The notes below the pieces were generated by a model. The model had not been told where the DNA came from, ran no database searches, and worked only from the letters and a program-made list of their open reading frames with translations. Below, in pieces: positions 1 through 64,000 of a stretch of 64,000 nucleotides of DNA. The stretch covers positions 3,638-67,637 of the forward strand of contig CAZEBW010000004.1 in the NCBI GenBank assembly GCA_964510205.1. Direction: 5' to 3'. Source of the stretch: an uncultured Anaerolineae bacterium (GTDB lineage Bacteria; Chloroflexota; Anaerolineae; VGOG01). Position 1 is the first letter of the stretch; every line of letters begins with the position of its first letter. Both the position numbers and the translations under genes were made by a program.

Positions 1-894
1 GCGGGGGAGGCCGTGGTGCCGCTGCGCACCCAACTGCCGGTGGACAGGCACGAGGGCGTGACTCTGTTCATGCCCGCCTATCTTTCGGACAGCGATGACC
101 TGGGAGTCAAGATCGTCTCTGTCTTCCCCCGCAATCTGGACAAGCGTCTTCCTACCATCTTCGCCTTGGTGATCGTGGTGGAGGCCGCTACCGGCCGGCC
201 GCTGGCGGCGATGGACGGCGCTTATCTGACCGCCCTGCGCACGGGCGCGGCTTCGGGGGCGGCTACCGACCTGTTGGCCAGGGAGGACGCCGGGGCAGCG
301 GCCATCTTCGGGGCGGGAGCGCAGGGGCGCACCCAGCTTCTGGCCGTTTGCGAGGCGCGGGACATCGAAACAGCCTGGGTGTACGACGTCAACCTCCAGG
401 CGGCGGAGAAATACGCCCAGGAAATGGCGGGAAAGGGGAGGGTTCCCGCTGATGTCCGGGTCGCCTCCTCCCCAGCGGAAGCGGTCCGCGAGGCCGATGT
501 CATCTGCGCGGCCACCACTTCCAGCACGCCCGTCTTCGCCGACGGCGACCTCAAGCCCGGCGCCCACATCAACGCCGTGGGGTCTTTCACGCCGCAGATG
601 CAGGAGGTGCCGGAGCAGACGGTCGCCAGGGCCAGGCTGGTGGTAGGCTCGCGGGAGGGATGCCTGGCCGAGACGGGCGACCTGATCATCCCCATCCAGA
701 AGGGCCTGATCACCGAACACGATATCTACGCCGAGCTGGGGGAAATCGCTGCGGGGCTCAAGCCGGGGCGCGACCATGCCGACCAGATCACGCTCTTCAA
801 GTCGGTGGGCAATGCTGTGCAGGACGTGTCGGTGGCCCGCGCGGTGCTGACGCAGGCCGAGGCGCTGGGGCTAGGTATTGAGGTGGAACTGTGA
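1..894 (+). CDS. Ornithine cyclodeaminase / mu-crystallin family protein (5' partial; reading frame is open to the window edge)
   Basis: 293-aa ORF with the OCD family NAD-binding core; frame continues to nt 1 without a stop. Read with some uncertainty. Confidence 0.6.
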   Translation, partial: AGEAVVPLRTQLPVDRHEGVTLFMPAYLSDSDDLGVKIVSVFPRNLDKRLPTIFALVIVVEAATGRPLAAMDGAYLTALRTGAASGAATDLLAREDAGAAAIFGAGAQGRTQLLAVCEARDIETAWVYDVNLQAAEKYAQEMAGKGRVPADVRVASSPAEAVREADVICAATTSSTPVFADGDLKPGAHINAVGSFTPQMQEVPEQTVARARLVVGSREGCLAETGDLIIPIQKGLITEHDIYAELGEIAAGLKPGRDHADQITLFKSVGNAVQDVSVARAVLTQAEALGLGIEVEL

Positions 895-901
895 GGCGCG
901 C

Positions 902-1711
902 TCAAGAGGCGAATTTGAGGAGCAGCGCCAGGCCGATCAGCCCCACCGCAGCGAACTCGATGACAATCCGCCGATTGAGGGCCTCCAGCAACCCCTGGCG
1001 GGCGAGGCCAGTGGTCAGGTAGAAGACGAGCAGCAGCAGGATGCCAGCGGTCAAGCTGTGCATCTGCAAGTGGCTCAAGGCCCAGAGGATTTCCCCCATG
1101 ACCAGGCCCACGATCAGCGCGTAGAGACCGCTTCGCCGCAGGCCCTGCTCGGTGCTGTGCAGCAGAGTGAGAGCCAACAGGCTGCTCCCGACCATCGCTG
1201 CCACCGACGAGAGCAGCGGGCGGTCCGCGCCCTCGTGGATGAGCGTGAAAAGAACGAGGGCCATGAGATAGGCGATGAAGTTCAGGCCCAAGTGAGTGAC
1301 GTTGTGGAACGAGGCGGTAGGATCAACGGAACGATACTCAGCGGAGATGATCAATGGAAGAACGATTCCCATCGCGGCCAGACCGCCCAGAGTGTAGATT
1401 GCATTTGGAGCCTTGGGCAGCAGAATCGCGGCCAGCAGCGTGGCCAGGCTGGGTAGGATGCAGGGAACGAAGGTGTGTTTGGACAGGGGATGGAGGCGCA
1501 TGATGGATGCGGCGCCGCTGTAGGCCAGGCCGGTCAGCAGCGCCGCCGTCAGCCAGTGCGCCAGTTCCCTGGCCGCGGAGAGTCGGATCGTCACAGGGAT
1601 GCTCAGCACGGCGAAGCCGAAAGTCCTCTGCGGCAAGACGACGAACAGCGAGAGGGCCAAACAGAGCAGTATCACACTTACCACCACGCTGAGCTTGTCG
1701 TAGTTGGGCAT
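902..1711 (-). CDS. Hypothetical polytopic integral membrane protein
   Basis: 269 aa, about 8 hydrophobic helices, no recognisable catalytic motif. Confidence 0.5.
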   Translation of the reverse strand: MPNYDKLSVVVSVILLCLALSLFVVLPQRTFGFAVLSIPVTIRLSAARELAHWLTAALLTGLAYSGAASIMRLHPLSKHTFVPCILPSLATLLAAILLPKAPNAIYTLGGLAAMGIVLPLIISAEYRSVDPTASFHNVTHLGLNFIAYLMALVLFTLIHEGADRPLLSSVAAMVGSSLLALTLLHSTEQGLRRSGLYALIVGLVMGEILWALSHLQMHSLTAGILLLLVFYLTTGLARQGLLEALNRRIVIEFAAVGLIGLALLLKFAS

Positions 1712-1761
1712 AGGCTCATTCTACAACTACCCCTCGTTTTTGTCAAACAGTTCTCTGGGGT

Positions 1762-1830
1762 CAGGGAATCAGGGAATCGGGGAATCGGGGAGCTGATTCT
1801 GATCCCTGATCACTGATTCCTGATTCCCTG
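1762..1830. repeat. Inverted arrays of 7-8 nt tandem repeats (AGGGAATC x3.5 followed by the reverse-complement GATTCCCT array) in a divergent intergenic region
   Basis: cagggaatcagggaatcggggaatcgggga / tgattcctgattccctg read directly; could form a long hairpin. Confidence 0.85.
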
Positions 1831-1839
1831 GTCACTTGA

Positions 1840-3930
<2,091 letters not shown>

Positions 3931-3964
3931 AACGGATTGGAGGAAGGAAATCCGTTCTTTTCTT
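3931..3964 (+). terminator. Rho-independent terminator after ligA
   Basis: aacggatt-ggaggaaggaa-aatccgtt hairpin followed by cttttctt. Confidence 0.5.
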
Positions 3965-3995
3965 AATCTGTTGTAGTGTTGTTGCGAGGAATGCC

Positions 3996-5183
3996 ATGCC
4001 ACAAGTCGTCCTGAAACGAGGCCGTGAAAAACCTATCCTGAATCGTCACCCCTGGATCTTCTCCGGGGCCATCCAGCGCGTCGAGGGGGAGTGTGATGAC
4101 GGGGATGTGGTGGAGGTGGCCGACCAGCGGGGGCGCTTCCTGGCGCGAGGCTACCTAAACCGCCGCTCTCAGATCGCGGTGCGTCTCCTCACCTGGGATG
4201 AGGACGAGGTCATCGGGACGGACTTCTGGCGGCGTCGGCTGGAGCGGGCCTTCGCCAGCCGGCAGGCCCTGGCCGCTGATCCCTCCACCGACGCCTACCG
4301 CCTGGTCAACGCCGAGTCCGACCTACTGCCCGGCCTGGTTCTCGATCGCTACGGCGATTACCTGGTGGCCCAGTTTCTAACGCTGGGAATCGAGCGGTGG
4401 AAGGCCGAACTGGTTGGCCTGGCGGCTGATCTGCTGCAGCCCAGGGGCGTCTACGAGCGGAGTGACGCGGAGGTGCGGGAGAAAGAGGGATTGGCTGCGG
4501 TCAGCGGCCTGCTGCACGGCGAGCAGCCGCCGGACCTGGTGGACATAATGGAGAACGGCCACCGTTTCTGGGTGGACATAAAGGCGGGGCACAAAACCGG
4601 CTTCTATCTCGACCAGCGGGAGAACCGTGCCAAGCTGACCAGGTACTGTGCGGGCAAAGCGGTGCTCAACGGCTTCGCCTACACGGGGGCTTTCGCCGTC
4701 TACGCCGCTGCGGCGGGGGCGGGGCGCATCACCAATGTGGAATCCTCGGCCGAGGCCCTGGCGCTGGCCCGGCGCAACATGGCCCTCAACGGTTTCGCCG
4801 ACCGCGACGACGGGTACATTGAGGGGGACGTTTTTCAGGTGCTGCGGGGGTATCGCGATCAGGGGCGGACCTTTGAACTGGTCATCCTCGATCCGCCGAA
4901 GTTCGCCCACTCCAAGGCCCAGGTGCAGTCAGCCTGCCGGGGCTACAAGGACATCAACTTGCTGGCCATGCAGCTCCTGGCCCCCGGCGGCGTCCTGGCC
5001 ACCTTCTCTTGCTCAGGCCGGGTGAGCGCCGATCTCTTCCAGAAGGTGCTCTTCGGGGCCAGCGTGGACGCCGCCCGCGATGTGCAGATCATCGAGAAGC
5101 TGTCCCAGTCCTCCGATCACGCCATCCTGCTCACCTTCCCTGAGTCGGAGTACCTGAAGGGGTTTGTGTGTCGGGTGTTTTGA
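3996..5183 (+). CDS. rlmI: 23S rRNA m5C1962 methyltransferase RlmI (PUA + class I SAM MTase)
   Basis: Near-collinear similarity to E. coli RlmI from N-terminus (KRGREKPILNRHPWIFSGAI) to C-terminus (EYLKGFVCRVF). Confidence 0.88.
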   Translation: MPQVVLKRGREKPILNRHPWIFSGAIQRVEGECDDGDVVEVADQRGRFLARGYLNRRSQIAVRLLTWDEDEVIGTDFWRRRLERAFASRQALAADPSTDAYRLVNAESDLLPGLVLDRYGDYLVAQFLTLGIERWKAELVGLAADLLQPRGVYERSDAEVREKEGLAAVSGLLHGEQPPDLVDIMENGHRFWVDIKAGHKTGFYLDQRENRAKLTRYCAGKAVLNGFAYTGAFAVYAAAAGAGRITNVESSAEALALARRNMALNGFADRDDGYIEGDVFQVLRGYRDQGRTFELVILDPPKFAHSKAQVQSACRGYKDINLLAMQLLAPGGVLATFSCSGRVSADLFQKVLFGASVDAARDVQIIEKLSQSSDHAILLTFPESEYLKGFVCRVF

Positions 5184-6229
5184 AATGCGGTGACCGCGCC
5201 CTGCTGTCCCACCTCACCCTCTATCTCAAACGCTACATCTAAGAACTGTTCTACCACCCAGATATTGGTCAGCAAGTGCTGGGTGATCTCGCAGGTGGTG
5301 AAAGCTGACGGGCCAGAGGCTAGGGCCAGGGGCAGAATCAACTGATCGGCCAGGTACTTGCCCAGGCAGGCGCCGCTTTGGTGGTAGGCCATGAACTCGC
5401 GGCAGGCATCCTCGGCCACTTTCTCGGCAGGCTTGCCGCGCTTTCCCAAAGAGGAGAAGCCGGCCACTGCATTCTCGTACTCCGCCGCGAGAAAGAGGAC
5501 GGTGCCTTTGCCTGGCGAGGGCGCGTCCACGATCTCTACCTGCGGCTCGAAACCGCGCTCTCGCAGATATCCCTCCGCGCGCTTCTGCTGCCTCTGTCCG
5601 ATGTGGGCGGGCAGGTTGGAGGCCGCGGAGACGCCCCACAGGCGCTTCAGTTCGCCCCGCTGGGTCAAATCCAGGCCCGAAAGTTCGCTCTCTCCTCGGC
5701 CCTGGATTGCCACCGTCATCTCCCCTCCGCCTATGGGATACCAGCCCCACTTCTCGACCTCGGCTTTAGCTTCCAGGCCCGTGCGGGCCAGGGTGGGCAG
5801 GTAGACGTGTTTGAGGTAGTGAAAAGAGGGGCTCCAGGCCACGTGGGTGCCGCCGCGTACGGTCAGGCGGGATGAGCCGGAGGCGAAGGCCAGGGGCAGC
5901 AGCAGGGTTTGGGCGACCAGACTGGTTGCGCCCGCGCTTCCGCCCTTGCGGGCCTCGGCCACGTCGAATAAATACTGCCCAGCGCGAGGCGACGACCGAG
6001 GCTTGAAAGTCAGCTCCAGGGAGCCCAGGCTGGCGCCTTCTAGCTCGGCCTGGCAGACTTGAGCTGTGGCCCGGACCCCGGTGAGGTGTTGGGCTTGCAG
6101 GCCGGGCCTGCGGCGCTGAGCGCGGACGTTCTCGATGCGTGTGGGTTGGCCCAGGATCGCGGATAGGGTCAGGGAAGTGCGCAGCACCTGCCCGCCTCCC
6201 TCGCCATAAGAGCCATTGATGACGATCAT
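5117..6229 (-). CDS. rtcA: RNA 3'-terminal phosphate cyclase RtcA
   Basis: The ORF extends to 6301, but the likely start is MIVINGSYGEGGGQVLRTSLTLS, matching the RtcA N-terminus; conserved H (RGGTHVAWSPS) region; C-terminus TNIWVVEQF. Confidence 0.8.
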   Translation of the reverse strand: MIVINGSYGEGGGQVLRTSLTLSAILGQPTRIENVRAQRRRPGLQAQHLTGVRATAQVCQAELEGASLGSLELTFKPRSSPRAGQYLFDVAEARKGGSAGATSLVAQTLLLPLAFASGSSRLTVRGGTHVAWSPSFHYLKHVYLPTLARTGLEAKAEVEKWGWYPIGGGEMTVAIQGRGESELSGLDLTQRGELKRLWGVSAASNLPAHIGQRQQKRAEGYLRERGFEPQVEIVDAPSPGKGTVLFLAAEYENAVAGFSSLGKRGKPAEKVAEDACREFMAYHQSGACLGKYLADQLILPLALASGPSAFTTCEITQHLLTNIWVVEQFLDVAFEIEGEVGQQGAVTAFQNTRHTNPFRYSDSGKVSRMA

Positions 6230-6385
6230 CGTTCCTCCTTCTTCCCTCAGTGGCAGATGCAAATACCATACCACATTGTCCCCAAAAGTCAAATGGGTCA
6301 TTTTTCGCCTGGCAAAAACGCTCAGCCATTGGCCATCTCTCCAACGTGTATTTCAATTTGGGGGCAAGACCGAGAGACAGCGTCA

Positions 6386-6475
6386 TGTGTCATTGCGAGG
6401 AGCGGAGCGACGAAGCAATCCCCTACGCACATTGGAGATTGCTTCGGGCGCACACACCGCGCCCTCGCAATGACA
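6386..6475. repeat. Palindromic repeat element, copy 1 (TGTCATTGCGAGGAGCGGAGCGACGAAGCAATC ... GATTGCTTCG ... CCTCGCAATGACA)
   Basis: 37-nt core identical to a second copy at 42157-42238; long terminal inverted repeat gtcattgcgagg / cctcgcaatgac. Confidence 0.7.
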
Positions 6476-6586
6476 TTTGCCCTAGAACTGAAACGCACAT
6501 CTCTCCAAATCGCTTTTTGCGTTGAATCCGACTATCGTGTATAATAAGGCAGTGTGTCCTTTACCACCTGAAGAGGAGGTCAATAA

Positions 6587-6739
6587 GTGATACCATTTCT
6601 GTCACGTGAAGAAGGACAGGGGCTCATTGAGTATGCCCTGATCATCGTCTTGGTAGCCATAGTCGTCACTGCCATCTTGCTGTTGCTGTGGGACAAGATA
6701 TACGTCTTGCTGAACCAGTTTATCAACTTCATTAGCTGA
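6587..6739 (+). CDS. Flp/Fap family type IVb (Tad) pilin, 50 aa; below the ORF-track length cutoff
   Basis: GTG start 8 nt after RBS aagaggagg. Translation VIPFLSREEGQGLIEYALIIVLVAIVVTAILLLLWDKIYVLLNQFINFIS carries the Flp signature G-x-x-x-EY-ALI plus a hydrophobic helix. Confidence 0.6.
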   Translation: MIPFLSREEGQGLIEYALIIVLVAIVVTAILLLLWDKIYVLLNQFINFIS

Positions 6740-6923
6740 CTCGTCGTCTTCGTGCACTCGACCTGACATTTGCCGTGTTTTTTCTTGCTTCAGTGGATCC
6801 AGATTCTGAGCAGAGCGGACCTTCGCGCCATTCGGCTGCGTGCGCTCAGGCCCGTGCTGATCCGGCCGCAATGACAGGCATGGGGGCCGCCTCTGCTGGA
6901 AATCCTGGCAGGCCAGGGGAAAC

Positions 6924-7628
6924 TTGACCGCTTTAGATTTGGTGCAGGGAATCAAAAGAGGTCTCCTGGATTTGCTGTTCCCCCCTCGCTGTGCGAGCTG
7001 TCGAGAGGTGGGGAGTTTGCTCTGTGCCAAGTGCCTCGATGAGTTCGAGTTGATTGAACCGCCCCTCTGCCCCCGCTGTGGTCGCCCCAGGTCCAACGGT
7101 CGCCTTTGCCCCCTTTGCCAACGCGGCCCGCTGCGAATAGACGGTGTTCGTGCTGTGGCCTATTTTGATGGAACCTTGCGCGATACCATTCACCGCTTCA
7201 AGTACTCAAACCTGCGGGATCTGGCCATCCCCTTGGGCAAGCTGATGGGCGACTATTGGGAGAAGAGCCCCCTTCCGGCTGACATCATTGCCCCCGTGCC
7301 CTTGCATCCAGCCCGACTGCGTGAGCGCGGCTACAATCAGGCGGCGCTCCTGGCCAGAGAGTTGGGGAAAAGCATCGGGTTGCCGGTCGTAGAGCACAGC
7401 TTGGTGCGCGTGCGGGCCACTCGCCCCCAGGTGGAGTTGGGTGCGCTGGAGCGCAAGGAGAACGTTCAGGACGCTTTTCGCTGCCCGAACGCCGAGCTGG
7501 GGGGCAAGCGAATCCTGTTGATTGACGACGTGTGCACCACCGGCGCCACGTTGGAGGCTTGCAGCATCGCCTTGCAGCAGGTCGGCGCTCGTTCCGTTTG
7601 GGCCTTCACCTTAGCCAGGGCCAGATGA
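6924..7628 (+). CDS. comF: ComF family protein (ComFC-like zinc-finger + phosphoribosyltransferase domain)
   Basis: N-terminal C4 cluster (CASC...CAKC...CPRCG...CPLC) and PRTase P-loop LIDDVCTTGATL. Confidence 0.75.
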   Translation: MTALDLVQGIKRGLLDLLFPPRCASCREVGSLLCAKCLDEFELIEPPLCPRCGRPRSNGRLCPLCQRGPLRIDGVRAVAYFDGTLRDTIHRFKYSNLRDLAIPLGKLMGDYWEKSPLPADIIAPVPLHPARLRERGYNQAALLARELGKSIGLPVVEHSLVRVRATRPQVELGALERKENVQDAFRCPNAELGGKRILLIDDVCTTGATLEACSIALQQVGARSVWAFTLARAR

Positions 7629-7742
7629 GCAGTGATCTGAAACGGCTTGCCTCATGCTGGCGGCGGATGATAAATCGCCAGTTCCAGGGCGGGCTGAGGC
7701 CGATGGTAGGACGCAAAACCGATTAAGGAAAGGAGATGTCAA

Positions 7743-8288
7743 ATGCAGTTGATCATCCAGGGTAAGAACATTGACGTGACCGATCGCTTGGAGGAGTACA
7801 TTGAGAAGAAAGTGGGCAAGCTGGACCGCTATCTGCCCACCATAAGCGAGGCGCGGGTAGAGCTGGCTGTTGAGGACACCAAGAGCGCTAAGGATCGCCA
7901 GGTAGCGCAGTTGACCGTGCGGAGCAAGGGCACATTTTTGCGGGCCGAAGAGAGAACTGCTGATATGTTCTCCTCGATTGACGTTGTTACGGACAAGATG
8001 TACCGCCAGATCGTTCGCTACAAGGGCAAACGCTATGGCCGAGGTCGCGGGCCAGGTGAGATGCCGCCAGTGGAGGACTTCGCATTTGAAGAGGAAGAAG
8101 AATCGTCTCGCATCGTCAGAACCAAGCGTTTCCAGTTGGCTCCCATGGATGCAGAAGAGGCCATCGAGCAAATGGAGCTTCTGGGCCACGACTTCTTCCT
8201 GTTCTTCAATGTTTACAACAATGCCATAAACGTCGTCTATCGGCGTAAGGATGGCAACTACGGGCTGCTTGAGCCGGAGCTGGCGTAG
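7743..8288 (+). CDS. hpf: Ribosome hibernation promoting factor, long form
   Basis: 181 aa; N-terminal MQLIIQGKNIDVTDRLEEYIEKKVGKL and a C-terminal dimerisation extension. Confidence 0.85.
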   Translation: MQLIIQGKNIDVTDRLEEYIEKKVGKLDRYLPTISEARVELAVEDTKSAKDRQVAQLTVRSKGTFLRAEERTADMFSSIDVVTDKMYRQIVRYKGKRYGRGRGPGEMPPVEDFAFEEEEESSRIVRTKRFQLAPMDAEEAIEQMELLGHDFFLFFNVYNNAINVVYRRKDGNYGLLEPELA

Positions 8289-8325
8289 AGACGAAACTGT
8301 CGGCGCTCAAAAGGAAAGTCAGCAA

Positions 8326-8787
8326 ATGAAGACCATACTTATCGTCTGCACGGGCAACATCTGCCGTTCACCTATGGCCATGGGGCTGCTGCGGGACAAG
8401 CTGCGGGAGGAGGGATTAGAGGACCAGTACGCGGTATCGTCGGCGGGCGTGTGGGGGCTGGATAGCCAACCGCCTTCCGCGTACGCCATTCAGATGATGG
8501 CGGAGCGAGGTATTGACATCAGCGATCACCGCAGCCGCGACCTCAGCTCGGCGGATGTGGAGGAGGCCGACCTCATTTTGACCATGGAGCGCGGGCAGGC
8601 CGAGGCCATCCGGGTGGAGTTCCCTCAACACGCTCACAAAGTTCATTTGCTGAGCCAGATGGCCGGGCGGCACTACGACGTCCGCGATCCCTACGGCGAC
8701 CCTTTGCCCGAATACCGCCAATGCGCCAACGAGATCGAAAGGTTGATCGGGGAGGGCTATCCGCGCATCATGCAGTTGGTGGGCTGA
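8326..8787 (+). CDS. Low molecular weight protein-tyrosine phosphatase
   Basis: CTGNICRSP P-loop at the N-terminus and DPYG motif near the C-terminus; internal start MKTIL preceded by aaaggaaag. Confidence 0.8.
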   Translation: MKTILIVCTGNICRSPMAMGLLRDKLREEGLEDQYAVSSAGVWGLDSQPPSAYAIQMMAERGIDISDHRSRDLSSADVEEADLILTMERGQAEAIRVEFPQHAHKVHLLSQMAGRHYDVRDPYGDPLPEYRQCANEIERLIGEGYPRIMQLVG

Positions 8788-8810
8788 GTGCAGCCGAAAT
8801 CCAAAAGAGT

Positions 8811-8895
8811 GTGGCTAAAATCTGTGGAAGGTAGTAGCGACTTCAGTCGCTTGGAACGACTAAAGTCGTCACTACCACAAGTTTTAGCCACACCC
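8811..8895. repeat. ~85-nt imperfect nested palindrome between convergent genes
   Basis: Outer stem gtgtggctaaaa / ttttagccacac, inner ggtagtagcgactt / aagtcgtcactacc. Confidence 0.4.
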
Positions 8896-8905
8896 AATCC
8901 AAAAA

Positions 8906-8935
8906 GGGGAGACCGCCGGCGGTCTCCCCTTTTCT
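8906..8935. terminator. Bidirectional Rho-independent terminator
   Basis: ggggagaccgccggcggtctcccc flanked by aaaaa (5') and ttttct (3'); serves the convergent + (PTP) and - (HNH) genes. Confidence 0.65.
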
Positions 8936-8950
8936 CATTCTCTTCAGTCG

Positions 8951-9466
8951 TCACCATCCCTCTATGAACTGCTGCCAGTCGGCGTTTTCTTTGACGTAAC
9001 GGCCAAAGAGGTAGGTACTCGTGGCAGCGGGTTCGTAAGGGCGCCGCAGCAACTGCATGTGGGCCTCTTGGAGCGTTCGTCCGCCCTTTCGATGGTTGCA
9101 GTCCGGGCACGCGCTCACCAGGTTCTCCCACTCGTGCTGTCCCCCATTGTGACGTGGGTTGACGTGATCCACGGTCAGGTTTTTGGTCTGTTTCCCGCAG
9201 TATTGGCAGGTGTAGTTGTCTCGCCGGAAGATCTCTTTTTTGGTGAGCTTGACCCGGGGGCGAGGCCGCTTGATCAGGCAGGCCAGCTTGATCACCGAAG
9301 GGCACTGGAAAGTGGTGGAAGGGGTGCGGATGACGCCCCGGCTGTTCTCCAGGACGTCGGCCTTGCCCACCACGACCAGGGTGATGGCCCTCTTGACGCT
9401 GCAAACATTCAGAGGTTCGTAATTTAGGTTAAGCACGAGAACAGGATAATCTAGCAAGCCTCTCAA
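8951..9466 (-). CDS. HNH endonuclease
   Basis: CQYCG...DHVNPRHNGG...WENLVSACPDCNHRKG HNH/zinc motif. Confidence 0.75.
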   Translation of the reverse strand: MRGLLDYPVLVLNLNYEPLNVCSVKRAITLVVVGKADVLENSRGVIRTPSTTFQCPSVIKLACLIKRPRPRVKLTKKEIFRRDNYTCQYCGKQTKNLTVDHVNPRHNGGQHEWENLVSACPDCNHRKGGRTLQEAHMQLLRRPYEPAATSTYLFGRYVKENADWQQFIEGW

Positions 9467-9524
9467 CGATGCCTCCTCTGGCTTTTCGATCCAGTACCGA
9501 TTATAACACGACCTGGCGATTAGG

Positions 9525-10298
9525 TCAAGCTTGCCCTTGCCACAGCCGCCTCAGGCGCAGGTACATCACCAGATTGTAATAAGCCATCAACAGGCTTAGG
9601 AGTAATCCGTGGAAGCCGTCCTTGTAGCCCTCCAGCGAGACGTAGCGCCGCTTGAACTCCCGGAGGGGCTGCAGGATGAAGTTATGCGGCTTGGGCCGGA
9701 CGCCTTGCTCAAACATGATCTTGGCTTCGTAGTCAGTGTAGCGGTTCTGCCTCTGGATGAATTGAGCCAGGGTGTCGTAGTTGTAGTGGATCAGGGGATG
9801 TTCCAGATGCCCCGCTTCGCCGTCCAGGATGACGACCTCGTGGACCTCCCGCTGGGGATCGTAGCGGGCTTGGCCCTGCCGCAGGAGGCGCAGTTGATAG
9901 TCGGGATACCAGCCGGCGTGGCGGATCACGCGGCCGAAGATGTAGTTGTGGCGCGGCGCCCACCAGCCCGACCGCGATTCGTCCTGGATGGCGCGGCGTA
10001 TCTCGGCCGCCAGCTCCGGTGTAGCGCGTTCGTCGGCGTCCACGAAAAACACCCAATCGCTGTCCACGGCATCCAGGGCGGCGTTGCGCTGCTGGGCGAA
10101 ATTCTGAAACGGGTGCTGGAGCACCGTCGCCCCCGCCTCTCGTGCCACCGCCACCGTGCCGTCCTGGCTGAACGAGTCGAAGACCACCACCTCGTCGGCC
10201 CATTTCACGCTGGCGATGCAGTCGGCGATGTTCTTCTCCTCGTCCTTGGTGAGAATGATGACACTCAGCTTCGACCGAGATTGGCTATTTGTCCTCAA
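9525..10298 (-). CDS. Glycosyltransferase family 2
   Basis: LSVIILTKDEEKNI...DSFSQDGT...FFVDADE (DxD) GT-A fold motifs. Confidence 0.8.
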   Translation of the reverse strand: MRTNSQSRSKLSVIILTKDEEKNIADCIASVKWADEVVVFDSFSQDGTVAVAREAGATVLQHPFQNFAQQRNAALDAVDSDWVFFVDADERATPELAAEIRRAIQDESRSGWWAPRHNYIFGRVIRHAGWYPDYQLRLLRQGQARYDPQREVHEVVILDGEAGHLEHPLIHYNYDTLAQFIQRQNRYTDYEAKIMFEQGVRPKPHNFILQPLREFKRRYVSLEGYKDGFHGLLLSLLMAYYNLVMYLRLRRLWQGQA

Positions 10299-10311
10299 GC
10301 AATCACTCCCT

Positions 10312-11268
10312 TTACGACATCTCCGCCACAGTCCGATACGCTGCCAGGCGTCCTTCTAGTTCCGCTTCGCTGATCTCACCGTGCTCGTGGGCGGCCATCG
10401 CTCGACGCTTCTCCGCTCGCAGTCCCAGCCGCACCATGCGGCGCACAGTCCACTGATAGAAACGGCCATAGTGCTTCTCGAACAGCAGATAGCGGCTCTT
10501 CCACAGGGCCGCAAACATCTCGCCCCGCACCTGCCGGGTGCTCCTGGCCTCGTGGTGCACCACCTCAGCCTGGGGCACGCAGTAGACGCCCCAGCCCGCT
10601 TTCTTCATCCGCAGGCACCAATCAATCTCCTCGCAGTAGATGAAAAACCGTTCGTCCAGCAGTCCCACCTCTTGGATGGCCTCCCCCCGCCCCATCAGCG
10701 CTGCTCCGAGGGGATGGTCAATAGCGAAGGGCTGCCCGCGCTCGTACAGTCGGCGGGGATAGCGGCCGTTGAGGCGGGAGTTGAGCAGGCGGTGATGGAG
10801 GGGGAAAAAGTCGAGAAAGGCCTGGGCCAGGGTGGGGAAGGCGAAGGCCGAGTGCTGCAGGCTGCCGTCGGGATAGAGCAGCTTGGCCCCGGCCACGCCG
10901 GCGCGGGGATTCTCGTCCAAAAAGCGCACCATCGTGGCCAGCGCGTCGCCCAGCACCTCCGTATCGGGATTCAGCAGCAGAACATAGCGGGGCTGCTCGT
11001 GACGCTTGACGGAGGCAAACCCCATCCCCCGCAGCGCTTGGTTGTTGGCCGCGGCAAAGCCCACGTTCGTCTCGTTGGCCATCAGCCTGGCCTGGGGGAA
11101 GCGCTCCCGCACCATCTCGATACTCCCGTCCGTGGAGGCGTTGTCCACTACCCAAACCTCGGCCGTCAGATTCGAGCGTTGCAGGCTGCCATAAACCGAG
11201 GTCAGGCAAGCTGCCAGCAGCCCCCGCACGTTCCAATTGACGATGATGATGGCCAGGTTCGAGTTCAA
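10312..11268 (-). CDS. Glycosyltransferase family 2 (paralog of the GT2 at 57604-58623)
   Basis: IIVNWNVRGLL...VVDNASTDGS...NVGFAAANN. Confidence 0.8.
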   Translation of the reverse strand: MNSNLAIIIVNWNVRGLLAACLTSVYGSLQRSNLTAEVWVVDNASTDGSIEMVRERFPQARLMANETNVGFAAANNQALRGMGFASVKRHEQPRYVLLLNPDTEVLGDALATMVRFLDENPRAGVAGAKLLYPDGSLQHSAFAFPTLAQAFLDFFPLHHRLLNSRLNGRYPRRLYERGQPFAIDHPLGAALMGRGEAIQEVGLLDERFFIYCEEIDWCLRMKKAGWGVYCVPQAEVVHHEARSTRQVRGEMFAALWKSRYLLFEKHYGRFYQWTVRRMVRLGLRAEKRRAMAAHEHGEISEAELEGRLAAYRTVAEMS

Positions 11269-11400
11269 GCCTCCCTCCTGCAGAAGCGACGTGTGCTACT
11301 GGCCTAGATTATACTCGTGGTGGGGTAAAAGGCAAGCTCTGGTTGGGGAGAAAAGAAAGAGGCCATCCCGGTGGGTGAGGGGTGGGATGGCCCGGTCAAT

Positions 11401-11430
11401 TTGACAAGATTAGAACATGTGTGCTATAAT
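11401..11430 (+). promoter_or_regulatory. Near-consensus sigma70 promoter with extended -10 (TTGACA-18-TGcTATAAT)
   Basis: ttgacaagattagaacatgtgtgctataat read directly; ~55 nt upstream of the small ORF at 11486 with RBS agaggaggga. Confidence 0.6.
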
Positions 11431-11485
11431 CAATCTCGAAAAACCGTTCTGTTACTTACGCTTCTAATGCAGAGGAGGGAGTGAA

Positions 11486-11725
11486 ATGGGTTTGGATATT
11501 TGGTTCAAGGAAGACATTAGGAACATTCTATTGGGTGTGGAGTTGGCCAATGGGCATCTGGCCAGTCGCTACAGTGATGACGAAGTGCGGGCTTATCGTG
11601 AGGGGTTTAAGGCTGCTCTGGCAGCGACGGCGGTGAGTTTTGGGATCTATCAATTCGGACCGCGGGCGGAAGCGCATCGCATTGGGAGCCAAACTGCGCT
11701 CTCCACAATTGCAGAGCAGCCTTGA
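11486..11725 (+). CDS. Small hypothetical protein (79 aa) behind a strong promoter at the left edge of the low-GC island
   Basis: ORF with good RBS; no recognisable domain. Confidence 0.4.
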   Translation: MGLDIWFKEDIRNILLGVELANGHLASRYSDDEVRAYREGFKAALAATAVSFGIYQFGPRAEAHRIGSQTALSTIAEQP

Positions 11726-11840
11726 ACCCGGCTGATTGATTCTTAACCCCGATGCCATTCTCCACTGGGACGCCAGGCATGCTTTGTGCAAGGCGTGTCT
11801 GCTGCTGGTCTCGGTAGAGCGGTTGCGATGCCCCCACTTT

Positions 11841-13340
11841 TCATGGAAGCGGTGGCAGTAGTATCCTATTGATGGTTATGCCCCACTGGTCACTTCTTCG
11901 TTCAAGCCCTTCCATTAGTTGCTGGCATGCTGTGGCCTTGTTCGGCGGATCATGTACATCCTGTTGCCTGTATCCACATAACGCCTCATTCAGGAGCACG
12001 GCCATTTCCTGCACGATTTCTTTGTCCCAAATAGTCTTCATGTCGGCTTCGGTCAGTTTTTTCTTCTTGGTCTTCTTGTGGTTATTCTCACCAGATTCTC
12101 TAAAGAAGTGAGGTGCATGAACCGCTTTTTCCTTATTGACCTGGTAGTAAACTACTGGGGCAAGCTGCAAGACCCCATCTGCTAGTGCGACTTTCTGTTT
12201 GGGGCAACGGCATCTCAGCTCCATGGTCGGGATTACAGCTTGAATTTGGCTGTACAAGGGAAGCTGAAGAATACTTTGACCTTCTTCCAGCACCCTGATT
12301 TCGCGACTGTCTCCGATCACAGCAATCCTGTCGGGTGGGACGGTGAAGGTGAACGCCCTGTATCCAACGAGCACCAGAAGGACAAGCAAGAGTGGCAAGG
12401 CCGTACCCGCGGCAGTCAAGACAACGATGTGCAGTGAACTGCGCACGGAAAGCAGTATGCTCGCCAGCAGCATCAGTAGTACAATGACCACAAAGCCTGC
12501 CAACGCGCTGACAAAGGCGAGCACAGGGCTGGACAGTATTAGGTTGATGGCATCGCGAGCGTATGTGAGCAATGTCTCGAGTTGAATAGCAAGCGATGGT
12601 GGAGATTGCTCCGCCGCTCCGTCCTTCTCCTGCTCTGACGGCCTCATGCCTTGCGGACTGGCGTCTCCAGGTGGAAGGGATTCTTCGTCAATGTCCTCTG
12701 AGTTCATGGCTAGTCGTTCCGTCGTTTGCTCAGGCATACTCTCTTCACCCTCCTCTTGTTTTTGCTTCGCCTCTTGGCCTGACGGCTCCGTTTGTACGGG
12801 ACCAGCTCTTCCACGTCGAAGCGGTCCTCCGCCGGTATCTCCTGAATCCATGGCTACTTGTTGGTCTCGCAGGATCTTCCGGTATCGTGACTCGACTGTG
12901 CGCCTTAGGCGGCGGTCCATGTCCTGCAGCAGTTCCAGGCTGCGTGAACAGGCTTGACTTGCCTTGAGCCATTTGCCTTGGGCCTCGCACACCGTGGCCA
13001 ATCCAAAGAGGGCTACTGCTTGACTATGTTTGTCACTCAGAAAGAAGCGAGTGCTCTCTTGATACTTGTTGGCTGCCTCATCCAAGTGTTCCTGAGCGTG
13101 AAAGATAGCTGCGAGGTGAATAAGGGCTACCCCTTGAGCATATGAGTCATCCAACATGTCCAATTCGAGAGATCCTCTTGCTGATCTAATGCTTTGCTCA
13201 GCTATCGATTGGGCTGCTTTGTACCGGCCAGCTCGTCGCAGTTTGTCGGCCTCCTTGTTGAGCACGGTACCGCGATTAGTTCGTTCTCTTAGTTGGCGTA
13301 TGATCTGGTTGGCTTGTCGGTGGTAAGGATCGGATGTCAT
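11841..13340 (-). CDS. TPR-like / acidic linker / transmembrane / SPFH-like domain protein
   Basis: Likely start MTSDPYHRQ (rc ATG at 13338-13340). TPR-like helices, an E/D/Q-rich linker, two hydrophobic helices, then IAVIGDSREIRVLEEGQSILQLPLYSQIQAVIPTMELR...VVYYQVN resembling the start of an SPFH/band-7 domain. Confidence 0.5.
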   Translation of the reverse strand: MTSDPYHRQANQIIRQLRERTNRGTVLNKEADKLRRAGRYKAAQSIAEQSIRSARGSLELDMLDDSYAQGVALIHLAAIFHAQEHLDEAANKYQESTRFFLSDKHSQAVALFGLATVCEAQGKWLKASQACSRSLELLQDMDRRLRRTVESRYRKILRDQQVAMDSGDTGGGPLRRGRAGPVQTEPSGQEAKQKQEEGEESMPEQTTERLAMNSEDIDEESLPPGDASPQGMRPSEQEKDGAAEQSPPSLAIQLETLLTYARDAINLILSSPVLAFVSALAGFVVIVLLMLLASILLSVRSSLHIVVLTAAGTALPLLLVLLVLVGYRAFTFTVPPDRIAVIGDSREIRVLEEGQSILQLPLYSQIQAVIPTMELRCRCPKQKVALADGVLQLAPVVYYQVNKEKAVHAPHFFRESGENNHKKTKKKKLTEADMKTIWDKEIVQEMAVLLNEALCGYRQQDVHDPPNKATACQQLMEGLERRSDQWGITINRILLPPLP

Positions 13341-13419
13341 TGAAGTCCCCCCATAGAAGGAAAGCCCACCGGGATGCAGGAGAGTTGGGCCGGATAAACT
13401 AAGGTGTTCTGCGATATCG

Positions 13420-14727
13420 CTATGGGCTGCCAGGCGGCAATGCAATCGCTGATCTTATGGATTGCAGAGTGGCCATCACGTCGGAAGGCAGAAGGATCTT
13501 GGTCGCTGGATCGGAGGCCATTTTCTCCAGAGCTTCAATGAAACGCAAGGCTATGAATTGTGGAATCGGGATGTTCTTAGTCTCCATCTGACGGAAGCCT
13601 TCGGTGATGGCTATGATCATTCTAGTTTGAGCTTGTGCTCTGGCAACCTCAATCAGGTTATATACTTCAGCCTGTGCCTCGCCTTCAGTGATGAGGACTT
13701 GCTTGCGACTCTCCGCCATGCGCGCTTCCCAGTCTACTTGCCATTTCTTTTGCATTCCTTCCCTAATTTCCGGAGGCACCTCAATATTCAGCATCTGAAA
13801 GCTTATGATAGTGCCTCCCCAGCCTTCGGCTATCTTTCGCAGGGAATCTCGGACACGCTGCTTGATGTCGCTTTGAGGGAACGTGTTGGGATCCAGTGGG
13901 TCAAAGATATCATCCAAGTAACGTTTGCCAATCTCGTCGCGAAGCAGATTCTTGGCTACTTCGATAGTGGCGATTTCCCAGTCATAGCTATCGTAGGTAG
14001 CTTTGAGGACCGCCTCTCTAGAGAATGGATAGGGCTTCTCTGGGTTCCACACCTTGGCTGGATCCTGCGCGATGCGGAATAGAACGCTATAGTGGATGGT
14101 CACCGGTATGCCATCTTTGGTTGAGGCATTATCTAGCGTTCCTCTCCTGAACCGTTTCCGTGTGACGATGACCTTCCTGATACTTTCAAAAGGCTTGGTG
14201 CGCACTGCACCGGGCCCCTCAATGCGAGTGAATTTCCCCATCCGCTCGAAGACAACGGCTTGCTCGTTGCGTATTACGATCAAATTGGCTACCTTGAAGC
14301 CGGCGAGTGCGCCTTTGGACTTCACCTCGTCCACTTGGCCATCTTCAACGATGATGTAGCTTCCCAGGAATAGCTCTCCGGTGACAAAAGAGAGTAAATA
14401 CCGAAAGCAGTCCCACTGATTGCCGCCCCGGCTGACCAGTATGAGTTGCGAGGCCAGAAACAGGAGACTGCCTGTTAAGAATAGATAGACAGCCAGCCCC
14501 AATACTGCCCCCGTCAGGCCTCTCGTGACGAAGGAGAAGGTCAGAAACACCCCACTTGCAGTGAAGAATATCGCCAGCGCCACGCCCTTGCTCTGGCCCA
14601 TCCTGACAAGACACCCAAGGGAGACCACAGCGAGCCATACTAGGCCCCATTTGGGCTCGTGAACTACAGAGACTAAAATCAGTAGTGGAAGCAGGGCTAC
14701 GGACAACACAAGCAAGATCTTCTTCAT
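13420..14727 (-). CDS. SPFH/band-7 (stomatin/HflKC-like) domain membrane protein
   Basis: N-terminal 4-5 TM helices, then NEQAVVFERMGKFTRIEGPGAVRTKPFESIRKVIVTR...TKDGIPVTIHYSVLFRI (SPFH core) and a coiled-coil tail; start MKKILLVL. Confidence 0.7.
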   Translation of the reverse strand: MKKILLVLSVALLPLLILVSVVHEPKWGLVWLAVVSLGCLVRMGQSKGVALAIFFTASGVFLTFSFVTRGLTGAVLGLAVYLFLTGSLLFLASQLILVSRGGNQWDCFRYLLSFVTGELFLGSYIIVEDGQVDEVKSKGALAGFKVANLIVIRNEQAVVFERMGKFTRIEGPGAVRTKPFESIRKVIVTRKRFRRGTLDNASTKDGIPVTIHYSVLFRIAQDPAKVWNPEKPYPFSREAVLKATYDSYDWEIATIEVAKNLLRDEIGKRYLDDIFDPLDPNTFPQSDIKQRVRDSLRKIAEGWGGTIISFQMLNIEVPPEIREGMQKKWQVDWEARMAESRKQVLITEGEAQAEVYNLIEVARAQAQTRMIIAITEGFRQMETKNIPIPQFIALRFIEALEKMASDPATKILLPSDVMATLQSIRSAIALPPGSP

Positions 14728-14903
14728 AGCACAAGCTCTCCTTGTTTCTGTCAGCACTCTTAAGGTACGTGAGACTGCCGTCCAGTGCGTTCAACACGAG
14801 CTTATCTGACGGCGCCACAGGTATCACCCAGTTTCCATAGATCGAGGCAAAACCAAAAGGCCGCGGCTCGATATCGAAAACGTTTTGCAATGAGGGTGCT
14901 CAC

Positions 14904-16418
14904 TCAGCTCTGGGCGATCAAAATGGGGGAAGCCCAAGTCAAGTCATCCTTATTACGCATTGCCAGCTCTCGCCGGGCATCCAGCAGTGCCAGTTCAGGG
15001 CTGCCGTGCTGGAGCATAGAACGATAGAACGCCAGTGCCATTTCCTTGGCGCTCACTGCCGGCACTGACCACCTGTAGCCCAAAACAGACGGCACCCCTG
15101 ATTGGATAATTCCATCAGCGATACCCAGGTAGTCATCGTCCAGCAAATCAACCGGGCTGCCGGTACGAGTGCCCTCGCAGCACGTCAGGTGAAACAAACG
15201 GGTGTCAGAATCTTCCAACAGCCATCTCAGCTCATTTCCGGTCATTGGCTTTATATTCCCTGACCGGTTGCTGTCTTCCCAGAAGAACAATCTGCTCTGT
15301 TCCGGAGACCCCTCGTGAAAGACTCCGTGACCAACATAATGCACGATGTGATGCTTACACCCACGGAGCATTTCTTGCACTGCACTGTATGTAGCTGCTT
15401 CGGTTCTGACATGAGTCAAATCCAACCAGTTCAGTGGCGACAGCAAATCCACCAACTCTTCTCCGATTTTGTCAATCAGATCAATGCGTGGCTCAGTGTT
15501 GGACACGAGCAGTAGAACACGCAGGTTCTCGCCTGAACTGGCGAGACGTCGTATGAGTTCAGCAGAGATGGGTTCACGCCTCGTCACTACGCCTCGAATT
15601 TGGCGGACCATTGGATGGAGCAGTGTAAGGTAATCACCAGCCTCATCGGAAAAGATGAACTCCAGTGGCAATCCTGCCAGATCTCGGGTGGATTCAAACA
15701 CGAGGTGCAAGTATTGGTTCATTTGCGTCCTACCGAGTGCTCGGTGATACCCGTTGAGTACCGCAGAGTGCTGTTCGAACAGCAGGCGGTATAGCTCCCG
15801 TCCCACGTCTTTGATCAGAAAGCGGCGGTCTGCTGTGCTCATCATGCGTTCGCTTCCCCAGCGTGCAAAACGTGGAGCGTCGAGGCTTAGTGGATTGACA
15901 GAGGTGTATGTGAAGCGGATGTTGCCACGGCCCCGCACAAGAAGTCGCTGCCCTGGCTCTAGCGAGATTGTAATTTCGCACTCTTGGCTCGGCTCAAAGA
16001 CCGGCAATTGCCATTTCAATGACCTACTGATCACGCTATCCATCACTTTAACCACATCTTCTATCATGGTCTTTGGGAGGTACTCGGCTACAAGTCGCCG
16101 TCCAGTTGCATCAGGTTCCAGGGCGCGCCTCATCGTGTCAGGGGTACCATAGCCGGTGATAATGACAATCGGGAGCCCAGGGAATCGTCGTTTAAGCTCA
16201 GCAGCTAGATCAAGGCCTTCTAGGTTGCCTTCATCTGTCTCGTCCAAGCGCATGTCAAGTAGGGCTGCGTCGAAATGCTCTCGGTCAGACAAATCCAGGG
16301 CTCGCGCAACACTGGCAGCCGTTTTGGTTGCGTAGCCCTCGTCAATCAAGAGTTGTGAAAGGGTCACTCGCCAGTCAAACAAATCATCTACGATAAGCAC
16401 CTGGATTTGTTTAGTCAT
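14904..16418 (-). CDS. Response-regulator receiver fused to CHAT (caspase-like) protease domain
   Basis: REC: ILIVDDL...FDAALLDMRL...ITGYG...YLPKT. CHAT: IVHYVGHGVFH (catalytic His) and LFHLTCCEGT (catalytic Cys), C-terminus ALLDARRELAMRN...WASPILIAQS. Confidence 0.75.
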   Translation of the reverse strand: MTKQIQVLIVDDLFDWRVTLSQLLIDEGYATKTAASVARALDLSDREHFDAALLDMRLDETDEGNLEGLDLAAELKRRFPGLPIVIITGYGTPDTMRRALEPDATGRRLVAEYLPKTMIEDVVKVMDSVISRSLKWQLPVFEPSQECEITISLEPGQRLLVRGRGNIRFTYTSVNPLSLDAPRFARWGSERMMSTADRRFLIKDVGRELYRLLFEQHSAVLNGYHRALGRTQMNQYLHLVFESTRDLAGLPLEFIFSDEAGDYLTLLHPMVRQIRGVVTRREPISAELIRRLASSGENLRVLLLVSNTEPRIDLIDKIGEELVDLLSPLNWLDLTHVRTEAATYSAVQEMLRGCKHHIVHYVGHGVFHEGSPEQSRLFFWEDSNRSGNIKPMTGNELRWLLEDSDTRLFHLTCCEGTRTGSPVDLLDDDYLGIADGIIQSGVPSVLGYRWSVPAVSAKEMALAFYRSMLQHGSPELALLDARRELAMRNKDDLTWASPILIAQS

Positions 16419-17205
16419 GGCTGCTATCCGTGGGAGTTTCTATGGCTTTGATCACAGGGAGTGTGATCGCTATCGTCGTGCCGTGGCCAATCTCAGTATG
16501 TTTTACACTAATCTCTCCACCAAACCTGGCAAGTATCAAATGCGCTAACCAGAGACCCAGGCCCTTGTTGGTCCCGGTTGACGGAATCGGACCCTGAAAA
16601 AGATCGGCAAGAATGAGTTGCGGTATCCCTGTTCCGTTATCTGCAATCTCTACTCGCACTGTGTTGTCCGCGTCCACGTACTGGGTATGGATGTCAATAT
16701 GTCCGGGTTTTTTGCTTGTTGCTTGGATCGAGTTTTCGAGCACCGCCCGGAAAACCTCCGCGAGCAAGTGGCTATCAGCACGCACGGGAGGGACATCCTC
16801 TGGAAAATCAAAACTCACCCGTACTGTCTTGGAAGTGTGGCTAGCAGAAAGTTCTTCCCAGACCTCATACAGCAGTGAGTTTACGTCTAAGGGCATAGGC
16901 GGCTCACTCGGCTCTCTGAGTACTTCGACGGCGGCACTTAATTCGCTCAAACTGCTAATGGTCTTTTCTATGGCTGTGACCAGGTCGAGGGCGGCTCTAT
17001 CGTTGCTATTGATGTATTCCTTAAGACGACCGACTCGAACTCCCAGCAACCCAGTCAAGTTGGAGAGCTGGTGCAGTAATGCAGCAGAAGCCATCCCCAG
17101 TGCAATGAGGCTGGCCTCCTCCCCGTGGCTACGGTTAGGATGTGCACTTTCTTGCGGTAGGGGTGGATTTGGTCTCTGACTTTCCCGGTCATTTGGTGGA
17201 CTCAT
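16411..17205 (-). CDS. Cytoplasmic sensor histidine kinase (DHp + HATPase_c, no TM or sensor domain)
   Basis: H-box AALLHQLSNLTGLL; N, G1 (ADNGTGIP) and G2 (GLGLWLAHLI) boxes. Confidence 0.75.
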   Translation of the reverse strand: MSPPNDRESQRPNPPLPQESAHPNRSHGEEASLIALGMASAALLHQLSNLTGLLGVRVGRLKEYINSNDRAALDLVTAIEKTISSLSELSAAVEVLREPSEPPMPLDVNSLLYEVWEELSASHTSKTVRVSFDFPEDVPPVRADSHLLAEVFRAVLENSIQATSKKPGHIDIHTQYVDADNTVRVEIADNGTGIPQLILADLFQGPIPSTGTNKGLGLWLAHLILARFGGEISVKHTEIGHGTTIAITLPVIKAIETPTDSSHD

Positions 17206-17241
17206 TTGTCGGATTCTCCCAAGCGCGGCGCGTCCTTCAGT

Positions 17242-18768
17242 TCACTCCTGATGAATCAAGATAGGCGACAACCAGGTTGGATCGTTTCTGTCCATAGCGG
17301 CCAGCTCGCGCCTTGCGCTCCAGAGGGCGAACTCCGGCCCCCCTTGCTCCAATAAGGACTGGTAGAAAGCCAACGCCAGCCGACGGGCTCCATCATCTGA
17401 CACAGGCCAGCGGAAGCCCAGCACCGAGGGTGCGCCGGCCTGCGCGACAGCGTCGGCCAGCCCAAGGAAATCGTCATCCAGCAAAGCAGCCTGAGCGCCG
17501 CTGGCTGTGCCATAGCAACTGCTCATGTACACCAGACGTGCTTCCGAGCGCCTGAGTAGCATCTTTAGTTCGGTTGCTTTCATCGGCATGACGCCACCTT
17601 GCTTATTCTCCTGGGCCCAGAAGTATAGGCTGCTATCTTCAGGGGACTCGGTCCTGTACGAGCCATGTCCTGCGTAATGTACAATGTCGTAACTGGGCTT
17701 CCCCAACTCTGATCTTACGCGCTCATACGTGGCGCGCTCCGTGGGGATGAGTTTAACACTGACAGGGATGCAGTCCTGGCTCTTTAAGTACTCGTACAGT
17801 GCCTGCGCCTCGGCATCTACGCCGTCTATTGGAGGCTGTGTGTTAGAGGCGATAATCAGAATTCGCAATTCCTGAGTCAGTGCCAGCAGCGAAGGGGAAA
17901 TCAGGCTGCGTTTCGGGGTAGCATTGTATAGAAAACGGGCGAGGGGGTGTTGAAGTACCAGGTACTCTGGAGGATCATCCGAGCGCATAAATTCCAATGG
18001 TAGTCTGAGAAATTCCCTGGGCGTCTCAAAAAGCATTGAAAACGACTGGCTCTTGGCGCGCGCTTCCACATAGGCTTTTTCGGCTTCAGGGTGCTCAGTA
18101 AATATGTCACGCCACAGACTGTGGCCGATCTCCCCAACCTGGAAACGCAAATTGCTCACGTCTCTTCTGGCGAGTTCTGTCCGCCTTGCATAGCGTTCGA
18201 GTGCCACACGCAACACTTTCCACGAGCGCAAGGAACAGACGTGGCGACCGCGCGCCCTGATCACCAGAGGCTGTCCGGCTGTGAGTGATAGAGATAGCTG
18301 GGTAGCATCACCTGTCTTCTCAAACCTCGGCTTGGTTGCCTCCTGGCGTGCTTTCGCGATAGTCTCCAGAACTTGTTCAGCCACATCCGGGGTTTTTTCG
18401 ATGAAGTCAACTACTCCGAGATATCGAATCGCGCGTACAATTTGCTTGGTTCTCGGGTAGCGTGTGAGCAGGATGACGCGAACCCGCGGATTGAGGGCGC
18501 GGAATGCCATCGCCAGGCTCAATCCGCTTTCGTCCTCTTCATCATCTCCGTGCAGGCGCACGTCAATGAGAGCAAAGTCGAACGGTTCTTGCGTGACAGC
18601 AACCAGGGCTTGTTCCTCGTTGGCCGCTGACCGGACGGTGTATCCTTCATCGGAAAGTCGCCCTGCTAACGTGGTACAGAAATCGGCATGGTCATCTACT
18701 ATCAGAATCTTGCACATTGCTACCCTCTTCATCAACTGTCTGATGGGACGCTCCGGGTCATCCAGCAT
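17242..18768 (-). CDS. Response-regulator receiver fused to CHAT protease domain (second copy)
   Basis: REC: KILIVDDHADF...FDFALIDVRL...LTRYP...IEKT. CHAT His IVHYAGHGSY and Cys LVYMSSCYGT; start may be the internal M (MCKILIV). Confidence 0.75.
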   Translation of the reverse strand: MLDDPERPIRQLMKRVAMCKILIVDDHADFCTTLAGRLSDEGYTVRSAANEEQALVAVTQEPFDFALIDVRLHGDDEEDESGLSLAMAFRALNPRVRVILLTRYPRTKQIVRAIRYLGVVDFIEKTPDVAEQVLETIAKARQEATKPRFEKTGDATQLSLSLTAGQPLVIRARGRHVCSLRSWKVLRVALERYARRTELARRDVSNLRFQVGEIGHSLWRDIFTEHPEAEKAYVEARAKSQSFSMLFETPREFLRLPLEFMRSDDPPEYLVLQHPLARFLYNATPKRSLISPSLLALTQELRILIIASNTQPPIDGVDAEAQALYEYLKSQDCIPVSVKLIPTERATYERVRSELGKPSYDIVHYAGHGSYRTESPEDSSLYFWAQENKQGGVMPMKATELKMLLRRSEARLVYMSSCYGTASGAQAALLDDDFLGLADAVAQAGAPSVLGFRWPVSDDGARRLALAFYQSLLEQGGPEFALWSARRELAAMDRNDPTWLSPILIHQE

Positions 18769-19639
18769 TCCCCCAATTTGCCTGTATGTAACTCGTTGTC
18801 GCCTTTACGTCCAGGCTGCGAGTCGAATTGCCAATACGCACCCAGAACTTGTGAACATCGCCCGTCGCCAGGAACACCGGCTTTGGGCTTTTTTCAATCG
18901 CAACGATGCAGACGTGTTTACCATCTATGGGTTCGAAGCGTGTGCGAATGTATGGCATATATTCTAGACCCACATAGGTCTTGACAATATCCGTCAATGC
19001 CAATTGAAACCCATCGGTATTTGGCTTGCGCAGAGTTTGTAAGTCTTTTTCAATACCTAGCACCGTGCCATCGTCAGCGACGCCAATGAGTAGGGTCCCA
19101 CCCTTGCTGTTCAACATTCCTGTGATTGCCACGGCGATCGTTTCCTGCAGGCTCTTGTTAGTTGTGTTTTTCTTGAAATCCCAGCGGATACTGGACTTGA
19201 ATTCCACGTGGTCATTTTCACCTTGGGCAATCAAATTGAGTACCGAGCGTTCAAATGCGCGGTTCACGTACTCCGGCAGTTGGTCTACTTCAGATTTTTC
19301 CAGGAAGCCAAACGCTGGTGATACTCCCTCGCGATCAGGTTGAAGGACCTCCCTCACCATCCTGACGTTTGCATAGCCGGTCAAGATAATGATGGCCACA
19401 TGGGGGTCCTTCTCTCTGATCTCGCGCATAAGCAAGATGCCATCTTGGTTGTCCTCGTCGGCCTCGTCCAAGCGCACGTCCAGAACTGCGACGTGAAAAC
19501 GCTCGGCGTCCAACATTTGCAGAGCCTCAACTCTGCTGGATGCCGAGCGTACTTCATAGCCTTCGTCTGACAAAAGGCCCGACAATGTTGCGCACACGTC
19601 GGGCAGGTCATCTACTACGAGAACGCGACCTTTGTACAT
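18758..19639 (-). CDS. Response-regulator receiver fused to an AlbA_2 (Schlafen-like) domain
   Basis: Likely start MYKGRVLVVDD. REC with VAVLDVRL; C-terminal ENDHVEFKSSIRWDFKKN...TLLIGVADDGTVLGIEKD matches the AlbA_2/Schlafen N-domain signature. Confidence 0.65.
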   Translation of the reverse strand: MYKGRVLVVDDLPDVCATLSGLLSDEGYEVRSASSRVEALQMLDAERFHVAVLDVRLDEADEDNQDGILLMREIREKDPHVAIIILTGYANVRMVREVLQPDREGVSPAFGFLEKSEVDQLPEYVNRAFERSVLNLIAQGENDHVEFKSSIRWDFKKNTTNKSLQETIAVAITGMLNSKGGTLLIGVADDGTVLGIEKDLQTLRKPNTDGFQLALTDIVKTYVGLEYMPYIRTRFEPIDGKHVCIVAIEKSPKPVFLATGDVHKFWVRIGNSTRSLDVKATTSYIQANWGNAG

Positions 19640-19665
19640 GGCACTCCTGCCGATTGCATCTTGTC

Positions 19666-20067
19666 TTATCGTGCCAACACTTCCTGTACTATCTTGACCA
19701 ACTCTTCGGTCTGGGTTTTCGGGATATAGTTCGCTACAAGTCTCCGGCCCTGCGTATCTGGCTCCATTGCCCGTCTCATGGTATCCGGCGTGCCGTAGCC
19801 TGTGATCATTACGACTTCGGTAGTGGGCCAATGTTGTTTGATCTCATCCGCCAGGTCCAGCCCCTCGGTGTTACTCTCGTCCGTCTCGTCCAGGCGCATG
19901 TCCAGTACTGCCAGATCAAAATGGCTGGTTTTGAGCAACTCCAATGCCGCAGGCGAAGACTCGGCAACCTGGACATCGTATCCCGCGTCCTCCAACAAGC
20001 CACCGAGCGTCGTGCGCCAATCTAGCAGGTCATCTACCACCAGAATCTTCTGCCGTTTGTTTGTCAT
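19666..20067 (-). CDS. Single-domain CheY-like response regulator (paralog of the REC of the 14904 REC-CHAT)
   Basis: ILVVDDL...FDLAVLDMRLDETDESNTEGLDLADEIK...ITGYGTPDTMRRAMEPD...YIPKT, almost identical to the REC of 14904-16418. Confidence 0.8.
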   Translation of the reverse strand: MTNKRQKILVVDDLLDWRTTLGGLLEDAGYDVQVAESSPAALELLKTSHFDLAVLDMRLDETDESNTEGLDLADEIKQHWPTTEVVMITGYGTPDTMRRAMEPDTQGRRLVANYIPKTQTEELVKIVQEVLAR

Positions 20068-20459
20068 TCTCTTACTCCTTCGTGCTTACCATGGCGATTA
20101 CGCGGCACCTGTGGAAACAGAATGATCTCCCTGACCTGCTCGAAGAGATCCTCGCTTCCGAAAGACTTGGCGAAGTAGCGCATGGCTCCCAACCGGTAGG
20201 CCGCAAGCGCCTCTTGGGTCGTGGGTTGTACTGTTGTTACGACCACCCGCTTATCAGAGTATTTCTCAGCGATGACTGCAAGCACGTCCAGGCGGCGGGA
20301 GCTTGCGATGACCAGGTCGAACTGATCCGCTTCGAGTTCAGCGAGTGCTGCCTTGGTGTCAGGCGCAACGACGATTTCAAACTTGTTGAGATCGCTCTTG
20401 GCGAACTCAATCCAGCGAGGTTCGTCGTCAATGATCAGAATGCGAGTTTTCATGATCAC
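20064..20459 (-). CDS. Atypical receiver-like protein (pseudo-receiver; phospho-acceptor Asp apparently replaced)
   Basis: ILIIDDEP present, but the expected D in FDLVI-A-SSRRL is Ala. Confidence 0.55.
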   Translation of the reverse strand: MIMKTRILIIDDEPRWIEFAKSDLNKFEIVVAPDTKAALAELEADQFDLVIASSRRLDVLAVIAEKYSDKRVVVTTVQPTTQEALAAYRLGAMRYFAKSFGSEDLFEQVREIILFPQVPRNRHGKHEGVRE

Positions 20460-23400
20460 ACCTCCTTTCCCGTCCCCGGCGCTGGGATCTGAACCAGCAT
20501 TGTTGTTCCAGTGGGATCGGTCTCTTCTATTATAGCATCACCGCCAATACTTTGCAACATCAGTCGGCTGAGCCAGAGACCCAGACCTGCCCCTCCGCCT
20601 GGCTCCTTGGATGGGACTGGTTTGACGAAGAGACGTTGCTGGACTTGCAGTGGGATGCCCGGTCCTGTATCCTGAACCCGCACACAGATATTACTGTCGG
20701 TCAGACGACTGGTAACTGCTAACTGGCCACCCGCCTTCATTGCTCGGTAGGCATTGTCAACCAAGTTGTAGAAGACCTCAGCGATCTGACCGATCGGGGC
20801 CCGAATCTGCGGCAGCGATTGATCCAGGTCTAGGGTATGTTCGATCGTTGATCGAATGGGATCCGTTCGCCACTGTTCTCTCACTTTACCCACCACGTCA
20901 CTCAGCACTGCGTTAATGTCCACATCCTGATCCTCGACCTCTCGCAGCGGTTCTTGAATGCGCGCGATGATATCCGACGTATAGCGGGCGTTACGTTCGA
21001 TGATGTCAAGGATCTCTGCAATCGTATCATTCGACATATCAACGCGCTTCCGCAGGCGCGTCACGTTGGGAACGATGATGTTGAAGGTATTATTGACACG
21101 ATGTTGTAAAGCTGCGATGGCCGTGCCCAGTGTGGCCAAGCGCTTGGTCGCGATGACTTCACTGCGTGCCTCCTCATATAACCGGGCATTCTCAAGGGCA
21201 ATGGCTGCCTGGTTGGCCATAGAGGAGATGACCTGCAAGTCCTGTTCATCGTAGGCCTGCTCTCTTTCCCAGTCGTAGATAGCGATCACGCCCAGAACCC
21301 TATTCTCCAGAACCATCGGGACACCTATCCAAGATTTGGCGACACGCCCGATGAACTCTTGATGTCCGGGCTGTCCATACCACGCTTTAGATTCCACTTG
21401 GGTGCGATGCAGGATTGGCTTCTTGGTAAGGATGACTTCTTCGGTCTTACCCCGCTTCTCCATATCAGCCTTGCGGGGATCGTAATGCACCTGCTCACCG
21501 TGCTCCGTTGCCAGACCGAAGCGGATCATCCCTGTTTCCTCGTCATACAGCGCGATGTACATGTCCTGTGCGCCGGTCAACTCCCTGGCCTGCTCGTAGA
21601 TTAGCTCCAGAATCTCATCTTGCTTCAGACGAATACCGGAGGTTAGTGCCTGTCCTACCTCATTCAGTGCCGCCAACGCCTGAACGCGCCGTGCGAGCTG
21701 CTGGTTGATCTCGTAGTAAAGCGTTGCATTATCCAACGCGATTGCCGCTTGGTTGGCCACAGAGGAGATGACCTGCAAGTCCTGTTCATCGTAGGCCTGC
21801 TCTCTTTCCCAGTCATAAATGGCGATCATACCCAGTACCTTCTCACCTGTGACCATGGGAACGCCCAAGTAAGAAGGCTGAACACGCCCGATGAACTCTT
21901 GATGTCCGGGCTGTCCATACCACGCTTTAGATTCCACTTGGGTGCGATGCAGGATTGGCTTCTTGGTAAGGATGACTTCTTCGGTCTTACCCCGCTTCTC
22001 CATATCAGCCTTGCGGGGATCGTAATGCACCTGCTCACCGTGCTCCGTTGCCAGACCGAAGCGGATCATCCCTGTTTCCTCGTCATACAGCGCGATGTAC
22101 ATGTCCTGTGCGCCGGTCAACTCCCTGGCCTGCTCGTAGATTAGCTCCAGAATCTCATCTTGCTTCAGACGAATACCGGAGGTTAGTGTCTGTCCCACCT
22201 CGTTCACTGCCTGTATAGCTTTATACAAGCGTGCGCTTTTAATAGCAACCGCTGCTGCCCCAGCTAGGGCCTCAACCAGACGCATGTGATCGTCTGTAAA
22301 GGCTCCGATTTGGGTACTCTCCAGATTGAGCGTTCCAATCACTCTGTCACGGTGTATCAACGGTGTTGTGAGTTCGGATTGTACTTCCTCAAACCACTCC
22401 TTGTAGTACGGATCGCTTTTGATATCGTTGCAAAGATATGTCTTTCTACTCAAGGCAACGTGTCCGTTGATGCTCGTCTCGTCTAGGGGTAGTCTCGTGA
22501 GGGTTCGCGTCGGCGTCTCATCCCTCTTGTTTCTCGCCCCAAATCGCAGTTCACGTGTCCGCTCGTCCAGCAACCAAATACTCGTATACTTGGCTGGCGT
22601 CAGCCTGGCCGCTTGCTCTGCGATTTGCTCCAGCAGATCCTCTAGGGAAGCAGTGCCAATGAGCGCGTATAGGTTCTGAAGAGCTCTGATATCATCAATT
22701 CGCTCTTGTAGGCTAGTCTGAGCCTCTTCGTACACACGGGCGTTATAGATAGCTGTCGCCGCTTGATTAGCGAACAGCTCGATAGCCCCCCGTTGCTCAG
22801 GAGTGAAGGGTTGTCGGCTCCGGTAATTGACGAACATAGCGCCCACGGTTTCGCCTGCTGCTTCGAGGGGGACGGCGGCTGACGATAGGATTCCCTCGCG
22901 CACTACAAAGCGCTTTTCCGGGCGCTCAGGGCGCTCTACGGTGAATGGGCCGGTGAGCAGGGTATCCGTCTGAGTATCGGGAGAGTAGAGGGGCTCTCCA
23001 CCCTCGACCACTTTCACAACGACATCATCCTTGAATATTTCGTCCTTGACAACTGTGGGGTCTCGGCGCTCTCCTTCCAAGATAGGTGGCATGATGTAAC
23101 GGTCATCCGCCTCAACGTACTGGTACACATCCACGAGATCGGCACCCAATACACTCCTGGCACTTCGCGCCACCTGACGCAATACCTCTCTCAACCCCTG
23201 TGCCGAAAGCTCAGCCGAGAGTATTCGTCCCCCAATCTGGTGCAGCCTCTGCAAGACTGCAGCCCGGCTGGTTGCCTGCTCAAGAAGTTGAGCATTGTGT
23301 ACAGCCACGGCGGACTGGCTGGCCACCGCCTCTAACAGCATCTGATCGTGCTCGTCAAAGCCGCTCAGCCCGTCCATATCAGCAGAGATCACCCCAATAA

Positions 23401-24193
23401 CCTCGTCTTGCAAGATTATGGGCGCCAGCACCATTGAGCGCTCGACGATGTCTGACGACAAACCGGGGACAAACTGAGGGTGCTTGACCGCATCCGGGAC
23501 GAGTTCTGATTGCTTGGTTTGGGCTACCCACCCGGCCAACCCGACCCCTTGGGCGAACTGCTGTCGTGCGATGCCTGCTGACGAGGCAGCTTCCAACGCT
23601 AGGTCACCGCTCTTATCCACTAGAAAAACGCTGATGTGCTTGCAATCCAGCACTCTTTCTGCGGCTTGCATAATGCGTGCGAAAAGATCGGCACGGCGCA
23701 ATTCGGAACTGATCAAGAGGCTCACTGCGTTCAGGGTCGCCAGATCCTGAATTCGACGCTGCGTGGCAGCCACTTGAGCGGAAGAACTCTCAATCAGCGC
23801 CTTCTCGAAATCAGTGAAATCCCTTGCCTCACGGGTATAAACGTCAAGCACACCAACGATTTTCCTTTTTACTCGTAGTGGTACCACCATAGCCGACTTC
23901 AGTCCCATAGCGGTGGTTTCTGGTTTGTACTTCCAGCGAGCATCGGTGTCAACGTCTGTCACGACGATTGCCTGTTCAGTCGCAAAAACGTCAGACGCGA
24001 CACTGGGCTCATCCAGGCGCAGAAACGCATCGCGAACGTATTCCTCTGACAACTCTGTCGCTGCAGCGATCCGGAGGGTTTCCCCCGTTTCATCGGCAAG
24101 CCAGATACAGGCCGGCAGTCCCAGAGTCTGGCTTATGGTCTCCACCACGGGTTGAAAGAACTGCTTTTTATCAAGTTCTTGAGAGGGGATCAT
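20456..24193 (-). CDS. Large cytoplasmic multi-GAF-domain sensor histidine kinase (1245 aa)
   Basis: At least 5-6 GAF-like modules, coiled coil, H-box ALQHRVNN, HATPase_c (DTGPGIP...GLGLWLSR); no TM helices. Confidence 0.8.
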   Translation of the reverse strand: MIPSQELDKKQFFQPVVETISQTLGLPACIWLADETGETLRIAAATELSEEYVRDAFLRLDEPSVASDVFATEQAIVVTDVDTDARWKYKPETTAMGLKSAMVVPLRVKRKIVGVLDVYTREARDFTDFEKALIESSSAQVAATQRRIQDLATLNAVSLLISSELRRADLFARIMQAAERVLDCKHISVFLVDKSGDLALEAASSAGIARQQFAQGVGLAGWVAQTKQSELVPDAVKHPQFVPGLSSDIVERSMVLAPIILQDEVIGVISADMDGLSGFDEHDQMLLEAVASQSAVAVHNAQLLEQATSRAAVLQRLHQIGGRILSAELSAQGLREVLRQVARSARSVLGADLVDVYQYVEADDRYIMPPILEGERRDPTVVKDEIFKDDVVVKVVEGGEPLYSPDTQTDTLLTGPFTVERPERPEKRFVVREGILSSAAVPLEAAGETVGAMFVNYRSRQPFTPEQRGAIELFANQAATAIYNARVYEEAQTSLQERIDDIRALQNLYALIGTASLEDLLEQIAEQAARLTPAKYTSIWLLDERTRELRFGARNKRDETPTRTLTRLPLDETSINGHVALSRKTYLCNDIKSDPYYKEWFEEVQSELTTPLIHRDRVIGTLNLESTQIGAFTDDHMRLVEALAGAAAVAIKSARLYKAIQAVNEVGQTLTSGIRLKQDEILELIYEQARELTGAQDMYIALYDEETGMIRFGLATEHGEQVHYDPRKADMEKRGKTEEVILTKKPILHRTQVESKAWYGQPGHQEFIGRVQPSYLGVPMVTGEKVLGMIAIYDWEREQAYDEQDLQVISSVANQAAIALDNATLYYEINQQLARRVQALAALNEVGQALTSGIRLKQDEILELIYEQARELTGAQDMYIALYDEETGMIRFGLATEHGEQVHYDPRKADMEKRGKTEEVILTKKPILHRTQVESKAWYGQPGHQEFIGRVAKSWIGVPMVLENRVLGVIAIYDWEREQAYDEQDLQVISSMANQAAIALENARLYEEARSEVIATKRLATLGTAIAALQHRVNNTFNIIVPNVTRLRKRVDMSNDTIAEILDIIERNARYTSDIIARIQEPLREVEDQDVDINAVLSDVVGKVREQWRTDPIRSTIEHTLDLDQSLPQIRAPIGQIAEVFYNLVDNAYRAMKAGGQLAVTSRLTDSNICVRVQDTGPGIPLQVQQRLFVKPVPSKEPGGGAGLGLWLSRLMLQSIGGDAIIEETDPTGTTMLVQIPAPGTGKEV
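21209..22290. repeat. 540-bp tandem duplication (2 copies) of one GAF module inside the histidine kinase gene, with a ~320-nt 100% identical core
   Basis: 21343-21662 equals 21883-22202 at nucleotide level (the + strand ORFs 21359-21604 and 21749-22144 translate identically); flanks ~75-85% identical. Confidence 0.75.
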
Positions 24194-24228
24194 GGGTCAC
24201 TCTCCTTGTCATCTGTAAATGGGCAGAT

Positions 24229-25569
24229 TCAATTATGAGGTTGGTGTCTCCAGACTTCCAATGACTCCCTATATCCCGCTTCCGAAAATGCTAACCCCTT
24301 CTCCCTCAGCATCATAGCGGTGAGAAGGTGAGGTAATCCTTTCTTCTTTTCCAGGAAGACGATTTGTGGGCCGGAAAGCGTACGCCTACCATTCTTCTTC
24401 AGGAATTGCATGAGCTGGCGACGTCCGCGCTCAACGGTCTTTAAGAAACGCTGTGCCTCGGTTGAGAAATAGGATTCCAGTTTCTCCTCGTCCTCCGGCG
24501 CCGCTCGCGAAGCGTTGCGCACTGTTTGGGAAATGCAATCTATCAGTGTGGGTAGAAACCCCCTGGTTTCGATGCCCAGAACAATCTGCCGCGTTACGAC
24601 ACCTCGAATCAATAGCTTAATGAGACGCTCTCGCCCATTCTTACCTGGAGGTGGAGCGCCATCTGCGACTAGGAAATACAGCGCCTTTAGATAATCTGCC
24701 ATCACATGTTCGCTGGCAGTGATCAACGATTCTGGCAGGTCAGGTGCGCGAACGAGACTATGTATGGTGTCTGTGATCGGTTGGTAACTACTTATCTCAA
24801 ACACTGATTGAGCATCTTGCAGGATCATTGCCACGCGCTCAGTGCCAATCACCGTTTCGAAGAAAGGCTCCGTCATCGGTTGGAGCCTTTGGGTCTTAGT
24901 GTCTATCTCGGTGCTGACAAAGAGTGAATTGGCGAATTCAACGAACCGACCGCACTGGCAAGGCGGCCGACAATCGGGGCCGCAGCCAAAGACCGCGCCT
25001 CGATCAAAGAACATCTCAGTATTGGGCCCGCATTTACGATAGCGAACTACCCCTTCAATGCCATTTCCTTGTTTCCAGAGGTTGTCCTTGACTCCCAGAC
25101 CTATGATCTGCTCTTCAGGCATCCCGATACTCCGCCAAGCTTGATGAGCCTCTACATCCTCGTCAAACGCATGCTTTGAAATCTTACCCCCGGCGAAATA
25201 AGTGACCCATATGTTGTCTGGCTTGATTCTCAGGTTTGAGGTCATGAACTCCCACATTTGCTGGATAACAGTTGCCTTGCTGAGAGCATTAAAGGAAAAA
25301 GCGGCGGGCATTTCAAACAAGCTTAGGTGCACATTGTCGGTTCCAACGGTGTCAATGTCGAAATATCTGAAGCACTTTTGCACCAGTGCATACTTATGCC
25401 CGGCACGCTTGCCCATCTGATCAAGAGCCTTTTCAAATTGCGGTAATCCAGCACTCATTACGAACGACATAGGAATAGAGGGATGCAACAGCGAGGCACT
25501 AGGCAGAACGGAGAATCCTTTGCCCTGGTAATAATCGAGGAACGTTTGGCTAATGGCTGGGGATCGCAT
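24229..25569 (-). CDS. Alanyl-tRNA synthetase catalytic-fragment paralog (AlaRS N-terminal ~441-aa-like, divergent)
   Basis: SQTFLDYYQGKGFSVLPSASLL...QFEK...VQKCFRYFDIDTVG...HLSLFEMPAAFSF...GKNGRERLIKLLIRG is collinear with the AlaRS N-terminus (FLDFF..GH..VPS..LLFTNAGM..QKCIR..D.VG..HHTFFEML.NFSFGDYFK..GNEGRGYVLRRIIRR). No editing or C-Ala domains; several canonical motif residues are changed. Confidence 0.6.
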   Translation of the reverse strand: MRSPAISQTFLDYYQGKGFSVLPSASLLHPSIPMSFVMSAGLPQFEKALDQMGKRAGHKYALVQKCFRYFDIDTVGTDNVHLSLFEMPAAFSFNALSKATVIQQMWEFMTSNLRIKPDNIWVTYFAGGKISKHAFDEDVEAHQAWRSIGMPEEQIIGLGVKDNLWKQGNGIEGVVRYRKCGPNTEMFFDRGAVFGCGPDCRPPCQCGRFVEFANSLFVSTEIDTKTQRLQPMTEPFFETVIGTERVAMILQDAQSVFEISSYQPITDTIHSLVRAPDLPESLITASEHVMADYLKALYFLVADGAPPPGKNGRERLIKLLIRGVVTRQIVLGIETRGFLPTLIDCISQTVRNASRAAPEDEEKLESYFSTEAQRFLKTVERGRRQLMQFLKKNGRRTLSGPQIVFLEKKKGLPHLLTAMMLREKGLAFSEAGYRESLEVWRHQPHN

Positions 25570-25620
25570 TTTCTAGCTCCAAATCACGCGATACACCGAA
25601 CGTTATTGTAGATGCATGAA

Positions 25621-25649
25621 TATTATATCAAACCTGTCCTTAAATGTCA
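25621..25649 (-). promoter_or_regulatory. Perfect sigma70 consensus promoter (TTGACA-17-TATAAT on the minus strand) driving the AlaRS-like / HK / REC / CHAT operon
   Basis: Reverse complement reads ttgacatttaaggacaggtttgatataat; ~45-nt leader with ggag RBS before the ATG at 25569. Confidence 0.55.
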
Positions 25650-25704
25650 AGGCATCCAAAATACTGGATAGACATACACCGTATCGTTCAAGGAGTTGGG
25701 GTAA

Positions 25705-26070
25705 TCACACATTCGGGTGATGGCACTTCTTCCCAGTCGAAAATATCTCTAGCGAAGGGGCATCATATCGAGGCCCTCCTTCGAAGTCCCTAACGAACCG
25801 GTAAAACTCGTCAATGAAGCTGACTAATTCATCAGTATGCTCACTGATCGCCTTGACATCAGGGGAGATGTTCTCCTTGAGTTCCCTCTTGAACTTTTCA
25901 TCCTTCTCCTCAAGAGCAGCCCAATCCCAAGCCCCGTCAAGGTACTTGCGAATCTCCCCTAGCACATGATCTCGTGCGAGTGTGAGATCAGATGGGCAAT
26001 CTTTTGCCTTTAATCTACGATAATCTAATTCCATTTCCCTGCAAAGGGCTGGCGCATGGTCTCTGTCCAT
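25705..26070 (-). CDS. Hypothetical protein (possible C-terminal part of a frameshifted lipoprotein)
   Basis: 121-aa ORF, no domain; low-GC. Confidence 0.3.
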   Translation of the reverse strand: MDRDHAPALCREMELDYRRLKAKDCPSDLTLARDHVLGEIRKYLDGAWDWAALEEKDEKFKRELKENISPDVKAISEHTDELVSFIDEFYRFVRDFEGGPRYDAPSLEIFSTGKKCHHPNV

Positions 26071-26249
26071 CCCCTCGAAACTCTCAACACGTGAGTCAAA
26101 TTCATTGAGCGATTGACCAGCTCACAGGCATATTCCCTTACCAATTTGACATCAGCAGGTTTTGAGGATGTCTGCTCAGGGCTGCAGGCCATGACCACCG
26201 GCATTAGAAAACAAAACAGAAGTAGCAAGACAATCTTTTTCATGAGCAC
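26025..26249 (-). CDS. Lipoprotein N-terminal fragment (signal peptide + lipobox), possibly frameshifted into the downstream ORF
   Basis: MLMKKIVLLLLFCFLMPVVMACSPEQ; overlaps 25705-26070 in another frame by 46 nt. Confidence 0.35.
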   Translation of the reverse strand: MLMKKIVLLLLFCFLMPVVMACSPEQTSSKPADVKLVREYACELVNRSMNLTHVLRVSRGWTETMRQPFAGKWN

Positions 26250-26440
26250 TCTACCTCCTCAGATGGTGTGGCAGATCGTAGTGCCGGCAGGTCAGAGCCA
26301 GAAGCTGATTGGCCCCGACATTTCATAGATTAGTTAGGGCTCTAGAAGAGTGTAATCCATTCGCCACGGTTCATTTACGGGGGTTACCTGCGTCATGCTT
26401 CCACCCCTCTACACGGCGGTTGCGCCCCCCCAAAAAACGC

Positions 26441-27730
26441 CTACTCGTTCCAAGCCCCCCCACTAGCCACATCAACCGTGATCAGCACGGGGTCAACCCG
26501 GTCCTGGACGATTTCGACGCCCTCGTGGATCAGGCCCGCCCAGACGTAGAAGGGGTTGCGCGGGGGCTTGTCCAATATCTGGATGGCGCCGGCGATGGTC
26601 ACTCTCTGGCCGGGCATGAGGTAGTGGAATACGTCGTCTCCCTTGACCACCGCCTCTAGTTCGTCGTGCTGGCCTAGGGACCAGCGGAAGGGGTAGGGAT
26701 AGGCGGGGTTCTCTTCGAAGTCTAGGCCGAAGCGCCAGGCGCCGTCCGATTGGTGCCACTCCAGGGTGCTGAAGTTCTGACGGCTGGTGTAGGTGGCGCC
26801 CGGCTCGGGGCCGGTGGTGCGAACGGGGGTGTCGCCGTAGTTCTCCACGGTGGCGGTGAAGTACAGCGTCCCGCTCAGGGGGATGGTGAGAGAGGTGAAA
26901 TCGCCCCGCAAGCCCTCGTCGGTGGCATACTCCACCACGGCGTTGATGATGTCGGCGCGGGGCACCCCGCCGTGCTGGATGGTCAGGGTGCTTCGCTCCT
27001 CCACCCGCTGGCCCAAGATGTCCTCGGCGATGGCCGTCACGGTGTAGGTGCCATCGGGCGGGGGGACGGACCCCAGATCAACGCCGCCCTCGTAGTCGTA
27101 CTCGTGCAGGCCCACCTCTCCCGGCTCGATCCGCTGCGATACTTTCTCTGGAATGAAGAACTTCTCCCCTTCGTCGTTGAGGAGATAGACGCGCACGGTG
27201 GCCGGCTTGGGGAGGAAGTAGTTGATGGTCACGTGGTCGCCAACGCCGTCGCGGTTGGGGCTGAAAACCTGGGGGGAGACGGAGAAGCCTCTCAGCTCAG
27301 GAAGGCTGGTGTCAGCGTCAACGATGGTCAGGCTGCCCTCCGCCTTCTGGGTGTGGCCGTCCTCGCCGGTGGCCTCGACGACCCAGGCGTACTGCCCATT
27401 GGGCAACATGCGCCGCTTGACCGAACCGCCGTCAGCCACGTCCACCACCCCGCCGAATAGGGTCCAGTAGGTCTCGTCCTGGGCCGAGCGTCGCTCTTCC
27501 TTTCGATGGTAGTGCCGCTCGCCGGCCTGGTCAATGAAGTAGATGGACACGCTGGCGTTGCGGGAGAGCTTGTAAAGGATGTTGGCGGCGTCGTCGTGCC
27601 CGTCGGCATTGGGCGAGATCACGTCGGGATAGAACTCCACGTCGTAGAGCAGCGGGCGGGACGAGCAGCCGGTCATGCTGAGCCCCGTCAGGATCAATGC
27701 GATCACCAGCGCGATAGACAAGTGTTTCAA
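26441..27730 (-). CDS. Secreted lipoprotein, hypothetical (Ig-like/beta-sandwich rich)
   Basis: Signal peptide + lipobox LSMTGCSS; no catalytic motif recognised. Confidence 0.55.
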   Translation of the reverse strand: MKHLSIALVIALILTGLSMTGCSSRPLLYDVEFYPDVISPNADGHDDAANILYKLSRNASVSIYFIDQAGERHYHRKEERRSAQDETYWTLFGGVVDVADGGSVKRRMLPNGQYAWVVEATGEDGHTQKAEGSLTIVDADTSLPELRGFSVSPQVFSPNRDGVGDHVTINYFLPKPATVRVYLLNDEGEKFFIPEKVSQRIEPGEVGLHEYDYEGGVDLGSVPPPDGTYTVTAIAEDILGQRVEERSTLTIQHGGVPRADIINAVVEYATDEGLRGDFTSLTIPLSGTLYFTATVENYGDTPVRTTGPEPGATYTSRQNFSTLEWHQSDGAWRFGLDFEENPAYPYPFRWSLGQHDELEAVVKGDDVFHYLMPGQRVTIAGAIQILDKPPRNPFYVWAGLIHEGVEIVQDRVDPVLITVDVASGGAWNE

Positions 27731-27880
27731 ATCAGCGGCACCTCCTTAACGTTGTGAGTTCTCCCGGAAAGTGCTCGAAGCCCCGTCCTCGGGGCGGCTT
27801 TCGTAGCGCAGCTACGCCAGCGACGCCCCCGGGGACGGGGGCTGGGAGCATCTTCAAAGACTTTCCGGGAGATCTCTTGT
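27731..27880 (-). promoter_or_regulatory. Highly structured GC-rich leader upstream of the lipoprotein gene (nested inverted repeats)
   Basis: tcccggaaagt...actttccggga outer stem; ccccgtcctcgggg, cgtagcgcagctacg and cccccggggacggggg inner hairpins. Confidence 0.3.
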
Positions 27881-27922
27881 CAGCCTGAAGTTTACCAGAT
27901 TGTGGATGAATAGTCAAGACGG

Positions 27923-27975
27923 TTCACTTTTCACGTTTTTTACGTTTCACGTTTCACGCTTCACGCATCACGTAG
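27923..27975. repeat. Heptamer tandem array TTCACGN x7, upstream of folC
   Basis: ttcacttttcacgttttttacgtttcacgtttcacgcttcacgcatcacg. Confidence 0.85.
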
Positions 27976-28123
27976 GTATCTTGCTTAAGCAGGTAGCGAT
28001 TTGTCATGCAGCTTTCTCTATCTCCTGATCTCTGGTTTTCGCATGATTTTACTTTTTCCCCCAGTTGGTATAAAATACAAGGCCGAAGTTCAAAGGCCAC
28101 CCGTTGGGATCGGATGACGAGAT

Positions 28124-29482
28124 ATGCTAACCTACCAAGACGCGCTCGACTACATCTACGGCTTCACCGATTACGAGAAGAAGATCTCCTACCTATACTC
28201 GCCGGAGCACTTCGATCTGGCGCGCGTGGAAAAGCTGTTGGCCTCGCTCGATGACCCCCACCGACGCTTTAAGTCCATTCACATCGCTGGCACCAAGGGC
28301 AAGGGTTCAGTGGCGGCGATGAGCGAATCTGTCCTGCGGGCGGCGGGCTACCGCACGGGTCTCTACACTTCGCCGCACCTGCACACTTTTCGAGAGCGGA
28401 TTCAGGTCAACGGCCAGTTGATTCCCGAGGAAGCGGTGGCTTCTCTCACCGAGCGATTGCAGCCCCTGGTGAGCCAGATCGAGGGCATCACCACCTTCGA
28501 GATCATGACTGCCCTGGGCTTTCTCTTTTTCGCCGAGCAGGGCGTGGAGCTGGCCGTTCTGGAGGTGGGCATGGGCGGCCGACTGGACGCCACCAACGTC
28601 GTGGATCCTCTGGTAGCCGTCATTACCTCCATTAGTTACGATCACACGCGTGTGCTGGGGGAGACCCTGCCCCTGATCGCACGGGAGAAGGCGGGCATTA
28701 TCAAGGACAAGGCTTTGGTGGTCAGTGCGCCCCAGGCGCCGCCGGCCATGGCCGTCATCGAAGAGGTGTGCAGGGAGCGCGATGCCGAGCTGATGGTCGT
28801 CGGCCGAGACTGGACGTGGGAGGCCGGGGAGGCCAACCTGGACGGGCAGTGGTTTGGAGTAACGAGTACCGAGGGACGAGTACCGAGGGACGAGTTCTGG
28901 ATTCCTTTGCTGGGCAGGCACCAGGTGGATAACGCCACCGTCGTCGTGGCCGCTGTGGACAAGCTGCGCCAACGAGGCGTCAACATTCCCCAGGCCAGCA
29001 TCGCCGAGGGCCTGCGGCGGGTTCGCTGGCCGGGACGGCTGGAGATTCTGGGCCGCGAACCCTGGCTGGTGGTGGACGGGGCGCACAACGGCGATTCGGC
29101 GAACAAGTTGGTGGCGGCGATCAAGGCCTTGTTTCCCTATCGGAAGCTGATTCTGGTGTTCGGCGCCCTGGCGGGCCACAGCGCGTCCGATATGCTGCGT
29201 GCCCTCTTGCCAGCGGCGGATGAGGTGATCCTCACCCAGGCCCATCGCATCAGGGCCGTGGCGACATCGGATTTGCTCCGAGAGGCGGAGGCCGTCTCCA
29301 CTTCCAAGACGAAGGCGGCAGTGGTCGCTGAAACAGTGGCCGAGTCCTTAGAACGCGCGTTGGCCCTGGCCGGCCCTGATGATCTGATTTGCGCCACCGG
29401 CTCGTTTTCCATCGTGACTGAAGTGCGCGAGGCCTGGGCCGAGAGGCAGGGCGCGGAGACGCCAGAGCGCGATGTGGGGTAG
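28124..29482 (+). CDS. folC: Bifunctional folylpolyglutamate synthase / dihydrofolate synthase
   Basis: Mur-ligase P-loop IHIAGTKGKGS, collinear with FolC; contains a 14-nt tandem duplication at ~28861-28895. Confidence 0.9.
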   Translation: MLTYQDALDYIYGFTDYEKKISYLYSPEHFDLARVEKLLASLDDPHRRFKSIHIAGTKGKGSVAAMSESVLRAAGYRTGLYTSPHLHTFRERIQVNGQLIPEEAVASLTERLQPLVSQIEGITTFEIMTALGFLFFAEQGVELAVLEVGMGGRLDATNVVDPLVAVITSISYDHTRVLGETLPLIAREKAGIIKDKALVVSAPQAPPAMAVIEEVCRERDAELMVVGRDWTWEAGEANLDGQWFGVTSTEGRVPRDEFWIPLLGRHQVDNATVVVAAVDKLRQRGVNIPQASIAEGLRRVRWPGRLEILGREPWLVVDGAHNGDSANKLVAAIKALFPYRKLILVFGALAGHSASDMLRALLPAADEVILTQAHRIRAVATSDLLREAEAVSTSKTKAAVVAETVAESLERALALAGPDDLICATGSFSIVTEVREAWAERQGAETPERDVG

Positions 29483-29502
29483 AGAGCGATAACGGAGGAG
29501 AG

Positions 29503-31119
29503 TTGATGAAAGCTATACTGTCTCCAAGTGGCAGACGTAAAACGTCAAGCGTGAAACGTGAAACGTCAAACGTAGAACGTCAAGCGTCAGGTGCCAGGGG
29601 TCAAACGTTGAGGTTCAAAGCTATCTTGGCGACCTTGCTGATAAGCTTGGGGGCGCTGATCTTGTGCCAATCCCTGAGGGTGGAAGGGTCGCCCGTCCCC
29701 GCCTCTCCTGTCCTCCAGACTGAGGAGGAGAGGACGGCGGCGAGCGACGCGCCGTATCGGGCCCGCATCGTGATCAGCACTTCCTCTGACTGGACGCGGC
29801 TCTACGTTCGAGGTGGAGAGCGCATTTTGAACGCCAAAACTGCTATCCTGCAGGGCGACGCCGCCACGACGAAAGCGGAGTGGGACGGCGACGAGCTCTA
29901 TTTGGAACAGCCTCTGGCCAATGCTCCAGCCCAGACGGTCAAAGTGCAGTACGATCTGGTGATGACGGGCCTGGACAGTGACGGCCACGTCTTCTTCGAG
30001 AGCCAGAAAGGCGATTTGGGCGTCACCACCACGGAGTTCTACAATTACAGCTCATCTTCCGCTACTCCCATCGCCTCCTGGTCCAATCTGCTGGACAAAG
30101 CGGGCGATCCTTCCAATCCCTTCTCTTTTTCCATAGCCAGTTCCCATTTCACAACGGGTGGTCCCCTGCCCCTGCGGCACGTCTCGCCCAGATTGGTTTT
30201 GGCCTTTTATTATCCCTGGTACGATCTCGATTCCTGGTCGAGCCCAGTTCTCGAGGACCATCCGCTCATGCCTGCTAGTTCCGGCGACGTGGAAGCCATC
30301 ACCAGGCACGTCACCTGGGCACAGCAGCATGGCATTCACGGCTTCATCTCGTCCTGGTGGGGTTCGGGCAACTACCGCGATGCCAATTTCGCCAAGTTGC
30401 TCTCCGTGGCGGAAGGCACCGATTTCAAAGCAACTATCTACTTCGAAACCCTGGGCGAACGTTTCAGGACCCCCCAGGACGTTGTTCATCAGTTGGAGTA
30501 CGTCCTGGATTCCTACAGCGATCACCCCAACTTCCTGCGCTATCGGGGCCAGCCGGTGATTTTTCTTTACGCTGTGGACCACGTAGCCAGAGAGCCCGGC
30601 CAACCCCCCCTTCAGTCCTGGCAAGCCATACTGGGGCAGATGCGGGCTGATGGTTACGATGCAGTGTGGCTCGGCCAGACCTTCGATCCCAGCTATCTGC
30701 AGGTGTTCGACGGCCTGCACGCCTACGGCTTCTATGCCCCAGATATGGCTGAGGTGTACGCTTCGGTTTCGGGCCAGGTGAGGAGCTATCAATTCCTGCA
30801 CGACCCGACCGCCGAGCGGAAGATCTGGGCGCCAGCGGTCATGCCGGGCTATGACGACGACCTGTTGGGCCGCCCAGGTTCCTGGTATCTGGATCGAGCC
30901 GGTGGGGACGCCTACGGCTTCACTTTCCAAGCGGCCATTCAGTCCCAGGCCGATTGGATCGTCATCACCAGCTTCAACGAGTGGTGGGAGCACACTCACA
31001 TCGAGCCCAGCGACCGCTACGGGTTCACTTATCTGGGGCTGACTAAGGAGTGGTCGGACGCTTTTCTGGCTGGAGCTCCTCAACTCACTTTCCTGCCCCT
31101 GATCACCAAGAACTGGTAG
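29503..31119 (+). CDS. Secreted putative glycoside hydrolase, GH99-like (endo-alpha-mannosidase family); true start probably TTG at 29608
   Basis: FYYPWYD...HGFISSWWG...ITSFNEWWEHTHIE resemble GH99 motifs. The first 35 codons are encoded by the heptamer array; a signal peptide MRFKAILATLLISLGALILC follows the TTG. Confidence 0.45.
   Translation: MMKAILSPSGRRKTSSVKRETSNVERQASGARGQTLRFKAILATLLISLGALILCQSLRVEGSPVPASPVLQTEEERTAASDAPYRARIVISTSSDWTRLYVRGGERILNAKTAILQGDAATTKAEWDGDELYLEQPLANAPAQTVKVQYDLVMTGLDSDGHVFFESQKGDLGVTTTEFYNYSSSSATPIASWSNLLDKAGDPSNPFSFSIASSHFTTGGPLPLRHVSPRLVLAFYYPWYDLDSWSSPVLEDHPLMPASSGDVEAITRHVTWAQQHGIHGFISSWWGSGNYRDANFAKLLSVAEGTDFKATIYFETLGERFRTPQDVVHQLEYVLDSYSDHPNFLRYRGQPVIFLYAVDHVAREPGQPPLQSWQAILGQMRADGYDAVWLGQTFDPSYLQVFDGLHAYGFYAPDMAEVYASVSGQVRSYQFLHDPTAERKIWAPAVMPGYDDDLLGRPGSWYLDRAGGDAYGFTFQAAIQSQADWIVITSFNEWWEHTHIEPSDRYGFTYLGLTKEWSDAFLAGAPQLTFLPLITKNW
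29534..29590. repeat. Heptamer tandem array CGTGAAA/CGTCAAG x7 (inverse orientation of the 27923 array), immediately after folC
   Basis: gacgtaaaacgtcaagcgtgaaacgtgaaacgtcaaacgtagaacgtcaagcgtcag; together with 27923-27975 it forms inverted repeats bracketing folC. Confidence 0.85.
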
Positions 31120-31159
31120 GTCAATCTAGACTCTACTGAAAGAAGGTGAACTGCTGGCA

Positions 31160-31208
31160 AGACCCTAAAGGTTTCCAAAACCTTTAGGGTCTCCACGCTG
31201 CTTTTTTC
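31160..31208 (+). terminator. Putative terminator after the GH gene
   Basis: agaccctaaaggttt-cca-aaacctttagggtct hairpin, T-tract ctttttt ~10 nt downstream. Confidence 0.45.
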
Positions 31209-31247
31209 GGGGGAGTCAATCTATCAAACTATTGGAGGCTTAGCTGA

Positions 31248-33704
31248 ATGTCGGATACCGATATGGACAAACTTCTTGAGGAGGGAGGCTTCTTGGCCGT
31301 CAGTGGCCGGCGAGCCGAAGGAGTCCTTCAGAATGCTTGGGAGGAGGTGCGTGAAGCAACCAACGAAATCGCTGAATATCCCTTGCTTCCCCTGCGCGAT
31401 ACGGTGGTTTTCCCGCACATGGTCACCCCGCTCTTTGTGGGCCGCGATCGCTCGCTGAAGGCTGTGGAGGCGGCGATGGCTACCGATGGCATCATCGTCG
31501 TGGCGGCCCAGAAGGATGCCGAAATCGAAGAGCCAGGCTGTGATGACATCTACGCCGTCGGCACCGAGATGACTATCGCCCGCATGTGGCACCTGCCCGA
31601 CGGCACGACCAACATCTGGGGGAAGGGCACGCGAAGGGTCGAGATCCTCAATTGCGTGCACGTTGACCCCTACATCAAAGTGAGAGTCAGGAACATAGTG
31701 GAACCCAGCGAGGAGGATCTGTCCACTCAGGCCCTGATGCGCGCCGTGCTGGCTCTGTTCGAAAAGTGTGTGCAACTGGACCGCAATCTGCCCGAAGACG
31801 CTTACGTGATCGCCCTGAACATTGACGAGCCGGGGTGGTTGGCAGACCTGGTTGCTTCTGCCCTGAACATAGATATCGAAAAACGCCAGGAAGTGCTGGA
31901 GACCATTCAGCCGCTCAGCCGCCTGCAGCGATTGAGCATCCTTCTGGCCCAGGAGCTGGACGTCCTGGAGCTGGAGGACCGCATCCACGCTCAGGTCCAG
32001 GAAGAGGTGGACAAGTCTCAGCGCGAGTATTTCCTGCGCCAGCAAATGAAGGCCATCCAGACCGAGTTGGGCGAGATTGATGGCCAGTTCCAAGAGGTCA
32101 ACGAGCTGAAGGAGAAGATCGCCGCCATCGGGATGCCGCAGGAGGTGCGCGAGAAGGCGGAGAAGGAGCTTGGCCGTCTCTCTTCCATGCCCGTCGCCTC
32201 TCCTGAGGTGAGCGTCATTCGCACCTACCTCGATTGGTTGATCGAATTACCGTGGAGCGAGGACACCAACAATAACATGGACATCGCGGCTGCAGCCCAG
32301 GTGTTGGAAGAAAGCCACTATGGCCTGGACAAAGCCAAGGAGCGCATTTTGGAATACATGGCCGTCCGCAAGCTGGCCGGCGAGAAAATGCGCAGCCCGA
32401 TCTTGTGCTTCGTGGGGCCGCCGGGAACGGGCAAGACCTCCCTCGGCAAAGCCATCGCTCAGGCGTTGGGAAGGAAGTTCGTGCGGGTCAGCCTGGGCGG
32501 CGTCCGAGATGAGGCGGAGATACGGGGGCACCGGCGCACTTACGTGGGCTCTATGCCGGGCCGCGTCATCCAGACCATGCGCCGCGCCGGAACCCTCAAC
32601 CCCCTCTTCATGCTGGACGAGATAGACAAAATGGGCGTTGACTTTCGGGGCGATCCCTCGGCCGCCCTGCTGGAGGTGTTAGACCCTGAGCAGAACCACG
32701 CTTTCTCCGATCACTACCTGGACGTGAACTATGACCTGTCAAAAGTGATGTTCATCACCACGGCCAATATCCTCGACCCCGTCCCGCCTGCCCTGCGTGA
32801 CCGTATGGAGGTCATCGAGTTCCCCGGCTACATCGAGGAGGAGAAGCTGGAGATCGCCAGGCGATTTCTCTGCCCCCGGCAGTTGACGGAAAATGGCTTG
32901 GACGATACGGAGCTCCACTTTTCAGATGAAGCATTGCGTCACATCATCCGCGAGTATACTTACGAAGCTGGGGTGCGCAATCTGGAGCGAGAGATCGCCA
33001 ATGTGTGTCGCAAAGTAGCCCGGCGAGTGGCTGATGGCGGGCCGCCCGCCCAGCGCGTCACCATCCAGTCGCTGCCCAAATATCTAGGCCCGCCGCAGTT
33101 TACCTACGGCCTGGCTGAGGAAGAAGACGAGATCGGGGTGGCTATGGGCATCGCCTGGACGGAGGCTGGCGGAGACATCATGCCCGTGGAAGTGAGCCTG
33201 ATGGAGGGCAAGGGGAATCTCATGCTGACTGGCCAGTTGGGCGAGGTGATGCAGGAGTCGGGCCAGGCGGCGCTTTCCTATGCCCGTTCTCACGCCGAGG
33301 CGTTGGGCATCCAGGGGCAGGACTTCGATAAGCTGGACATCCACATCCACGTGCCAGAAGGGGCCATCCCCAAGGACGGGCCTTCGGCGGGAATCACCAT
33401 GTCCACGGCCCTCATCTCGGCCTTAGCCCACCGTCCCGTCCGCCACGATGTGGGCATGACGGGCGAGATCACCCTGCGGGGGCGGGTGCTGCCCGTGGGC
33501 GGCATCAAGGAGAAGGTGCTGGCCGCCCACCGCGCCGGGCTGAAAACCGTCATCCTGCCCAAGAGAAACGAAAAGGACATGGTCGAAATTCCTAACAAGG
33601 TCAAACGGGACCTGGAGTTCATCTTCGTGGAGCGAATGGATGAGGTGCTGGCCGCGGCTCTGCTGCCGGCAGACAAGAAGCGCAAGAAGAGGTCCCTACA
33701 CTGA
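31248..33704 (+). CDS. lon: ATP-dependent Lon protease
   Basis: LON N-domain, AAA+ Walker [10 protein letters not shown], protease domain with catalytic S ([11 protein letters not shown]) and K. Confidence 0.95.
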
Positions 33705-33781
33705 GAGGCGCGCAATCGAGCGTGATCCTGCCTGGGTGAAGGGGCAGCGGCTGGCACGGGCGATTTACGAAAGGCGGAACA

Positions 33782-34810
33782 ATGATATCGGTCATTAGAA
33801 AAGCAGTTCTCCTGGGCGTGGTACTGGGCCTGCTGAGCCTTGCTGGCTGCGACTTCGGCGACCTGTTGGCAGGGAGAGGGACGCCGACGCCGAACATACC
33901 TGATCTCAGTGAGCTGGTCCCCGATGACTGGACCATCGAGAAAAGAGTGGAAGTAGACGTTGACGGGGACAGCGAGGTCGAGTGGCTCGTCATCTACCGC
34001 TACGACAAATCTCCCAGAGGCTTCGGCGGCCCTCTGGGGGGCGTGATTTATGACCGCCAGCCCGACAGGTCGCCCGAGAATCTGGCCACGCCGGAGCCGT
34101 ACCGGCCGTCCATTCTGGTGGCTTACCACCTCTTGCCGGGGAAGGGCGGAAAGGGCTATTTGGGGGAAAACCTGGGCGGCGAGGATACGCCCTGGCCTAG
34201 AGTGGCGCAATATGATGCCAACGGGGATGGCCGCGAGGAACTGGTGATCCTGGGCTACTCCTTTCCCGGTTTCCCCACTAGCCTGGCCATCTTCCGTTGG
34301 GTGGATAGGCAGAGAGGCTATGAGACTCTGATCCGCACAGAGGGCGAGGGCGCAGACGTGCTGTGGGGCGATGCCGGGGTCGAGCTGAAACCCGCCTTTG
34401 GCGAGGGGCCTATAGGAACGGTCATCGTGAGAAGCAGGCTGCATCACCCCTACTGGTATCTGCGTAGTCAGATTGGCCGCCGAATCGTTTACGAGTGGGA
34501 TGATGCCCAGACGAAGCTGGTGAAGAAATCCGAAAACATTGATTTCGTCTTTGGTCGCCCTCGGGGCGCCGAGCAGTCCAAGCAGAAGCAGTACCCCGTG
34601 GCCTATCCCGAGGCTGCCGTGCTGGCGTACTACGAAGATGGGCGCATAGAGGACATCGTTGCTGTGCAGGAAAACGAGGACGGGGAGGCTAAGGTGAACG
34701 TGCGACTGACGGTTGATGGCCAGCTTGTGGAGGATGTCTGTAGCCTCACCAGGAAATCCACCGGAAAGGTGAAGGACGTGACAAAGTGGGAGGTGAGTTG
34801 TCCGGAATGA
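33782..34810 (+). CDS. Hypothetical lipoprotein
   Basis: Signal peptide + lipobox LSLAGC. Confidence 0.5.
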
Positions 34811-34815
34811 TGTCT

Positions 34816-34890
34816 GTGATTCGTAGGTTCGTAGATTCGTAAATTCGTGGGTTCGTAGATTCGTAAGTTCGTAGATTCGTGTTACCGACT
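34816..34890. repeat. Tandem array of 8-mers RTTCGTRR x8
   Basis: gattcgtaggttcgtagattcgtaaattcgtgggttcgtagattcgtaagttcgtagattcgtg. Confidence 0.9.
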
Positions 34891-34902
34891 GGAGGAGGCT
34901 GA

Positions 34903-36216
<1,314 letters not shown>

Positions 36217-36225
36217 TGATTTGAC

Positions 36226-36254
36226 ATCAGGCCCGATTAACGGTACAATAGAAG
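36226..36254 (+). promoter_or_regulatory. Candidate sigma70 promoter (TTGACA-17-TACAAT)
   Basis: ttgacatcaggcccgattaacggtacaat upstream of 36345. Confidence 0.4.
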
Positions 36255-36344
36255 GTGATGTTATATTCTCTTGCTTGGGCTCGGTCTGAGACCTTCGCCC
36301 AACGGAGGATGTCGGTTCTGGGCTGTCCAAGTTAGGAGGATCAC

Positions 36345-36695
36345 ATGCGAGCTACTTTACCCAAAATACCCCAGAGTGTGGAGCGAACCCTCGGCCCAGA
36401 GGCGACGGGTGACTTGAGCCAGTGGTTCGAGATTGTTCTGGTTGAACACGCCGTGCGTCGTGACGAGTATCGTGAGGTGCTTTCACGTCTGGACATCCTA
36501 GAGCACGACGTCGCCGATGTGAAGGACGGAATCACCGACCTGCACCGCACAATGGATGATCGCTTCGATCGGATGAACGAGCGCTTCGATGAAATGTACA
36601 GGCACATCAGCACCATGACCCGCTGGACGGTGGGGACGCTGGCTCTGTTGGGCACCATCATGACCATCCTGATGGCTATCGCTCAGTTCACCTGA
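36345..36695 (+). CDS. Hypothetical coiled-coil protein with C-terminal transmembrane anchor
   Basis: 116 aa; C-terminal WTVGTLALLGTIMTILMAIAQF. Confidence 0.45.
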   Translation: MRATLPKIPQSVERTLGPEATGDLSQWFEIVLVEHAVRRDEYREVLSRLDILEHDVADVKDGITDLHRTMDDRFDRMNERFDEMYRHISTMTRWTVGTLALLGTIMTILMAIAQFT

Positions 36696-36737
36696 TTACA
36701 ACTAGCTTCTTGCATAAACGGCAGGGATTTCATCCAG

Positions 36738-36776
36738 AAAAGCCACCAGAGGTCTTACCTCTGGTGGCTTTTTGTC
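36738..36776 (+). terminator. Rho-independent terminator
   Basis: aaagccaccagagg-tctta-cctctggtggcttt + ttgt. Confidence 0.65.
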
Positions 36777-36784
36777 TTGGAGAG

Positions 36785-36864
36785 CCCACCCTCCCCTAGC
36801 CCCTCCCTGTGAGGGAGGGGAACATCATGCTCCTCCCCCTCGGAGGGGGAGGCTGGGTGGGGGA
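36785..36864. repeat. GC-rich nested palindromes (C-tract / G-tract hairpins)
   Basis: cccaccctcccc...cccctccctgtgagggagggg...ccccctcggaggggg...ggctgggtggggg. Confidence 0.45.
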
Positions 36865-36905
36865 GCTTCAGTAGATCACAGTCGCTCGCGGTGGATTGCC
36901 AAATC
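36865..36905 (-). other. Conserved ~40-nt motif, copy 1 (second copy at 57547-57586), in the 3' region of a minus-strand glycan gene
   Basis: gcttcagtagatcacagtcgctcgcggtggattgccaaatc vs gcttcagtagatcgcggtcgctcccgttgaattgccaaacc (~33/40 identical). Confidence 0.4.
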
Positions 36906-36973
36906 CACCGCCAAACCGCTGGATCTGGCGATCCAGCGGGAGCAAATTGTGATGTACTGAGCTTCGATGATTT

Positions 36974-38437
36974 CTAGACAGACTCTTCCAGCTCCGGACG
37001 AGCCTCTTCTGTCAGCCTGGCGGCAGCCACCGCCAAACCGATGTACAGCCAGAACAGGGCCACGGCGTGGGGGAAGCTGAAGAGGTAATGGTCGAGGATG
37101 CCGCCTATCAGTCCCCCCACCACGGCTGTTTGAAGACCCAACAGGATGGCCTCCAAACGCGGATCGTGCTCCATGTTTTTCCAACTGCGCCAGGTATACC
37201 TGAAGAAGATGGCCATGATGACCAAGAACACGCCCAGCCCCACCAGGCCCATCTCCTCGGCGATGAGCAGGTAGAGGCTGGATACGCCCAGGTAGATGTC
37301 TATATCGGGCGTGCCGATGAAGCCTACGCCGATCCAGGGGTAGCGGCTGATGAGGATGAAGGCGTCTTTGTACTCCCCCAGACGCATTTGGCTGGCCAGG
37401 TCTTGAAACTGCACTCCCTCGGTGAAGTGTATGACGTATTCTCGCGTCTGCGGCAGGAGCAGGACGAGCAGGCCCGCAGCAGCCAGCACGGGCAACAGGC
37501 GGCGATACTTGATCACGGCCAGCAGGACCAGGGCGCAGCCGAGGCCGGCCATTGAGCCTCGCGAGAAGGTCAGAATCAGACAGAGGCCCATCGCCGCCAA
37601 CATGGGTGCGGCCAATGTGCGCTTCAGGAGCGGGCGCCGCGTGAAAAGCTGGGGGACGGTCAGCGACGCCACCAGGATCAACAGGCCGCCCAAAATGTTG
37701 GGGTCCACGGAGGTGCCGATGGCCCGCATGGGCAGCGAGGGGTCGTCGCGGATGAAGCGCAGCACCCCCCAGCCGGCCGGGTAGTTGAAGACGCGCAGGG
37801 CGGAGAGGAGGCGGACGGTGAGGGCGCGGGGCAGGAGATAGAGCACCACGCCAATCAGGGCTTCCCCGAAGCCGGCCAAGATGATGACCAGCACCAACTG
37901 CTCCAGCTCCTTGCGGGTGCGCACGCAGTTGACCGTTACGAAAAACAGGGCGATGCCCATGATGATCTCGGCGAAGCGGCGCACGGCGTTGGGCGTGGGA
38001 CTGGCGTGGGCCAGGCCGGCCACGAAGGAGACGAAGGCCAGGAACAGGAAAATGACGATGGGCAGGGCCAAAGGGGAGGTCACGAACTCCTGCTGCTGGC
38101 CGGTGACCAGGTGGGCCAGCCAGACGGCGAACAGCACCGCCAGCACCAGGTTCGGAAAAGTGGGGGTGAAGCCGATCTTGATGGGCAGGGCGCCGAAGGG
38201 CAGCAGGCAGACGATGCCGATGAGGGCCATGAAGCCGAATTGAGTGCTCTGCAACATCATCAGTCCGCTGACAAGCGCCATCACCAGGGCCGCCGTGATC
38301 AGCGGGCCGGGATAGGCGATCAGCCATCCCCCGATGATTCCCAGCGCCAGGCAGAGGGCTATCACCGCCAGGGCCACCACCCAGCGCTTGTCGGATACGA
38401 AAATGGATTGTAGGCGGTTGTAGGTGGAGTTTTGCAT
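36974..38437 (-). CDS. O-antigen ligase / O-antigen polymerase family membrane protein
   Basis: 487 aa, ~11 TM helices with a large periplasmic loop typical of the Wzy_C family. Confidence 0.55.
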   Translation of the reverse strand: MQNSTYNRLQSIFVSDKRWVVALAVIALCLALGIIGGWLIAYPGPLITAALVMALVSGLMMLQSTQFGFMALIGIVCLLPFGALPIKIGFTPTFPNLVLAVLFAVWLAHLVTGQQQEFVTSPLALPIVIFLFLAFVSFVAGLAHASPTPNAVRRFAEIIMGIALFFVTVNCVRTRKELEQLVLVIILAGFGEALIGVVLYLLPRALTVRLLSALRVFNYPAGWGVLRFIRDDPSLPMRAIGTSVDPNILGGLLILVASLTVPQLFTRRPLLKRTLAAPMLAAMGLCLILTFSRGSMAGLGCALVLLAVIKYRRLLPVLAAAGLLVLLLPQTREYVIHFTEGVQFQDLASQMRLGEYKDAFILISRYPWIGVGFIGTPDIDIYLGVSSLYLLIAEEMGLVGLGVFLVIMAIFFRYTWRSWKNMEHDPRLEAILLGLQTAVVGGLIGGILDHYLFSFPHAVALFWLYIGLAVAAARLTEEARPELEESV

Positions 38438-38448
38438 AAAGACCTCCG

Positions 38449-38580
38449 GGGTTCGTAGATTCGTAAATTCGTAAATTCGTAAATTCGTAGATTCGTAGAT
38501 TCGTGGGTTCGTGGATTTGATCCCGAATTTATGAGTCCCGAGTCTACGAATCTACCAGTTTCACGTTTCACGTTTTACGG
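38449..38580. repeat. Composite repeat block: TTCGTAR x9 direct, inverted partial copy, then TTTCACG x3
   Basis: gttcgtagattcgtaaattcgtaaattcgtaaattcgtagattcgtagattcgtgggttcgtgg ... tctacgaatctac ... tttcacgtttcacgttttacg. Confidence 0.9.
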
Positions 38581-38800
38581 TAATGGTGACAGGCAGTAGG
38601 ATTCTGTTGTCCTTTATCTCTCCATCATCTCCCAAGATTGGCAATCGTTGCTCTGTCGCCAGTTCGTACATTCCGACCTCCAGCCAATGTGGTCCCGCTG
38701 GAGTGTCCTCTCGGACAGTCAGGATGTACTCGTCTTCGATGACCTCGCCGACGTCCCAGACGGAAGTGGGATAATCGCCCTCCAAAGGCTGGCTGTCCAT
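38561..38800 (-). pseudogene. Orphan 79-aa ORF homologous to the C-terminal repeat domain of the adjacent GT-C proteins (likely gene remnant)
   Basis: WLEVGMYELATEQRLPILGDDGEIKDNRILLPVTITV parallels EVGLYLAETGNRLDLLDQDGRLMGNRILLSKVRIV at the C-termini of the paralogs. Confidence 0.4.
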
Positions 38801-38814
38801 CTGCCCCCAGATGT

Positions 38815-38888
38815 GCGCCGCGACGTCATGTGATGAAGCCGCCGCGACGTCATATGATGAAGCGGCCTCGACGTCATATGATTAAGCG
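38815..38888. repeat. 24-nt tandem repeat x3 (GCCGCGACGTCATRTGATGAAGCS) with internal GACGTC / CATATG palindromes
   Basis: Read directly between the remnant ORF and the GT-C gene. Confidence 0.8.
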
Positions 38889-40990
38889 GCCTCGTCAATC
38901 AGGTGGGTGAAGATGGTGTAATCGGTGTCCATCTCTGCCTCAGCTCGCCAGTAGAGGGTCAGGTGGATCTCCTCGTCTGGCCTAAGCTCGACTTTGTCCA
39001 CTTTGTATCCGATCAGAGTGACCTTGTTATCCAGGTTGAAATCCAACGGGTTATCAATCGCTACCTCCCGACGTTCTCGCGGGAGCATCTTCAACTGACC
39101 GATGACGACGCTTGGGGGATCAAGTTTTGAACCAGTGGTGGGGTCGTAGTGCCCCACCTCAACTCGCACGAGGCTGGGCGCTTGGGCGTCCTCGCTGATG
39201 GGCAGCCGATAGGCGTCGGCGATGATCCCCCCTGGGGCCCACAAGCTGGTGGGATACGAACCCCAACCGGGATAGGTGTCCTCAGATCCCACTAGTTCGC
39301 CCCCGCGCCCCAGCAGGTGGATAAACAGGTAGTAGTCCTTCTCCTCCATCTCCGCCAGCCCCTGCCAGTAGAAAGTGACGCCCAGCGTCTCGCCCGGCCT
39401 GACCGTCTCTCTATCTAGTTTGAAACCGAGCAGTCGGATTTTCTCTCCAAAATCGTGGACCACCCCTGGCGGGACCTCGCTGGGGGAGACGATGGGCGGC
39501 CTGGCGTAGGCAGGGTGGATGTAGACAAATGGACAGAGGGCGGCGAAGGCGAACATGGCCAGACCTATCACCGTCACCAGGATGTTAACGTATCTCCCAG
39601 ATACCAGTTGGCTCAGGCCCAGCATCAGCAGGACGGATATGGCGGAGATGGCGGGAAATAGCAGCCGTCCCTGGCTGGCGGGCGTCGTCCACGTCCAGCG
39701 AACTAGTCCCGCGAAGACGATGCCCAGCCAGAGGATGAGGACAAAGAAACCAGGTTTTTCCCGTTTCACAGTACTTCCCTGGGCGTTTGGAGTGTTCGTA
39801 AACTGGTGTGTTTTGGGTCCAAAGGATGCGAAAAACCTGGTTTCTGACAACCAACGCCGTCTCACAAACCAAATCCCCAAGCCCACCAGGGCCAGCAAGC
39901 TTACCACGTCCAGGATGGCGTAGGCGGCGGGCGCAACCAAGATGCTGAACCAGCCAAACAGCGCCCAGAAAGACATGCGCAGGCCCCGAAACTCGCCCCA
40001 CAGTTCTGACAGATTCGATGGCCCACTATCTCGGCCCACCACGGCCAGCATGGCGTTGAGGCCGGTCGGGTCCCCGTAAAGCTGCCAATTCCTGACGTAC
40101 CACCAGCCAGCCACCGCCAGCACTACGGCAAGGACGATCAGCCCCCCGATCAACGGCCTCGCCGACCGGCGGCGGTAGGCTTGCACGACGAGGACGACGG
40201 CGGTCAAGATCAACAGGCCCAGGCCGCTGAGCTTGGAGAGGCAGGCCAAACCTAGGACGAGGCCCAACAACACGTAATACGCAATACGCAATACGAACAG
40301 GCGGCGTGTTGCGTACTGCGTATTGCGTATTTCGTATTGCGTATTGCGTACCAACAGAAGCAGCGTCAGTGACGATAGGAAGACCACTAGATTGTCGTTG
40401 TTGATGGAGCTGCTGATGAACAAGAACTGCGGGATGAAGGCGTTGATGGCTGCGGCGCCGAGGGCGAGGTGTTCGCGGTCAGGGAAGACCTCCAGAGCGA
40501 GTCTATGCGTCAAGAACACGGTGCCTGCCCCCAGGAGCACCGACAGCAGGCGGACGAGGTGCACCGCCAAAGCTGTGCCCTGAAAGGGGAAACTCTCCCG
40601 CCGGGTATGGACGATCACGTTCTTGTTGCCTGCATCCAGCGGCGTGCCGACGTTGCGCTGGGGATTGTACCAGAGTAGGTCCTCCGCCTCGCTGGTATCG
40701 CTCCAGAAAGTGGTCAGTGCGCCGATCAGGTAATACAGAGGCGGCTGGCTGCCCTCCTGCTCCCACAATCCCGGCTCTTCGGGGTTCTGCACCGGCAGTC
40801 CCTTCCCATCAGCAAGATGCTTGATGAAGAAGTAGTGGTAGATCTCATCGGGCGCCTCGAAGATGGGCGTGACCAGGCTGTAGGTGATGCCCAGGGCGAT
40901 GAACGTGGTTAGAATTAGGGTTATGGCCCAGTGTTGTCTCATAGTGCAAAGTCCTACGTCCCACGTCCTACGTCTCACGTCCGAAGTCAT
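38882..40990 (-). CDS. PMT/ArnT-like GT-C glycosyltransferase (GT39/GT83-like), paralog 1, with 2 C-terminal beta-domain repeats
   Basis: ~12 TM N-terminal domain with loop-1 motif FEAPDEIYHY; C-terminal repeats ...LTLYWQ...DYxxFxHL...; N-terminus and an internal site encoded by heptamer arrays. Confidence 0.6.
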   Translation of the reverse strand: MTSDVRRRTWDVGLCTMRQHWAITLILTTFIALGITYSLVTPIFEAPDEIYHYFFIKHLADGKGLPVQNPEEPGLWEQEGSQPPLYYLIGALTTFWSDTSEAEDLLWYNPQRNVGTPLDAGNKNVIVHTRRESFPFQGTALAVHLVRLLSVLLGAGTVFLTHRLALEVFPDREHLALGAAAINAFIPQFLFISSSINNDNLVVFLSSLTLLLLVRNTQYEIRNTQYATRRLFVLRIAYYVLLGLVLGLACLSKLSGLGLLILTAVVLVVQAYRRRSARPLIGGLIVLAVVLAVAGWWYVRNWQLYGDPTGLNAMLAVVGRDSGPSNLSELWGEFRGLRMSFWALFGWFSILVAPAAYAILDVVSLLALVGLGIWFVRRRWLSETRFFASFGPKTHQFTNTPNAQGSTVKREKPGFFVLILWLGIVFAGLVRWTWTTPASQGRLLFPAISAISVLLMLGLSQLVSGRYVNILVTVIGLAMFAFAALCPFVYIHPAYARPPIVSPSEVPPGVVHDFGEKIRLLGFKLDRETVRPGETLGVTFYWQGLAEMEEKDYYLFIHLLGRGGELVGSEDTYPGWGSYPTSLWAPGGIIADAYRLPISEDAQAPSLVRVEVGHYDPTTGSKLDPPSVVIGQLKMLPRERREVAIDNPLDFNLDNKVTLIGYKVDKVELRPDEEIHLTLYWRAEAEMDTDYTIFTHLIDEAA
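40268..40347. repeat. In-frame inverted heptamer arrays (CAATACG x3 / CGTATTG x5) inside a GT-C CDS
   Basis: taatacgcaatacgcaatacgaacaggcggcgtgttgcgtactgcgtattgcgtatttcgtattgcgtattgcgta; encodes RNTQYEIRNTQYATRR. Confidence 0.85.
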
Positions 40991-41035
40991 TGACTTAGGA
41001 CCTCGGACTTAGGACCTAGGACTATTCTCACTTTG
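40921..41035. repeat. Inverted heptamer arrays (GTCCYAC x4 / GGACYTAG x4) spanning a GT-C stop/start junction
   Basis: gtcctacgtcccacgtcctacgtctcacgtccgaagtcattgacttaggacctcggacttaggacctaggac. Confidence 0.85.
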
Positions 41036-43332
41036 CTCAACAGGATTCGGTTGCCCATCAGCCGGCCGTCCTGGTCGAGGAGGTCTAAGCGATTCCCGGT
41101 CTCAGCCAGGTAGAGCCCCACCTCGATCTCGTAGACGTCGGGAGGGGCGTCGGGGGCGATGTCTAGCTCGTATTGGTCCACGACGATTTGCCCCCTGGCC
41201 CAGGCGGAAGTGGAAGGCTGCGGCTGGCGGTCCGCTCCTGCCCAGATCTGATCTCCCTCTCTCAGCAGGTGGACGAAGACGGTGTAGGCGTCCCTCATCT
41301 CGGCCAGGCTCTGCCAGTACAGAGTAAGGTGGATGGCTTCGCCCGGCTCGGCCTTTCTGCGGTCCATCTCGTAGCCCACCAGGGCGATCTGGCCCCCAAA
41401 GTTGAAATGCACCGGATTGGGCAGCCCGGTTTCGGACCTGGGCAAGACCCCGATTTTCCCGAAGCGCACGTTATCTCCCGCAAGTTCTCCATTGGCCCCG
41501 TACACGGGTAGGCGTTCGCCCGTCGCAGCGTCGTAAGGCCCCACCTCCAGTTGGGCCGAACTGGGGGCGTAGGTCGTCTCTGGCAGCGTCAGGGTGTAGG
41601 CGTCCGCGATGGCGTCGCCGGCCTGCCACAGCGTGGTAGGGAAGCTGCCCAGTCCGGGGAAGGTGTTCCTCTGGGCTATGACGAGATCGTTTTCGTCCAG
41701 CAGGTGAACGAAGACGGCGTAGTCCCGGTTCATCTCGGCCAGGGATTGCCAGTACAGGGTGACGGTTAGCGAATCGCCGGGTTGCAGGTTGTAGGTTGTA
41801 GGTTGCAGGTTGTAGCCCAGCAGCTTCATCACTCCGCCGAAGTTCATATCCAGGCGATTTGGGATGGCCTCGATCTGTTCGGGAGAGAGCAGGGGCGGCC
41901 TGGCGTAGGCTGGGGCGATGTAGGCCACGGGACAGATGCAGGCGAACACGAACATCGCTCCGGCCAGCAGGGCTGTGGCCTTGCCTCGCCAGCGGGTGGG
42001 AATGAGTTGTAACCATCCCAGCAGGGGCAGGATGGCGAGGGACGCAGTGGCTGGGAAGAGGTGCCGCCCAGAGGGTGCAAAGACCCACTGCAGCCAGCGC
42101 AGCAGGGCGGCGAAGACCAGTAAGCTCCACAGCAGGAGCAGGGCTAAGCCCTGCCATGTGTCATTGCGAGGAGCGGAGCGACGAAGCAATCTCCTCCTTG
42201 CGGCTTGGGGATTGCTTCGCTTCGCTCGCAATGACACATCCGTGAGTTTGGTCCCGTTTCTAACGACTAGAACTAACAGCCCCAGGGCGCCCAGGCGCAC
42301 CACAATTCGCAGGACGGTGTAGATCCAAGGGTGGACGTGGACATTGCCCCAGCCGAAGGCGGCCCAAAAGGACAGCTCCATCTGAGAGAACTCGTGGATC
42401 AACTCGCCGAGGGTGAGCTGCGGCCGGCCGGGGCCCACGATGGCTTGGTGGATCTGCACCCCCAGCGGGTCGCCGTGCAATCGCCAATTCAAAGTATACC
42501 ACCATCCGGCTACGATGGCAACAACAGCAAAGACGATCAGGCATGCCTTGAGAAAGGCCCACCCAGAGCCTCTGCGCCAGGCGGCCATGGCGATGGCCAC
42601 GACCGCAGCAGGCAGCAGGGCCAGCGCGCTCGCTTTGGTGATGAGGGCCAATCCCACGGTCAGCCCCAGCCAGACCAGACGGCGGGTGGAGAGGCCCCTT
42701 CTCCTCAGGCGGACCATGAGCCACAGGGCCAGGGTGCACAGGGCCGACACTGCGCTGTCGTTGCTCACTGCACTTGATATAAAGATGAACTGCGGATTGA
42801 AGGCCACCAGGCCCGCTGCACCAGCGGCGAAAGAACGTTGCCGGGGGAACAACTCCAGCGCAATCAGATAGGTGGCCAAGACGGTGGTTGCTCCCCAGAG
42901 CACCGACACCAGGCGGGCCATACGAACGGCCAACACCGCGCCGCGATAGGGGAAGCGTTCCTCGTTGGTGTGAAGCACTCGGTTTTTGTTGTCGTTGACC
43001 GTGCCAGGCGCGCTGTAGCCCCAGAAAGGATTGAGCCACGCCAGGTTCTGCCAATCGTCGTCTTCGATCCAGAACGTAGCCAAAGCCGCCGTGACATAAT
43101 ACAGTGGGGGCTGGGTGGCCTCCTGTCTCATCAGAGGCTGCGTTTGCGCCAGGCTCTGCACCGGCAGACCTTTCCCGTCGCCCAGCCATTTGACGTAAGG
43201 GTAATGCCACAACTCGTCGGGCTTCTCGAAGAGGGGCGTGGCTGCGTTGTAGGCGATGCCCAGGGCGAAAAACGCGGTTAGGATTAGGATGATGGCCCAA
43301 TGTTGTTTGATGGTCCGAGGTCCCCTATCCAT
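40987..43332 (-). CDS. PMT/ArnT-like GT-C glycosyltransferase, paralog 2, with 3 C-terminal repeats
   Basis: FEKPDELWHYPY loop motif; contains in-frame GGTTGTA repeats (TYNLQPTTYNLQP) and the palindromic element (SLRAKRSNPQAARRRLLRRSAPRNDT). Confidence 0.6.
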   Translation of the reverse strand: MDRGPRTIKQHWAIILILTAFFALGIAYNAATPLFEKPDELWHYPYVKWLGDGKGLPVQSLAQTQPLMRQEATQPPLYYVTAALATFWIEDDDWQNLAWLNPFWGYSAPGTVNDNKNRVLHTNEERFPYRGAVLAVRMARLVSVLWGATTVLATYLIALELFPRQRSFAAGAAGLVAFNPQFIFISSAVSNDSAVSALCTLALWLMVRLRRRGLSTRRLVWLGLTVGLALITKASALALLPAAVVAIAMAAWRRGSGWAFLKACLIVFAVVAIVAGWWYTLNWRLHGDPLGVQIHQAIVGPGRPQLTLGELIHEFSQMELSFWAAFGWGNVHVHPWIYTVLRIVVRLGALGLLVLVVRNGTKLTDVSLRAKRSNPQAARRRLLRRSAPRNDTWQGLALLLLWSLLVFAALLRWLQWVFAPSGRHLFPATASLAILPLLGWLQLIPTRWRGKATALLAGAMFVFACICPVAYIAPAYARPPLLSPEQIEAIPNRLDMNFGGVMKLLGYNLQPTTYNLQPGDSLTVTLYWQSLAEMNRDYAVFVHLLDENDLVIAQRNTFPGLGSFPTTLWQAGDAIADAYTLTLPETTYAPSSAQLEVGPYDAATGERLPVYGANGELAGDNVRFGKIGVLPRSETGLPNPVHFNFGGQIALVGYEMDRRKAEPGEAIHLTLYWQSLAEMRDAYTVFVHLLREGDQIWAGADRQPQPSTSAWARGQIVVDQYELDIAPDAPPDVYEIEVGLYLAETGNRLDLLDQDGRLMGNRILLSKVRIVLGPKSEVLSQ
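42157..42238. repeat. Palindromic repeat element, copy 2, inserted in frame inside a GT-C CDS
   Basis: atgtgtcattgcgaggagcggagcgacgaagcaatc...gattgcttcgcttcgctcgcaatgacacat. Confidence 0.75.
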
Positions 43333-43583
43333 AGTCCATAGTCCTAGGTCCGATGGAAGGCGGCCTCGGACCTAGCGCGATTTCACAAAACAGGCATTGA
43401 TTCTTGAGACAGCGTCCGCCAGGGGCTCCGCTGCGCTCAAGCCCCTGGCTCAGTCTACAAAGCCCCCGCTGGGGCTGGGGTCGTCAGGCCGCAGGCCTTT
43501 GTACCTGAGCCCGGCGGCTTCAGCCCCGGGCGGAGTGGCGGCGGAGTCAACCTTTGTTGTGTGATGCAGTGCTAGGCTTGGAT

Positions 43584-45926
43584 TTATTTGACTCGTACTT
43601 TGCTCAACAGCACGCGGTCGTCCAGCAGCCGCCCGCCCTCCCCCACGATTCTCAGGCGGTCGCCTGTCTCCGCCAGGTAGAAGCCTATCTCGACGTCGTA
43701 CACGTCGGCGGGAGTGTCGGCATAGATGGTAAGTTCGTATTCGTCCACTATCGTCTGGCCGGGCTGCCAAGTCGAAGTGGGGGACTTGCCGTCCAGGGGC
43801 CAGCTATCCTCTTGGGCCCAGATGCGGTTCTCTTCTCCCAAAACGTGGGTGAACACGGAGTAGTCTTCTTTCATGTCAGCCAGCCCCTGCCAGTAGAGGG
43901 TCAGGTGGATGGTCTCGCCGGGCGCGGCCGTCCGTCGGTCCATATCGTATCCGACGAGGGCGATCTTGTTTGCGAAGTTGAAGTGGACGGGGTTGGGCGC
44001 CTCTGCTTCAGCTCGGGGCAGGATCTCGAATTGGTGGAAGCGGACGTTGTCGCCCAGGGCCTCTCCATTGGGAGCGTAGGCCGACAGCCGCTCCCCGGTG
44101 TCGAAGTTGTAGAGTCCCACGGCCAGTTGGGCTTGGTTGGGGGCGAAGGCCGTCTCTGGCAGGATGAGGACGTAGCGGTTGGCGATGGCCTCTCCTGGCG
44201 ACCAGAGGCTGGTGGGATAGAGGCCCTGTCCGGGGTACATGTCTCGTTGGGCGACGATGAGCTCGGTTTGGTCGAGCAGGTGGACGAAGGTGCTGTAGTT
44301 CTCGTTCATTTCGGCCAGGGCTTGCCAGTAGAGGGTGACCTCCAGTGAATCGCCAGGTTTCAGGTGACTGGGTATTGGGTATTGGGTATTGGGTATTGCG
44401 TAGCCTAGCAGCTTGATCACTTCGCCGAAGGAGACGTCGAGGCGGTTGGGGATGGCCGCGATCTCTGCTGGTGAGAGGGGTTGGGGTTTGGCGTAGGCGG
44501 GGGCGATGTAGCGGAAGGGGGTGGCGGCGGCGATGATGAACATCAGGCTGCCCAGCAGGCAGGCCAGCGTTTTGGTGTAAGCGAAGCGGCGGTTTTTGTA
44601 AGCGAAGCGACGGCGTCGGGGCACGAACTGGCTCAGGCCCAAGAAGAGCAGGATGGAGAGGGCCGAGATAGCTGAAAAGACCAGTCGCCCTTGAGAGGAC
44701 CAGGTCAGCAGCGCCCAGCGGATCAGGGATATGAACACGATGGCCGGCCAGGCCAGCAGCAGCGCTACTTTGATCCAGGCCTCTGGCCGTGGTTTGTCTC
44801 CAATCAATTTGCGAATCAGGAAGGCGATCACCCCCAGGGCGGCTGCTATGGCCATGAGATTCAGCAGGTCGTAGACCCAGGCATCCATGGGCACGTTCAC
44901 CCCGCCGAACAGGCCCCAGTACGACATGGCGAAGCCCTCACGCTCCCCCCACAATTGACGGAGGGTGGCGGGCGGGTGGCGCCGGCCCAGAATGTCCAGG
45001 AACACGTTTAGCCCCAGGGGGTCGCCGTAGAGCTTCCAATTCCTGACAAACCACCAGCCTGACAGGAGTGCAGCCAGACCCACCACGATGAGGCCGCCTT
45101 GCAGGAGAGTTCGCCAGGAGCGTTGACGGTAAGCAGCGTAGGCGACGGTCAGGCCCGCCAGCGCCAGGAGACCGATGGCGCTCTCTTTGGTCAGGATGGC
45201 CAATCCTATGACCAGCCCCAGCCATGCCCAATCGCGGTTTGCGGTTTGCGGTTTGCGATTTGCGATTTGTGGTTTGCGATTTGTGATTTTGACCATCATC
45301 AGCAGGGCCAGGCTGCACAAGGGCACCACCAAGTTGTCGTTGTTGATCGCGCCGCTGACGAACAGGAACATGGGAGTGAAGGCGTTGACGGCGGCTGCGC
45401 CCAGGGCCAAGTCCTCGCGGCCGGGGAAGATCTCCAGAGCGAGCAGGTAAGTCAGCAGCACCGTGGCCGCTCCCATCAACACCGAGAGGAAGCGTATGAG
45501 GTGCACGGCCAGGGCCGTCCCATGCCAGGGGAAGGCCTCTTGTTCGGAGTGTATGACCAAATTGGTGTTGCCGTCGGCGGTCAGCACGCCGTTATCCACG
45601 TGGGGGTTGGGCCATAACAGGGGCGGCTGGCCGTGGTAGGCGTCGTCGGTGTCAATCCAGAAAGTGGCCAGGGCGCCCAGGGCGTAGTACAGGGGCGGCT
45701 GGCTCCCCTCCTGCCGCCAGGGCTGATCAATGCCGGGATCCTGCACGGGTAGACCGTGGCCGTCCGCCAGGTGCTTGACGAAGGGGTAGTGCCACAACTC
45801 GTCGGAGGCCTCGAAGATGGGTGTGACTACGCTGTAGGCAACGCCCAGGGCGATAAACGTGGCCAGGATGAGGGCGATGGCTAAAGGTTGTAGGTTGTAG
45901 GTTCTAGATTTTAGGGTTGCGTTCAT
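43584..45926 (-). CDS. PMT/ArnT-like GT-C glycosyltransferase, paralog 3
   Basis: FEASDELWHYPF motif; in-frame heptamer insertions at 44361-44400 (GGTATTG; AIPNTQYPIPS), 44575-44610 and 45225-45290 (GCGRTTT; KITNRKPQIANRKPQTANRD). Confidence 0.6.
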   Translation of the reverse strand: MNATLKSRTYNLQPLAIALILATFIALGVAYSVVTPIFEASDELWHYPFVKHLADGHGLPVQDPGIDQPWRQEGSQPPLYYALGALATFWIDTDDAYHGQPPLLWPNPHVDNGVLTADGNTNLVIHSEQEAFPWHGTALAVHLIRFLSVLMGAATVLLTYLLALEIFPGREDLALGAAAVNAFTPMFLFVSGAINNDNLVVPLCSLALLMMVKITNRKPQIANRKPQTANRDWAWLGLVIGLAILTKESAIGLLALAGLTVAYAAYRQRSWRTLLQGGLIVVGLAALLSGWWFVRNWKLYGDPLGLNVFLDILGRRHPPATLRQLWGEREGFAMSYWGLFGGVNVPMDAWVYDLLNLMAIAAALGVIAFLIRKLIGDKPRPEAWIKVALLLAWPAIVFISLIRWALLTWSSQGRLVFSAISALSILLFLGLSQFVPRRRRFAYKNRRFAYTKTLACLLGSLMFIIAAATPFRYIAPAYAKPQPLSPAEIAAIPNRLDVSFGEVIKLLGYAIPNTQYPIPSHLKPGDSLEVTLYWQALAEMNENYSTFVHLLDQTELIVAQRDMYPGQGLYPTSLWSPGEAIANRYVLILPETAFAPNQAQLAVGLYNFDTGERLSAYAPNGEALGDNVRFHQFEILPRAEAEAPNPVHFNFANKIALVGYDMDRRTAAPGETIHLTLYWQGLADMKEDYSVFTHVLGEENRIWAQEDSWPLDGKSPTSTWQPGQTIVDEYELTIYADTPADVYDVEIGFYLAETGDRLRIVGEGGRLLDDRVLLSKVRVK

Positions 45927-48900
45927 TGCACTTGCACCTTGCTCAACAGAATGCGGTCGCCGGGCAAAGGTTCGCCCTGTTCATCGAAAGCGGGAAGTCG
46001 CTGCATGGTCTCCAAATCGTACATCCCCACTTCGATCTGGTACTCGCCGGCCGGTGCGGCCGCGTCCACGATGATCTCGTATTCGTCTACCACGACCTCG
46101 CCGGGAAGCCAGCTCGTCGTCGGATGCGCGCCCCTCATGGGAAGGTTATCTTTTTGCCCCCAGGTGCGATTCTGGGCGTCTACGAGGTGGGTGAAGACGG
46201 TGTAGCTGGTCTCCATTTCTTGCTGTAAGCGAAGCGGCGCTTGCCAGTAGAGGGTGAGGTGCAGCGTGCCGCCTGGCTTCACGGTGGTCTTGTCGAGATC
46301 GTAGCCGAGGAAGGCCACCTTGTCAGCCAGGTTCGCTCGCAAGGGATGTTGGATGTCGGTGGGCGCGGTGAAAAGCCGCTCAGGGGCGATTACCGACAAT
46401 GTCGCCAGAGGTTGGAAGTCGGAAGTTGGAGATTGGAGGTTGGAAGGTTGAATTTTGAAGTTTAAGCTTTGCTCGCCCGTTGGAGCAGCGGCATCAACCG
46501 CCAGGTCGTATTGGCCGCGAATGACCTCGCCTTCCTTCCAGCGGCTGGTGGGGTATTCTTCGTTGGCCAATGGGAACTCTCCCCTGGCCCAAACGTTTCC
46601 CGTGCTGTCTTGCATCTGTAGATGAAGGCGGTAGTCGCTTTCCATCGAGCGCAGCGCCCGCCAGAAGAGCGCGGCTCGCATTGTCTCCCCCGCCCGCGCT
46701 TCGGTGGACGACAGGTCGTAGCCCAGGAGTTCCACCTGGCCGTCGAAGTCGTGACGCAGGGGGTGGGGGATGGCCAGCTCCTCGATGGTCGGCGGCACGC
46801 TGGGGCTGGCTACGGCGACTGTCCCCAAGGCGTACTCCGTACCCGCTGGCGCGTTCCTTTCGTCCAAGATGCGCAGGCTTTGCAGCGTGTCCACATCATA
46901 AACGACCAGCTCCACTTGATAGCGGCCCGGCGGGATGCCAGGCAGCAGGGAGAGGGTATGATGCCTCTCCACGATCCCGCCCACCTCCCAGGCATAGGTC
47001 GCCAGGCCGTCTTCGTTCTCCAGCCATTCGTCTGTTTGGCTCCAAAGGCGCCCCTGTTCGTCCACCAGGCGGAGGGAGAGGGCGTAGCCCTCCTGCATCT
47101 GCGCCTGGGTCTCCCACCGAAGGGCGACCCCCAACTGCTTTCTGTACTCGATGATGTCCCCGGTGAAGCCGTGGCCCGTCAGCCGCAAGCGGTTGCCGAA
47201 ATTGACGTTAGCCTGGACCTGGATGGGGCTCAAATCCAGGTCCAGAGGAGAGGTGAGGAGATAGCGAGAGACGGTGGTATGGGGAAGGGCCTCTCGGCCG
47301 ATGAGCAGGGCATGGGTATTCAGTTGGTAACTGATCCAATTGCCCATATCGCTTTCTGGGTAGGCCACGTACCATAGCTGTCGGGGCGCGGCGGACTCTG
47401 TTAGCTTGTCGGTCATGTCGGTCCAGCCCTGGCTATCGGAGACGACGTAGTAGGTCAGCGGCCCTTGATAATGCTTGACGAAGGGCGAGTCGGCGTCGAG
47501 CAGCACGACGTCGTCCGGCTGAGCCTGGCTCTCCAAATAGGCGATCAGCTCTTGGTAGTAAGTGTTGGGATAGATCCAGGCGTAGTCCACGCCGCGAATC
47601 TTGACCACGTGCTCTGGCTGCTGTTGACCGTGGAGAGCCGCTGTGACGGGCGAGTCTTGCTGCACATCGCTGACGTAGAGCACGGCGTAATCGGCGGTAG
47701 CTGTGTTGTGCTCCGTCAGTGCTTCCGTCTGGCCCTTGAACAGGGGGGCGAACCCTGGGATGTCCCAGGTGGCAACGCGAAGGTCTGTTGCATTCTCCTT
47801 TTGATTCAAATATCTGGCCGCCAGATCCATGCCCTCGCCCCAGCCCGCGGGCAGGATTTGGATGGCTCTGGATGTGCCGCCCAGCAGGGGGTTGGCGTAG
47901 GCCAGATAGTAGGGATGGTAGGGCAAGGCGAGAGCAGCCTGGAGGAGCACCACTAAGCTCAGAGCCAGCTCGATCCCCCATCTCCAATGCCTGGATAGGA
48001 AGGCTTCGATGAAATAGACCCACCCAACAGCGGCCAGGATGTCAAGGGCCAGAAAGGCGGGCAATAGATACCGCTCGAACTTCTTGGCCCCCACGGCCAG
48101 AGTGATCGTGACCAGGGAAACGTAGACGAGCAGGGCGAGTACCTCGAACCACTTCGAACCTCTTTTCTTTACGATGGCCCAAAATGCTGCTGCCAGTAGG
48201 CCCAGCCAGACGAGGGGCGTCGTCCTGAAGAGCAGGCTGAAGGGATAGAACCAGGGGCCTGGGTCGGAGACGGACTGACCGAGGAAGAAGTTGACGGGGT
48301 GAGGGGTGGCGGCGAAGCGGTGGGCGAGTCCGAAGGTGCCGCGCAGGGTCTCGACGGGAGAGACCCACATAGCTGGCCAAAGGGCCACAAAAGCGATAAC
48401 CGCTACCATGCACCACACCGAGAGGGACCGTAGCGAACTGAAAATCGGCTTGGCCCACGCCTGCCCTGAGCCTTGTCCTGAGGCCGCTTCGCCTACAGTC
48501 GAAGCGTGTCGCCGGAGGATTGCCGACTTCGTGAGACCCTCGAAGCTGAGCAAAAGGGCGGCGAAGGGTAGCAGAGCGAAGGCGGTGGCCTTGGTCAGAA
48601 AGGCCAGGCCGGCTAGGCACCCTGAGAGGCCGAGGTAAACAAGGGAGCGATTATGCCTCAGGTAGACGAGAAGGCTCAGGACGGACAGGATCATCAGGTT
48701 GGCCGCCGCCCCGTCGGTGTGGAAGACTCGCGAATGGGCCAGGTGGAAGGGGTCGAAGCAAATCAAGAGCGCGGCCAGGAGGGCCACCCTCCCCCCGAAG
48801 AGTTTCCTGGTCAGGAGGTATACCCCCACCGCGCTCGCTGCGCCGAGGAGAACGAGTGGGAGCTTGGCTGCCACCAGGAAGAGGGCCAGGCGGCGCAGGG

Positions 48901-49234
48901 CAGCTACGTTGTACAAATCAAGCGTGGCTAGCTGTTGCAGCCAGTTCCACTCGGCCGCCCCTTGCCCCAGCAGGAGCTGGCCGGCTGCCCCCAAAGCCCC
49001 GGCCCACATGATGGTCACCCCAGGCGCCCCCACCTGGAAGGTATCGGCGAAGCGCCCGCTCTCTATGGCAGAGAGGAAGCGGAGCGAGCGGTAGACCCAC
49101 ATTGGCTCGTCCCAGGTGATGAAGGTGTTGAGGGCCAGGATGCGGGGCAGCAAGGCCAAAACGAAAAGGCCCAGGCAGATGAGCGTTTGTCGCTTCTTGT
49201 TACGAAATCGCATTCGCCGCTGGCTCATTTTCAA
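45923..49234 (-). CDS. PMT/ArnT-like GT-C glycosyltransferase, paralog 4 (1103 aa, 3-4 C-terminal repeats)
   Basis: TWDEPMWVYRS loop motif, 12+ TM; C-terminal repeat domains; in-frame GGTTGGA-family array at 46420-46465. Confidence 0.55.
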   Translation of the reverse strand: MKMSQRRMRFRNKKRQTLICLGLFVLALLPRILALNTFITWDEPMWVYRSLRFLSAIESGRFADTFQVGAPGVTIMWAGALGAAGQLLLGQGAAEWNWLQQLATLDLYNVAALRRLALFLVAAKLPLVLLGAASAVGVYLLTRKLFGGRVALLAALLICFDPFHLAHSRVFHTDGAAANLMILSVLSLLVYLRHNRSLVYLGLSGCLAGLAFLTKATAFALLPFAALLLSFEGLTKSAILRRHASTVGEAASGQGSGQAWAKPIFSSLRSLSVWCMVAVIAFVALWPAMWVSPVETLRGTFGLAHRFAATPHPVNFFLGQSVSDPGPWFYPFSLLFRTTPLVWLGLLAAAFWAIVKKRGSKWFEVLALLVYVSLVTITLAVGAKKFERYLLPAFLALDILAAVGWVYFIEAFLSRHWRWGIELALSLVVLLQAALALPYHPYYLAYANPLLGGTSRAIQILPAGWGEGMDLAARYLNQKENATDLRVATWDIPGFAPLFKGQTEALTEHNTATADYAVLYVSDVQQDSPVTAALHGQQQPEHVVKIRGVDYAWIYPNTYYQELIAYLESQAQPDDVVLLDADSPFVKHYQGPLTYYVVSDSQGWTDMTDKLTESAAPRQLWYVAYPESDMGNWISYQLNTHALLIGREALPHTTVSRYLLTSPLDLDLSPIQVQANVNFGNRLRLTGHGFTGDIIEYRKQLGVALRWETQAQMQEGYALSLRLVDEQGRLWSQTDEWLENEDGLATYAWEVGGIVERHHTLSLLPGIPPGRYQVELVVYDVDTLQSLRILDERNAPAGTEYALGTVAVASPSVPPTIEELAIPHPLRHDFDGQVELLGYDLSSTEARAGETMRAALFWRALRSMESDYRLHLQMQDSTGNVWARGEFPLANEEYPTSRWKEGEVIRGQYDLAVDAAAPTGEQSLNFKIQPSNLQSPTSDFQPLATLSVIAPERLFTAPTDIQHPLRANLADKVAFLGYDLDKTTVKPGGTLHLTLYWQAPLRLQQEMETSYTVFTHLVDAQNRTWGQKDNLPMRGAHPTTSWLPGEVVVDEYEIIVDAAAPAGEYQIEVGMYDLETMQRLPAFDEQGEPLPGDRILLSKVQVQ

Positions 49235-49276
49235 CTCCGAGGTAATGCGTTTCTCCCGCTATTCTTGTGCCTGCTC

Positions 49277-50302
49277 TCAATCTGGCTCTGCGGTGAGGGC
49301 TGAGCTCTCAACGGCAGCCTCGTGCGAAGCGCCTGCCCGCTCAATCAACTCAAATCCTTCCCGCGAGAGATAGAAGTAGCCCAAGGCCAGGGGGAGTATG
49401 TGAGTGGCCCGAAAAAGGAGGGCGAAGGCTAGTGCATCGCTCCTGTCGGCGGAGAAGACCGCGAGTATGCCGGCGAAAACGAATTCCAGAGTACCCACTT
49501 TGCCAGGCAGAGCCGGGACGAGGCTTGCCAAGTTGAAGATGACCAGCAGAAGGACATAGATGTATCCGGACAGGGATATGCCTAACGAGGCGCCGGTCAG
49601 AAGAAAGGTGATCAGCATAAGAGACCAAGCCGAAAACGATAGAAGGACTGAGAGCGCCATCCCTCTTCCCTCTTTCAAAATCAACATCCCTTTGCTGAAG
49701 GAGGCCAACAGGTTCTTGGCTTTGGAGGCCAGAGAGGGAGAGATTTTGGCCAACCCCGTGGTCAGCAGATGGGTGATGTCTTCCCCTCGGTGATACCAGC
49801 TCGCCAGGAGAAGGAGGCCGACGGCAAATAGAAGGCCGGCCAGACCACCCACGTACATGATCCAGTCGGGCAGCGGGAAAAGACGGAGGAGCACCAGCAG
49901 GCCAAAGAGTAGAATCAGCACATCGAGCATCCTCTCCACGACGATGGTCGCCAGAACCGTGCTGGTCCGCAGGCTTTCCCCTCTTGCCAGCGCGAAAGCG
50001 CGCAACAACTCGCCCGATTGGACGGGTAGAAAGTAGTTGCCGAAATAACCAATCAAAATCCTGGGCAGCAGAATGCGGACCCTCAAATCCTTAACCGGCC
50101 TGAGAAGATACTTCCAACGGGCGGCTCGCAAGCCGAAAGCCCCCAGGCGAAGCAAATTGGCCAGAACCAGATAGGAGTAGTCAGCTCCTCGCAGGGCCAA
50201 CGCGAGCTTTCCCGCCTCGATATTTCTCACGACCAGGAACAATAGGAGAAGGCTGATTCCAGTTCCGATCAGCAGCCGATATCTTTTCACCGTCAACCCC
50301 AA
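49277..50302 (-). CDS. Flippase-like domain protein (UPF0104 / lysylphosphatidylglycerol-synthase TM-region family)
   Basis: 341 aa, 8 TM, N-terminal KRYRLLIGTGISLLLLFLVV. Confidence 0.55.
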   Translation of the reverse strand: MGLTVKRYRLLIGTGISLLLLFLVVRNIEAGKLALALRGADYSYLVLANLLRLGAFGLRAARWKYLLRPVKDLRVRILLPRILIGYFGNYFLPVQSGELLRAFALARGESLRTSTVLATIVVERMLDVLILLFGLLVLLRLFPLPDWIMYVGGLAGLLFAVGLLLLASWYHRGEDITHLLTTGLAKISPSLASKAKNLLASFSKGMLILKEGRGMALSVLLSFSAWSLMLITFLLTGASLGISLSGYIYVLLLVIFNLASLVPALPGKVGTLEFVFAGILAVFSADRSDALAFALLFRATHILPLALGYFYLSREGFELIERAGASHEAAVESSALTAEPD

Positions 50303-51981
50303 TACCCCAGCCCTTTGAGCCTCTCCTCGATCAACGCGCTATCTTCCTGGGAATAGGCGCCAGCCTGGCCTCCCCGTTCCTCAGGGGCCTCGGTGTAGAG
50401 CACAGGATTGGAGACAAGAAAATCTTCCTGGAGGGCTTCTTTTAGCACTTTCCCATCCATGTCCACAGGCACGGGCAGACCCAGCAGATGTAGGATGGTG
50501 GGAGCGACGTCTATGATCTGCGCTCCCGTGATGGTCTCGTTCTCTCTGATGCCGTCACCCATCAGGGCAATCAAGCCGTTCATCCTATGGTCGCCGGAAT
50601 TGCCGAAGACATCCTCGATGATATGACGGGACGCAAACTCCAATATGCCCAGTGGCTTATATCTCATGTCCCTAGCTATAAAGGAGATATCGGGGGCTTT
50701 GTCAACGTATGGGCCATTGTAGAACTCTTCTTTGGTCAAGATCTCGCCGATAATCTTCTCACCAGTCTGAGGATCTCTAAACTGGCGCAAATCATGTACG
50801 ATTTTATCCCGAAGCTCCTCGTATTCGCGGCCAGGCTCGACAATGCCCTGGGGCTCCCTACCTTTGAGATTGATGAAGATCTGACCGTAGTTGCCTCTGG
50901 AATAGGCCCTTGTTGTGGACCAGTCCACCGACGACATGGAGAGGAACATGGCTTTCAGCAGACGAATCAGTTTGTGGCGTTGAACCAACCCGCCGGAAAG
51001 CCTCAATTTGGCCAGACCGAGCTCCATAGCCAGCCTGTATAGGAGACCGGGGGTGAACCCTCTGCTGAAAAGGGCGTACTTGGCCTTGGTGATGAAATCC
51101 TGTTTCAACCTTAAATAGCCTGACTCCATCAGCCAGATGTTGAAGTTGACGAATTTGTGAATAGGCCCAAAGCCATGATCAGACATTAAGATCACCACGG
51201 TCTCGTCGCCCGCGCTCTGAATCAACTGTTGCAGGCCGGCATCCACCTCCTTGAGAAAGGACATGATCCGACCCTCGAATTTCGCCGCCTCACTGTGGTT
51301 GTGCTTGGGATGGGTGGGATCGAAGATGTGCCACAGTTCGTGTTGGAGCCGATCCATGCCCGAGAAATGCACCATGAAGAAATCCCAATCGTAGTGCTCG
51401 AGAAGGTAGCGGCTCGTGTTAAGCCTGTACTCGAAAACCTGAAAGAGTTCCTCGATGACATGGCCGACTCGCCCTGGGCTGTAGACCTCGGTGTGCAGCA
51501 GGCGGTACTTTCCAAACTTCCTCTCCAGCTCGGGTATCAAAGTCTTGGGGTAGGAAAAGCGCCTATCTCCGGGCGGCGTCAGCATGCCGCTTATGAGGAA
51601 ACCATTGACCTGGCGCGGTGGATAGGTGACCGGCACATTGACCGTTCCTACCTTCTTACCCGCCTCGCTCACCAGGTCCCAGATCGCCTGACCGCTGCAC
51701 ATGTCGGCGCTGACGGGCTCTCGATCGAAGCTCTCTCCGTGGCGAAGGAGGAATTCGAAAACCCCATGTTTGCCGGGGTTTTTGCCCGTCATGAAGGACG
51801 CCCAGGCGGCTGCCGTCACGGGGGGAAAGACGGTGTGCAATTCACCTGCTGCCCCATTCTCAAGCATCTTTCTCAGAACAGGGAGGTGGCCCTCCTTAAT
51901 CAAGGGGTTGAGCAAATCCAAAGTCGCCCCATCGAGGCCGATGACCAAGACCCTGCGATGATTCACGTTCTCCTCTTTCAA
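50293..51981 (-). CDS. Alkaline-phosphatase superfamily protein (type I phosphodiesterase / nucleotide pyrophosphatase family)
   Basis: VLVIGLDGATLDLL...TVFPPVTAAAWASFMTGKNPGKHG (metal-binding / Thr nucleophile region). Confidence 0.7.
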   Translation of the reverse strand: MKEENVNHRRVLVIGLDGATLDLLNPLIKEGHLPVLRKMLENGAAGELHTVFPPVTAAAWASFMTGKNPGKHGVFEFLLRHGESFDREPVSADMCSGQAIWDLVSEAGKKVGTVNVPVTYPPRQVNGFLISGMLTPPGDRRFSYPKTLIPELERKFGKYRLLHTEVYSPGRVGHVIEELFQVFEYRLNTSRYLLEHYDWDFFMVHFSGMDRLQHELWHIFDPTHPKHNHSEAAKFEGRIMSFLKEVDAGLQQLIQSAGDETVVILMSDHGFGPIHKFVNFNIWLMESGYLRLKQDFITKAKYALFSRGFTPGLLYRLAMELGLAKLRLSGGLVQRHKLIRLLKAMFLSMSSVDWSTTRAYSRGNYGQIFINLKGREPQGIVEPGREYEELRDKIVHDLRQFRDPQTGEKIIGEILTKEEFYNGPYVDKAPDISFIARDMRYKPLGILEFASRHIIEDVFGNSGDHRMNGLIALMGDGIRENETITGAQIIDVAPTILHLLGLPVPVDMDGKVLKEALQEDFLVSNPVLYTEAPEERGGQAGAYSQEDSALIEERLKGLGYWG

Positions 51982-51995
51982 ATCAGATCAATCTC

Positions 51996-53678
51996 CTAAG
52001 CTATGTAGCCCAGTCCCTTCAGCCGCTCCAGGATCAGCTCCCTGTCCTCTCCGACGTAGTCCTGGCTGCTCTCCGCTTTTTCCAAAGAGGGCTCGCCATA
52101 AGTTACCCGATGGGATTTCAGGAATCCGGGAGTAAAAGCCTTCTGCAAAACCTTGCCTTCCAGGTCGGAGGGTAGAGGTAGCCCCATAGCGTAAAGGATG
52201 GTGGGAGCGAGGTCAATGATCTGAGCCTCGTCTAAGCTCTCGCCGGCTTTGACACCTCCGCCGTGTAGGATCAATATACCATCCATACTGTGATGGCCCG
52301 TCTGTCCATAGCTGGGCTCGATGACGCGATTTGAACCGAAATCCGCATGGCCGAAGGAAACGTACTTGGAGCGCTCAGTATGCAGAACCAGATCGGGCAT
52401 CCTGTCCAGGCTTTTCCCCTGGAATATCTCCTCTTTTCTATAAGCCCTTTTGATCACCTTCTCGCCGCTTTGAGGATCGCGCAAGCTCTGCGCTTCGCCG
52501 ATTAACCTGTCTCGCAGCCTCTCGTACTCCCGCCCCGGCTCGACAATTCCCTGCGGGTACTTTTCCTTGAGATTGATGTAGACCTGCCCGAAGTTGCCCA
52601 CGGCGAAGGCCCTGGTCTTCGACCAGTTGACATCGGAGAAGGAGAGGAAGAGCTTTTTCAGGAGGCCGAGGGATTTCCCCCGTTTCACGTTTGCCCGCAG
52701 GCCGCTTAGGCCCAAATACGTCGCTAGCTTCAGGATATTCATGGGGGTGAATCCCGCCTGGAACATAGCATACTTGGCCAGGCTGAGCGGATCTTTCTTC
52801 AGGCTCAGCAAGCCCAATTGGCGCAGCCAGTTGTTGACGTGGAAGAAACGATGGAAGGGACCGAATCCGTGATCCGACATCACCACAACGATGGTATCCT
52901 CGTCCGCTTGAGCCAGAATCCGACCCAGGTGGCGGTCAATCTCCCGATAGAAGCTCAGGATGGACTCCCTGTGCAGATCTGCCTGGATGGGATCGTATAG
53001 AGGGTGCTTTTCGTCGAGGAGATGCCAGAGCTCATGTTGCAGCAAATCCACCGATTCGAAGACAGAGACGAAGAAATCCCACTCCCTGTTCTCCAGCAGG
53101 TAAAGCACAGCCTCGACTCTTTGGGCCTCGAACGCTTTCACATCCTCAACGAAACGTTCAATGTTACCAGATCGGTTGCCCTCAGGCGGGGAGAGCGGGA
53201 AATCCCCCACCTTTCGCCGCAGCTCTTCCCTGAGCGAAGGGGGATAGGTGTAATCGCTATCGGGACCAGGGGCCATAAAAGAGCTGACGATGAAGCCGTT
53301 CACCGCCTCGGGGGGATAGGTGACGGGAAAGCTCACTAGCCCCACCTTGCAGCCAGCATCGCTGATGAGATTCCACAGCGTCCTTGAGGTTCTGAAGGTG
53401 GCGTTGGCGACAGATACCTGATAGCTGCCAGGGCGGGGAAAGACGAAATCCACCAACCCGTGTTGTCCAGGGTTCTTGCCCGTGGCGAAGGATGTCCAGG
53501 CCGAGGCCGAGACGGGAGGGATGGTGGTGGTCAGGGCTCCGACCGTCCCTTCGCTCATCAACCTTTGCAGGGTAGGCAATTTGCCGTCCCTGGCCCAAGG
53601 CCGGAGCAGGTCGAAAGTGGCGCCGTCCAGTCCTATTACCAACACTCTTCTGTTCTCCGCGGCGTTCTCAGCAAACAT
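51996..53678 (-). CDS. Alkaline-phosphatase superfamily protein (paralog of the preceding gene)
   Basis: VLVIGLDGATFDLL...TTTIPPVSASAWTSFATGKNPGQHG. Confidence 0.7.
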   Translation of the reverse strand: MFAENAAENRRVLVIGLDGATFDLLRPWARDGKLPTLQRLMSEGTVGALTTTIPPVSASAWTSFATGKNPGQHGLVDFVFPRPGSYQVSVANATFRTSRTLWNLISDAGCKVGLVSFPVTYPPEAVNGFIVSSFMAPGPDSDYTYPPSLREELRRKVGDFPLSPPEGNRSGNIERFVEDVKAFEAQRVEAVLYLLENREWDFFVSVFESVDLLQHELWHLLDEKHPLYDPIQADLHRESILSFYREIDRHLGRILAQADEDTIVVVMSDHGFGPFHRFFHVNNWLRQLGLLSLKKDPLSLAKYAMFQAGFTPMNILKLATYLGLSGLRANVKRGKSLGLLKKLFLSFSDVNWSKTRAFAVGNFGQVYINLKEKYPQGIVEPGREYERLRDRLIGEAQSLRDPQSGEKVIKRAYRKEEIFQGKSLDRMPDLVLHTERSKYVSFGHADFGSNRVIEPSYGQTGHHSMDGILILHGGGVKAGESLDEAQIIDLAPTILYAMGLPLPSDLEGKVLQKAFTPGFLKSHRVTYGEPSLEKAESSQDYVGEDRELILERLKGLGYIA

Positions 53679-53848
53679 ATCTTACCTCAGTGGACGGATT
53701 ATAGACGAAAGCGTGGGTAAAGTCAATGCAGGCCAAACAGCATTTTCCCCCTCGTTGTAGAGGGGGATGACGATAGATCCGTCTGCTTTCACCTCTGCGA
53801 CCCTCCCGCAGACTCTGAGCCTGCGGGAGGGTGTTATTGGCTGTCGGT

Positions 53849-56074
53849 CTATGGCCCGAAGTTCTTGAGCACCAGCGGCAAATAGACGTGGTAGGCGGAT
53901 GTCGGCGTTGTCGTGGATGTGGCAGTGCTGGTTGCGGTAGGCGTAGGTGTGCGGGTGGCCGTTGGTGTGTTGGTCAGCGTTGGAGTCAGCGTGTTTGTAG
54001 GCGTTGGTGTGTTAGTCGGTGTTGAGCTTGGCGTGGCGGTAGAGGTTGATGTAGAGGTGGGCGTCGGCGTAGGCTCGTCTGTGATGCGCAAGATGAGGAG
54101 GCCACCTGCGTTATCGGCCACGTAGACGTAGTCCCCGGCCACCTGAACGCCTCTGGCATCGCCGGGCGTGTCAAAGGCCCCAACTTCGATGGGATTTTCC
54201 TTGTCAGCCACGGAGACGATCCGCAGGCCAGCGCTTCCATAGGCCACGTAGGCGAGGTTTCCTACGACCTGAACGTCGAAGGCCCAGCCACGGATGTCAA
54301 ATGAGCCGACCTCGGTGGGATGGGCCTTGTCGGCCACCGAGATGATCCGCAGACCGCCCCCCCGATCGGCGACGTAGGCATAACTGCCAGCCACGTGCAC
54401 ACCGCTTGCCCGGTCGGGTGTATCGCAGAAGCCTTCCTCTGTAGGATTGGCCTTGTCGGCAATGGAGATGACGCGCAGCCCGCTTTCTCCGTCGGCGACG
54501 TAAGCGTGGTTGCCGACCACGTGCACGCCGCTTGCCTGGTCGGGTGTATCGCAGAAGCCTTCCTCTGTGGGATTGGCCTCATCGGCAACGGAGATGATGC
54601 GCAGCCCGCTTTCTCCATCGGCGACGTAGGCATAAGCCGCTGTCGCTTCCGAGGCCGCTGCCGCTTCGCCCACTACATGAACGCCTTTGGCGTCATCGGG
54701 CGTCTCGGCGAAGCTGACTTCGGTGGGGTTTGCTTTGTCCGAAACGGAGATGACGCGCAGCCCAGCCACGCCATCGGCGACGTAGGCGTAAGCCGCTGCC
54801 GCTTCCGAGGCCGCTGTCGCTTCCGAGGCCGCTTCTGCTTCCGAGTCACCCACCACGTAAACGCCCTTAGCCGAACCAGTGGTATTCCAGAAGCCTTCTT
54901 CTGTAGGATTGGCCTTGTCGGCCACCGAGATGACTCTAAGTCCCTCGTCCCACTCAGCGACGTAGGCATAGTTCACTTCCGAGGCCGCTTCCACATAAAC
55001 ATCCCTTGCCTCGCCAGCGGTGTCGAAGAAGCCTTCCTCTGTCGGACTGGCCTTGTCGGCCACGGAGATGACTCGGAGGCCGCCTGTCTCATCGGCGACG
55101 TAAGCGCGGTTGTCAGCTACGTGAACGTCGAACGCTCGGTCGGGTGTGTCACAGGAACCGACTTCAGTGGGATTCTCCTTGTCGGCCACCGAGATGACCC
55201 GCAGCCCGCCGTAGTTGTGGGCGATGTAGGCATGGTCGCCCACAACGTGGACCTTCCTGGCATAGCCAGATAGGTCCAGATGGCCAGTCTCAGAAGGATT
55301 CTGCTTGTGGGCGACTGAGATCACCCGCAGACCTCTATCCCAATTGGTGACGTAGGCGTGGGCCGCTCCCGCTTCCGAGTCGTCCATGACGTGAACGCCA
55401 TTGGCCGAGCCTGGCATATCGAAGAAGCCGACCTCGGTGGGGTTGGCCTTGTCGGCGACGGAGATGATCCGAAGCCCTCCGGTTCCAGCAGCGACGTAGG
55501 CGTAGGCTCCCAAAACGTGGACGTCTTCTGCCGAGTCGGGCGTGTAGAGGGAGCCTACCTCGGTTGGATTCGCCTTGTCAGCAACGGAAATGATCCGCAG
55601 CCCGCTCCACTCGTCGGCCAGGTAGGCGTACTCGCCAACGACATGAACGCTGTGGGCACGGTCCAAATCTAGGTGACCTACCTCAGTGGGGTTGCCTTTG
55701 TCGGCAAGCGAGATGATCCTTAGGCCCCCGTCCCCAGCGGCGATATAAGCGTAGGCCGTTTCCACTTCCGAGTCCCCTTCCACGTGGATGTCCCTCACGA
55801 TGCCGGGGAGCGCTTCAGTGCGTCCCATCTCGGTGGGGTTGGCCGGATCGGAGACATCCACGATGACCAGCTTCAGCCCGTTGCCGACATAAGCGTACTG
55901 TCCGGCGACGTGAACGGCGTGAGTCGCTCCCCTAATCTGGCCCACTAACTCCAGCGCCAAACCGTTCTGGGCGCCCTGGGGCGGAAGGGCCAGCCCCGAA
56001 AGGGAAGTGCCCGCCAGGATAAGTGCGAGGCTGATGACGACCGGGGCAATCTTCCAGAGATGTTCTTTGTTCAT
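53849..56074 (-). CDS. Secreted LVIVD-repeat beta-propeller protein with Thr/Pro-rich C-terminal linker and short hydrophobic tail
   Basis: Signal peptide MNKEHLWKIAPVVISLALILAG; ~14 repeats of YAYVAD..GLRVISVADKANPTE (LVIVD motif at LKLVIVDVSDPANPTEMG); PT-rich segment; ends AYHVYLPLVLKNFGP. Confidence 0.7.
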   Translation of the reverse strand: MNKEHLWKIAPVVISLALILAGTSLSGLALPPQGAQNGLALELVGQIRGATHAVHVAGQYAYVGNGLKLVIVDVSDPANPTEMGRTEALPGIVRDIHVEGDSEVETAYAYIAAGDGGLRIISLADKGNPTEVGHLDLDRAHSVHVVGEYAYLADEWSGLRIISVADKANPTEVGSLYTPDSAEDVHVLGAYAYVAAGTGGLRIISVADKANPTEVGFFDMPGSANGVHVMDDSEAGAAHAYVTNWDRGLRVISVAHKQNPSETGHLDLSGYARKVHVVGDHAYIAHNYGGLRVISVADKENPTEVGSCDTPDRAFDVHVADNRAYVADETGGLRVISVADKASPTEEGFFDTAGEARDVYVEAASEVNYAYVAEWDEGLRVISVADKANPTEEGFWNTTGSAKGVYVVGDSEAEAASEATAASEAAAAYAYVADGVAGLRVISVSDKANPTEVSFAETPDDAKGVHVVGEAAAASEATAAYAYVADGESGLRIISVADEANPTEEGFCDTPDQASGVHVVGNHAYVADGESGLRVISIADKANPTEEGFCDTPDRASGVHVAGSYAYVADRGGGLRIISVADKAHPTEVGSFDIRGWAFDVQVVGNLAYVAYGSAGLRIVSVADKENPIEVGAFDTPGDARGVQVAGDYVYVADNAGGLLILRITDEPTPTPTSTSTSTATPSSTPTNTPTPTNTLTPTLTNTPTATRTPTPTATSTATSTTTPTSAYHVYLPLVLKNFGP

Positions 56075-56099
56075 CTTTCCTTCCATTCGCTTCTCTTGC

Positions 56100-57305
56100 T
56101 CAGGTGATCTGATCTTGCAGAACTCTCTCGTAAAGCGCACCTGTTTTCTCAGCGATCTTCTCCCAGGTGAAGCTCTGGGCTAGTCTGGCCGCCCCCTCGC
56201 CCAGGCGCCGCCGCAGCTCGGCGTTCGACGCCAGTCTGGCAATGGCCTCGGCCAGCGCGACCGGGGCGTCGGGGGGGACGAGGAGGATGTTCTCTCCATG
56301 CACAAGCTCAGGCACGTCCGCTCGTGGGCGGGTGCTGACGGTGGGCAGGCCATGGGCCAGGGCGGCCATGAAGCTCCCCCGCCGGAACGAGGCCCCGTCC
56401 CGGTAGGGCAGCACGCAGATGTCGGAGGCCAGCAAGTTGGCTGAGACCTCGGCCTGGGGAGTGTAGCCCGTCCAAAACACGCTATCCGTCAGGCCCAGCT
56501 CCGCGATCAAACCTTCGACCCTCTTCAGATAGGCCAGGTTGGTGGGATCGCTGGAGCCTACTTTGCCCCCTACCATCATCAGTTGGAGGTTGGAGGTTGA
56601 TTGCATCAGCCTAGCCAGGGCACGTATCAGGGTTTCGGCTCCTTTGCTCTTGTTGAGGAAGCCGAAGTAGGAGAGCAGGATGTCATCCGGTCCCACGCCC
56701 CAACGGGCTCGCCAGGCCTCGCGGTCGTAGTCCGCCGGCGGTGCGGGGCTGATGTTGGAGCCGATGGGGATCAGCGATAGGGAGCGGATGGACGAATAAT
56801 CGGACAGCCTGGCGAAATCCTCGGCGTTGGTGGCGATGACGGCGTCGCTCCAGCGGGCCAGGGCCAGGTTCACCCACCAGCGCAGGGGGCCGGCTTTGGG
56901 GAAGAGGTAGGGCACCTTTAGATCGTGGAAGGTGACTACGGTCAACGGATGGTCTTTGGAAGAACGGGACGCGAGGCGCAGCGGCAGGAGATTGATGGCC
57001 GGGTGCATGTCGTAGGCGGCTGTCTGGTATTGGATGTTGACGATGTCGGAGCGGGTCTCGTTCAGTAGCTCGATGATGCGTCGCCAGGAGCCCCAATCCC
57101 ATTTCTCGATGATAGGGAAAAGGGACAAGTGACCAGTGACAAGGGGCAGCCCTGATCCCTTGTCCCTAGTCCCTAGTCCCTTGACCGAGGTGATAACGCT
57201 GACCTCAACTCCCAGCTCGGCCAGCGCCTTACCCAGCTCGTTGGTGAAATCTCCCACACCGCCTTGCATGGGTGGGAACTCGCCGCTGATTAGACACACT
57301 TTCAT
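56100..57305 (-). CDS. Glycosyltransferase family 4
   Basis: MKVCLISGEFPPMQGGVGDF... GT-B fold with E-x7-E region; in-frame heptamer insertions at 56575-56600 and 57140-57180. Confidence 0.8.
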   Translation of the reverse strand: MKVCLISGEFPPMQGGVGDFTNELGKALAELGVEVSVITSVKGLGTRDKGSGLPLVTGHLSLFPIIEKWDWGSWRRIIELLNETRSDIVNIQYQTAAYDMHPAINLLPLRLASRSSKDHPLTVVTFHDLKVPYLFPKAGPLRWWVNLALARWSDAVIATNAEDFARLSDYSSIRSLSLIPIGSNISPAPPADYDREAWRARWGVGPDDILLSYFGFLNKSKGAETLIRALARLMQSTSNLQLMMVGGKVGSSDPTNLAYLKRVEGLIAELGLTDSVFWTGYTPQAEVSANLLASDICVLPYRDGASFRRGSFMAALAHGLPTVSTRPRADVPELVHGENILLVPPDAPVALAEAIARLASNAELRRRLGEGAARLAQSFTWEKIAEKTGALYERVLQDQIT

Positions 57306-57546
57306 GCTTCGGTCCTGCTTTCGAGAACACGGATGTACAGGGTAGTCCCCCTCTTGGGTGTTGTTGATTGGCCCTCGGTCTGAAGACCTCGGCTGATACA
57401 GGAAATCCGTTGAAACGGATTCAGAACAAATGCGATTTATCGCATTTTATGTCTCAGCCGGGCAATTCATTGCTCGGCAAGGCCAGCAACACTCTACGGG
57501 GGGACTACCGAGTACAGGATTTACGGATTTTGCCTCAAGCTGGGTA

Positions 57547-57586
57547 GCTTCAGTAGATCGCGGTCGCTCCCGTTGAATTGCCAAAC
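57547..57586 (-). other. Conserved ~40-nt motif, copy 2 (see 36865-36905), followed by two perfect hairpins
   Basis: gcttcagtagatcgcggtcgctcccgttgaattgccaaacc; nearby aatccgttgaaacggatt and aaatgcgatttatcgcattt hairpins at ~57400-57460. Confidence 0.4.
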
Positions 57587-57603
57587 CGACTGAGCTTGAT
57601 CCG

Positions 57604-58623
57604 TTAATCCTGCGAATCCGCCGTTATCCTCCCTAACACTTGCCAATACGACTTAATCCGCGCTGCTCGCAGCGGTCGCTTGTGCCCCACCAGCCACTTG
57701 AGGGCTTCTACGATCAGTTGATAGAAATAGGTGACTAGGATAAACAACCGCAACGCCTCTGCTTGCCACGGGCCGTGATGCTTGCGGAAATAGCGGATTT
57801 TGCTGCGCTGGAATTGGATGTGCTGGAAGGATTTGACCTGCTCGCTCGATTGCCCCCCGTGGTGGACCACTTTGGCCGTGGACAGGTAGATTATCTTCCA
57901 GCCTCGCTCCTGGGCTCGACGGCACCAATCCAATTCCTCAGAGTACATGAAGAAGCCTTCGTCTAGTGGCCCCACCTGTTCGATGGCCTCGCGGCGGGCC
58001 AGCAAGCAGGCTCCAGTGACCCAGTCCACCTCTTGCACCTCGTCGTCCGGGCGGTCTGCGATGTAGTAGCGTCCGGCGACGCGGTTGTGGGGGAACCACT
58101 GCTGCATGATCGTGCTTTCCAGGAAAGCGGTGGTCAGGGTCGGGAAGCGGCGGCGCGAGGACTGGATGCTGCCGTCGGGGTTCAGGAGCTGCGGCCCCAG
58201 CGCGCCCACTTGAGGATGCTCGTCCATGTACTCGACCATCGTCGCCAGCGCGTCGCCGACCACTTCCGTGTCCGGGTTCAGCAGCAGGACGTATCGCCCC
58301 CGGCTGACGGCGATGCCCTGGTTGTTGCCCACGGTGAAGCCCACGTTCTCGCGGTTGGCGATGAGCCGCACCTGGGGGAACTCCTTTTCAACCATCGCTG
58401 CGCTGCCATCTGAGGAAGCGTTGTCTACTACGATGACCTCGAGCCGGAAGTTGGAAGGTGGAAGGTGGAAGATGGAATCGAGACAACGCTTCAGGAGGTC
58501 TCGTACATTCCAGTTCACGATCACAATGGACAGATCCATTCTAACCTTCGACCTCCAATCTCCAACCTCTAACCTCCAACCTCCATTTGCTAAGACGGCG
58601 GCTTCTAGGCCGCCGCGTCTCAA
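57604..58623 (-). CDS. Glycosyltransferase family 2 (true start probably MDLSIVIVNWN near 58539)
   Basis: IVNWNVRDLL...VVDNASSDGS; the annotated N-terminal extension is encoded by GGTTGGA-type heptamers. Confidence 0.75.
   Translation of the reverse strand: MRRGGLEAAVLANGGWRLEVGDWRSKVRMDLSIVIVNWNVRDLLKRCLDSIFHLPPSNFRLEVIVVDNASSDGSAAMVEKEFPQVRLIANRENVGFTVGNNQGIAVSRGRYVLLLNPDTEVVGDALATMVEYMDEHPQVGALGPQLLNPDGSIQSSRRRFPTLTTAFLESTIMQQWFPHNRVAGRYYIADRPDDEVQEVDWVTGACLLARREAIEQVGPLDEGFFMYSEELDWCRRAQERGWKIIYLSTAKVVHHGGQSSEQVKSFQHIQFQRSKIRYFRKHHGPWQAEALRLFILVTYFYQLIVEALKWLVGHKRPLRAARIKSYWQVLGRITADSQD
58440..58600. repeat. Inverted GGTTGGA/GGAAGGT heptamer arrays flanking the GT2 start codon (one array in frame inside the CDS)
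   Basis: gaagttggaaggtggaaggtggaagatgg (58443-58472) vs cctccaatctccaacctctaacctccaacctcc (58548-58590). Confidence 0.8.
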
Positions 58624-58706
58624 ACATCTATCCCCAAGTTACCAATTCAGGACTCTCACCCCTCACCGCAAGACAGATGGCCGCCACCTCTCATTGCCTC
58701 GTTGCC

Positions 58707-59684
58707 TCATTCTCGCCGCTCTACCACAAAATTGGCTAGGTCGAGCATGGCCTGGCGGTATTCGTTGGGGGGCAGGAGCGTGAGGGCCTCGCGGCTCTTG
58801 GCGGCGAAACGCTTGGCTTCGGCCGTGGAAGACTCAATCGCTCCCGATTCCTTGATCGCTTTCAGCGCTTGCGCCTCATCGCCTCCCCGATCTCGCCCGT
58901 TCAGCACGCTGGTCACTGTCTCGTCCTCTGGATGGGCCTCCAGGAAATAGAGAGTGGGCAGGGTGAGGATGCCCTGGCGCAGGTCGCTGCCGACAGGCTT
59001 TCCCAGCACATCCTCGTTGCCTGCGAAGTCGAGGATGTCGTCCACGATTTGAAAGGCCATTCCCAAGTTGTAGCCATAATCGCGCAGGGCTTGTATTTCT
59101 GGCTCCGGTGCGCCGCTCAGGACGCCCCCCGCCTCCGTTGAGGCGGCGAAGAGAGAGGCGGTCTTGCTGTAAATGCGTTGGTAGTAGTATTCCCTAGCGG
59201 TAGCCGTTGTTCGCTCCCCCTCTTTGCTGTCAAAGATCTGATTCAACTCGCCGCTGCAGATCGTCATCAGGGTTTGGGCGAAGATGGAGACCACGCGCAC
59301 GCTCTCGGTCTCGGCGGCAAACGCCGCTGATCTGGCGAAGAGGTAATCACCGGTCAGCACCGTCGCTGCGCTGTTCCACATGGTATTCAGGGTGGGGTTG
59401 CCGCGGCGTAGAAAAGCGTTGTCTATCAAATCGTCGTGGACGAGAGTGGCTGTGTGCAGCGTCTCCACGGCTGCGGCCAGGGAAGTGACCTTTTCGGCGT
59501 CGGCGGGATAGAACTTGCTCGATAGGAGAACCAGAGCAGGGCGCATCCGCTTGCCGCCGCCGCTCAGCAGATAGTCCAGTATGGTCCTCATTTGTTCGTA
59601 TTCGATGCGGTAGACTTCGCGCATCTTGCGCTCTACACGCTCCAGGTCCTGGCGGATGATTTTGAAGATGGGGATGACCTTCAA
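58707..59684 (-). CDS. Polyprenyl diphosphate synthase (trans-isoprenyl diphosphate synthase family)
   Basis: First and second Asp-rich motifs LVHDDLIDNA and FQIVDDILDF. Confidence 0.85.
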   Translation of the reverse strand: MKVIPIFKIIRQDLERVERKMREVYRIEYEQMRTILDYLLSGGGKRMRPALVLLSSKFYPADAEKVTSLAAAVETLHTATLVHDDLIDNAFLRRGNPTLNTMWNSAATVLTGDYLFARSAAFAAETESVRVVSIFAQTLMTICSGELNQIFDSKEGERTTATAREYYYQRIYSKTASLFAASTEAGGVLSGAPEPEIQALRDYGYNLGMAFQIVDDILDFAGNEDVLGKPVGSDLRQGILTLPTLYFLEAHPEDETVTSVLNGRDRGGDEAQALKAIKESGAIESSTAEAKRFAAKSREALTLLPPNEYRQAMLDLANFVVERRE

Positions 59685-59700
59685 GGCTGTTTCCTTTCGT

Positions 59701-60489
59701 TCAGAGATCTAATGCAAATAGTGCTCGCGCATTGTCCGAGGTAATTCGCGCCACTTCTTCTACCGACATCTCCTTTAGGCGGGCGATGGCCTGAGCCACC
59801 AGCTTTACGTAAGCAGGCTCGTTGCGTTTCCCTCGATGGGGATGGGGCGTCAGGTAGGGACAATCGGTCTCCACCAGCAGCTTTTCCAGGGGCAGTTGAC
59901 GGACCAAGTCCCGCAGGCGTCGGGCATTGTCAAAAGTCACGGGGCCGGCGACGGAGATATAGAAACCCAGTTCGATGGCCTCTTGCGCCATAGCCAAATC
60001 GCCGGAGAAGCAGTGCAGAACCCCCGCTGGCTGATGGCTGCTCTTGGCCCAACGGCGCAGAGTGGCCATAATCTCTTCGTGGGCTTCGCGATCGTGGATG
60101 ATAACCGGTTTCCCCACTTCGCTCGCCAGGGCCAACTGCTGTTGGAATGCCCGGCGCTGCTGATCTCGGGGCGAGAGATCGCGATAGAAGTCCAGCCCGA
60201 TTTCGCCGATGGCGACCACTTTGGGATGGAGCGCCAAGGCCCCCAGCTCTTCCAGCATTCTCCTCGTCACGGTCTTGGCGTCGTGAGGGTGCACACCTAC
60301 CGCTGCGTAGACCTGGGGGTAAGCCTCGGCCAGGGCCACCGCCGCCTGGCTGGAAGCCAAGTCGGCTCCGACATTGACGATAGTCCTCACCCCAGCGGCC
60401 TGGGCTCGCTCGATGACTCGCTTCCGATCGTCGTCGAATTGGGGGAAGTCGAGATGGGTGTGGGTATCAACCAGCAGCGTGTCTGGCAT
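59701..60489 (-). CDS. tatD: TatD family metal-dependent hydrolase/DNase
   Basis: MPDTLLVDTHTHLDF...; conserved His/Glu/Asp positions. Confidence 0.85.
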   Translation of the reverse strand: MPDTLLVDTHTHLDFPQFDDDRKRVIERAQAAGVRTIVNVGADLASSQAAVALAEAYPQVYAAVGVHPHDAKTVTRRMLEELGALALHPKVVAIGEIGLDFYRDLSPRDQQRRAFQQQLALASEVGKPVIIHDREAHEEIMATLRRWAKSSHQPAGVLHCFSGDLAMAQEAIELGFYISVAGPVTFDNARRLRDLVRQLPLEKLLVETDCPYLTPHPHRGKRNEPAYVKLVAQAIARLKEMSVEEVARITSDNARALFALDL

Positions 60490-60907
60490 CTCGTCGTTTC
60501 CTGGGCTGAATGAAAGTGGTCTCGTGCTCCTCGAAGATCACCCGGAAGGTCTCAAGGAAGTCCTGCCTGCCCAGCAAAGGGGGGATGTCATCCCTGTCCA
60601 GGAAGCCAAGCGGGATATGCCTCTCCCAGCGACCAAGCTTGACCGTCACATCACGGCATAGATAAATTGTCTCGCTGCCGCCAATGCCGTGGGTACCGTG
60701 TTCTATGCAATCCACATTGACATCTATCCCCAGTAGAGGAGCATACCGTTTGGGCATAATGGTGTAATCGGCTCCGGTATCAACTATCATGCTGACGGAT
60801 ACCCAATTGTCCTGCTCTTTCGTCTGGACCAGAACGTCAGCAACAGGGCGATACACGACGCCGAAGAGATCGGAGGGCACGGCTTTGTGACGGAATTTTA
60901 GAGCCAT
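60467..60907 (-). CDS. Retropepsin-like (clan AA) aspartic peptidase domain protein
   Basis: VSMIVDTGADYTIM (D-T-G-A active-site motif). Confidence 0.55.
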   Translation of the reverse strand: MALKFRHKAVPSDLFGVVYRPVADVLVQTKEQDNWVSVSMIVDTGADYTIMPKRYAPLLGIDVNVDCIEHGTHGIGGSETIYLCRDVTVKLGRWERHIPLGFLDRDDIPPLLGRQDFLETFRVIFEEHETTFIQPRKRRDARHAAG

Positions 60908-61125
60908 AGGATGTATAGCTCCTCTTTCGTGACATAGGTTAGCAGAGGGATTCTACCTGGATGTTTCTTCCTGACCTCTTCCAACAGTCGTACCCCCTGT
61001 TCTTCGTCCTCAATTTCGTGTATCTCCTCGCCGATCACGAGGACATGCTTTCCCCTGAACTCTTCTTCTCTTGCCTGAAGGGTTTGATGTTCCAGTGAGA
61101 AATCGGTTTGCATTTCCATTATCAA
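60898..61125 (-). CDS. Small acidic hypothetical protein
   Basis: 75 aa, overlaps the start of the aspartic peptidase gene by 10 nt. Confidence 0.3.
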   Translation of the reverse strand: MIMEMQTDFSLEHQTLQAREEEFRGKHVLVIGEEIHEIEDEEQGVRLLEEVRKKHPGRIPLLTYVTKEELYILWL

Positions 61126-61135
61126 TCCTCCCTCA

Positions 61136-62560
61136 TTAAGGTTCCAGCCCCGCCAGCCTCATCCCCTCCTCCAGGAGGGGCCTCACCTTGTCCTGGTGCG
61201 TTGTCTCGCAGTAGATGCGGAGCAGGCCGGGCTCGGTGCCGGAGAAGCGCATCAAAAGCCAACCGCCGTCCTCCAGGCTGAACTTGTAGCCATCGGTGGT
61301 GTTAAGGTCTGTCACCTCGAGGCCAGCCACGGACTCCGGCCTAGCCTCATCCACGCGCCGCTGCACAGTTTCTCGCTCTTCACGCGGGAAGTAGTGGTCA
61401 ATGCGGTCGTAGTAGTAGCGAGCGCCGACGACTTCGTACAGGTGGTCCAGGAGCTGGGAGGGGGTCTTGCCCGTTTGCACCATGAAATCGAGGAAGTAGA
61501 GATTGGCCAGGATGCCGTCCCGGTCGGGGACGTTGCCCCGAAAGGCGTAGCCTCCACTCTCCTCCCCGCCGATCATGGCCTCCACCTCCAGCATCTTGGG
61601 GGCCACGTACTTGAAGCCTACCCCGGTCTGGTATACCGGCACGTCGTAGATCTGCCCCAGCTTCTCCAGAACCGAGGTGGTGGAGAGGGTTTTCACAATC
61701 GGACCCCGCCAGCCTCGCACTTCCAGCAGGTACAGCGCCAACAGGCCGTAGACCTGCAACTGGTTGACGAAGCGGCCATGCTCGTCGCCTATGCCGATGC
61801 GGTCGGCGTCGCCGTCGTTGATGATGGCCACGTCGGCTCCTAGCTCCACTACCGTGGCCAGGCACGGGTCCACGTTGGGGGGGATGGGCTCGGGTCGAAC
61901 CATGTCGGGGAAGAGGGGATTGCGCAGGTTGTGGATCTCGATGATCTCTGTGCTGCCGCCCCCCAGGATGCGCGGGAACCAGCCGATGCCGTTGCCCCAC
62001 ATGGGATCCGCGACGATGGTCAGGCCAGCGGCTTTGATAGGCTCGACGTCAATCAGGTCTCGCAGGTGGGCCAGATAGGCCGGCGCCGGGTCGAAGCGCT
62101 CCACTAGGCCCTGATCCTCGGCCTCGTCCAACGCCAGGCGTTTCACCTCCTCAATGGGCGGGATGTGAGCCTCGATCTCTTTTAGCCCATCGGGAGCGAT
62201 GGCGCCCCCGTGCTCGTCCCGCACCTTGAAGCCGTTGTCGGTGGGCGGATTGTGGCTGGCGGTGATGTTGACCGCTCCCGCCGCCCCCAGCGCCACCACG
62301 CTGTGGCCGATGACCGGGGTGGGGGTGGCCCCCTCGGTGAGGTGGACGCGGATGTCGTGGGCGGCCATCACCTCGGCCACGGCAGCGGCGAAGTGCTCCG
62401 AGGCGAAGCGGCGGTCGTGGCCCACTACCACGCCCTTTTCGGAGCCGCCATTGTCGAGCAGATAGCGGGCGAAACCTTGGGCGCAGCGCCGCACATTGTC
62501 GAAAGTGTAATCCTCGGCGATTTGAGCACGCCATCCGTCGGTGCCAAATTTGATCTTCAT
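61136..62560 (-). CDS. Phosphoglucomutase/phosphomannomutase family protein
   Basis: KFGTDGWR at the N-terminus, active-site [13 protein letters not shown], metal-binding DGDADR. Confidence 0.85.
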
Positions 62561-62964
62561 TCGTCTTCTAATCCTTTCCTCACCATCGCCAGGACCTCGG
62601 AGGCCAGGCTGATAGCTTCTGCGGCATCCTGTTCGTCGTAGACTTCAGCTGGCACCCCGCCTGGCAAGGCATTGGGGTAGCGAGTGGGAATGTAGAAACG
62701 GTCCAGTTTGCCTGCCGATCCAGCGAGGTCAGCGAAGCTCTTCTCGTACTCTCTGCAGCGACGGCTGAGCTCAGCCACCGAGTGCCCCACTACCACCCGC
62801 TCTCCTTGAGCGAACAGGAAGGCTTTAAGGGCCTTCTCTGCTGCTTGCTGGGCGCTGAAGCAGGCTATCGAGTAGTATTCCCCGTCCGCATTGTGTTCAG
62901 CAGCTCGGAGGTCGTATTCGGCTTGCTTCAGCCAGCGCTCTGCTTCACCCTTAGGGTCTTTCAT
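62557..62964 (-). CDS. HEPN domain protein (toxin component of a HEPN/MNT pair)
   Basis: 135 aa all-alpha, C-terminal FYIPTRYPN motif typical of PF05168-type HEPN; 4-nt overlap with the upstream MNT gene. Confidence 0.6.
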
Positions 62965-63292
62965 AGATGACGACTCCTTCTTTCAGTACCATTTCGATAA
63001 AGGGATTTCTCCGCTCTTGCATCTCGGCGAACTCTTGAGGGGTGTAGACCAATACGTCCATAGCGAAAGTGGGTTTGACGAGTTCATACACCCTTCCCAG
63101 TCTGTCCAGAAAGCGCTCCTGGGTCTCTTTGATGATCACCAAGTCGAGGTCGCTGTATTCATCCTCATCTCCGCGGGCCCAGGAGCCGAAAAGGATCACC
63201 TGCTGGGGGTCGTATGCTTCTAGCGAGGCAATGACGTGAGAGATTCCCTCTCGTCTTGAAACGGTTTCCATGTTATCAAAGATCTTTCTCAT
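62951..63292 (-). CDS. Minimal nucleotidyltransferase (MNT) antitoxin
   Basis: ILFGSWARGDEDEYSDLDLVII (G-S-x9-D-x-D). Confidence 0.75.
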   Translation of the reverse strand: MRKIFDNMETVSRREGISHVIASLEAYDPQQVILFGSWARGDEDEYSDLDLVIIKETQERFLDRLGRVYELVKPTFAMDVLVYTPQEFAEMQERRNPFIEMVLKEGVVIYERP

Positions 63293-63552
63293 TGCTCTTT
63301 CCCGTAAAGGTAGCGATCGTGCTCTACAGCAGCGTTTGGCAGTCGGCCAGGTTGGGCATCACGTCCCAGGGAGCGAAAAACCTCCCAACCCCTTGGTGAT
63401 TCTTTTCGCTTAGCTTCATCCGGCACGGGCAAAATGCGAATCTCCCCTGGCCGCACTACTACCTGCAAACGGGTGCCCAATCCAGCATTGCGAATCCAGT
63501 GTTCGTCAATCCAGATCCCCTGTTGAACCTCTAGCATCTTTTGATTAGGCAT
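63289..63552 (-). CDS. Small hypothetical protein, possibly AbrB/MazE-like
   Basis: 87 aa; RLQVVVRPGEIRILPV beta-strand pattern; weak. Confidence 0.3.
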   Translation of the reverse strand: MPNQKMLEVQQGIWIDEHWIRNAGLGTRLQVVVRPGEIRILPVPDEAKRKESPRGWEVFRSLGRDAQPGRLPNAAVEHDRYLYGKEQ

Positions 63553-63569
63553 AGTTTTGTTCTCCTCTC

Positions 63570-64000
63570 CTATCTCAGATAGTTTTCCTTCTTCAGCGCT
63601 TCCAGATCGGCATCCACCATGATCTGGATCAGCTCCTCAAAAGTGACGGCAGGCTCCCAGCCCAGCTTGGTGTGGGCCTTGTTGGCATCAGCCACCAGAC
63701 AGTCCACGTCGGCAGGGCGAAGGAATCTGGGATCGACCACCACATGGTCTTGCCAGCCCAGATCGAGGTAGCTGAAGGCCACCTCGCAGAGATATCGCAC
63801 TGAGTGAGTTTGCCCGGTACCCACCACGTAGTCGTCCGGCTCGTCCTGCTGGAGCATGAGCCACATGGCTTTGACATAGTCTCCGGCGTAGCCCCAATCT
63901 CGTTGGGCCTCTAAGTTGCCCATCCTCAGTTCATTGTCCAGGCCCAGTTTGATGCGGGCTGCGCCGTAGGTCACTTTATGGGTTGAGAACTCCAGGCCTC
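63570..64000 (-). CDS. gmd: GDP-mannose 4,6-dehydratase, C-terminal part (gene continues beyond the window end)
   Basis: [38 protein letters not shown] matches the Gmd C-terminus. Confidence 0.8.

Follow-up and report, generated by a model that had tools for sequence, protein, structure and literature searches.

The LVIVD-repeat protein encoded in the window (the whole 64,000-nt stretch of Anaerolineae DNA that was analysed) ends in a YLP-box, a short motif that recurs at the C-termini of exported Chloroflexota proteins and that, judged by its sequence and distribution, most likely serves as a tag that sorts proteins to the cell surface or retains them there. The protein is best read, with a probability of about 0.6, as a Sec-exported Anaerolineae surface protein in which two seven-bladed propellers are carried on a Pro/Thr-rich (PT) stalk and the YLP-box is retained via an envelope factor. 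In the proposed mechanism, the signal peptide would direct Sec export of the propeller protein, after which a conserved envelope factor would read the YLP-box and hold the protein on the cell surface through a covalent bond or by docking. In this arrangement, the box would lie nearest the cell and the propellers would face outward, with the stalk passing through the wall layer.

Gene and genomic context

The gene for the LVIVD protein is real. It occupies a single minus-strand open reading frame (ORF) that extends over 53849-56140 at most in the ORF list, and translation probably begins at the ATG at 56086, the identical start being called on the independent Logan contig L123. The initial annotation placed the gene at 53849-56074; its ORF holds, but position 56074 is the next in-frame ATG and serves as the alternative start. 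The gene and its surroundings are as follows.

53849..56086, minus strand: coding sequence of the LVIVD/choice-of-anchor B protein, 745 aa plus stop (ORF list, Pfam, TIGR04312)
56100..57305, minus strand: GT4 glycosyltransferase, directly upstream of the LVIVD gene and co-directional with it
38882..53678, minus strand: envelope glycosylation block, co-directional (ORF annotation)
38882-49234, minus strand: four PMT_2-type GT-C glycosyltransferases within this block
49277-50302, minus strand: LPG_synthase_TM protein within this block
50293-53678, minus strand: two Phosphodiest-family enzymes within this block

A gap of 13 nt separates the GT4 stop codon from the ATG at 56086. The gene sits among genes for four PMT_2 GT-C enzymes, glycosyltransferases of the GT2 and GT4 types, and a polyprenyl synthase. 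The linker of about 60 residues, which would act as a stalk, is probably glycosylated. Genes of the window have their closest named relatives in metagenome-assembled genomes (MAGs) of Anaerolineales, Anaerolineae, and Chloroflexi, which places the DNA in Chloroflexota. The neighbouring genes have orthologues at 70-80% identity; the closest database homologues of the LVIVD protein itself are just 41-54% identical.

Architecture of the propeller protein

The protein is composed of a predicted N-terminal export signal, a repeat array, a linker, and a short tail.

55988..56086, minus strand: putative Sec-type signal peptide, MEGKMNKEHLWK followed by the hydrophobic core IAPVVISLALILAGTSLSGLA
54083..55963, minus strand: 14 LVIVD repeats, taken as two tandem seven-bladed beta-propellers
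53897..54079, minus strand: Pro/Thr/Ser-rich linker of 61 residues, read as a stalk (translation)
53852..53896, minus strand: C-terminal tail AYHVYLPLVLKNFGP (translation; sequence confirmed on Logan contig L124)

The N-terminus reaches a 12-residue hydropathy maximum of 2.9, forms a helix at residues 14-24 in the AF2 model, and has a charge pattern that fits a signal peptide, probably cleaved near GLA/LP. Fourteen LVIVD motifs are counted both by eye and by regular expression, and Pfam LVIVD (PF08309) recognises 13 stretches with E 1.7e-113 and 370 bits (cutoff 20.2), in agreement with the roughly 14 blades first described. The repeats belong to the beta-propeller fold and are modelled as a 7-bladed propeller fold, from which two propellers are predicted in the protein. 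It is also a member of TIGR04312 (choice-of-anchor B), scoring 122.2 bits against the curated cutoff of 100. Its choice-of-anchor B/PF08309 homologues carry alternative C-terminal anchors, as the family name says; the window protein differs from them in its 14 repeats (a double propeller) and in the Ala/Ser/Glu inserts of its loops. The PT-rich linker, earlier put at about 55 residues, is present with a counted length of 61, and pLDDT remains below 50 across residues 673-745.

The YLP-box tail and its catalogued relatives

The core of the tail, YLPLVLK, is encoded at 53864-53884 and is followed by four residues and the stop codon. These four residues after the basic position fall within the genomic range of 0-5 (61 examples), which makes the box near-C-terminal. 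The initial annotation described a tail without charged residues; YLPLVLK in fact contains a Lys, at the position where the motif conserves a basic residue. In the counterpart on the related contigs L131/L133, the tail (...YRVYLPLVLKNFG) is kept almost unchanged, the remainder of the protein being 48% identical.

Two NCBIfam models, NF050076 (sort_motif_YLP) and NF053834 (ultrashort_CTERM), are both named 'YLP-box putative sorting motif'. The isolated window tail belongs to NF053834 (13.3-13.6 bits against a cutoff of 10), although this match is not reported in a scan of the full-length protein, where it is presumably removed by HMMER's filters. On NF050076 it scores 14.4-14.7 bits, narrowly below the cutoff of 15 and outside formal membership; typical YLP-box tails score 14.3-19.6 on this model. 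Scored with a matrix derived from the tails of homologues, the window tail reaches 28.2 bits. It aligns to positions 1-10 of 10 and 2-10 of 11 of the NCBIfam models and agrees with them in consensus, position, and Chloroflexota lineage, while differing from the usual box in having K rather than the commoner R and four trailing residues rather than the usual 0-3. By its sequence, the YLP-box is an already catalogued motif class, to which the window protein adds another carrier. The NCBIfam family is a curated sequence pattern only, and a literature search found no paper or experiment on the YLP-box motif. The earlier suggestion of an uncharacterised, lineage-specific sorting or attachment signal is thus borne out in that Chloroflexota share the box, but not in its novelty, as the motif is already in NCBIfam; a sorting or attachment function is what the shared pattern would imply.

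Distribution of the box among exported proteins

About 45 of 120 LVIVD homologues end in a YLP-box, and in 41 of these 45 the motif Tyr lies 7-10 residues from the C-terminus. Approximately 36 of the 45 have an N-terminal signal peptide, judged by hydropathy alone, and none of them has a C-terminal hydrophobic segment of transmembrane length; in the window tail, the 18-residue hydropathy maximum is 0.42. Other LVIVD homologues end in a T9SS C-terminal domain (PF18962/TIGR04183, as in P0002 and P0087), a transmembrane segment followed by basic residues, or SLH domains. Judged by position, the box fills the place that T9SS, transmembrane, or SLH anchors occupy in homologues from other phyla. The consensus reads [YWFH]-[RKQH]-[VIL]-Y-L-P-[LIV]-[VI]-[LMI]-[RK], followed by 0-5 residues, with the Pro invariant, Y-L nearly so, and positions fixed across Chloroflexota classes.

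A genome scan for VYLPLVL[KRHQNS] recovered at least 120 loci; 87 of the 120 loci listed belong to Chloroflexota. Among the matches listed, 61 of 90 in Chloroflexota lie 0-5 residues from the stop of a long ORF, as does 1 of 33 in other phyla. The 59 scanned among the 61 box-ending ORFs from the matches listed contain 51 Pfam families, all of exported or surface types, including Beta_helix, PKD, CARDB, peptidases C25 and M28, a Bmp substrate-binding protein, and FG-GAP. When these loci were scanned with the matrix and without seeding, 16 further boxes turned up at the C-termini of neighbouring ORFs versus 3 internal ones, an enrichment of about 220-fold per position; the non-Chloroflexota loci among those listed yielded none. 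The tail is therefore common to other secreted proteins, as the search proposed in the initial annotation was meant to establish: it is found in LVIVD homologues, across 51 Pfam families, in the 16 unseeded ORFs, and, in a divergent form, in a second window protein. Codons of the box vary synonymously, with CGN, AGR, and AAR all used at the basic position, and selection therefore acts on the peptide and not on a DNA element.

These data bear on the reading that the tail is nothing special, whether it simply closes the PT linker, matches by chance, or translates a conserved DNA element found at gene ends, for example a terminator or repeat. The tail is short, and its E-values against the NCBIfam models are weak (0.02-0.065); E-values of a 10-residue motif are inherently weak. 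Against this stand the C-terminal enrichment, seen in Chloroflexota and nowhere else in the loci scanned, the synonymous codon variation, the breadth of carrier families, and the lack of a terminator-like site at the end of the LVIVD gene. An unshared tail, or one that merely ends the linker, does not fit a box common to about 45 of 120 homologues and 61 Chloroflexota ORFs. This reading is very improbable and is effectively refuted.

Internal boxes and alternatives to a sorting tag

Some 14% of R/K-type boxes lie within the protein, either between domains or beside an N-terminal membrane anchor (loci L013/L114, L014/L108, L058, L074, L100, L112, and L117), and a free C-terminus is for this reason not strictly required. 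Boxes at domain junctions, where cutting would part modules, are compatible with a processing or turnover signal, in which the box would not anchor the protein but act as a protease site for its maturation or shedding, as a C-terminal degron, or as a quality-control tag, and its C-terminal proximity recalls the sites of C-terminal processing proteases. However, trimming 4-7 residues from most carriers has no evident purpose, the box is located exactly at the anchor position of homologues, and the carriers include a substrate-binding protein that must remain at the cell, all of which make this reading quite improbable.

Alternatively, the short peptide might itself enter the outer leaflet of the cytoplasmic membrane as a direct interfacial anchor that needs no enzyme or receptor. 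Aromatic and basic residues flank its 6-7 aliphatic residues, no transmembrane segment is present, and the internal boxes beside an N-terminal membrane anchor (L013/L114) would also be membrane-close. No cognate enzyme or receptor was found among the annotated window ORFs, and no non-tailed gene family recurs beside tailed genes in 58 loci, results that also count against retention via an envelope factor. Nevertheless, an invariant Pro and near-invariant Y-L exceed generic hydrophobicity and suggest recognition by a protein, and seven hydrophobic residues would hold proteins of 700-1500 aa only weakly; direct insertion is considered rather unlikely.

Comparison with known sorting systems

LPXTG/sortase signals share with the YLP-box a C-terminal place on Sec-exported surface proteins, a Pro/Thr-rich wall-spanning linker, and an L-P core. 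This likeness to Gram-positive LPXTG is the main attraction of a sortase- or exosortase-like transpeptidation, a sub-case of retention via an envelope factor, in which the protein would be cut within or after YLP and joined covalently to the wall or a lipid. Internal boxes are compatible with an endoproteolytic site, and the box substitutes for known sorting domains in choice-of-anchor families. The LPXTG pentapeptide with transmembrane helix and basic tail is, however, absent: the window reads LPLVLKNFGP, then stop, with no T-G, no helix of about 20 residues, and no basic cluster. Furthermore, no sortase-, exosortase-, or rhomboid-like gene is found among the annotated window ORFs, and no sortase or exosortase gene recurs near tailed genes in the 58 loci. 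Such transpeptidation is unlikely, and retention via a conserved envelope factor in the broader sense is preferred.

PEP-CTERM/exosortase, PGF-CTERM/archaeosortase, and GlyGly-CTERM/rhombosortase signals are likewise lineage-restricted, Pro-containing C-terminal signatures on many unrelated exported proteins. Their order of signature, hydrophobic stretch, and basic residue is echoed in miniature by the YLP-box, which may represent a three-part sorting signal with a Pro signature, 3-4 hydrophobic residues in place of the transmembrane helix, and one basic residue. CTERM signals, in contrast, require a full transmembrane helix, whereas the hydrophobic part of the YLP-box comprises 3-4 residues and the box may be internal. 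In the window protein, no exosortase/archaeosortase-type CTERM model of NCBIfam matches at E up to 10, and there is no segment of transmembrane length. As a counterpoint to a sorting role, the box lacks the transmembrane helix that keeps classical sorting substrates at the membrane.

The T9SS type A C-terminal sorting domain (PF18962) is found at the corresponding place, the C-terminus, of many LVIVD homologues. It is, however, a folded domain of 80-100 residues that serves diderm, Bacteroidota-type secretion, and neither it nor TIGR04183 matches the window LVIVD protein.

Blade repeats, loop inserts, and assembly

Two features of the repeat array are relevant to its evolution.

54356..54607: blades 9 and 10, the closest adjacent blade pair (126-nt period, 84% identity), holding the sole repeated 31-mer
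54792..54845: 18-nt tandem repeat GCCGCTGYCGCTTCCGAG in three copies, in the loop insert of blade 7 (TRF, 88% matches)

The blade repeat has a period of 126 nt, not 100. The initial annotation described adjacent blades as near-identical and gave 54400-54500 and 54500-54600 as an example, but these intervals are out of register and only 19% identical. The top adjacent pair in register, 54356-54481 versus 54482-54607, agrees at 106 of 126 nt (84%), other pairs are mostly about 50-75% identical at the DNA level, and no exact internal repeat exceeds 31 nt. The recurring alanine/serine/glutamate-rich inserts were correctly described: they occupy the same loop position in blades 3, 6, 7, and 8. Blade 8 has its insert specified by a 94% copy of the 18-nt unit at 54636-54667, and the loops of blades 7 and 8 have low pLDDT (residues 416-425 and 476-480).

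The assembly risk noted earlier is genuine but confined. Two independent short-read (Logan) contigs match the window with 0 mismatches over 48799-54352 and 55089-57370; both stop within the repeat array, and 54353-55088 (736 nt) is covered by neither.

At the matching position and in a shared gene order, compared with the GT4 gene as anchor, the related contigs L131/L133 contain about 7 blades versus 14 in the window. Both this difference in blade number and the microsatellite-like 18-nt insert in the loops mark the blade array as evolutionarily plastic. The case for recent blade amplification, as first proposed, is weaker than claimed, as blades share at most 84% DNA identity; blade number does vary between relatives, and the 18-nt insert repeat looks recent. 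The repeat array and loop microsatellite together suggest that the propeller protein may be a variable surface adhesin.

Broader implications

A wider proposal is put forward tentatively, at somewhat less than even odds. The YLP-box would define a transmembrane-free pathway of protein sorting or surface retention, specific to filamentous Chloroflexota (Anaerolineae, Thermoflexia, and Chloroflexia), whose machinery has no relation to that of sortases, exosortases, or T9SS. Given its internal occurrences between domains, the box would not be confined to the terminus as a signal but would function as a portable element for docking or cleavage. In the window protein, it would tether a glycosylated and fast-evolving propeller adhesin encoded within the glycosylation cluster that modifies it. 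If so, a 10-residue tag without a transmembrane helix would mark the surface proteome of Chloroflexota, abundant bacteria of wastewater, sediment, and hot springs, and would point to undiscovered sorting machinery. The Chloroflexota envelope is unusual, and its building and decoration are poorly understood. For annotation, the tag would class hundreds of 'hypothetical' proteins as surface-directed.

A second window protein with a related tail

29503..31119, plus strand: GH99-like hydrolase whose N-terminus has a membrane/signal segment and whose sequence ends in ...APQLTFLPLITKNW (tail 31090-31116)

Approximately 27 close orthologues, which are some 70-80% identical to this protein along most of the sequence, end in [LFM]LPL[IL].... 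The tail of one orthologue, P0139, passes NF053834 with 14.5 bits; the window copy is not reported by this model and scores 12.0 bits on the homologue-tail matrix. Its tail is a borderline case of a divergent YLP-box.

The LVIVD protein

The gene encodes a 745-aa product whose architecture bears out the one proposed in the initial annotation (an LVIVD propeller, a PT-rich linker and a tail), with 14 LVIVD motifs, 13 stretches of Pfam PF08309 (E 1.7e-113) and a match to NCBIfam TIGR04312 (choice-of-anchor B; 122 bits, cutoff 100):

53849 (stop codon) to 56140 at most, minus strand: LVIVD gene, a single open reading frame (ORF) in the ORF list
N-terminus: basic stretch, then hydrophobic core IAPVVISLALILAGTSLSGLA
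Linker: 61 residues, Pro/Thr/Ser-rich
C-terminal tail: AYHVYLPLVLKNFGP

Translation probably begins at the ATG at 56086, which an independent Logan contig also has as its called start and which follows the stop codon of the preceding GT4 gene by 13 nt; the start previously placed at 56074 is the next in-frame ATG. Judged from hydropathy (a maximum of 2.9 over 12 residues) and an AF2 helix at residues 14-24, the N-terminus would fit a Sec signal peptide. Inside the gene, a repetitive, Gly/Asp/Val-rich antisense ORF of 317 aa (54320-55273, plus strand) most likely reflects the repeat array and not a gene.

Distribution of the YLP-box

Among the best 120 LVIVD homologues, 45 end in [VIL]-Y-L-P-[LIV]-[VI]-[LMI]-[RK], and in 41 of these the motif Tyr is located 7-10 residues from the C-terminus. 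About 36 of the 45 tailed homologues begin with a classical signal peptide, and none of the 45 has a C-terminal hydrophobic segment long enough to span the membrane. In the remaining homologues, the C-terminus is occupied by a T9SS C-terminal domain, by a transmembrane segment followed by basic residues, or by SLH domains, which is the 'choice of anchor' pattern.

A degenerate DNA scan for VYLPLVL[KRHQNS], covering one genome per GTDB species and fixing Leu as CTN, so that low-GC lineages may be missed, returned at least 120 loci; Chloroflexota account for 87 of the 120 listed. Among the matches listed, 61 of 90 in Chloroflexota lie 0-5 residues before a long-ORF stop, compared with 1 of 33 in other phyla. 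Of these 61 box-ending Chloroflexota ORFs, the 59 scanned carry 51 different Pfam families, and all are of extracytoplasmic types, including right-handed beta-helix, PKD, CARDB, peptidases C25/M28, FG-GAP and Ig-like domains and a Bmp substrate-binding protein. An unseeded scan used a matrix built from homologue tails only and covered every long ORF of the fetched loci apart from the seeded sites. In the Chloroflexota loci it recovered 16 more C-terminal boxes against 3 internal ones, a per-position enrichment of about 220-fold, and in the non-Chloroflexota loci it recovered no YLP-box. The codons of the box vary synonymously, with CGN, AGR and AAR at the basic position, indicating that the peptide is conserved, not a DNA element. 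The initial annotation had allowed that no other protein might share the tail; homologues, genome scan and unseeded scan all clearly reveal sharers, and chance is effectively excluded as an explanation.

The 58 loci with C-terminal boxes are labelled Anaerolineae (36), Chloroflexia (11, including Chloroflexaceae and Herpetosiphonaceae), Thermoflexia (4) and unclassified Chloroflexota (7); with Leu fixed as CTN in the pattern, none bears a Dehalococcoidia, Ktedonobacteria or Thermomicrobia label. At one fetched locus (L093:1813-7830), the products of three tandem genes (571, 789 and 573 aa) all have the C-terminus ...VYLPLVLRSY. In several tailed proteins, the box comes straight after a beta-helix domain whose end reads 'DIGADE', an ending reminiscent of NCBI's choice-of-anchor Q family. 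Eleven scan matches were rejected as false positives: they fall on a conserved membrane segment (...GLT[ST]A-VYLPLVL[HN]S...) inside members of a large family of GT-C-like membrane proteins, from MAGs labelled Chloroflexia and Limnocylindrales (loci L003, L031, L039, L064, L072, L078, L082, L095, L106, L107 and L118).

Comparative evidence supports the earlier suggestion that the tail is a signal for sorting or attachment, specific to the lineage and shared between proteins; NCBI curators already list the motif, which is uncharacterised. Two NCBIfam models carry the description 'YLP-box putative sorting motif-containing protein': NF053834 (ultrashort_CTERM) and NF050076 (sort_motif_YLP). The isolated window tail scores 13.3-13.6 bits on NF053834, above the cutoff of 10, and 14.4-14.7 bits on NF050076, narrowly below the cutoff of 15; typical tails reach 14.5-15.1 and 14.3-19.6 bits, respectively. 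A literature search found no paper describing the motif.

A second candidate tail belongs to another protein of the window:

29503-31119, plus strand: GH99-like hydrolase with an N-terminal membrane/signal segment, ending ...APQLTFLPLITKNW

In MAGs of Anaerolineales, Anaerolineae and Chloroflexi, about 27 close orthologues, which align over most of their length at about 70-80% identity, keep [LFM]LPL[IL]..., mostly followed by TKN, and more distant GH99 proteins end before the tail or bear dockerins. One orthologue's tail exceeds the NF053834 cutoff (14.5 bits); for the tail of the window's own hydrolase, no NF053834 match was reported and the homologue-tail matrix gives only 12 bits, so that it may be a divergent, borderline YLP-box.

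Possible function of the YLP-box

The YLP-box looks, by analogy, like a miniature three-part sorting signal, comprising a Pro-containing signature, 3-4 hydrophobic residues and a basic residue. Nevertheless, it lacks the T-G, transmembrane helix and basic cluster of sortase signals, the transmembrane helix and basic cluster of exosortase/archaeosortase signals, and the folded C-terminal domain of the T9SS signal. In the best-supported reading, the tailed protein would be exported by Sec and its box then read by a conserved envelope factor, which would hold it at the cell. The propellers would face outward on the PT linker, a putative stalk across the wall. The interest of the motif lies in what reads a 10-residue tag without a transmembrane segment. 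No candidate partner was found among the annotated window ORFs, nor any gene family recurring beside tailed genes in the 58 loci; direct interfacial membrane insertion of the box is a rival to recognition by such a factor.

Not all boxes are terminal: in Chloroflexota, about 14% of those of the R/K type occur internally, either where domains of an exported multidomain protein meet or shortly past an N-terminal membrane anchor. Two locus pairs (L013/L114 and L014/L108) each have an internal box conserved in two MAGs, further cases occur at L058, L074, L100 and L112, and a single ORF at L117 bears one internal and one terminal box. Such boxes argue against a mechanism requiring a free C-terminus and fit a cleavage/transpeptidation site or a portable docking peptide. 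A further rival to retention by an envelope factor would make the box a signal for processing or degradation.

Blade array and sequence support

The repeat array has a period of 126 nt. Its blades had been described as near-identical, which overstates their similarity: the best adjacent pair in register, blades 9 and 10 (54356-54481 and 54482-54607), shares 106 of 126 positions (84%), other pairs mostly show about 50-75% identity, and the longest exact repeat within the gene is 31 nt. The example pair offered earlier, at a 100-nt offset, is out of register with this period and shows just 19% identity. A shorter unit looks like a recent repeat:

54792-54845: three copies of the 18-nt unit GCCGCTGYCGCTTCCGAG, encoding Ala/Ser/Glu loop inserts
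54636-54667: 94% copy of this unit

Two independent Logan short-read contigs match the window exactly (SRR7048218, 55089-57370; SRR7048220, 48799-54352), thereby confirming the start, linker and tail of the gene. Both stop within the array, at 55089 and 54352, so the assembly risk raised earlier is removed for these flanks and persists for 54353-55088, where the sequence, including the 18-nt repeat, rests on the window assembly only.

Divergence and genomic neighbourhood

Gene order was compared across 80 metagenomic loci in which the GT4 gene that precedes the LVIVD gene has an orthologue (52-83% identity); at most of them, no LVIVD gene follows GT4. Two of them, L131 and L133 (GT4 74-75% identical), encode an LVIVD protein of 394 aa with about 7 blades, a PT linker and the end ...SPYRVYLPLVLKNFGER. 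This protein shares 48% identity with the window protein's C-terminal half; blade number thus does vary within the lineage, from about 7 there to 14 in the window. The nearest LVIVD proteins in a 5.8-billion-protein database share only 41-54% identity with the window protein, whereas neighbouring genes have orthologues at 70-80%. This low identity and the frequent absence of the gene fit a fast-evolving, dispensable surface protein.

The surrounding genes are devoted to envelope glycosylation:

36974-62560: large co-directional envelope glycosylation cluster enclosing the LVIVD gene
Co-directional block, in transcription order: GT2, GT4, LVIVD gene, two Phosphodiest-family enzymes, LPG_synthase_TM, four PMT_2-type GT-C
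53698-53726, minus strand: sigma-70-like promoter match TTGACT-17-TATAAT (11/12 consensus), within the 170 nt that separate the LVIVD stop from the next gene

Near the block, the large cluster also holds genes for a Wzy_C-like protein, a polyprenyl synthase and a phosphomannomutase/phosphoglucomutase (PGM/PMM), and the shorter LVIVD-PT-YLP gene of L131 lies in the same kind of block. Given this location, the PT linker could plausibly be an O-glycosylation substrate. No terminator-like site was seen after the LVIVD gene, and the promoter match suggests that the downstream Phosphodiest genes may have their own promoter.

Other features of the window

Near its N-terminus (residues 34-136), a 429-aa protein (26441-27730, minus strand) matches CHU_C, the 'type IX secretion signal domain'; T9SS is not expected in Chloroflexota. 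A lower-GC block on the minus strand (11841-25569; GC 0.50-0.55 versus about 0.60 elsewhere) encodes a TPR protein, a Band_7/SPFH protein, two response-regulator-CHAT protease fusions, a HATPase_c protein, a response-regulator-Schlafen/AlbA_2 fusion and a 1245-aa histidine kinase with six GAF domains, and looks like a signalling or defence-like island.

Follow-up and report, generated by a model that had tools for sequence, protein, structure and literature searches.

Paired inverted heptamer arrays around the start of a GT2 glycosyltransferase gene in an uncultured Anaerolineae lineage, with a possible copy-number effect on translation

The window, the whole 64,000-nucleotide stretch of an uncultured Anaerolineae (Chloroflexota) contig that was analysed, carries a gene for a GT2-family glycosyltransferase whose product some sources name N-acetylglucosaminyl-diphospho-decaprenol L-rhamnosyltransferase-like. 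Two tandem heptamer arrays of opposite orientation lie at its 5' end, one in the leader and one within the coding sequence (CDS), accompanied by several smaller elements:

58593-58620, minus strand: conserved GC-rich hairpin AGACGCGGCGGCC UAGA AGCCGCCGUCU (fold -19.3 kcal/mol, z -2.2)
58569-58586, minus strand: upstream ORF of five codons, AUG GAG GUU GGA GGU UAG, read from the sequence
58543-58585, minus strand: upstream arm (TRF: period 7, 6.1 copies, 80% matches)
58552-58556, minus strand: putative stronger Shine-Dalgarno sequence GGAGG, 12 nt before the ATG, from sequence reading
58545-58549, minus strand: probable Shine-Dalgarno sequence GAAGG, within the last heptamer and 5 nt ahead of the ATG, likewise from sequence reading
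58537-58539, minus strand: ATG, true start of the GT2 gene
57604-58539, minus strand: GT2-family glycosyltransferase CDS, 311 aa plus stop (PF00535, E = 5e-25)
58481-58492, minus strand: 5' half of a perfect 12-nt inverted repeat, GAAGCGUUGUCU, codons LKRCL
58446-58477, minus strand: in-CDS arm (TRF: period 7, 4.6 copies, 92% matches)
58415-58426, minus strand: partner half of the 12-nt inverted repeat, AGACAACGCUUC, codons VDNAS

The first-pass annotation had reported two heptamer arrays here, and TRF recovers both as head-to-tail copies of period 7. Read directly on the mRNA strand, the upstream arm consists of GGAGGTT GGAGGTT AGAGGTT GGAGATT GGAGGTC GAAGGTT (unit AACCTCC on the plus strand, GGAGGTT on the mRNA strand); each of these heptamers is Shine-Dalgarno-like, and the ATG lies 3 nt beyond the end of the arm. 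The in-CDS arm consists of CTTCCAC CTTCCAC CTTCCAA CTTCC (unit GGAAGGT on the plus strand, CTTCCAC/CCACCTT on the mRNA strand), and its units are anti-Shine-Dalgarno-like. The location given earlier is right to within a few bases: the 19-mer GGAAGGTGGAAGGTGGAAG occupies 58453-58471, and CCTCCAACCTCCAACCTCC has no exact occurrence, the closest string being CCTCTAACCTCCAACCTCC at 58567-58585. The arms had also been described as reverse complements of each other, which is too strong, as they are complementary at only 71% over 31 nt (58446-58476 against 58554-58584), or somewhat more when G-U pairs are included. A 21-mer of three GGAGGTT units, allowing at most 3 mismatches, finds 8 matches in the window against 0.00 expected from shuffles.

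The start codon is well defined. From the ATG at 58539, the database protein P0001 is 100% identical over all 311 aa, and the Pfam GT2 domain PF00535 begins at residue 4, which bears out the earlier placement of the true start at about 58539. No other in-frame start lies between the conserved DLSIVIVNWN motif and the GC hairpin, and the N-terminal extension to a TTG at 58623 is a product of mechanical ORF calling that reads back across the hairpin. Heptamer arrays of this class mislead gene callers, producing false N-terminal extensions and false internal starts.

Within the protein, the in-CDS arm encodes residues S22-R32 (SIFHLPPSNFR), the end of helix alpha1 and the alpha1-beta2 loop, in agreement with the peptide FHLPPSNFRLE read earlier; the AF2 model places a helix at residues 13-24, a loop at 25-32 and a strand at 33-39. 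Inside GT2, length varies at the alpha1-beta2 loop only, where different clades carry at least 8 unrelated 7- or 8-nt units. Indel tolerance of the loop explains the position of the arm. A preference for start-proximal sites was considered as well, but arrays in the CDS are confined to this loop, which is also its only length-variable internal region, and the two readings are not discriminated.

Several elements surround the arms. The GC hairpin stands after the polyprenyl synthetase stop and before the upstream arm, and is kept in the clade and in outgroups; in the outgroups it is terminator-like and followed by TTTTCAC, whereas in the window the U-tract after it is eroded. The promoter and terminator scan of 58300-58900 did not call this hairpin and returned nothing on the minus strand. 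The upstream ORF sits at the 5' edge of the upstream arm in a frame different from that of GT2, and an ATG occurs at its position in about half of the clade. The two halves of the 12-nt inverted repeat flank the in-CDS arm on both sides; across 112 orthologues they show no co-variation (cognate complementarity 8.0/12, non-cognate 7.98), and their partial complementarity reflects conserved coding motifs. An element of about 24 nt, CCTGTCCTGAGC..GCCGAAGGG, was also observed.

The locus had been treated as special, a view that the wider survey overturns: the window contains about 20 such arrays, of which this is one, and they belong to a lineage-wide class. Among arrays of at least 3 copies in 1.10 Mb of related DNA, period 7 accounts for 175 of 238 and period 8 for 33 of 238; within the window, 17 of 22 have period 7. 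Units are diverse, with 97 distinct ones among 172 arrays, the commonest being CTCCAAC/GTTGGAG, which recurs at unrelated sites. Among 36 pairs of neighbouring arrays, 13 are inverted (at most 1 mismatch) and none direct, and other pairs in the window fold with z from -3.8 to -5.5. The window and close relatives carry 226-312 arrays per Mb and distant Anaerolineae 50-85, within an overall range from 0 to over 300. With gene starts judged by eye, about 11 of the 25 arrays counted in the window fall deep within long ORFs, the rest being intergenic or at gene ends; many of the genes involved have no cell-surface link. The similar inverted arrays that had been noted astride the 40987/40990 GT-C junction are indeed present, and there the complementary arm lies in the 3' end of the upstream gene, a translational-coupling geometry. 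In all, an uncultured Anaerolineae lineage carries hundreds of 7-nt arrays per megabase; most form inverted pairs, and many sit in frame within proteins.

Orthologues show how the GT2 arrays change. Both arms are kept in about 19 related Anaerolineae genomes that form a monophyletic group, with 3-11 copies. The upstream arm has 3-10 units, and the in-CDS arm appears as a 7-residue protein repeat, LQPPTSN, in 0-4 copies, three heptamers making one peptide repeat; loop DNA lengths of 36/57 and 45/66/87 nt differ by steps of 21. Between L005 and L086/L088 the CDS is 99.8% identical and the leader differs by exactly one heptamer. In 14 of 17 clade loci (WIN and L001 not counted), the array contains an in-frame TTG 24 nt upstream of the IVIVNWN anchor. 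A start codon can thus reside in a tandem repeat, an in-frame TTG being offered by one third of the units at any copy number. In the window the corresponding TTG is now TTA, a new ATG stands just outside the arm, and in the CDS the unit CTCCAAC/CTTCCAA has become CTTCCAC. Relatives also include single-armed loci (L096-98, L136), loci with non-complementary arms of unrelated units (L092, L094) and some in which the upstream arm is flipped.

Such variation invites comparison with a contingency locus, in which slipped-strand mispairing of the in-CDS heptamers would toggle the glycosyltransferase ON and OFF within a population; since 7 is not a multiple of 3, slippage in the CDS would shift the frame. 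The array does lie within the CDS of a cell-envelope glycosyltransferase and its copy number varies among relatives, but the one-unit change between near-identical strains falls in the leader arm, and copy differences in the CDS arm are seen only between species. All 112 distinct orthologous sequences are in frame, with no out-of-frame allele, a count that is not decisive because they were found by protein similarity, which disfavours such alleles. CDS length changes in 21-nt or 24-nt steps. Slippage is also disfavoured by the in-CDS array itself, which is short and imperfect (4.6 copies, 92%), and the same repeat class occurs in many non-surface genes and in intergenic DNA. Truncated database proteins beginning 'MSS..' were considered as frameshift alleles and set aside as gene-caller artefacts, their DNA being in frame with the upstream TTG. 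A contingency mechanism is accordingly judged highly improbable.

Structure prediction, the check that the first-pass annotation had suggested, places both arrays of the minus-strand RNA in one long imperfect stem (-65.5 kcal/mol, z -2.63, equalled by 1 of 200 shuffles). A fold of 58395-58592 gives -72.0 kcal/mol (z -2.65), and arm pairing has z of about -2.6 to -2.9 overall. The upstream arm, its Shine-Dalgarno-like units included, pairs with the CDS arm in both the MFE and the centroid structures. The earlier picture of start codon and ribosome-binding site enclosed by a stem-loop is thus right about the pairing, but the Shine-Dalgarno sequence falls within the upstream arm and not in the loop. 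All 19 members of the clade are predicted to pair, through 20-53 long-range contacts and at z from -1.0 to -6.3; L004 and L099 exemplify the strongly paired relatives. With the downstream arm included, opening the initiation region is predicted to cost +3 to +28 kcal/mol more in the clade (median about 11), against a rise of about 0 in outgroups without arrays. The window pair is among the weakest: its rise is small (+3.4 kcal/mol), its arm duplex reaches -35.1 kcal/mol against -27.3 +/- 4.3 with a shuffled downstream arm (z -1.8), and a reversed, non-complemented arm duplexes better (-39.3 against -35.1 kcal/mol). Complementarity of the arms in the window is only marginally above the expectation from composition.

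One reading of this stem is the regulated translational hairpin switch that had been proposed earlier, in which the paired arrays would hide the ribosome-binding site and start codon until temperature, a protein, an sRNA or upstream translation opened them. The clade-wide pairing speaks for it, as do the opening cost that rises only where both arms are present, the persistence of both arms across a monophyletic clade despite copy-number turnover, and the opposition of Shine-Dalgarno-like units upstream to anti-Shine-Dalgarno-like units in the CDS. A switch should have a second state, and no near-isoenergetic alternative fold was found; the only candidate, the 12-nt inverted repeat (stem 58481-92/58415-26), was rejected since enforcing it costs 19 kcal/mol relative to the MFE. 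Co-variation between the arms was sought by computing duplex energies for all 19 x 19 arm combinations and subtracting row and column effects; cognate arms pair no better than non-cognate ones (mean residual +1.66, P = 0.84). Comparison of sense and antisense folding, a test for G-U-dependent selection on the RNA, shows no consistent bias, the two strands folding equally well. An Rfam scan of 57000-60000 gave no match at the arrays; sub-threshold matches away from them were mir-25 and Acido-Lenti-1 (57444-57477). The weakness of the window pair, the one-armed, flipped and non-complementary variants among relatives, and the occurrence of similar arrays at coding positions that involve no ribosome-binding site also count against a switch. 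A trans-acting factor might in principle still release the ribosome-binding site; as a signal-responsive device the locus is improbable.

The lack of arm co-variation and the strand symmetry fit a DNA-level origin that does not require RNA function, and the effect on translation could then be nil. On such a neutral account, lineage-specific mutation (7-nt slippage and hairpin-templated copying) would produce the arrays as a by-product, and ribosomes or helicases would keep the stem open. It gains from the turnover of unrelated units at the same loop, from a location fully explained by indel tolerance, and from arrays that are ubiquitous and diverse in unit. Yet most relatives have both the start codon and the Shine-Dalgarno sequence inside the array, so the array is not irrelevant to initiation; several relatives show a large predicted occlusion, and both arms are retained clade-wide. 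Pure neutrality is therefore considered unlikely, if still a serious contender.

The account we favour, by a slight balance of probability, is that a slippage-prone inverted heptamer pair resembling the short tandemly repeated sequences (STRRs) of cyanobacteria has been co-opted as leader and Shine-Dalgarno sequence and may damp translation according to copy number. The locus would be one case of the 7-nt (less often 8-nt) arrays that litter the lineage, normally as hairpin-forming inverted pairs. Its upstream arm would have become the GT2 leader, supplying the Shine-Dalgarno sequence and, in most relatives, a TTG start within the array. As the two arms carry the same unit in opposite orientations, a stem can form in the mRNA in any register and at any copy number. 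How far this long imperfect stem buries the initiation region would depend on the length and match of the arms, and a constitutive, copy-number-dependent damping would be expected rather than a response to a signal. Slippage by 7 nt in the leader and steps of 21 nt in the CDS could then act as an evolutionary tuning knob. Any effect on translation is inferred, and so is the loading of ribosomes, which would probably occur mainly ahead of transcription of the downstream arm. In the genome from which the window comes, the device seems relaxed, as the new ATG outside the arm, the change from TTG to TTA and the mutated CDS unit may indicate.

Damping faces further objections beside the strand symmetry and the lack of arm co-variation. 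At equilibrium, a modelled stem of 10-28 kcal/mol would nearly silence a conserved GT2 gene; either it would be unformed in vivo, or the kinetic escape assumed here would have to be real. Moreover, some relatives lack one arm (L096-98, L136) or carry non-complementary arms (L092, L094). If the arms of the favoured damping pair do modulate initiation, they would constitute a natural, register-independent hairpin in free-living bacteria whose strength is set by repeat number, and 7-nt slippage would be linked directly to the translational output of cell-envelope glycan genes.

A broader version, rather improbable at present, holds that the lineage employs inverted heptamer arrays generally at gene junctions and translation starts, as an evolvable device with output set by repeat number. 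One arm would contribute the Shine-Dalgarno sequence or the start codon, and a neighbouring coding sequence (for GT2, its own CDS) would contain the other, complementary arm. A dedicated RNA- or DNA-binding factor might be involved and explain the 7-nt period, and a mobile element of roughly 24 nt might target the arrays. If this is true, repeats would tune and couple translation across the whole genome.

In the literature searched, no description of such arrays was found for Chloroflexota, and the comparison is with other groups. Like the contingency loci of pathogens, including phase-variable glycosyltransferases, the GT2 locus has a short tandem repeat of variable copy number in and upstream of a surface-glycan gene. 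It differs in that no OFF alleles are seen, the repeats are short and imperfect, the hosts are free-living and the class is not restricted to surface genes. Rickettsia palindromic elements, as described by Ogata and colleagues in 2000, are reportedly hairpin-capable repeats inserted in frame at tolerant surface positions of conserved protein genes, and are said to be copies of one mobile consensus of roughly 100-150 bp. The in-CDS heptamers similarly add an in-frame peptide at a tolerant site, but are locally generated, with a different unit per site.

Leader arrays offer closer parallels. In the 5'-UTR of Haemophilus influenzae hmw1A, an (ATCTTTC)n array forms the left arm of a long hairpin whose right arm is complementary to it, and expression depends on the repeat number, which shifts by slippage (PMC12721329). 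Its right arm is a G-rich, non-repetitive UTR segment, there are at least 11 units, and RNase III processing has been demonstrated (PMC12721329). The GT2 leader array is likewise predicted to form one arm of a long hairpin, but its right arm is a heptamer array in the CDS, and the two arrays have 4-6 units. In marine Beggiatoaceae, some Cyanobacteria and Bacteroidetes, direct repeats of the heptamer TAACTGA precede start codons, vary by 7-nt indels between strains and have been proposed to regulate translation (PMC4679880). The GT2 leader array also stops a few nucleotides before the start codon and shows a 7-nt step between strains. TAACTGA is a single genome-wide heptamer in direct repeats only and is not Shine-Dalgarno-like, whereas the GT2 units are locus-specific, Shine-Dalgarno-like and arranged in inverted pairs.

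In kind the arrays resemble the STRRs, which fall into a few genome-wide sequence families (STRR1-3 type) in heterocystous cyanobacteria. A 2008 paper by Elhai and colleagues, cited in PMC3116915, is said to concern small dispersed repeats within heptamer arrays. In filamentous cyanobacteria, STRR heptamers are tandem 7-bp units in dispersed arrays that often form hairpins in leaders or between genes, e.g. hupS-hupL; roles in transcript stability or translational coupling have been proposed, and their function is still unsettled (PMC2670836). The Anaerolineae arrays share the tandem heptamers, the large number, the dispersal, the hairpins and the dominance of period 7. They differ in that about half of those in the window lie inside coding regions and that the arms of each pair share a locus-specific unit; with 97 units among 172 arrays and an Anaerolineae host, they are therefore an analogue of STRRs and not a strict member. 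The preference for period 7, common to cyanobacterial STRRs and other heptamer repeats, is an old puzzle that so array-rich a lineage could make tractable.

The two heptamer arrays at the GT2 glycosyltransferase gene are well supported as an inverted pair of slippage-prone repeats that belong to a lineage-wide class. GT2 lies on the minus strand, where its mechanical open reading frame (57604..58623) begins at a TTG. The real start is the ATG at 58539-58537, because P0001, a database protein (NCBI, 92-kb contig), is identical to GT2 over 311 aa from this codon, the Pfam GT2 domain begins at residue 4 counted from it, and all orthologues start at or just ahead of the conserved DLSIVIVNWN. This confirms the start near 58539 that the first-pass annotation had considered probable; its array coordinates were off by a few bases. 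On the mRNA strand the upstream arm is followed by AGA, the ATG, 20 conserved codons and then the CDS arm.

Features around the GT2 start
58707, minus strand: stop of the polyprenyl synthetase gene, 5' of the GC hairpin
58620-58593, minus strand: conserved GC hairpin (fold -19.3 kcal/mol)
58585-58543, minus strand: upstream arm, six heptamers (GGAGGTT, GGAGGTT, AGAGGTT, GGAGATT, GGAGGTC, GAAGGTT)
58477-58446, minus strand: CDS arm, 4.6 heptamers (CTTCCAC, CTTCCAC, CTTCCAA, CTTCC)

The neighbourhood is a minus-strand cell-envelope glycan cluster, in the order phosphoglucomutase/phosphomannomutase, TatD, polyprenyl synthetase, GT2, GT4, LVIVD-repeat protein and four PMT_2-type GT-C membrane glycosyltransferases. 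The upstream arm has at its 5' edge an upstream ORF of five codons (AUG GAG GUU GGA GGU UAG; 58569-58586, minus), not in the GT2 frame, and about half of the array-bearing clade has an ATG at the same spot. An 8-nt array (AATGAGGC, mRNA strand; 58690-58711) covers the polyprenyl synthetase stop codon and ends shortly beyond it; it also occurs in two orthologous loci (L013:4830-4868; L082:2738-2823), reaching 86 nt in the latter. Between GT2 and GT4, a gap of 298 nt contains a weak, sub-threshold Rfam match to Acido-Lenti-1 RNA (57444-57477, minus; 22.7 bits vs a gathering score of 37; E = 0.031).

Both arrays have period 7 (TRF), and the probe (GGAGGTT)3 matches the window 8 times vs 0.00 expected. 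They had been described as exact reverse complements, but their complementarity is 71% over 31 nt. When 58430-58610 is folded as minus-strand RNA, as the first-pass annotation proposed, the two arrays pair (-65.5 kcal/mol, z -2.63), as they do in 58395-58592 (-72.0 kcal/mol, z -2.65), and the long helix between them is retained in centroid structures. The first-pass annotation had this helix enclose both the ribosome-binding site and the start; the Shine-Dalgarno-like units sit within the upstream arm itself, and the AUG lies just outside it in a small local hairpin. With the downstream arm included, opening -18..+6 around the AUG is predicted to cost 14.3 instead of 10.9 kcal/mol. The window's arm-pairing signal is modest: the duplex between the two arms, at -35.1 kcal/mol, beats those formed with a shuffled downstream arm by only 1.8 sd, and simply reversing the downstream arm yields a stronger one (-39.3 kcal/mol); much of the pairing is therefore a GGA/GGU-rich arm meeting a CCU/UCC-rich arm.

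The hairpin had been read as a potential translational switch. It is plausible as a hairpin, but switching is unsupported. The sole candidate for a second conformation, a 12-bp stem (58492-58481/58426-58415), is 19 kcal/mol worse than the MFE. This perfect 12-nt inverted repeat (58415-58426 / 58481-58492) encloses the CDS arm and comprises the codons for LKRCL and VDNAS. Across 112 orthologues, a mean of 8 out of the 12 positions can pair, non-cognate arms are equally good and co-variation is absent. The repeat reflects conserved coding motifs, not a selected stem.

Close orthologues of GT2 number more than 100 among metagenome-assembled genomes of Anaerolineae and Chloroflexota, and 160 orthologous loci were retrieved. 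About 19 distinct sequences, which form a monophyletic group, retain the order seen in the window: GC hairpin, (TTGGAGR)n upstream arm of 3-10 units, conserved N-terminal codons, and a (CTCCAAC/CTTCCAA/CTTCCAG)n CDS arm of 3-11 units. Because three heptamers equal seven codons, the CDS arm forms a 7-residue protein repeat, (F/L)Q(L/P)P(T/A)SN, in 0-4 copies, and loop DNA lengths (36/57 and 45/66/87 nt) differ in steps of 21. The segment corresponds to the end of helix alpha1 and the alpha1-beta2 loop (AF2 model, pLDDT 87). This loop, which carries at least eight unrelated 7/8-nt units in different clades, is the protein's only internal region of variable length, so tolerance alone accounts for the array site.

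The leaders of a strain pair with 99.8% CDS identity differ by exactly one heptamer, which is direct evidence for slippage of 7-nt units here. With the window and L001 excluded, 14 of 17 clade loci have a non-start codon immediately before GAT-CTG-TCC; the in-frame start there is an array-internal TTG, 24 nt 5' of the IVIVNWN anchor, giving MEIGSDLS. The window has an ATG at the ancestral position and TTA in place of the in-frame array TTG, and its genome looks like a relaxed version of the arrangement. Many database proteins have 'LEIGDWR..' extensions or 'MSS..' starts, and these are gene-caller artefacts of the arrays. Five loci (L096, L097, L098, L101, L111) share an identical N-terminal region and an identical 3-unit CTCCAAC array, and the remaining protein of L096 falls in a different part of the tree from the other four, which suggests within-gene recombination near the array.

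All 19 clade sequences form 20-53 long-range arm-arm pairs (z -1.0 to -6.3), and with the downstream arm present the initiation region becomes more costly to open by +3 to +28 kcal/mol (median about 11); the change is about 0 in outgroups without arrays. Three tests for selection on the RNA all fail. Arms swapped between genomes pair as well as cognate arms (mean residual +1.66, P = 0.84); the sense strand has no advantage in the clade, where antisense folds equally well; and natural variants among the orthologous loci depart from the paired-arm design. The CDS arm is an unrelated 8-mer array (CCAATTTA) in L092 and L094, the CDS array occurs without an upstream array in L096-98, L101, L111 and L136, L103 has a flipped upstream array and no CDS array, and both arms lie within the protein loop in L049 and L153. 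The favoured reading is that the gene has recruited the upstream arm to serve as its leader, Shine-Dalgarno sequence and start codon, and that initiation would be damped, to a degree set by arm length, when this arm pairs with the one in the CDS. The pair would then act as a tuning knob that slippage moves, not as a sensor; any effect on expression is inferred from predicted structure. That the arrays are purely neutral is less likely but quite possible.

About 20 period-7 or -8 arrays occur in the window, each with its own unit, roughly half within long ORFs and the others intergenic or at gene ends. Over the window and the 160 loci together (1.10 Mb), period 7 accounts for 175 arrays of three or more copies, period 8 for 33, period 9 for 11 and any other period for at most 7; the 172 non-redundant arrays comprise 97 distinct units. 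The window and its closest relatives have 226-312 arrays per Mb, distant Anaerolineae 50-85 per Mb, and many loci lack arrays altogether. The commonest unit family, CTCCAAC/GTTGGAG, is also found at non-GT2 sites and in distant Anaerolineae. In the window it recurs within two more glycosyltransferase genes of the same-strand cluster, at 46421-46448 and 56585-56598 (GGAGGTT-family on the + strand, CTCCAAC in the mRNA sense), so a long transcript would hold several potential upstream-arm partners. Neighbouring arrays form 36 pairs, of which 13 are inverted at <= 1 mismatch and 0 are direct. The other pairs have arms 0-13 nt apart and form tight hairpins; the sole peculiarity of the GT2 pair is its 65-100 nt spacer containing the start and 20-25 conserved codons.

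Inverted-pair hairpins in the window
40260-40360: z -5.5
40930-41035: z -4.6
57110-57190: z -4.1
1755-1860: z -3.8

The inverted arrays that the first-pass annotation had seen at the 40987/40990 GT-C junction are present (40930-41035, minus; -43 kcal/mol, z -4.6). The 5' arm lies in the upstream gene's last codons; the 3' arm consists of GTAGGAC units with a Shine-Dalgarno-like AGGA, directly before the ATG 40942-40940. The match of MRQHWAITLILT to the N-termini of the paralogues at 43332 and 45926 makes this ATG the likely true start of the GT-C gene, and the predicted hairpin geometry is as expected for translational coupling. Complete inverted pairs also lie in frame within coding regions at 40268-40350 (a PMT_2 GT-C gene, ..RNTQYEIRNTQYATRRLFVLRIAYYV..) and 57120-57181 (the GT4 N-terminal domain), with strong predicted mRNA hairpins (z -5.5 and -4.1). 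Arrays at 34818-34880 and 38452-38517 are each directly 5' of one gene start of a convergent pair (34906 +, 38437 -) and therefore flank it as direct repeats.

In orthologous loci the heptamer arms or the GC-hairpin loop can be broken up by a ~24-nt element, CCTGTCCTGAGC(nnn)GCCGAAGGG, which lies in the upstream arm, in the CDS arm, in both arms or in that loop. Inside the CDS arm it adds ..PILRRASGQAS.., and in L082/83 it occupies both arms in opposite orientation. Copies are present at unrelated sites too, and the window has no match with the same pattern. It appears to be a very small mobile or dispersed repeat favouring heptamer arrays and hairpins, reminiscent of cyanobacterial SDR elements.

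Copies of the ~24-nt element
Array or hairpin sites: L001:4962-4984; L008 (minus) ~5090; L082:2969 and (minus) 3081; L087:2962; L090:197; hairpin loop of L006/L091
Further copies: L001 (minus) 6341; L087:1366; L093:1492; L106:2844; L122:3939

The interest lies mainly in the lineage-wide repeat class and less in the GT2 stem alone. The GT2 pair is analogous to cyanobacterial STRRs, whose 7-bp repeats fold into hairpins within leaders and intergenically and have a function that is still debated (PMC2670836). In many prokaryotes no other class of longer-unit simple repeats is as abundant as heptamers (Mrazek et al. 2007, as cited in PMC4679880), and in Beggiatoaceae heptamer repeats stand directly 5' of start codons (PMC4679880). 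Mechanistically, the nearest precedent is the hmw1A leader of H. influenzae, whose (ATCTTTC)n repeat provides one side of a long 5'-UTR hairpin; more repeats lower expression there, and RNase III processing is required (PMC12721329).
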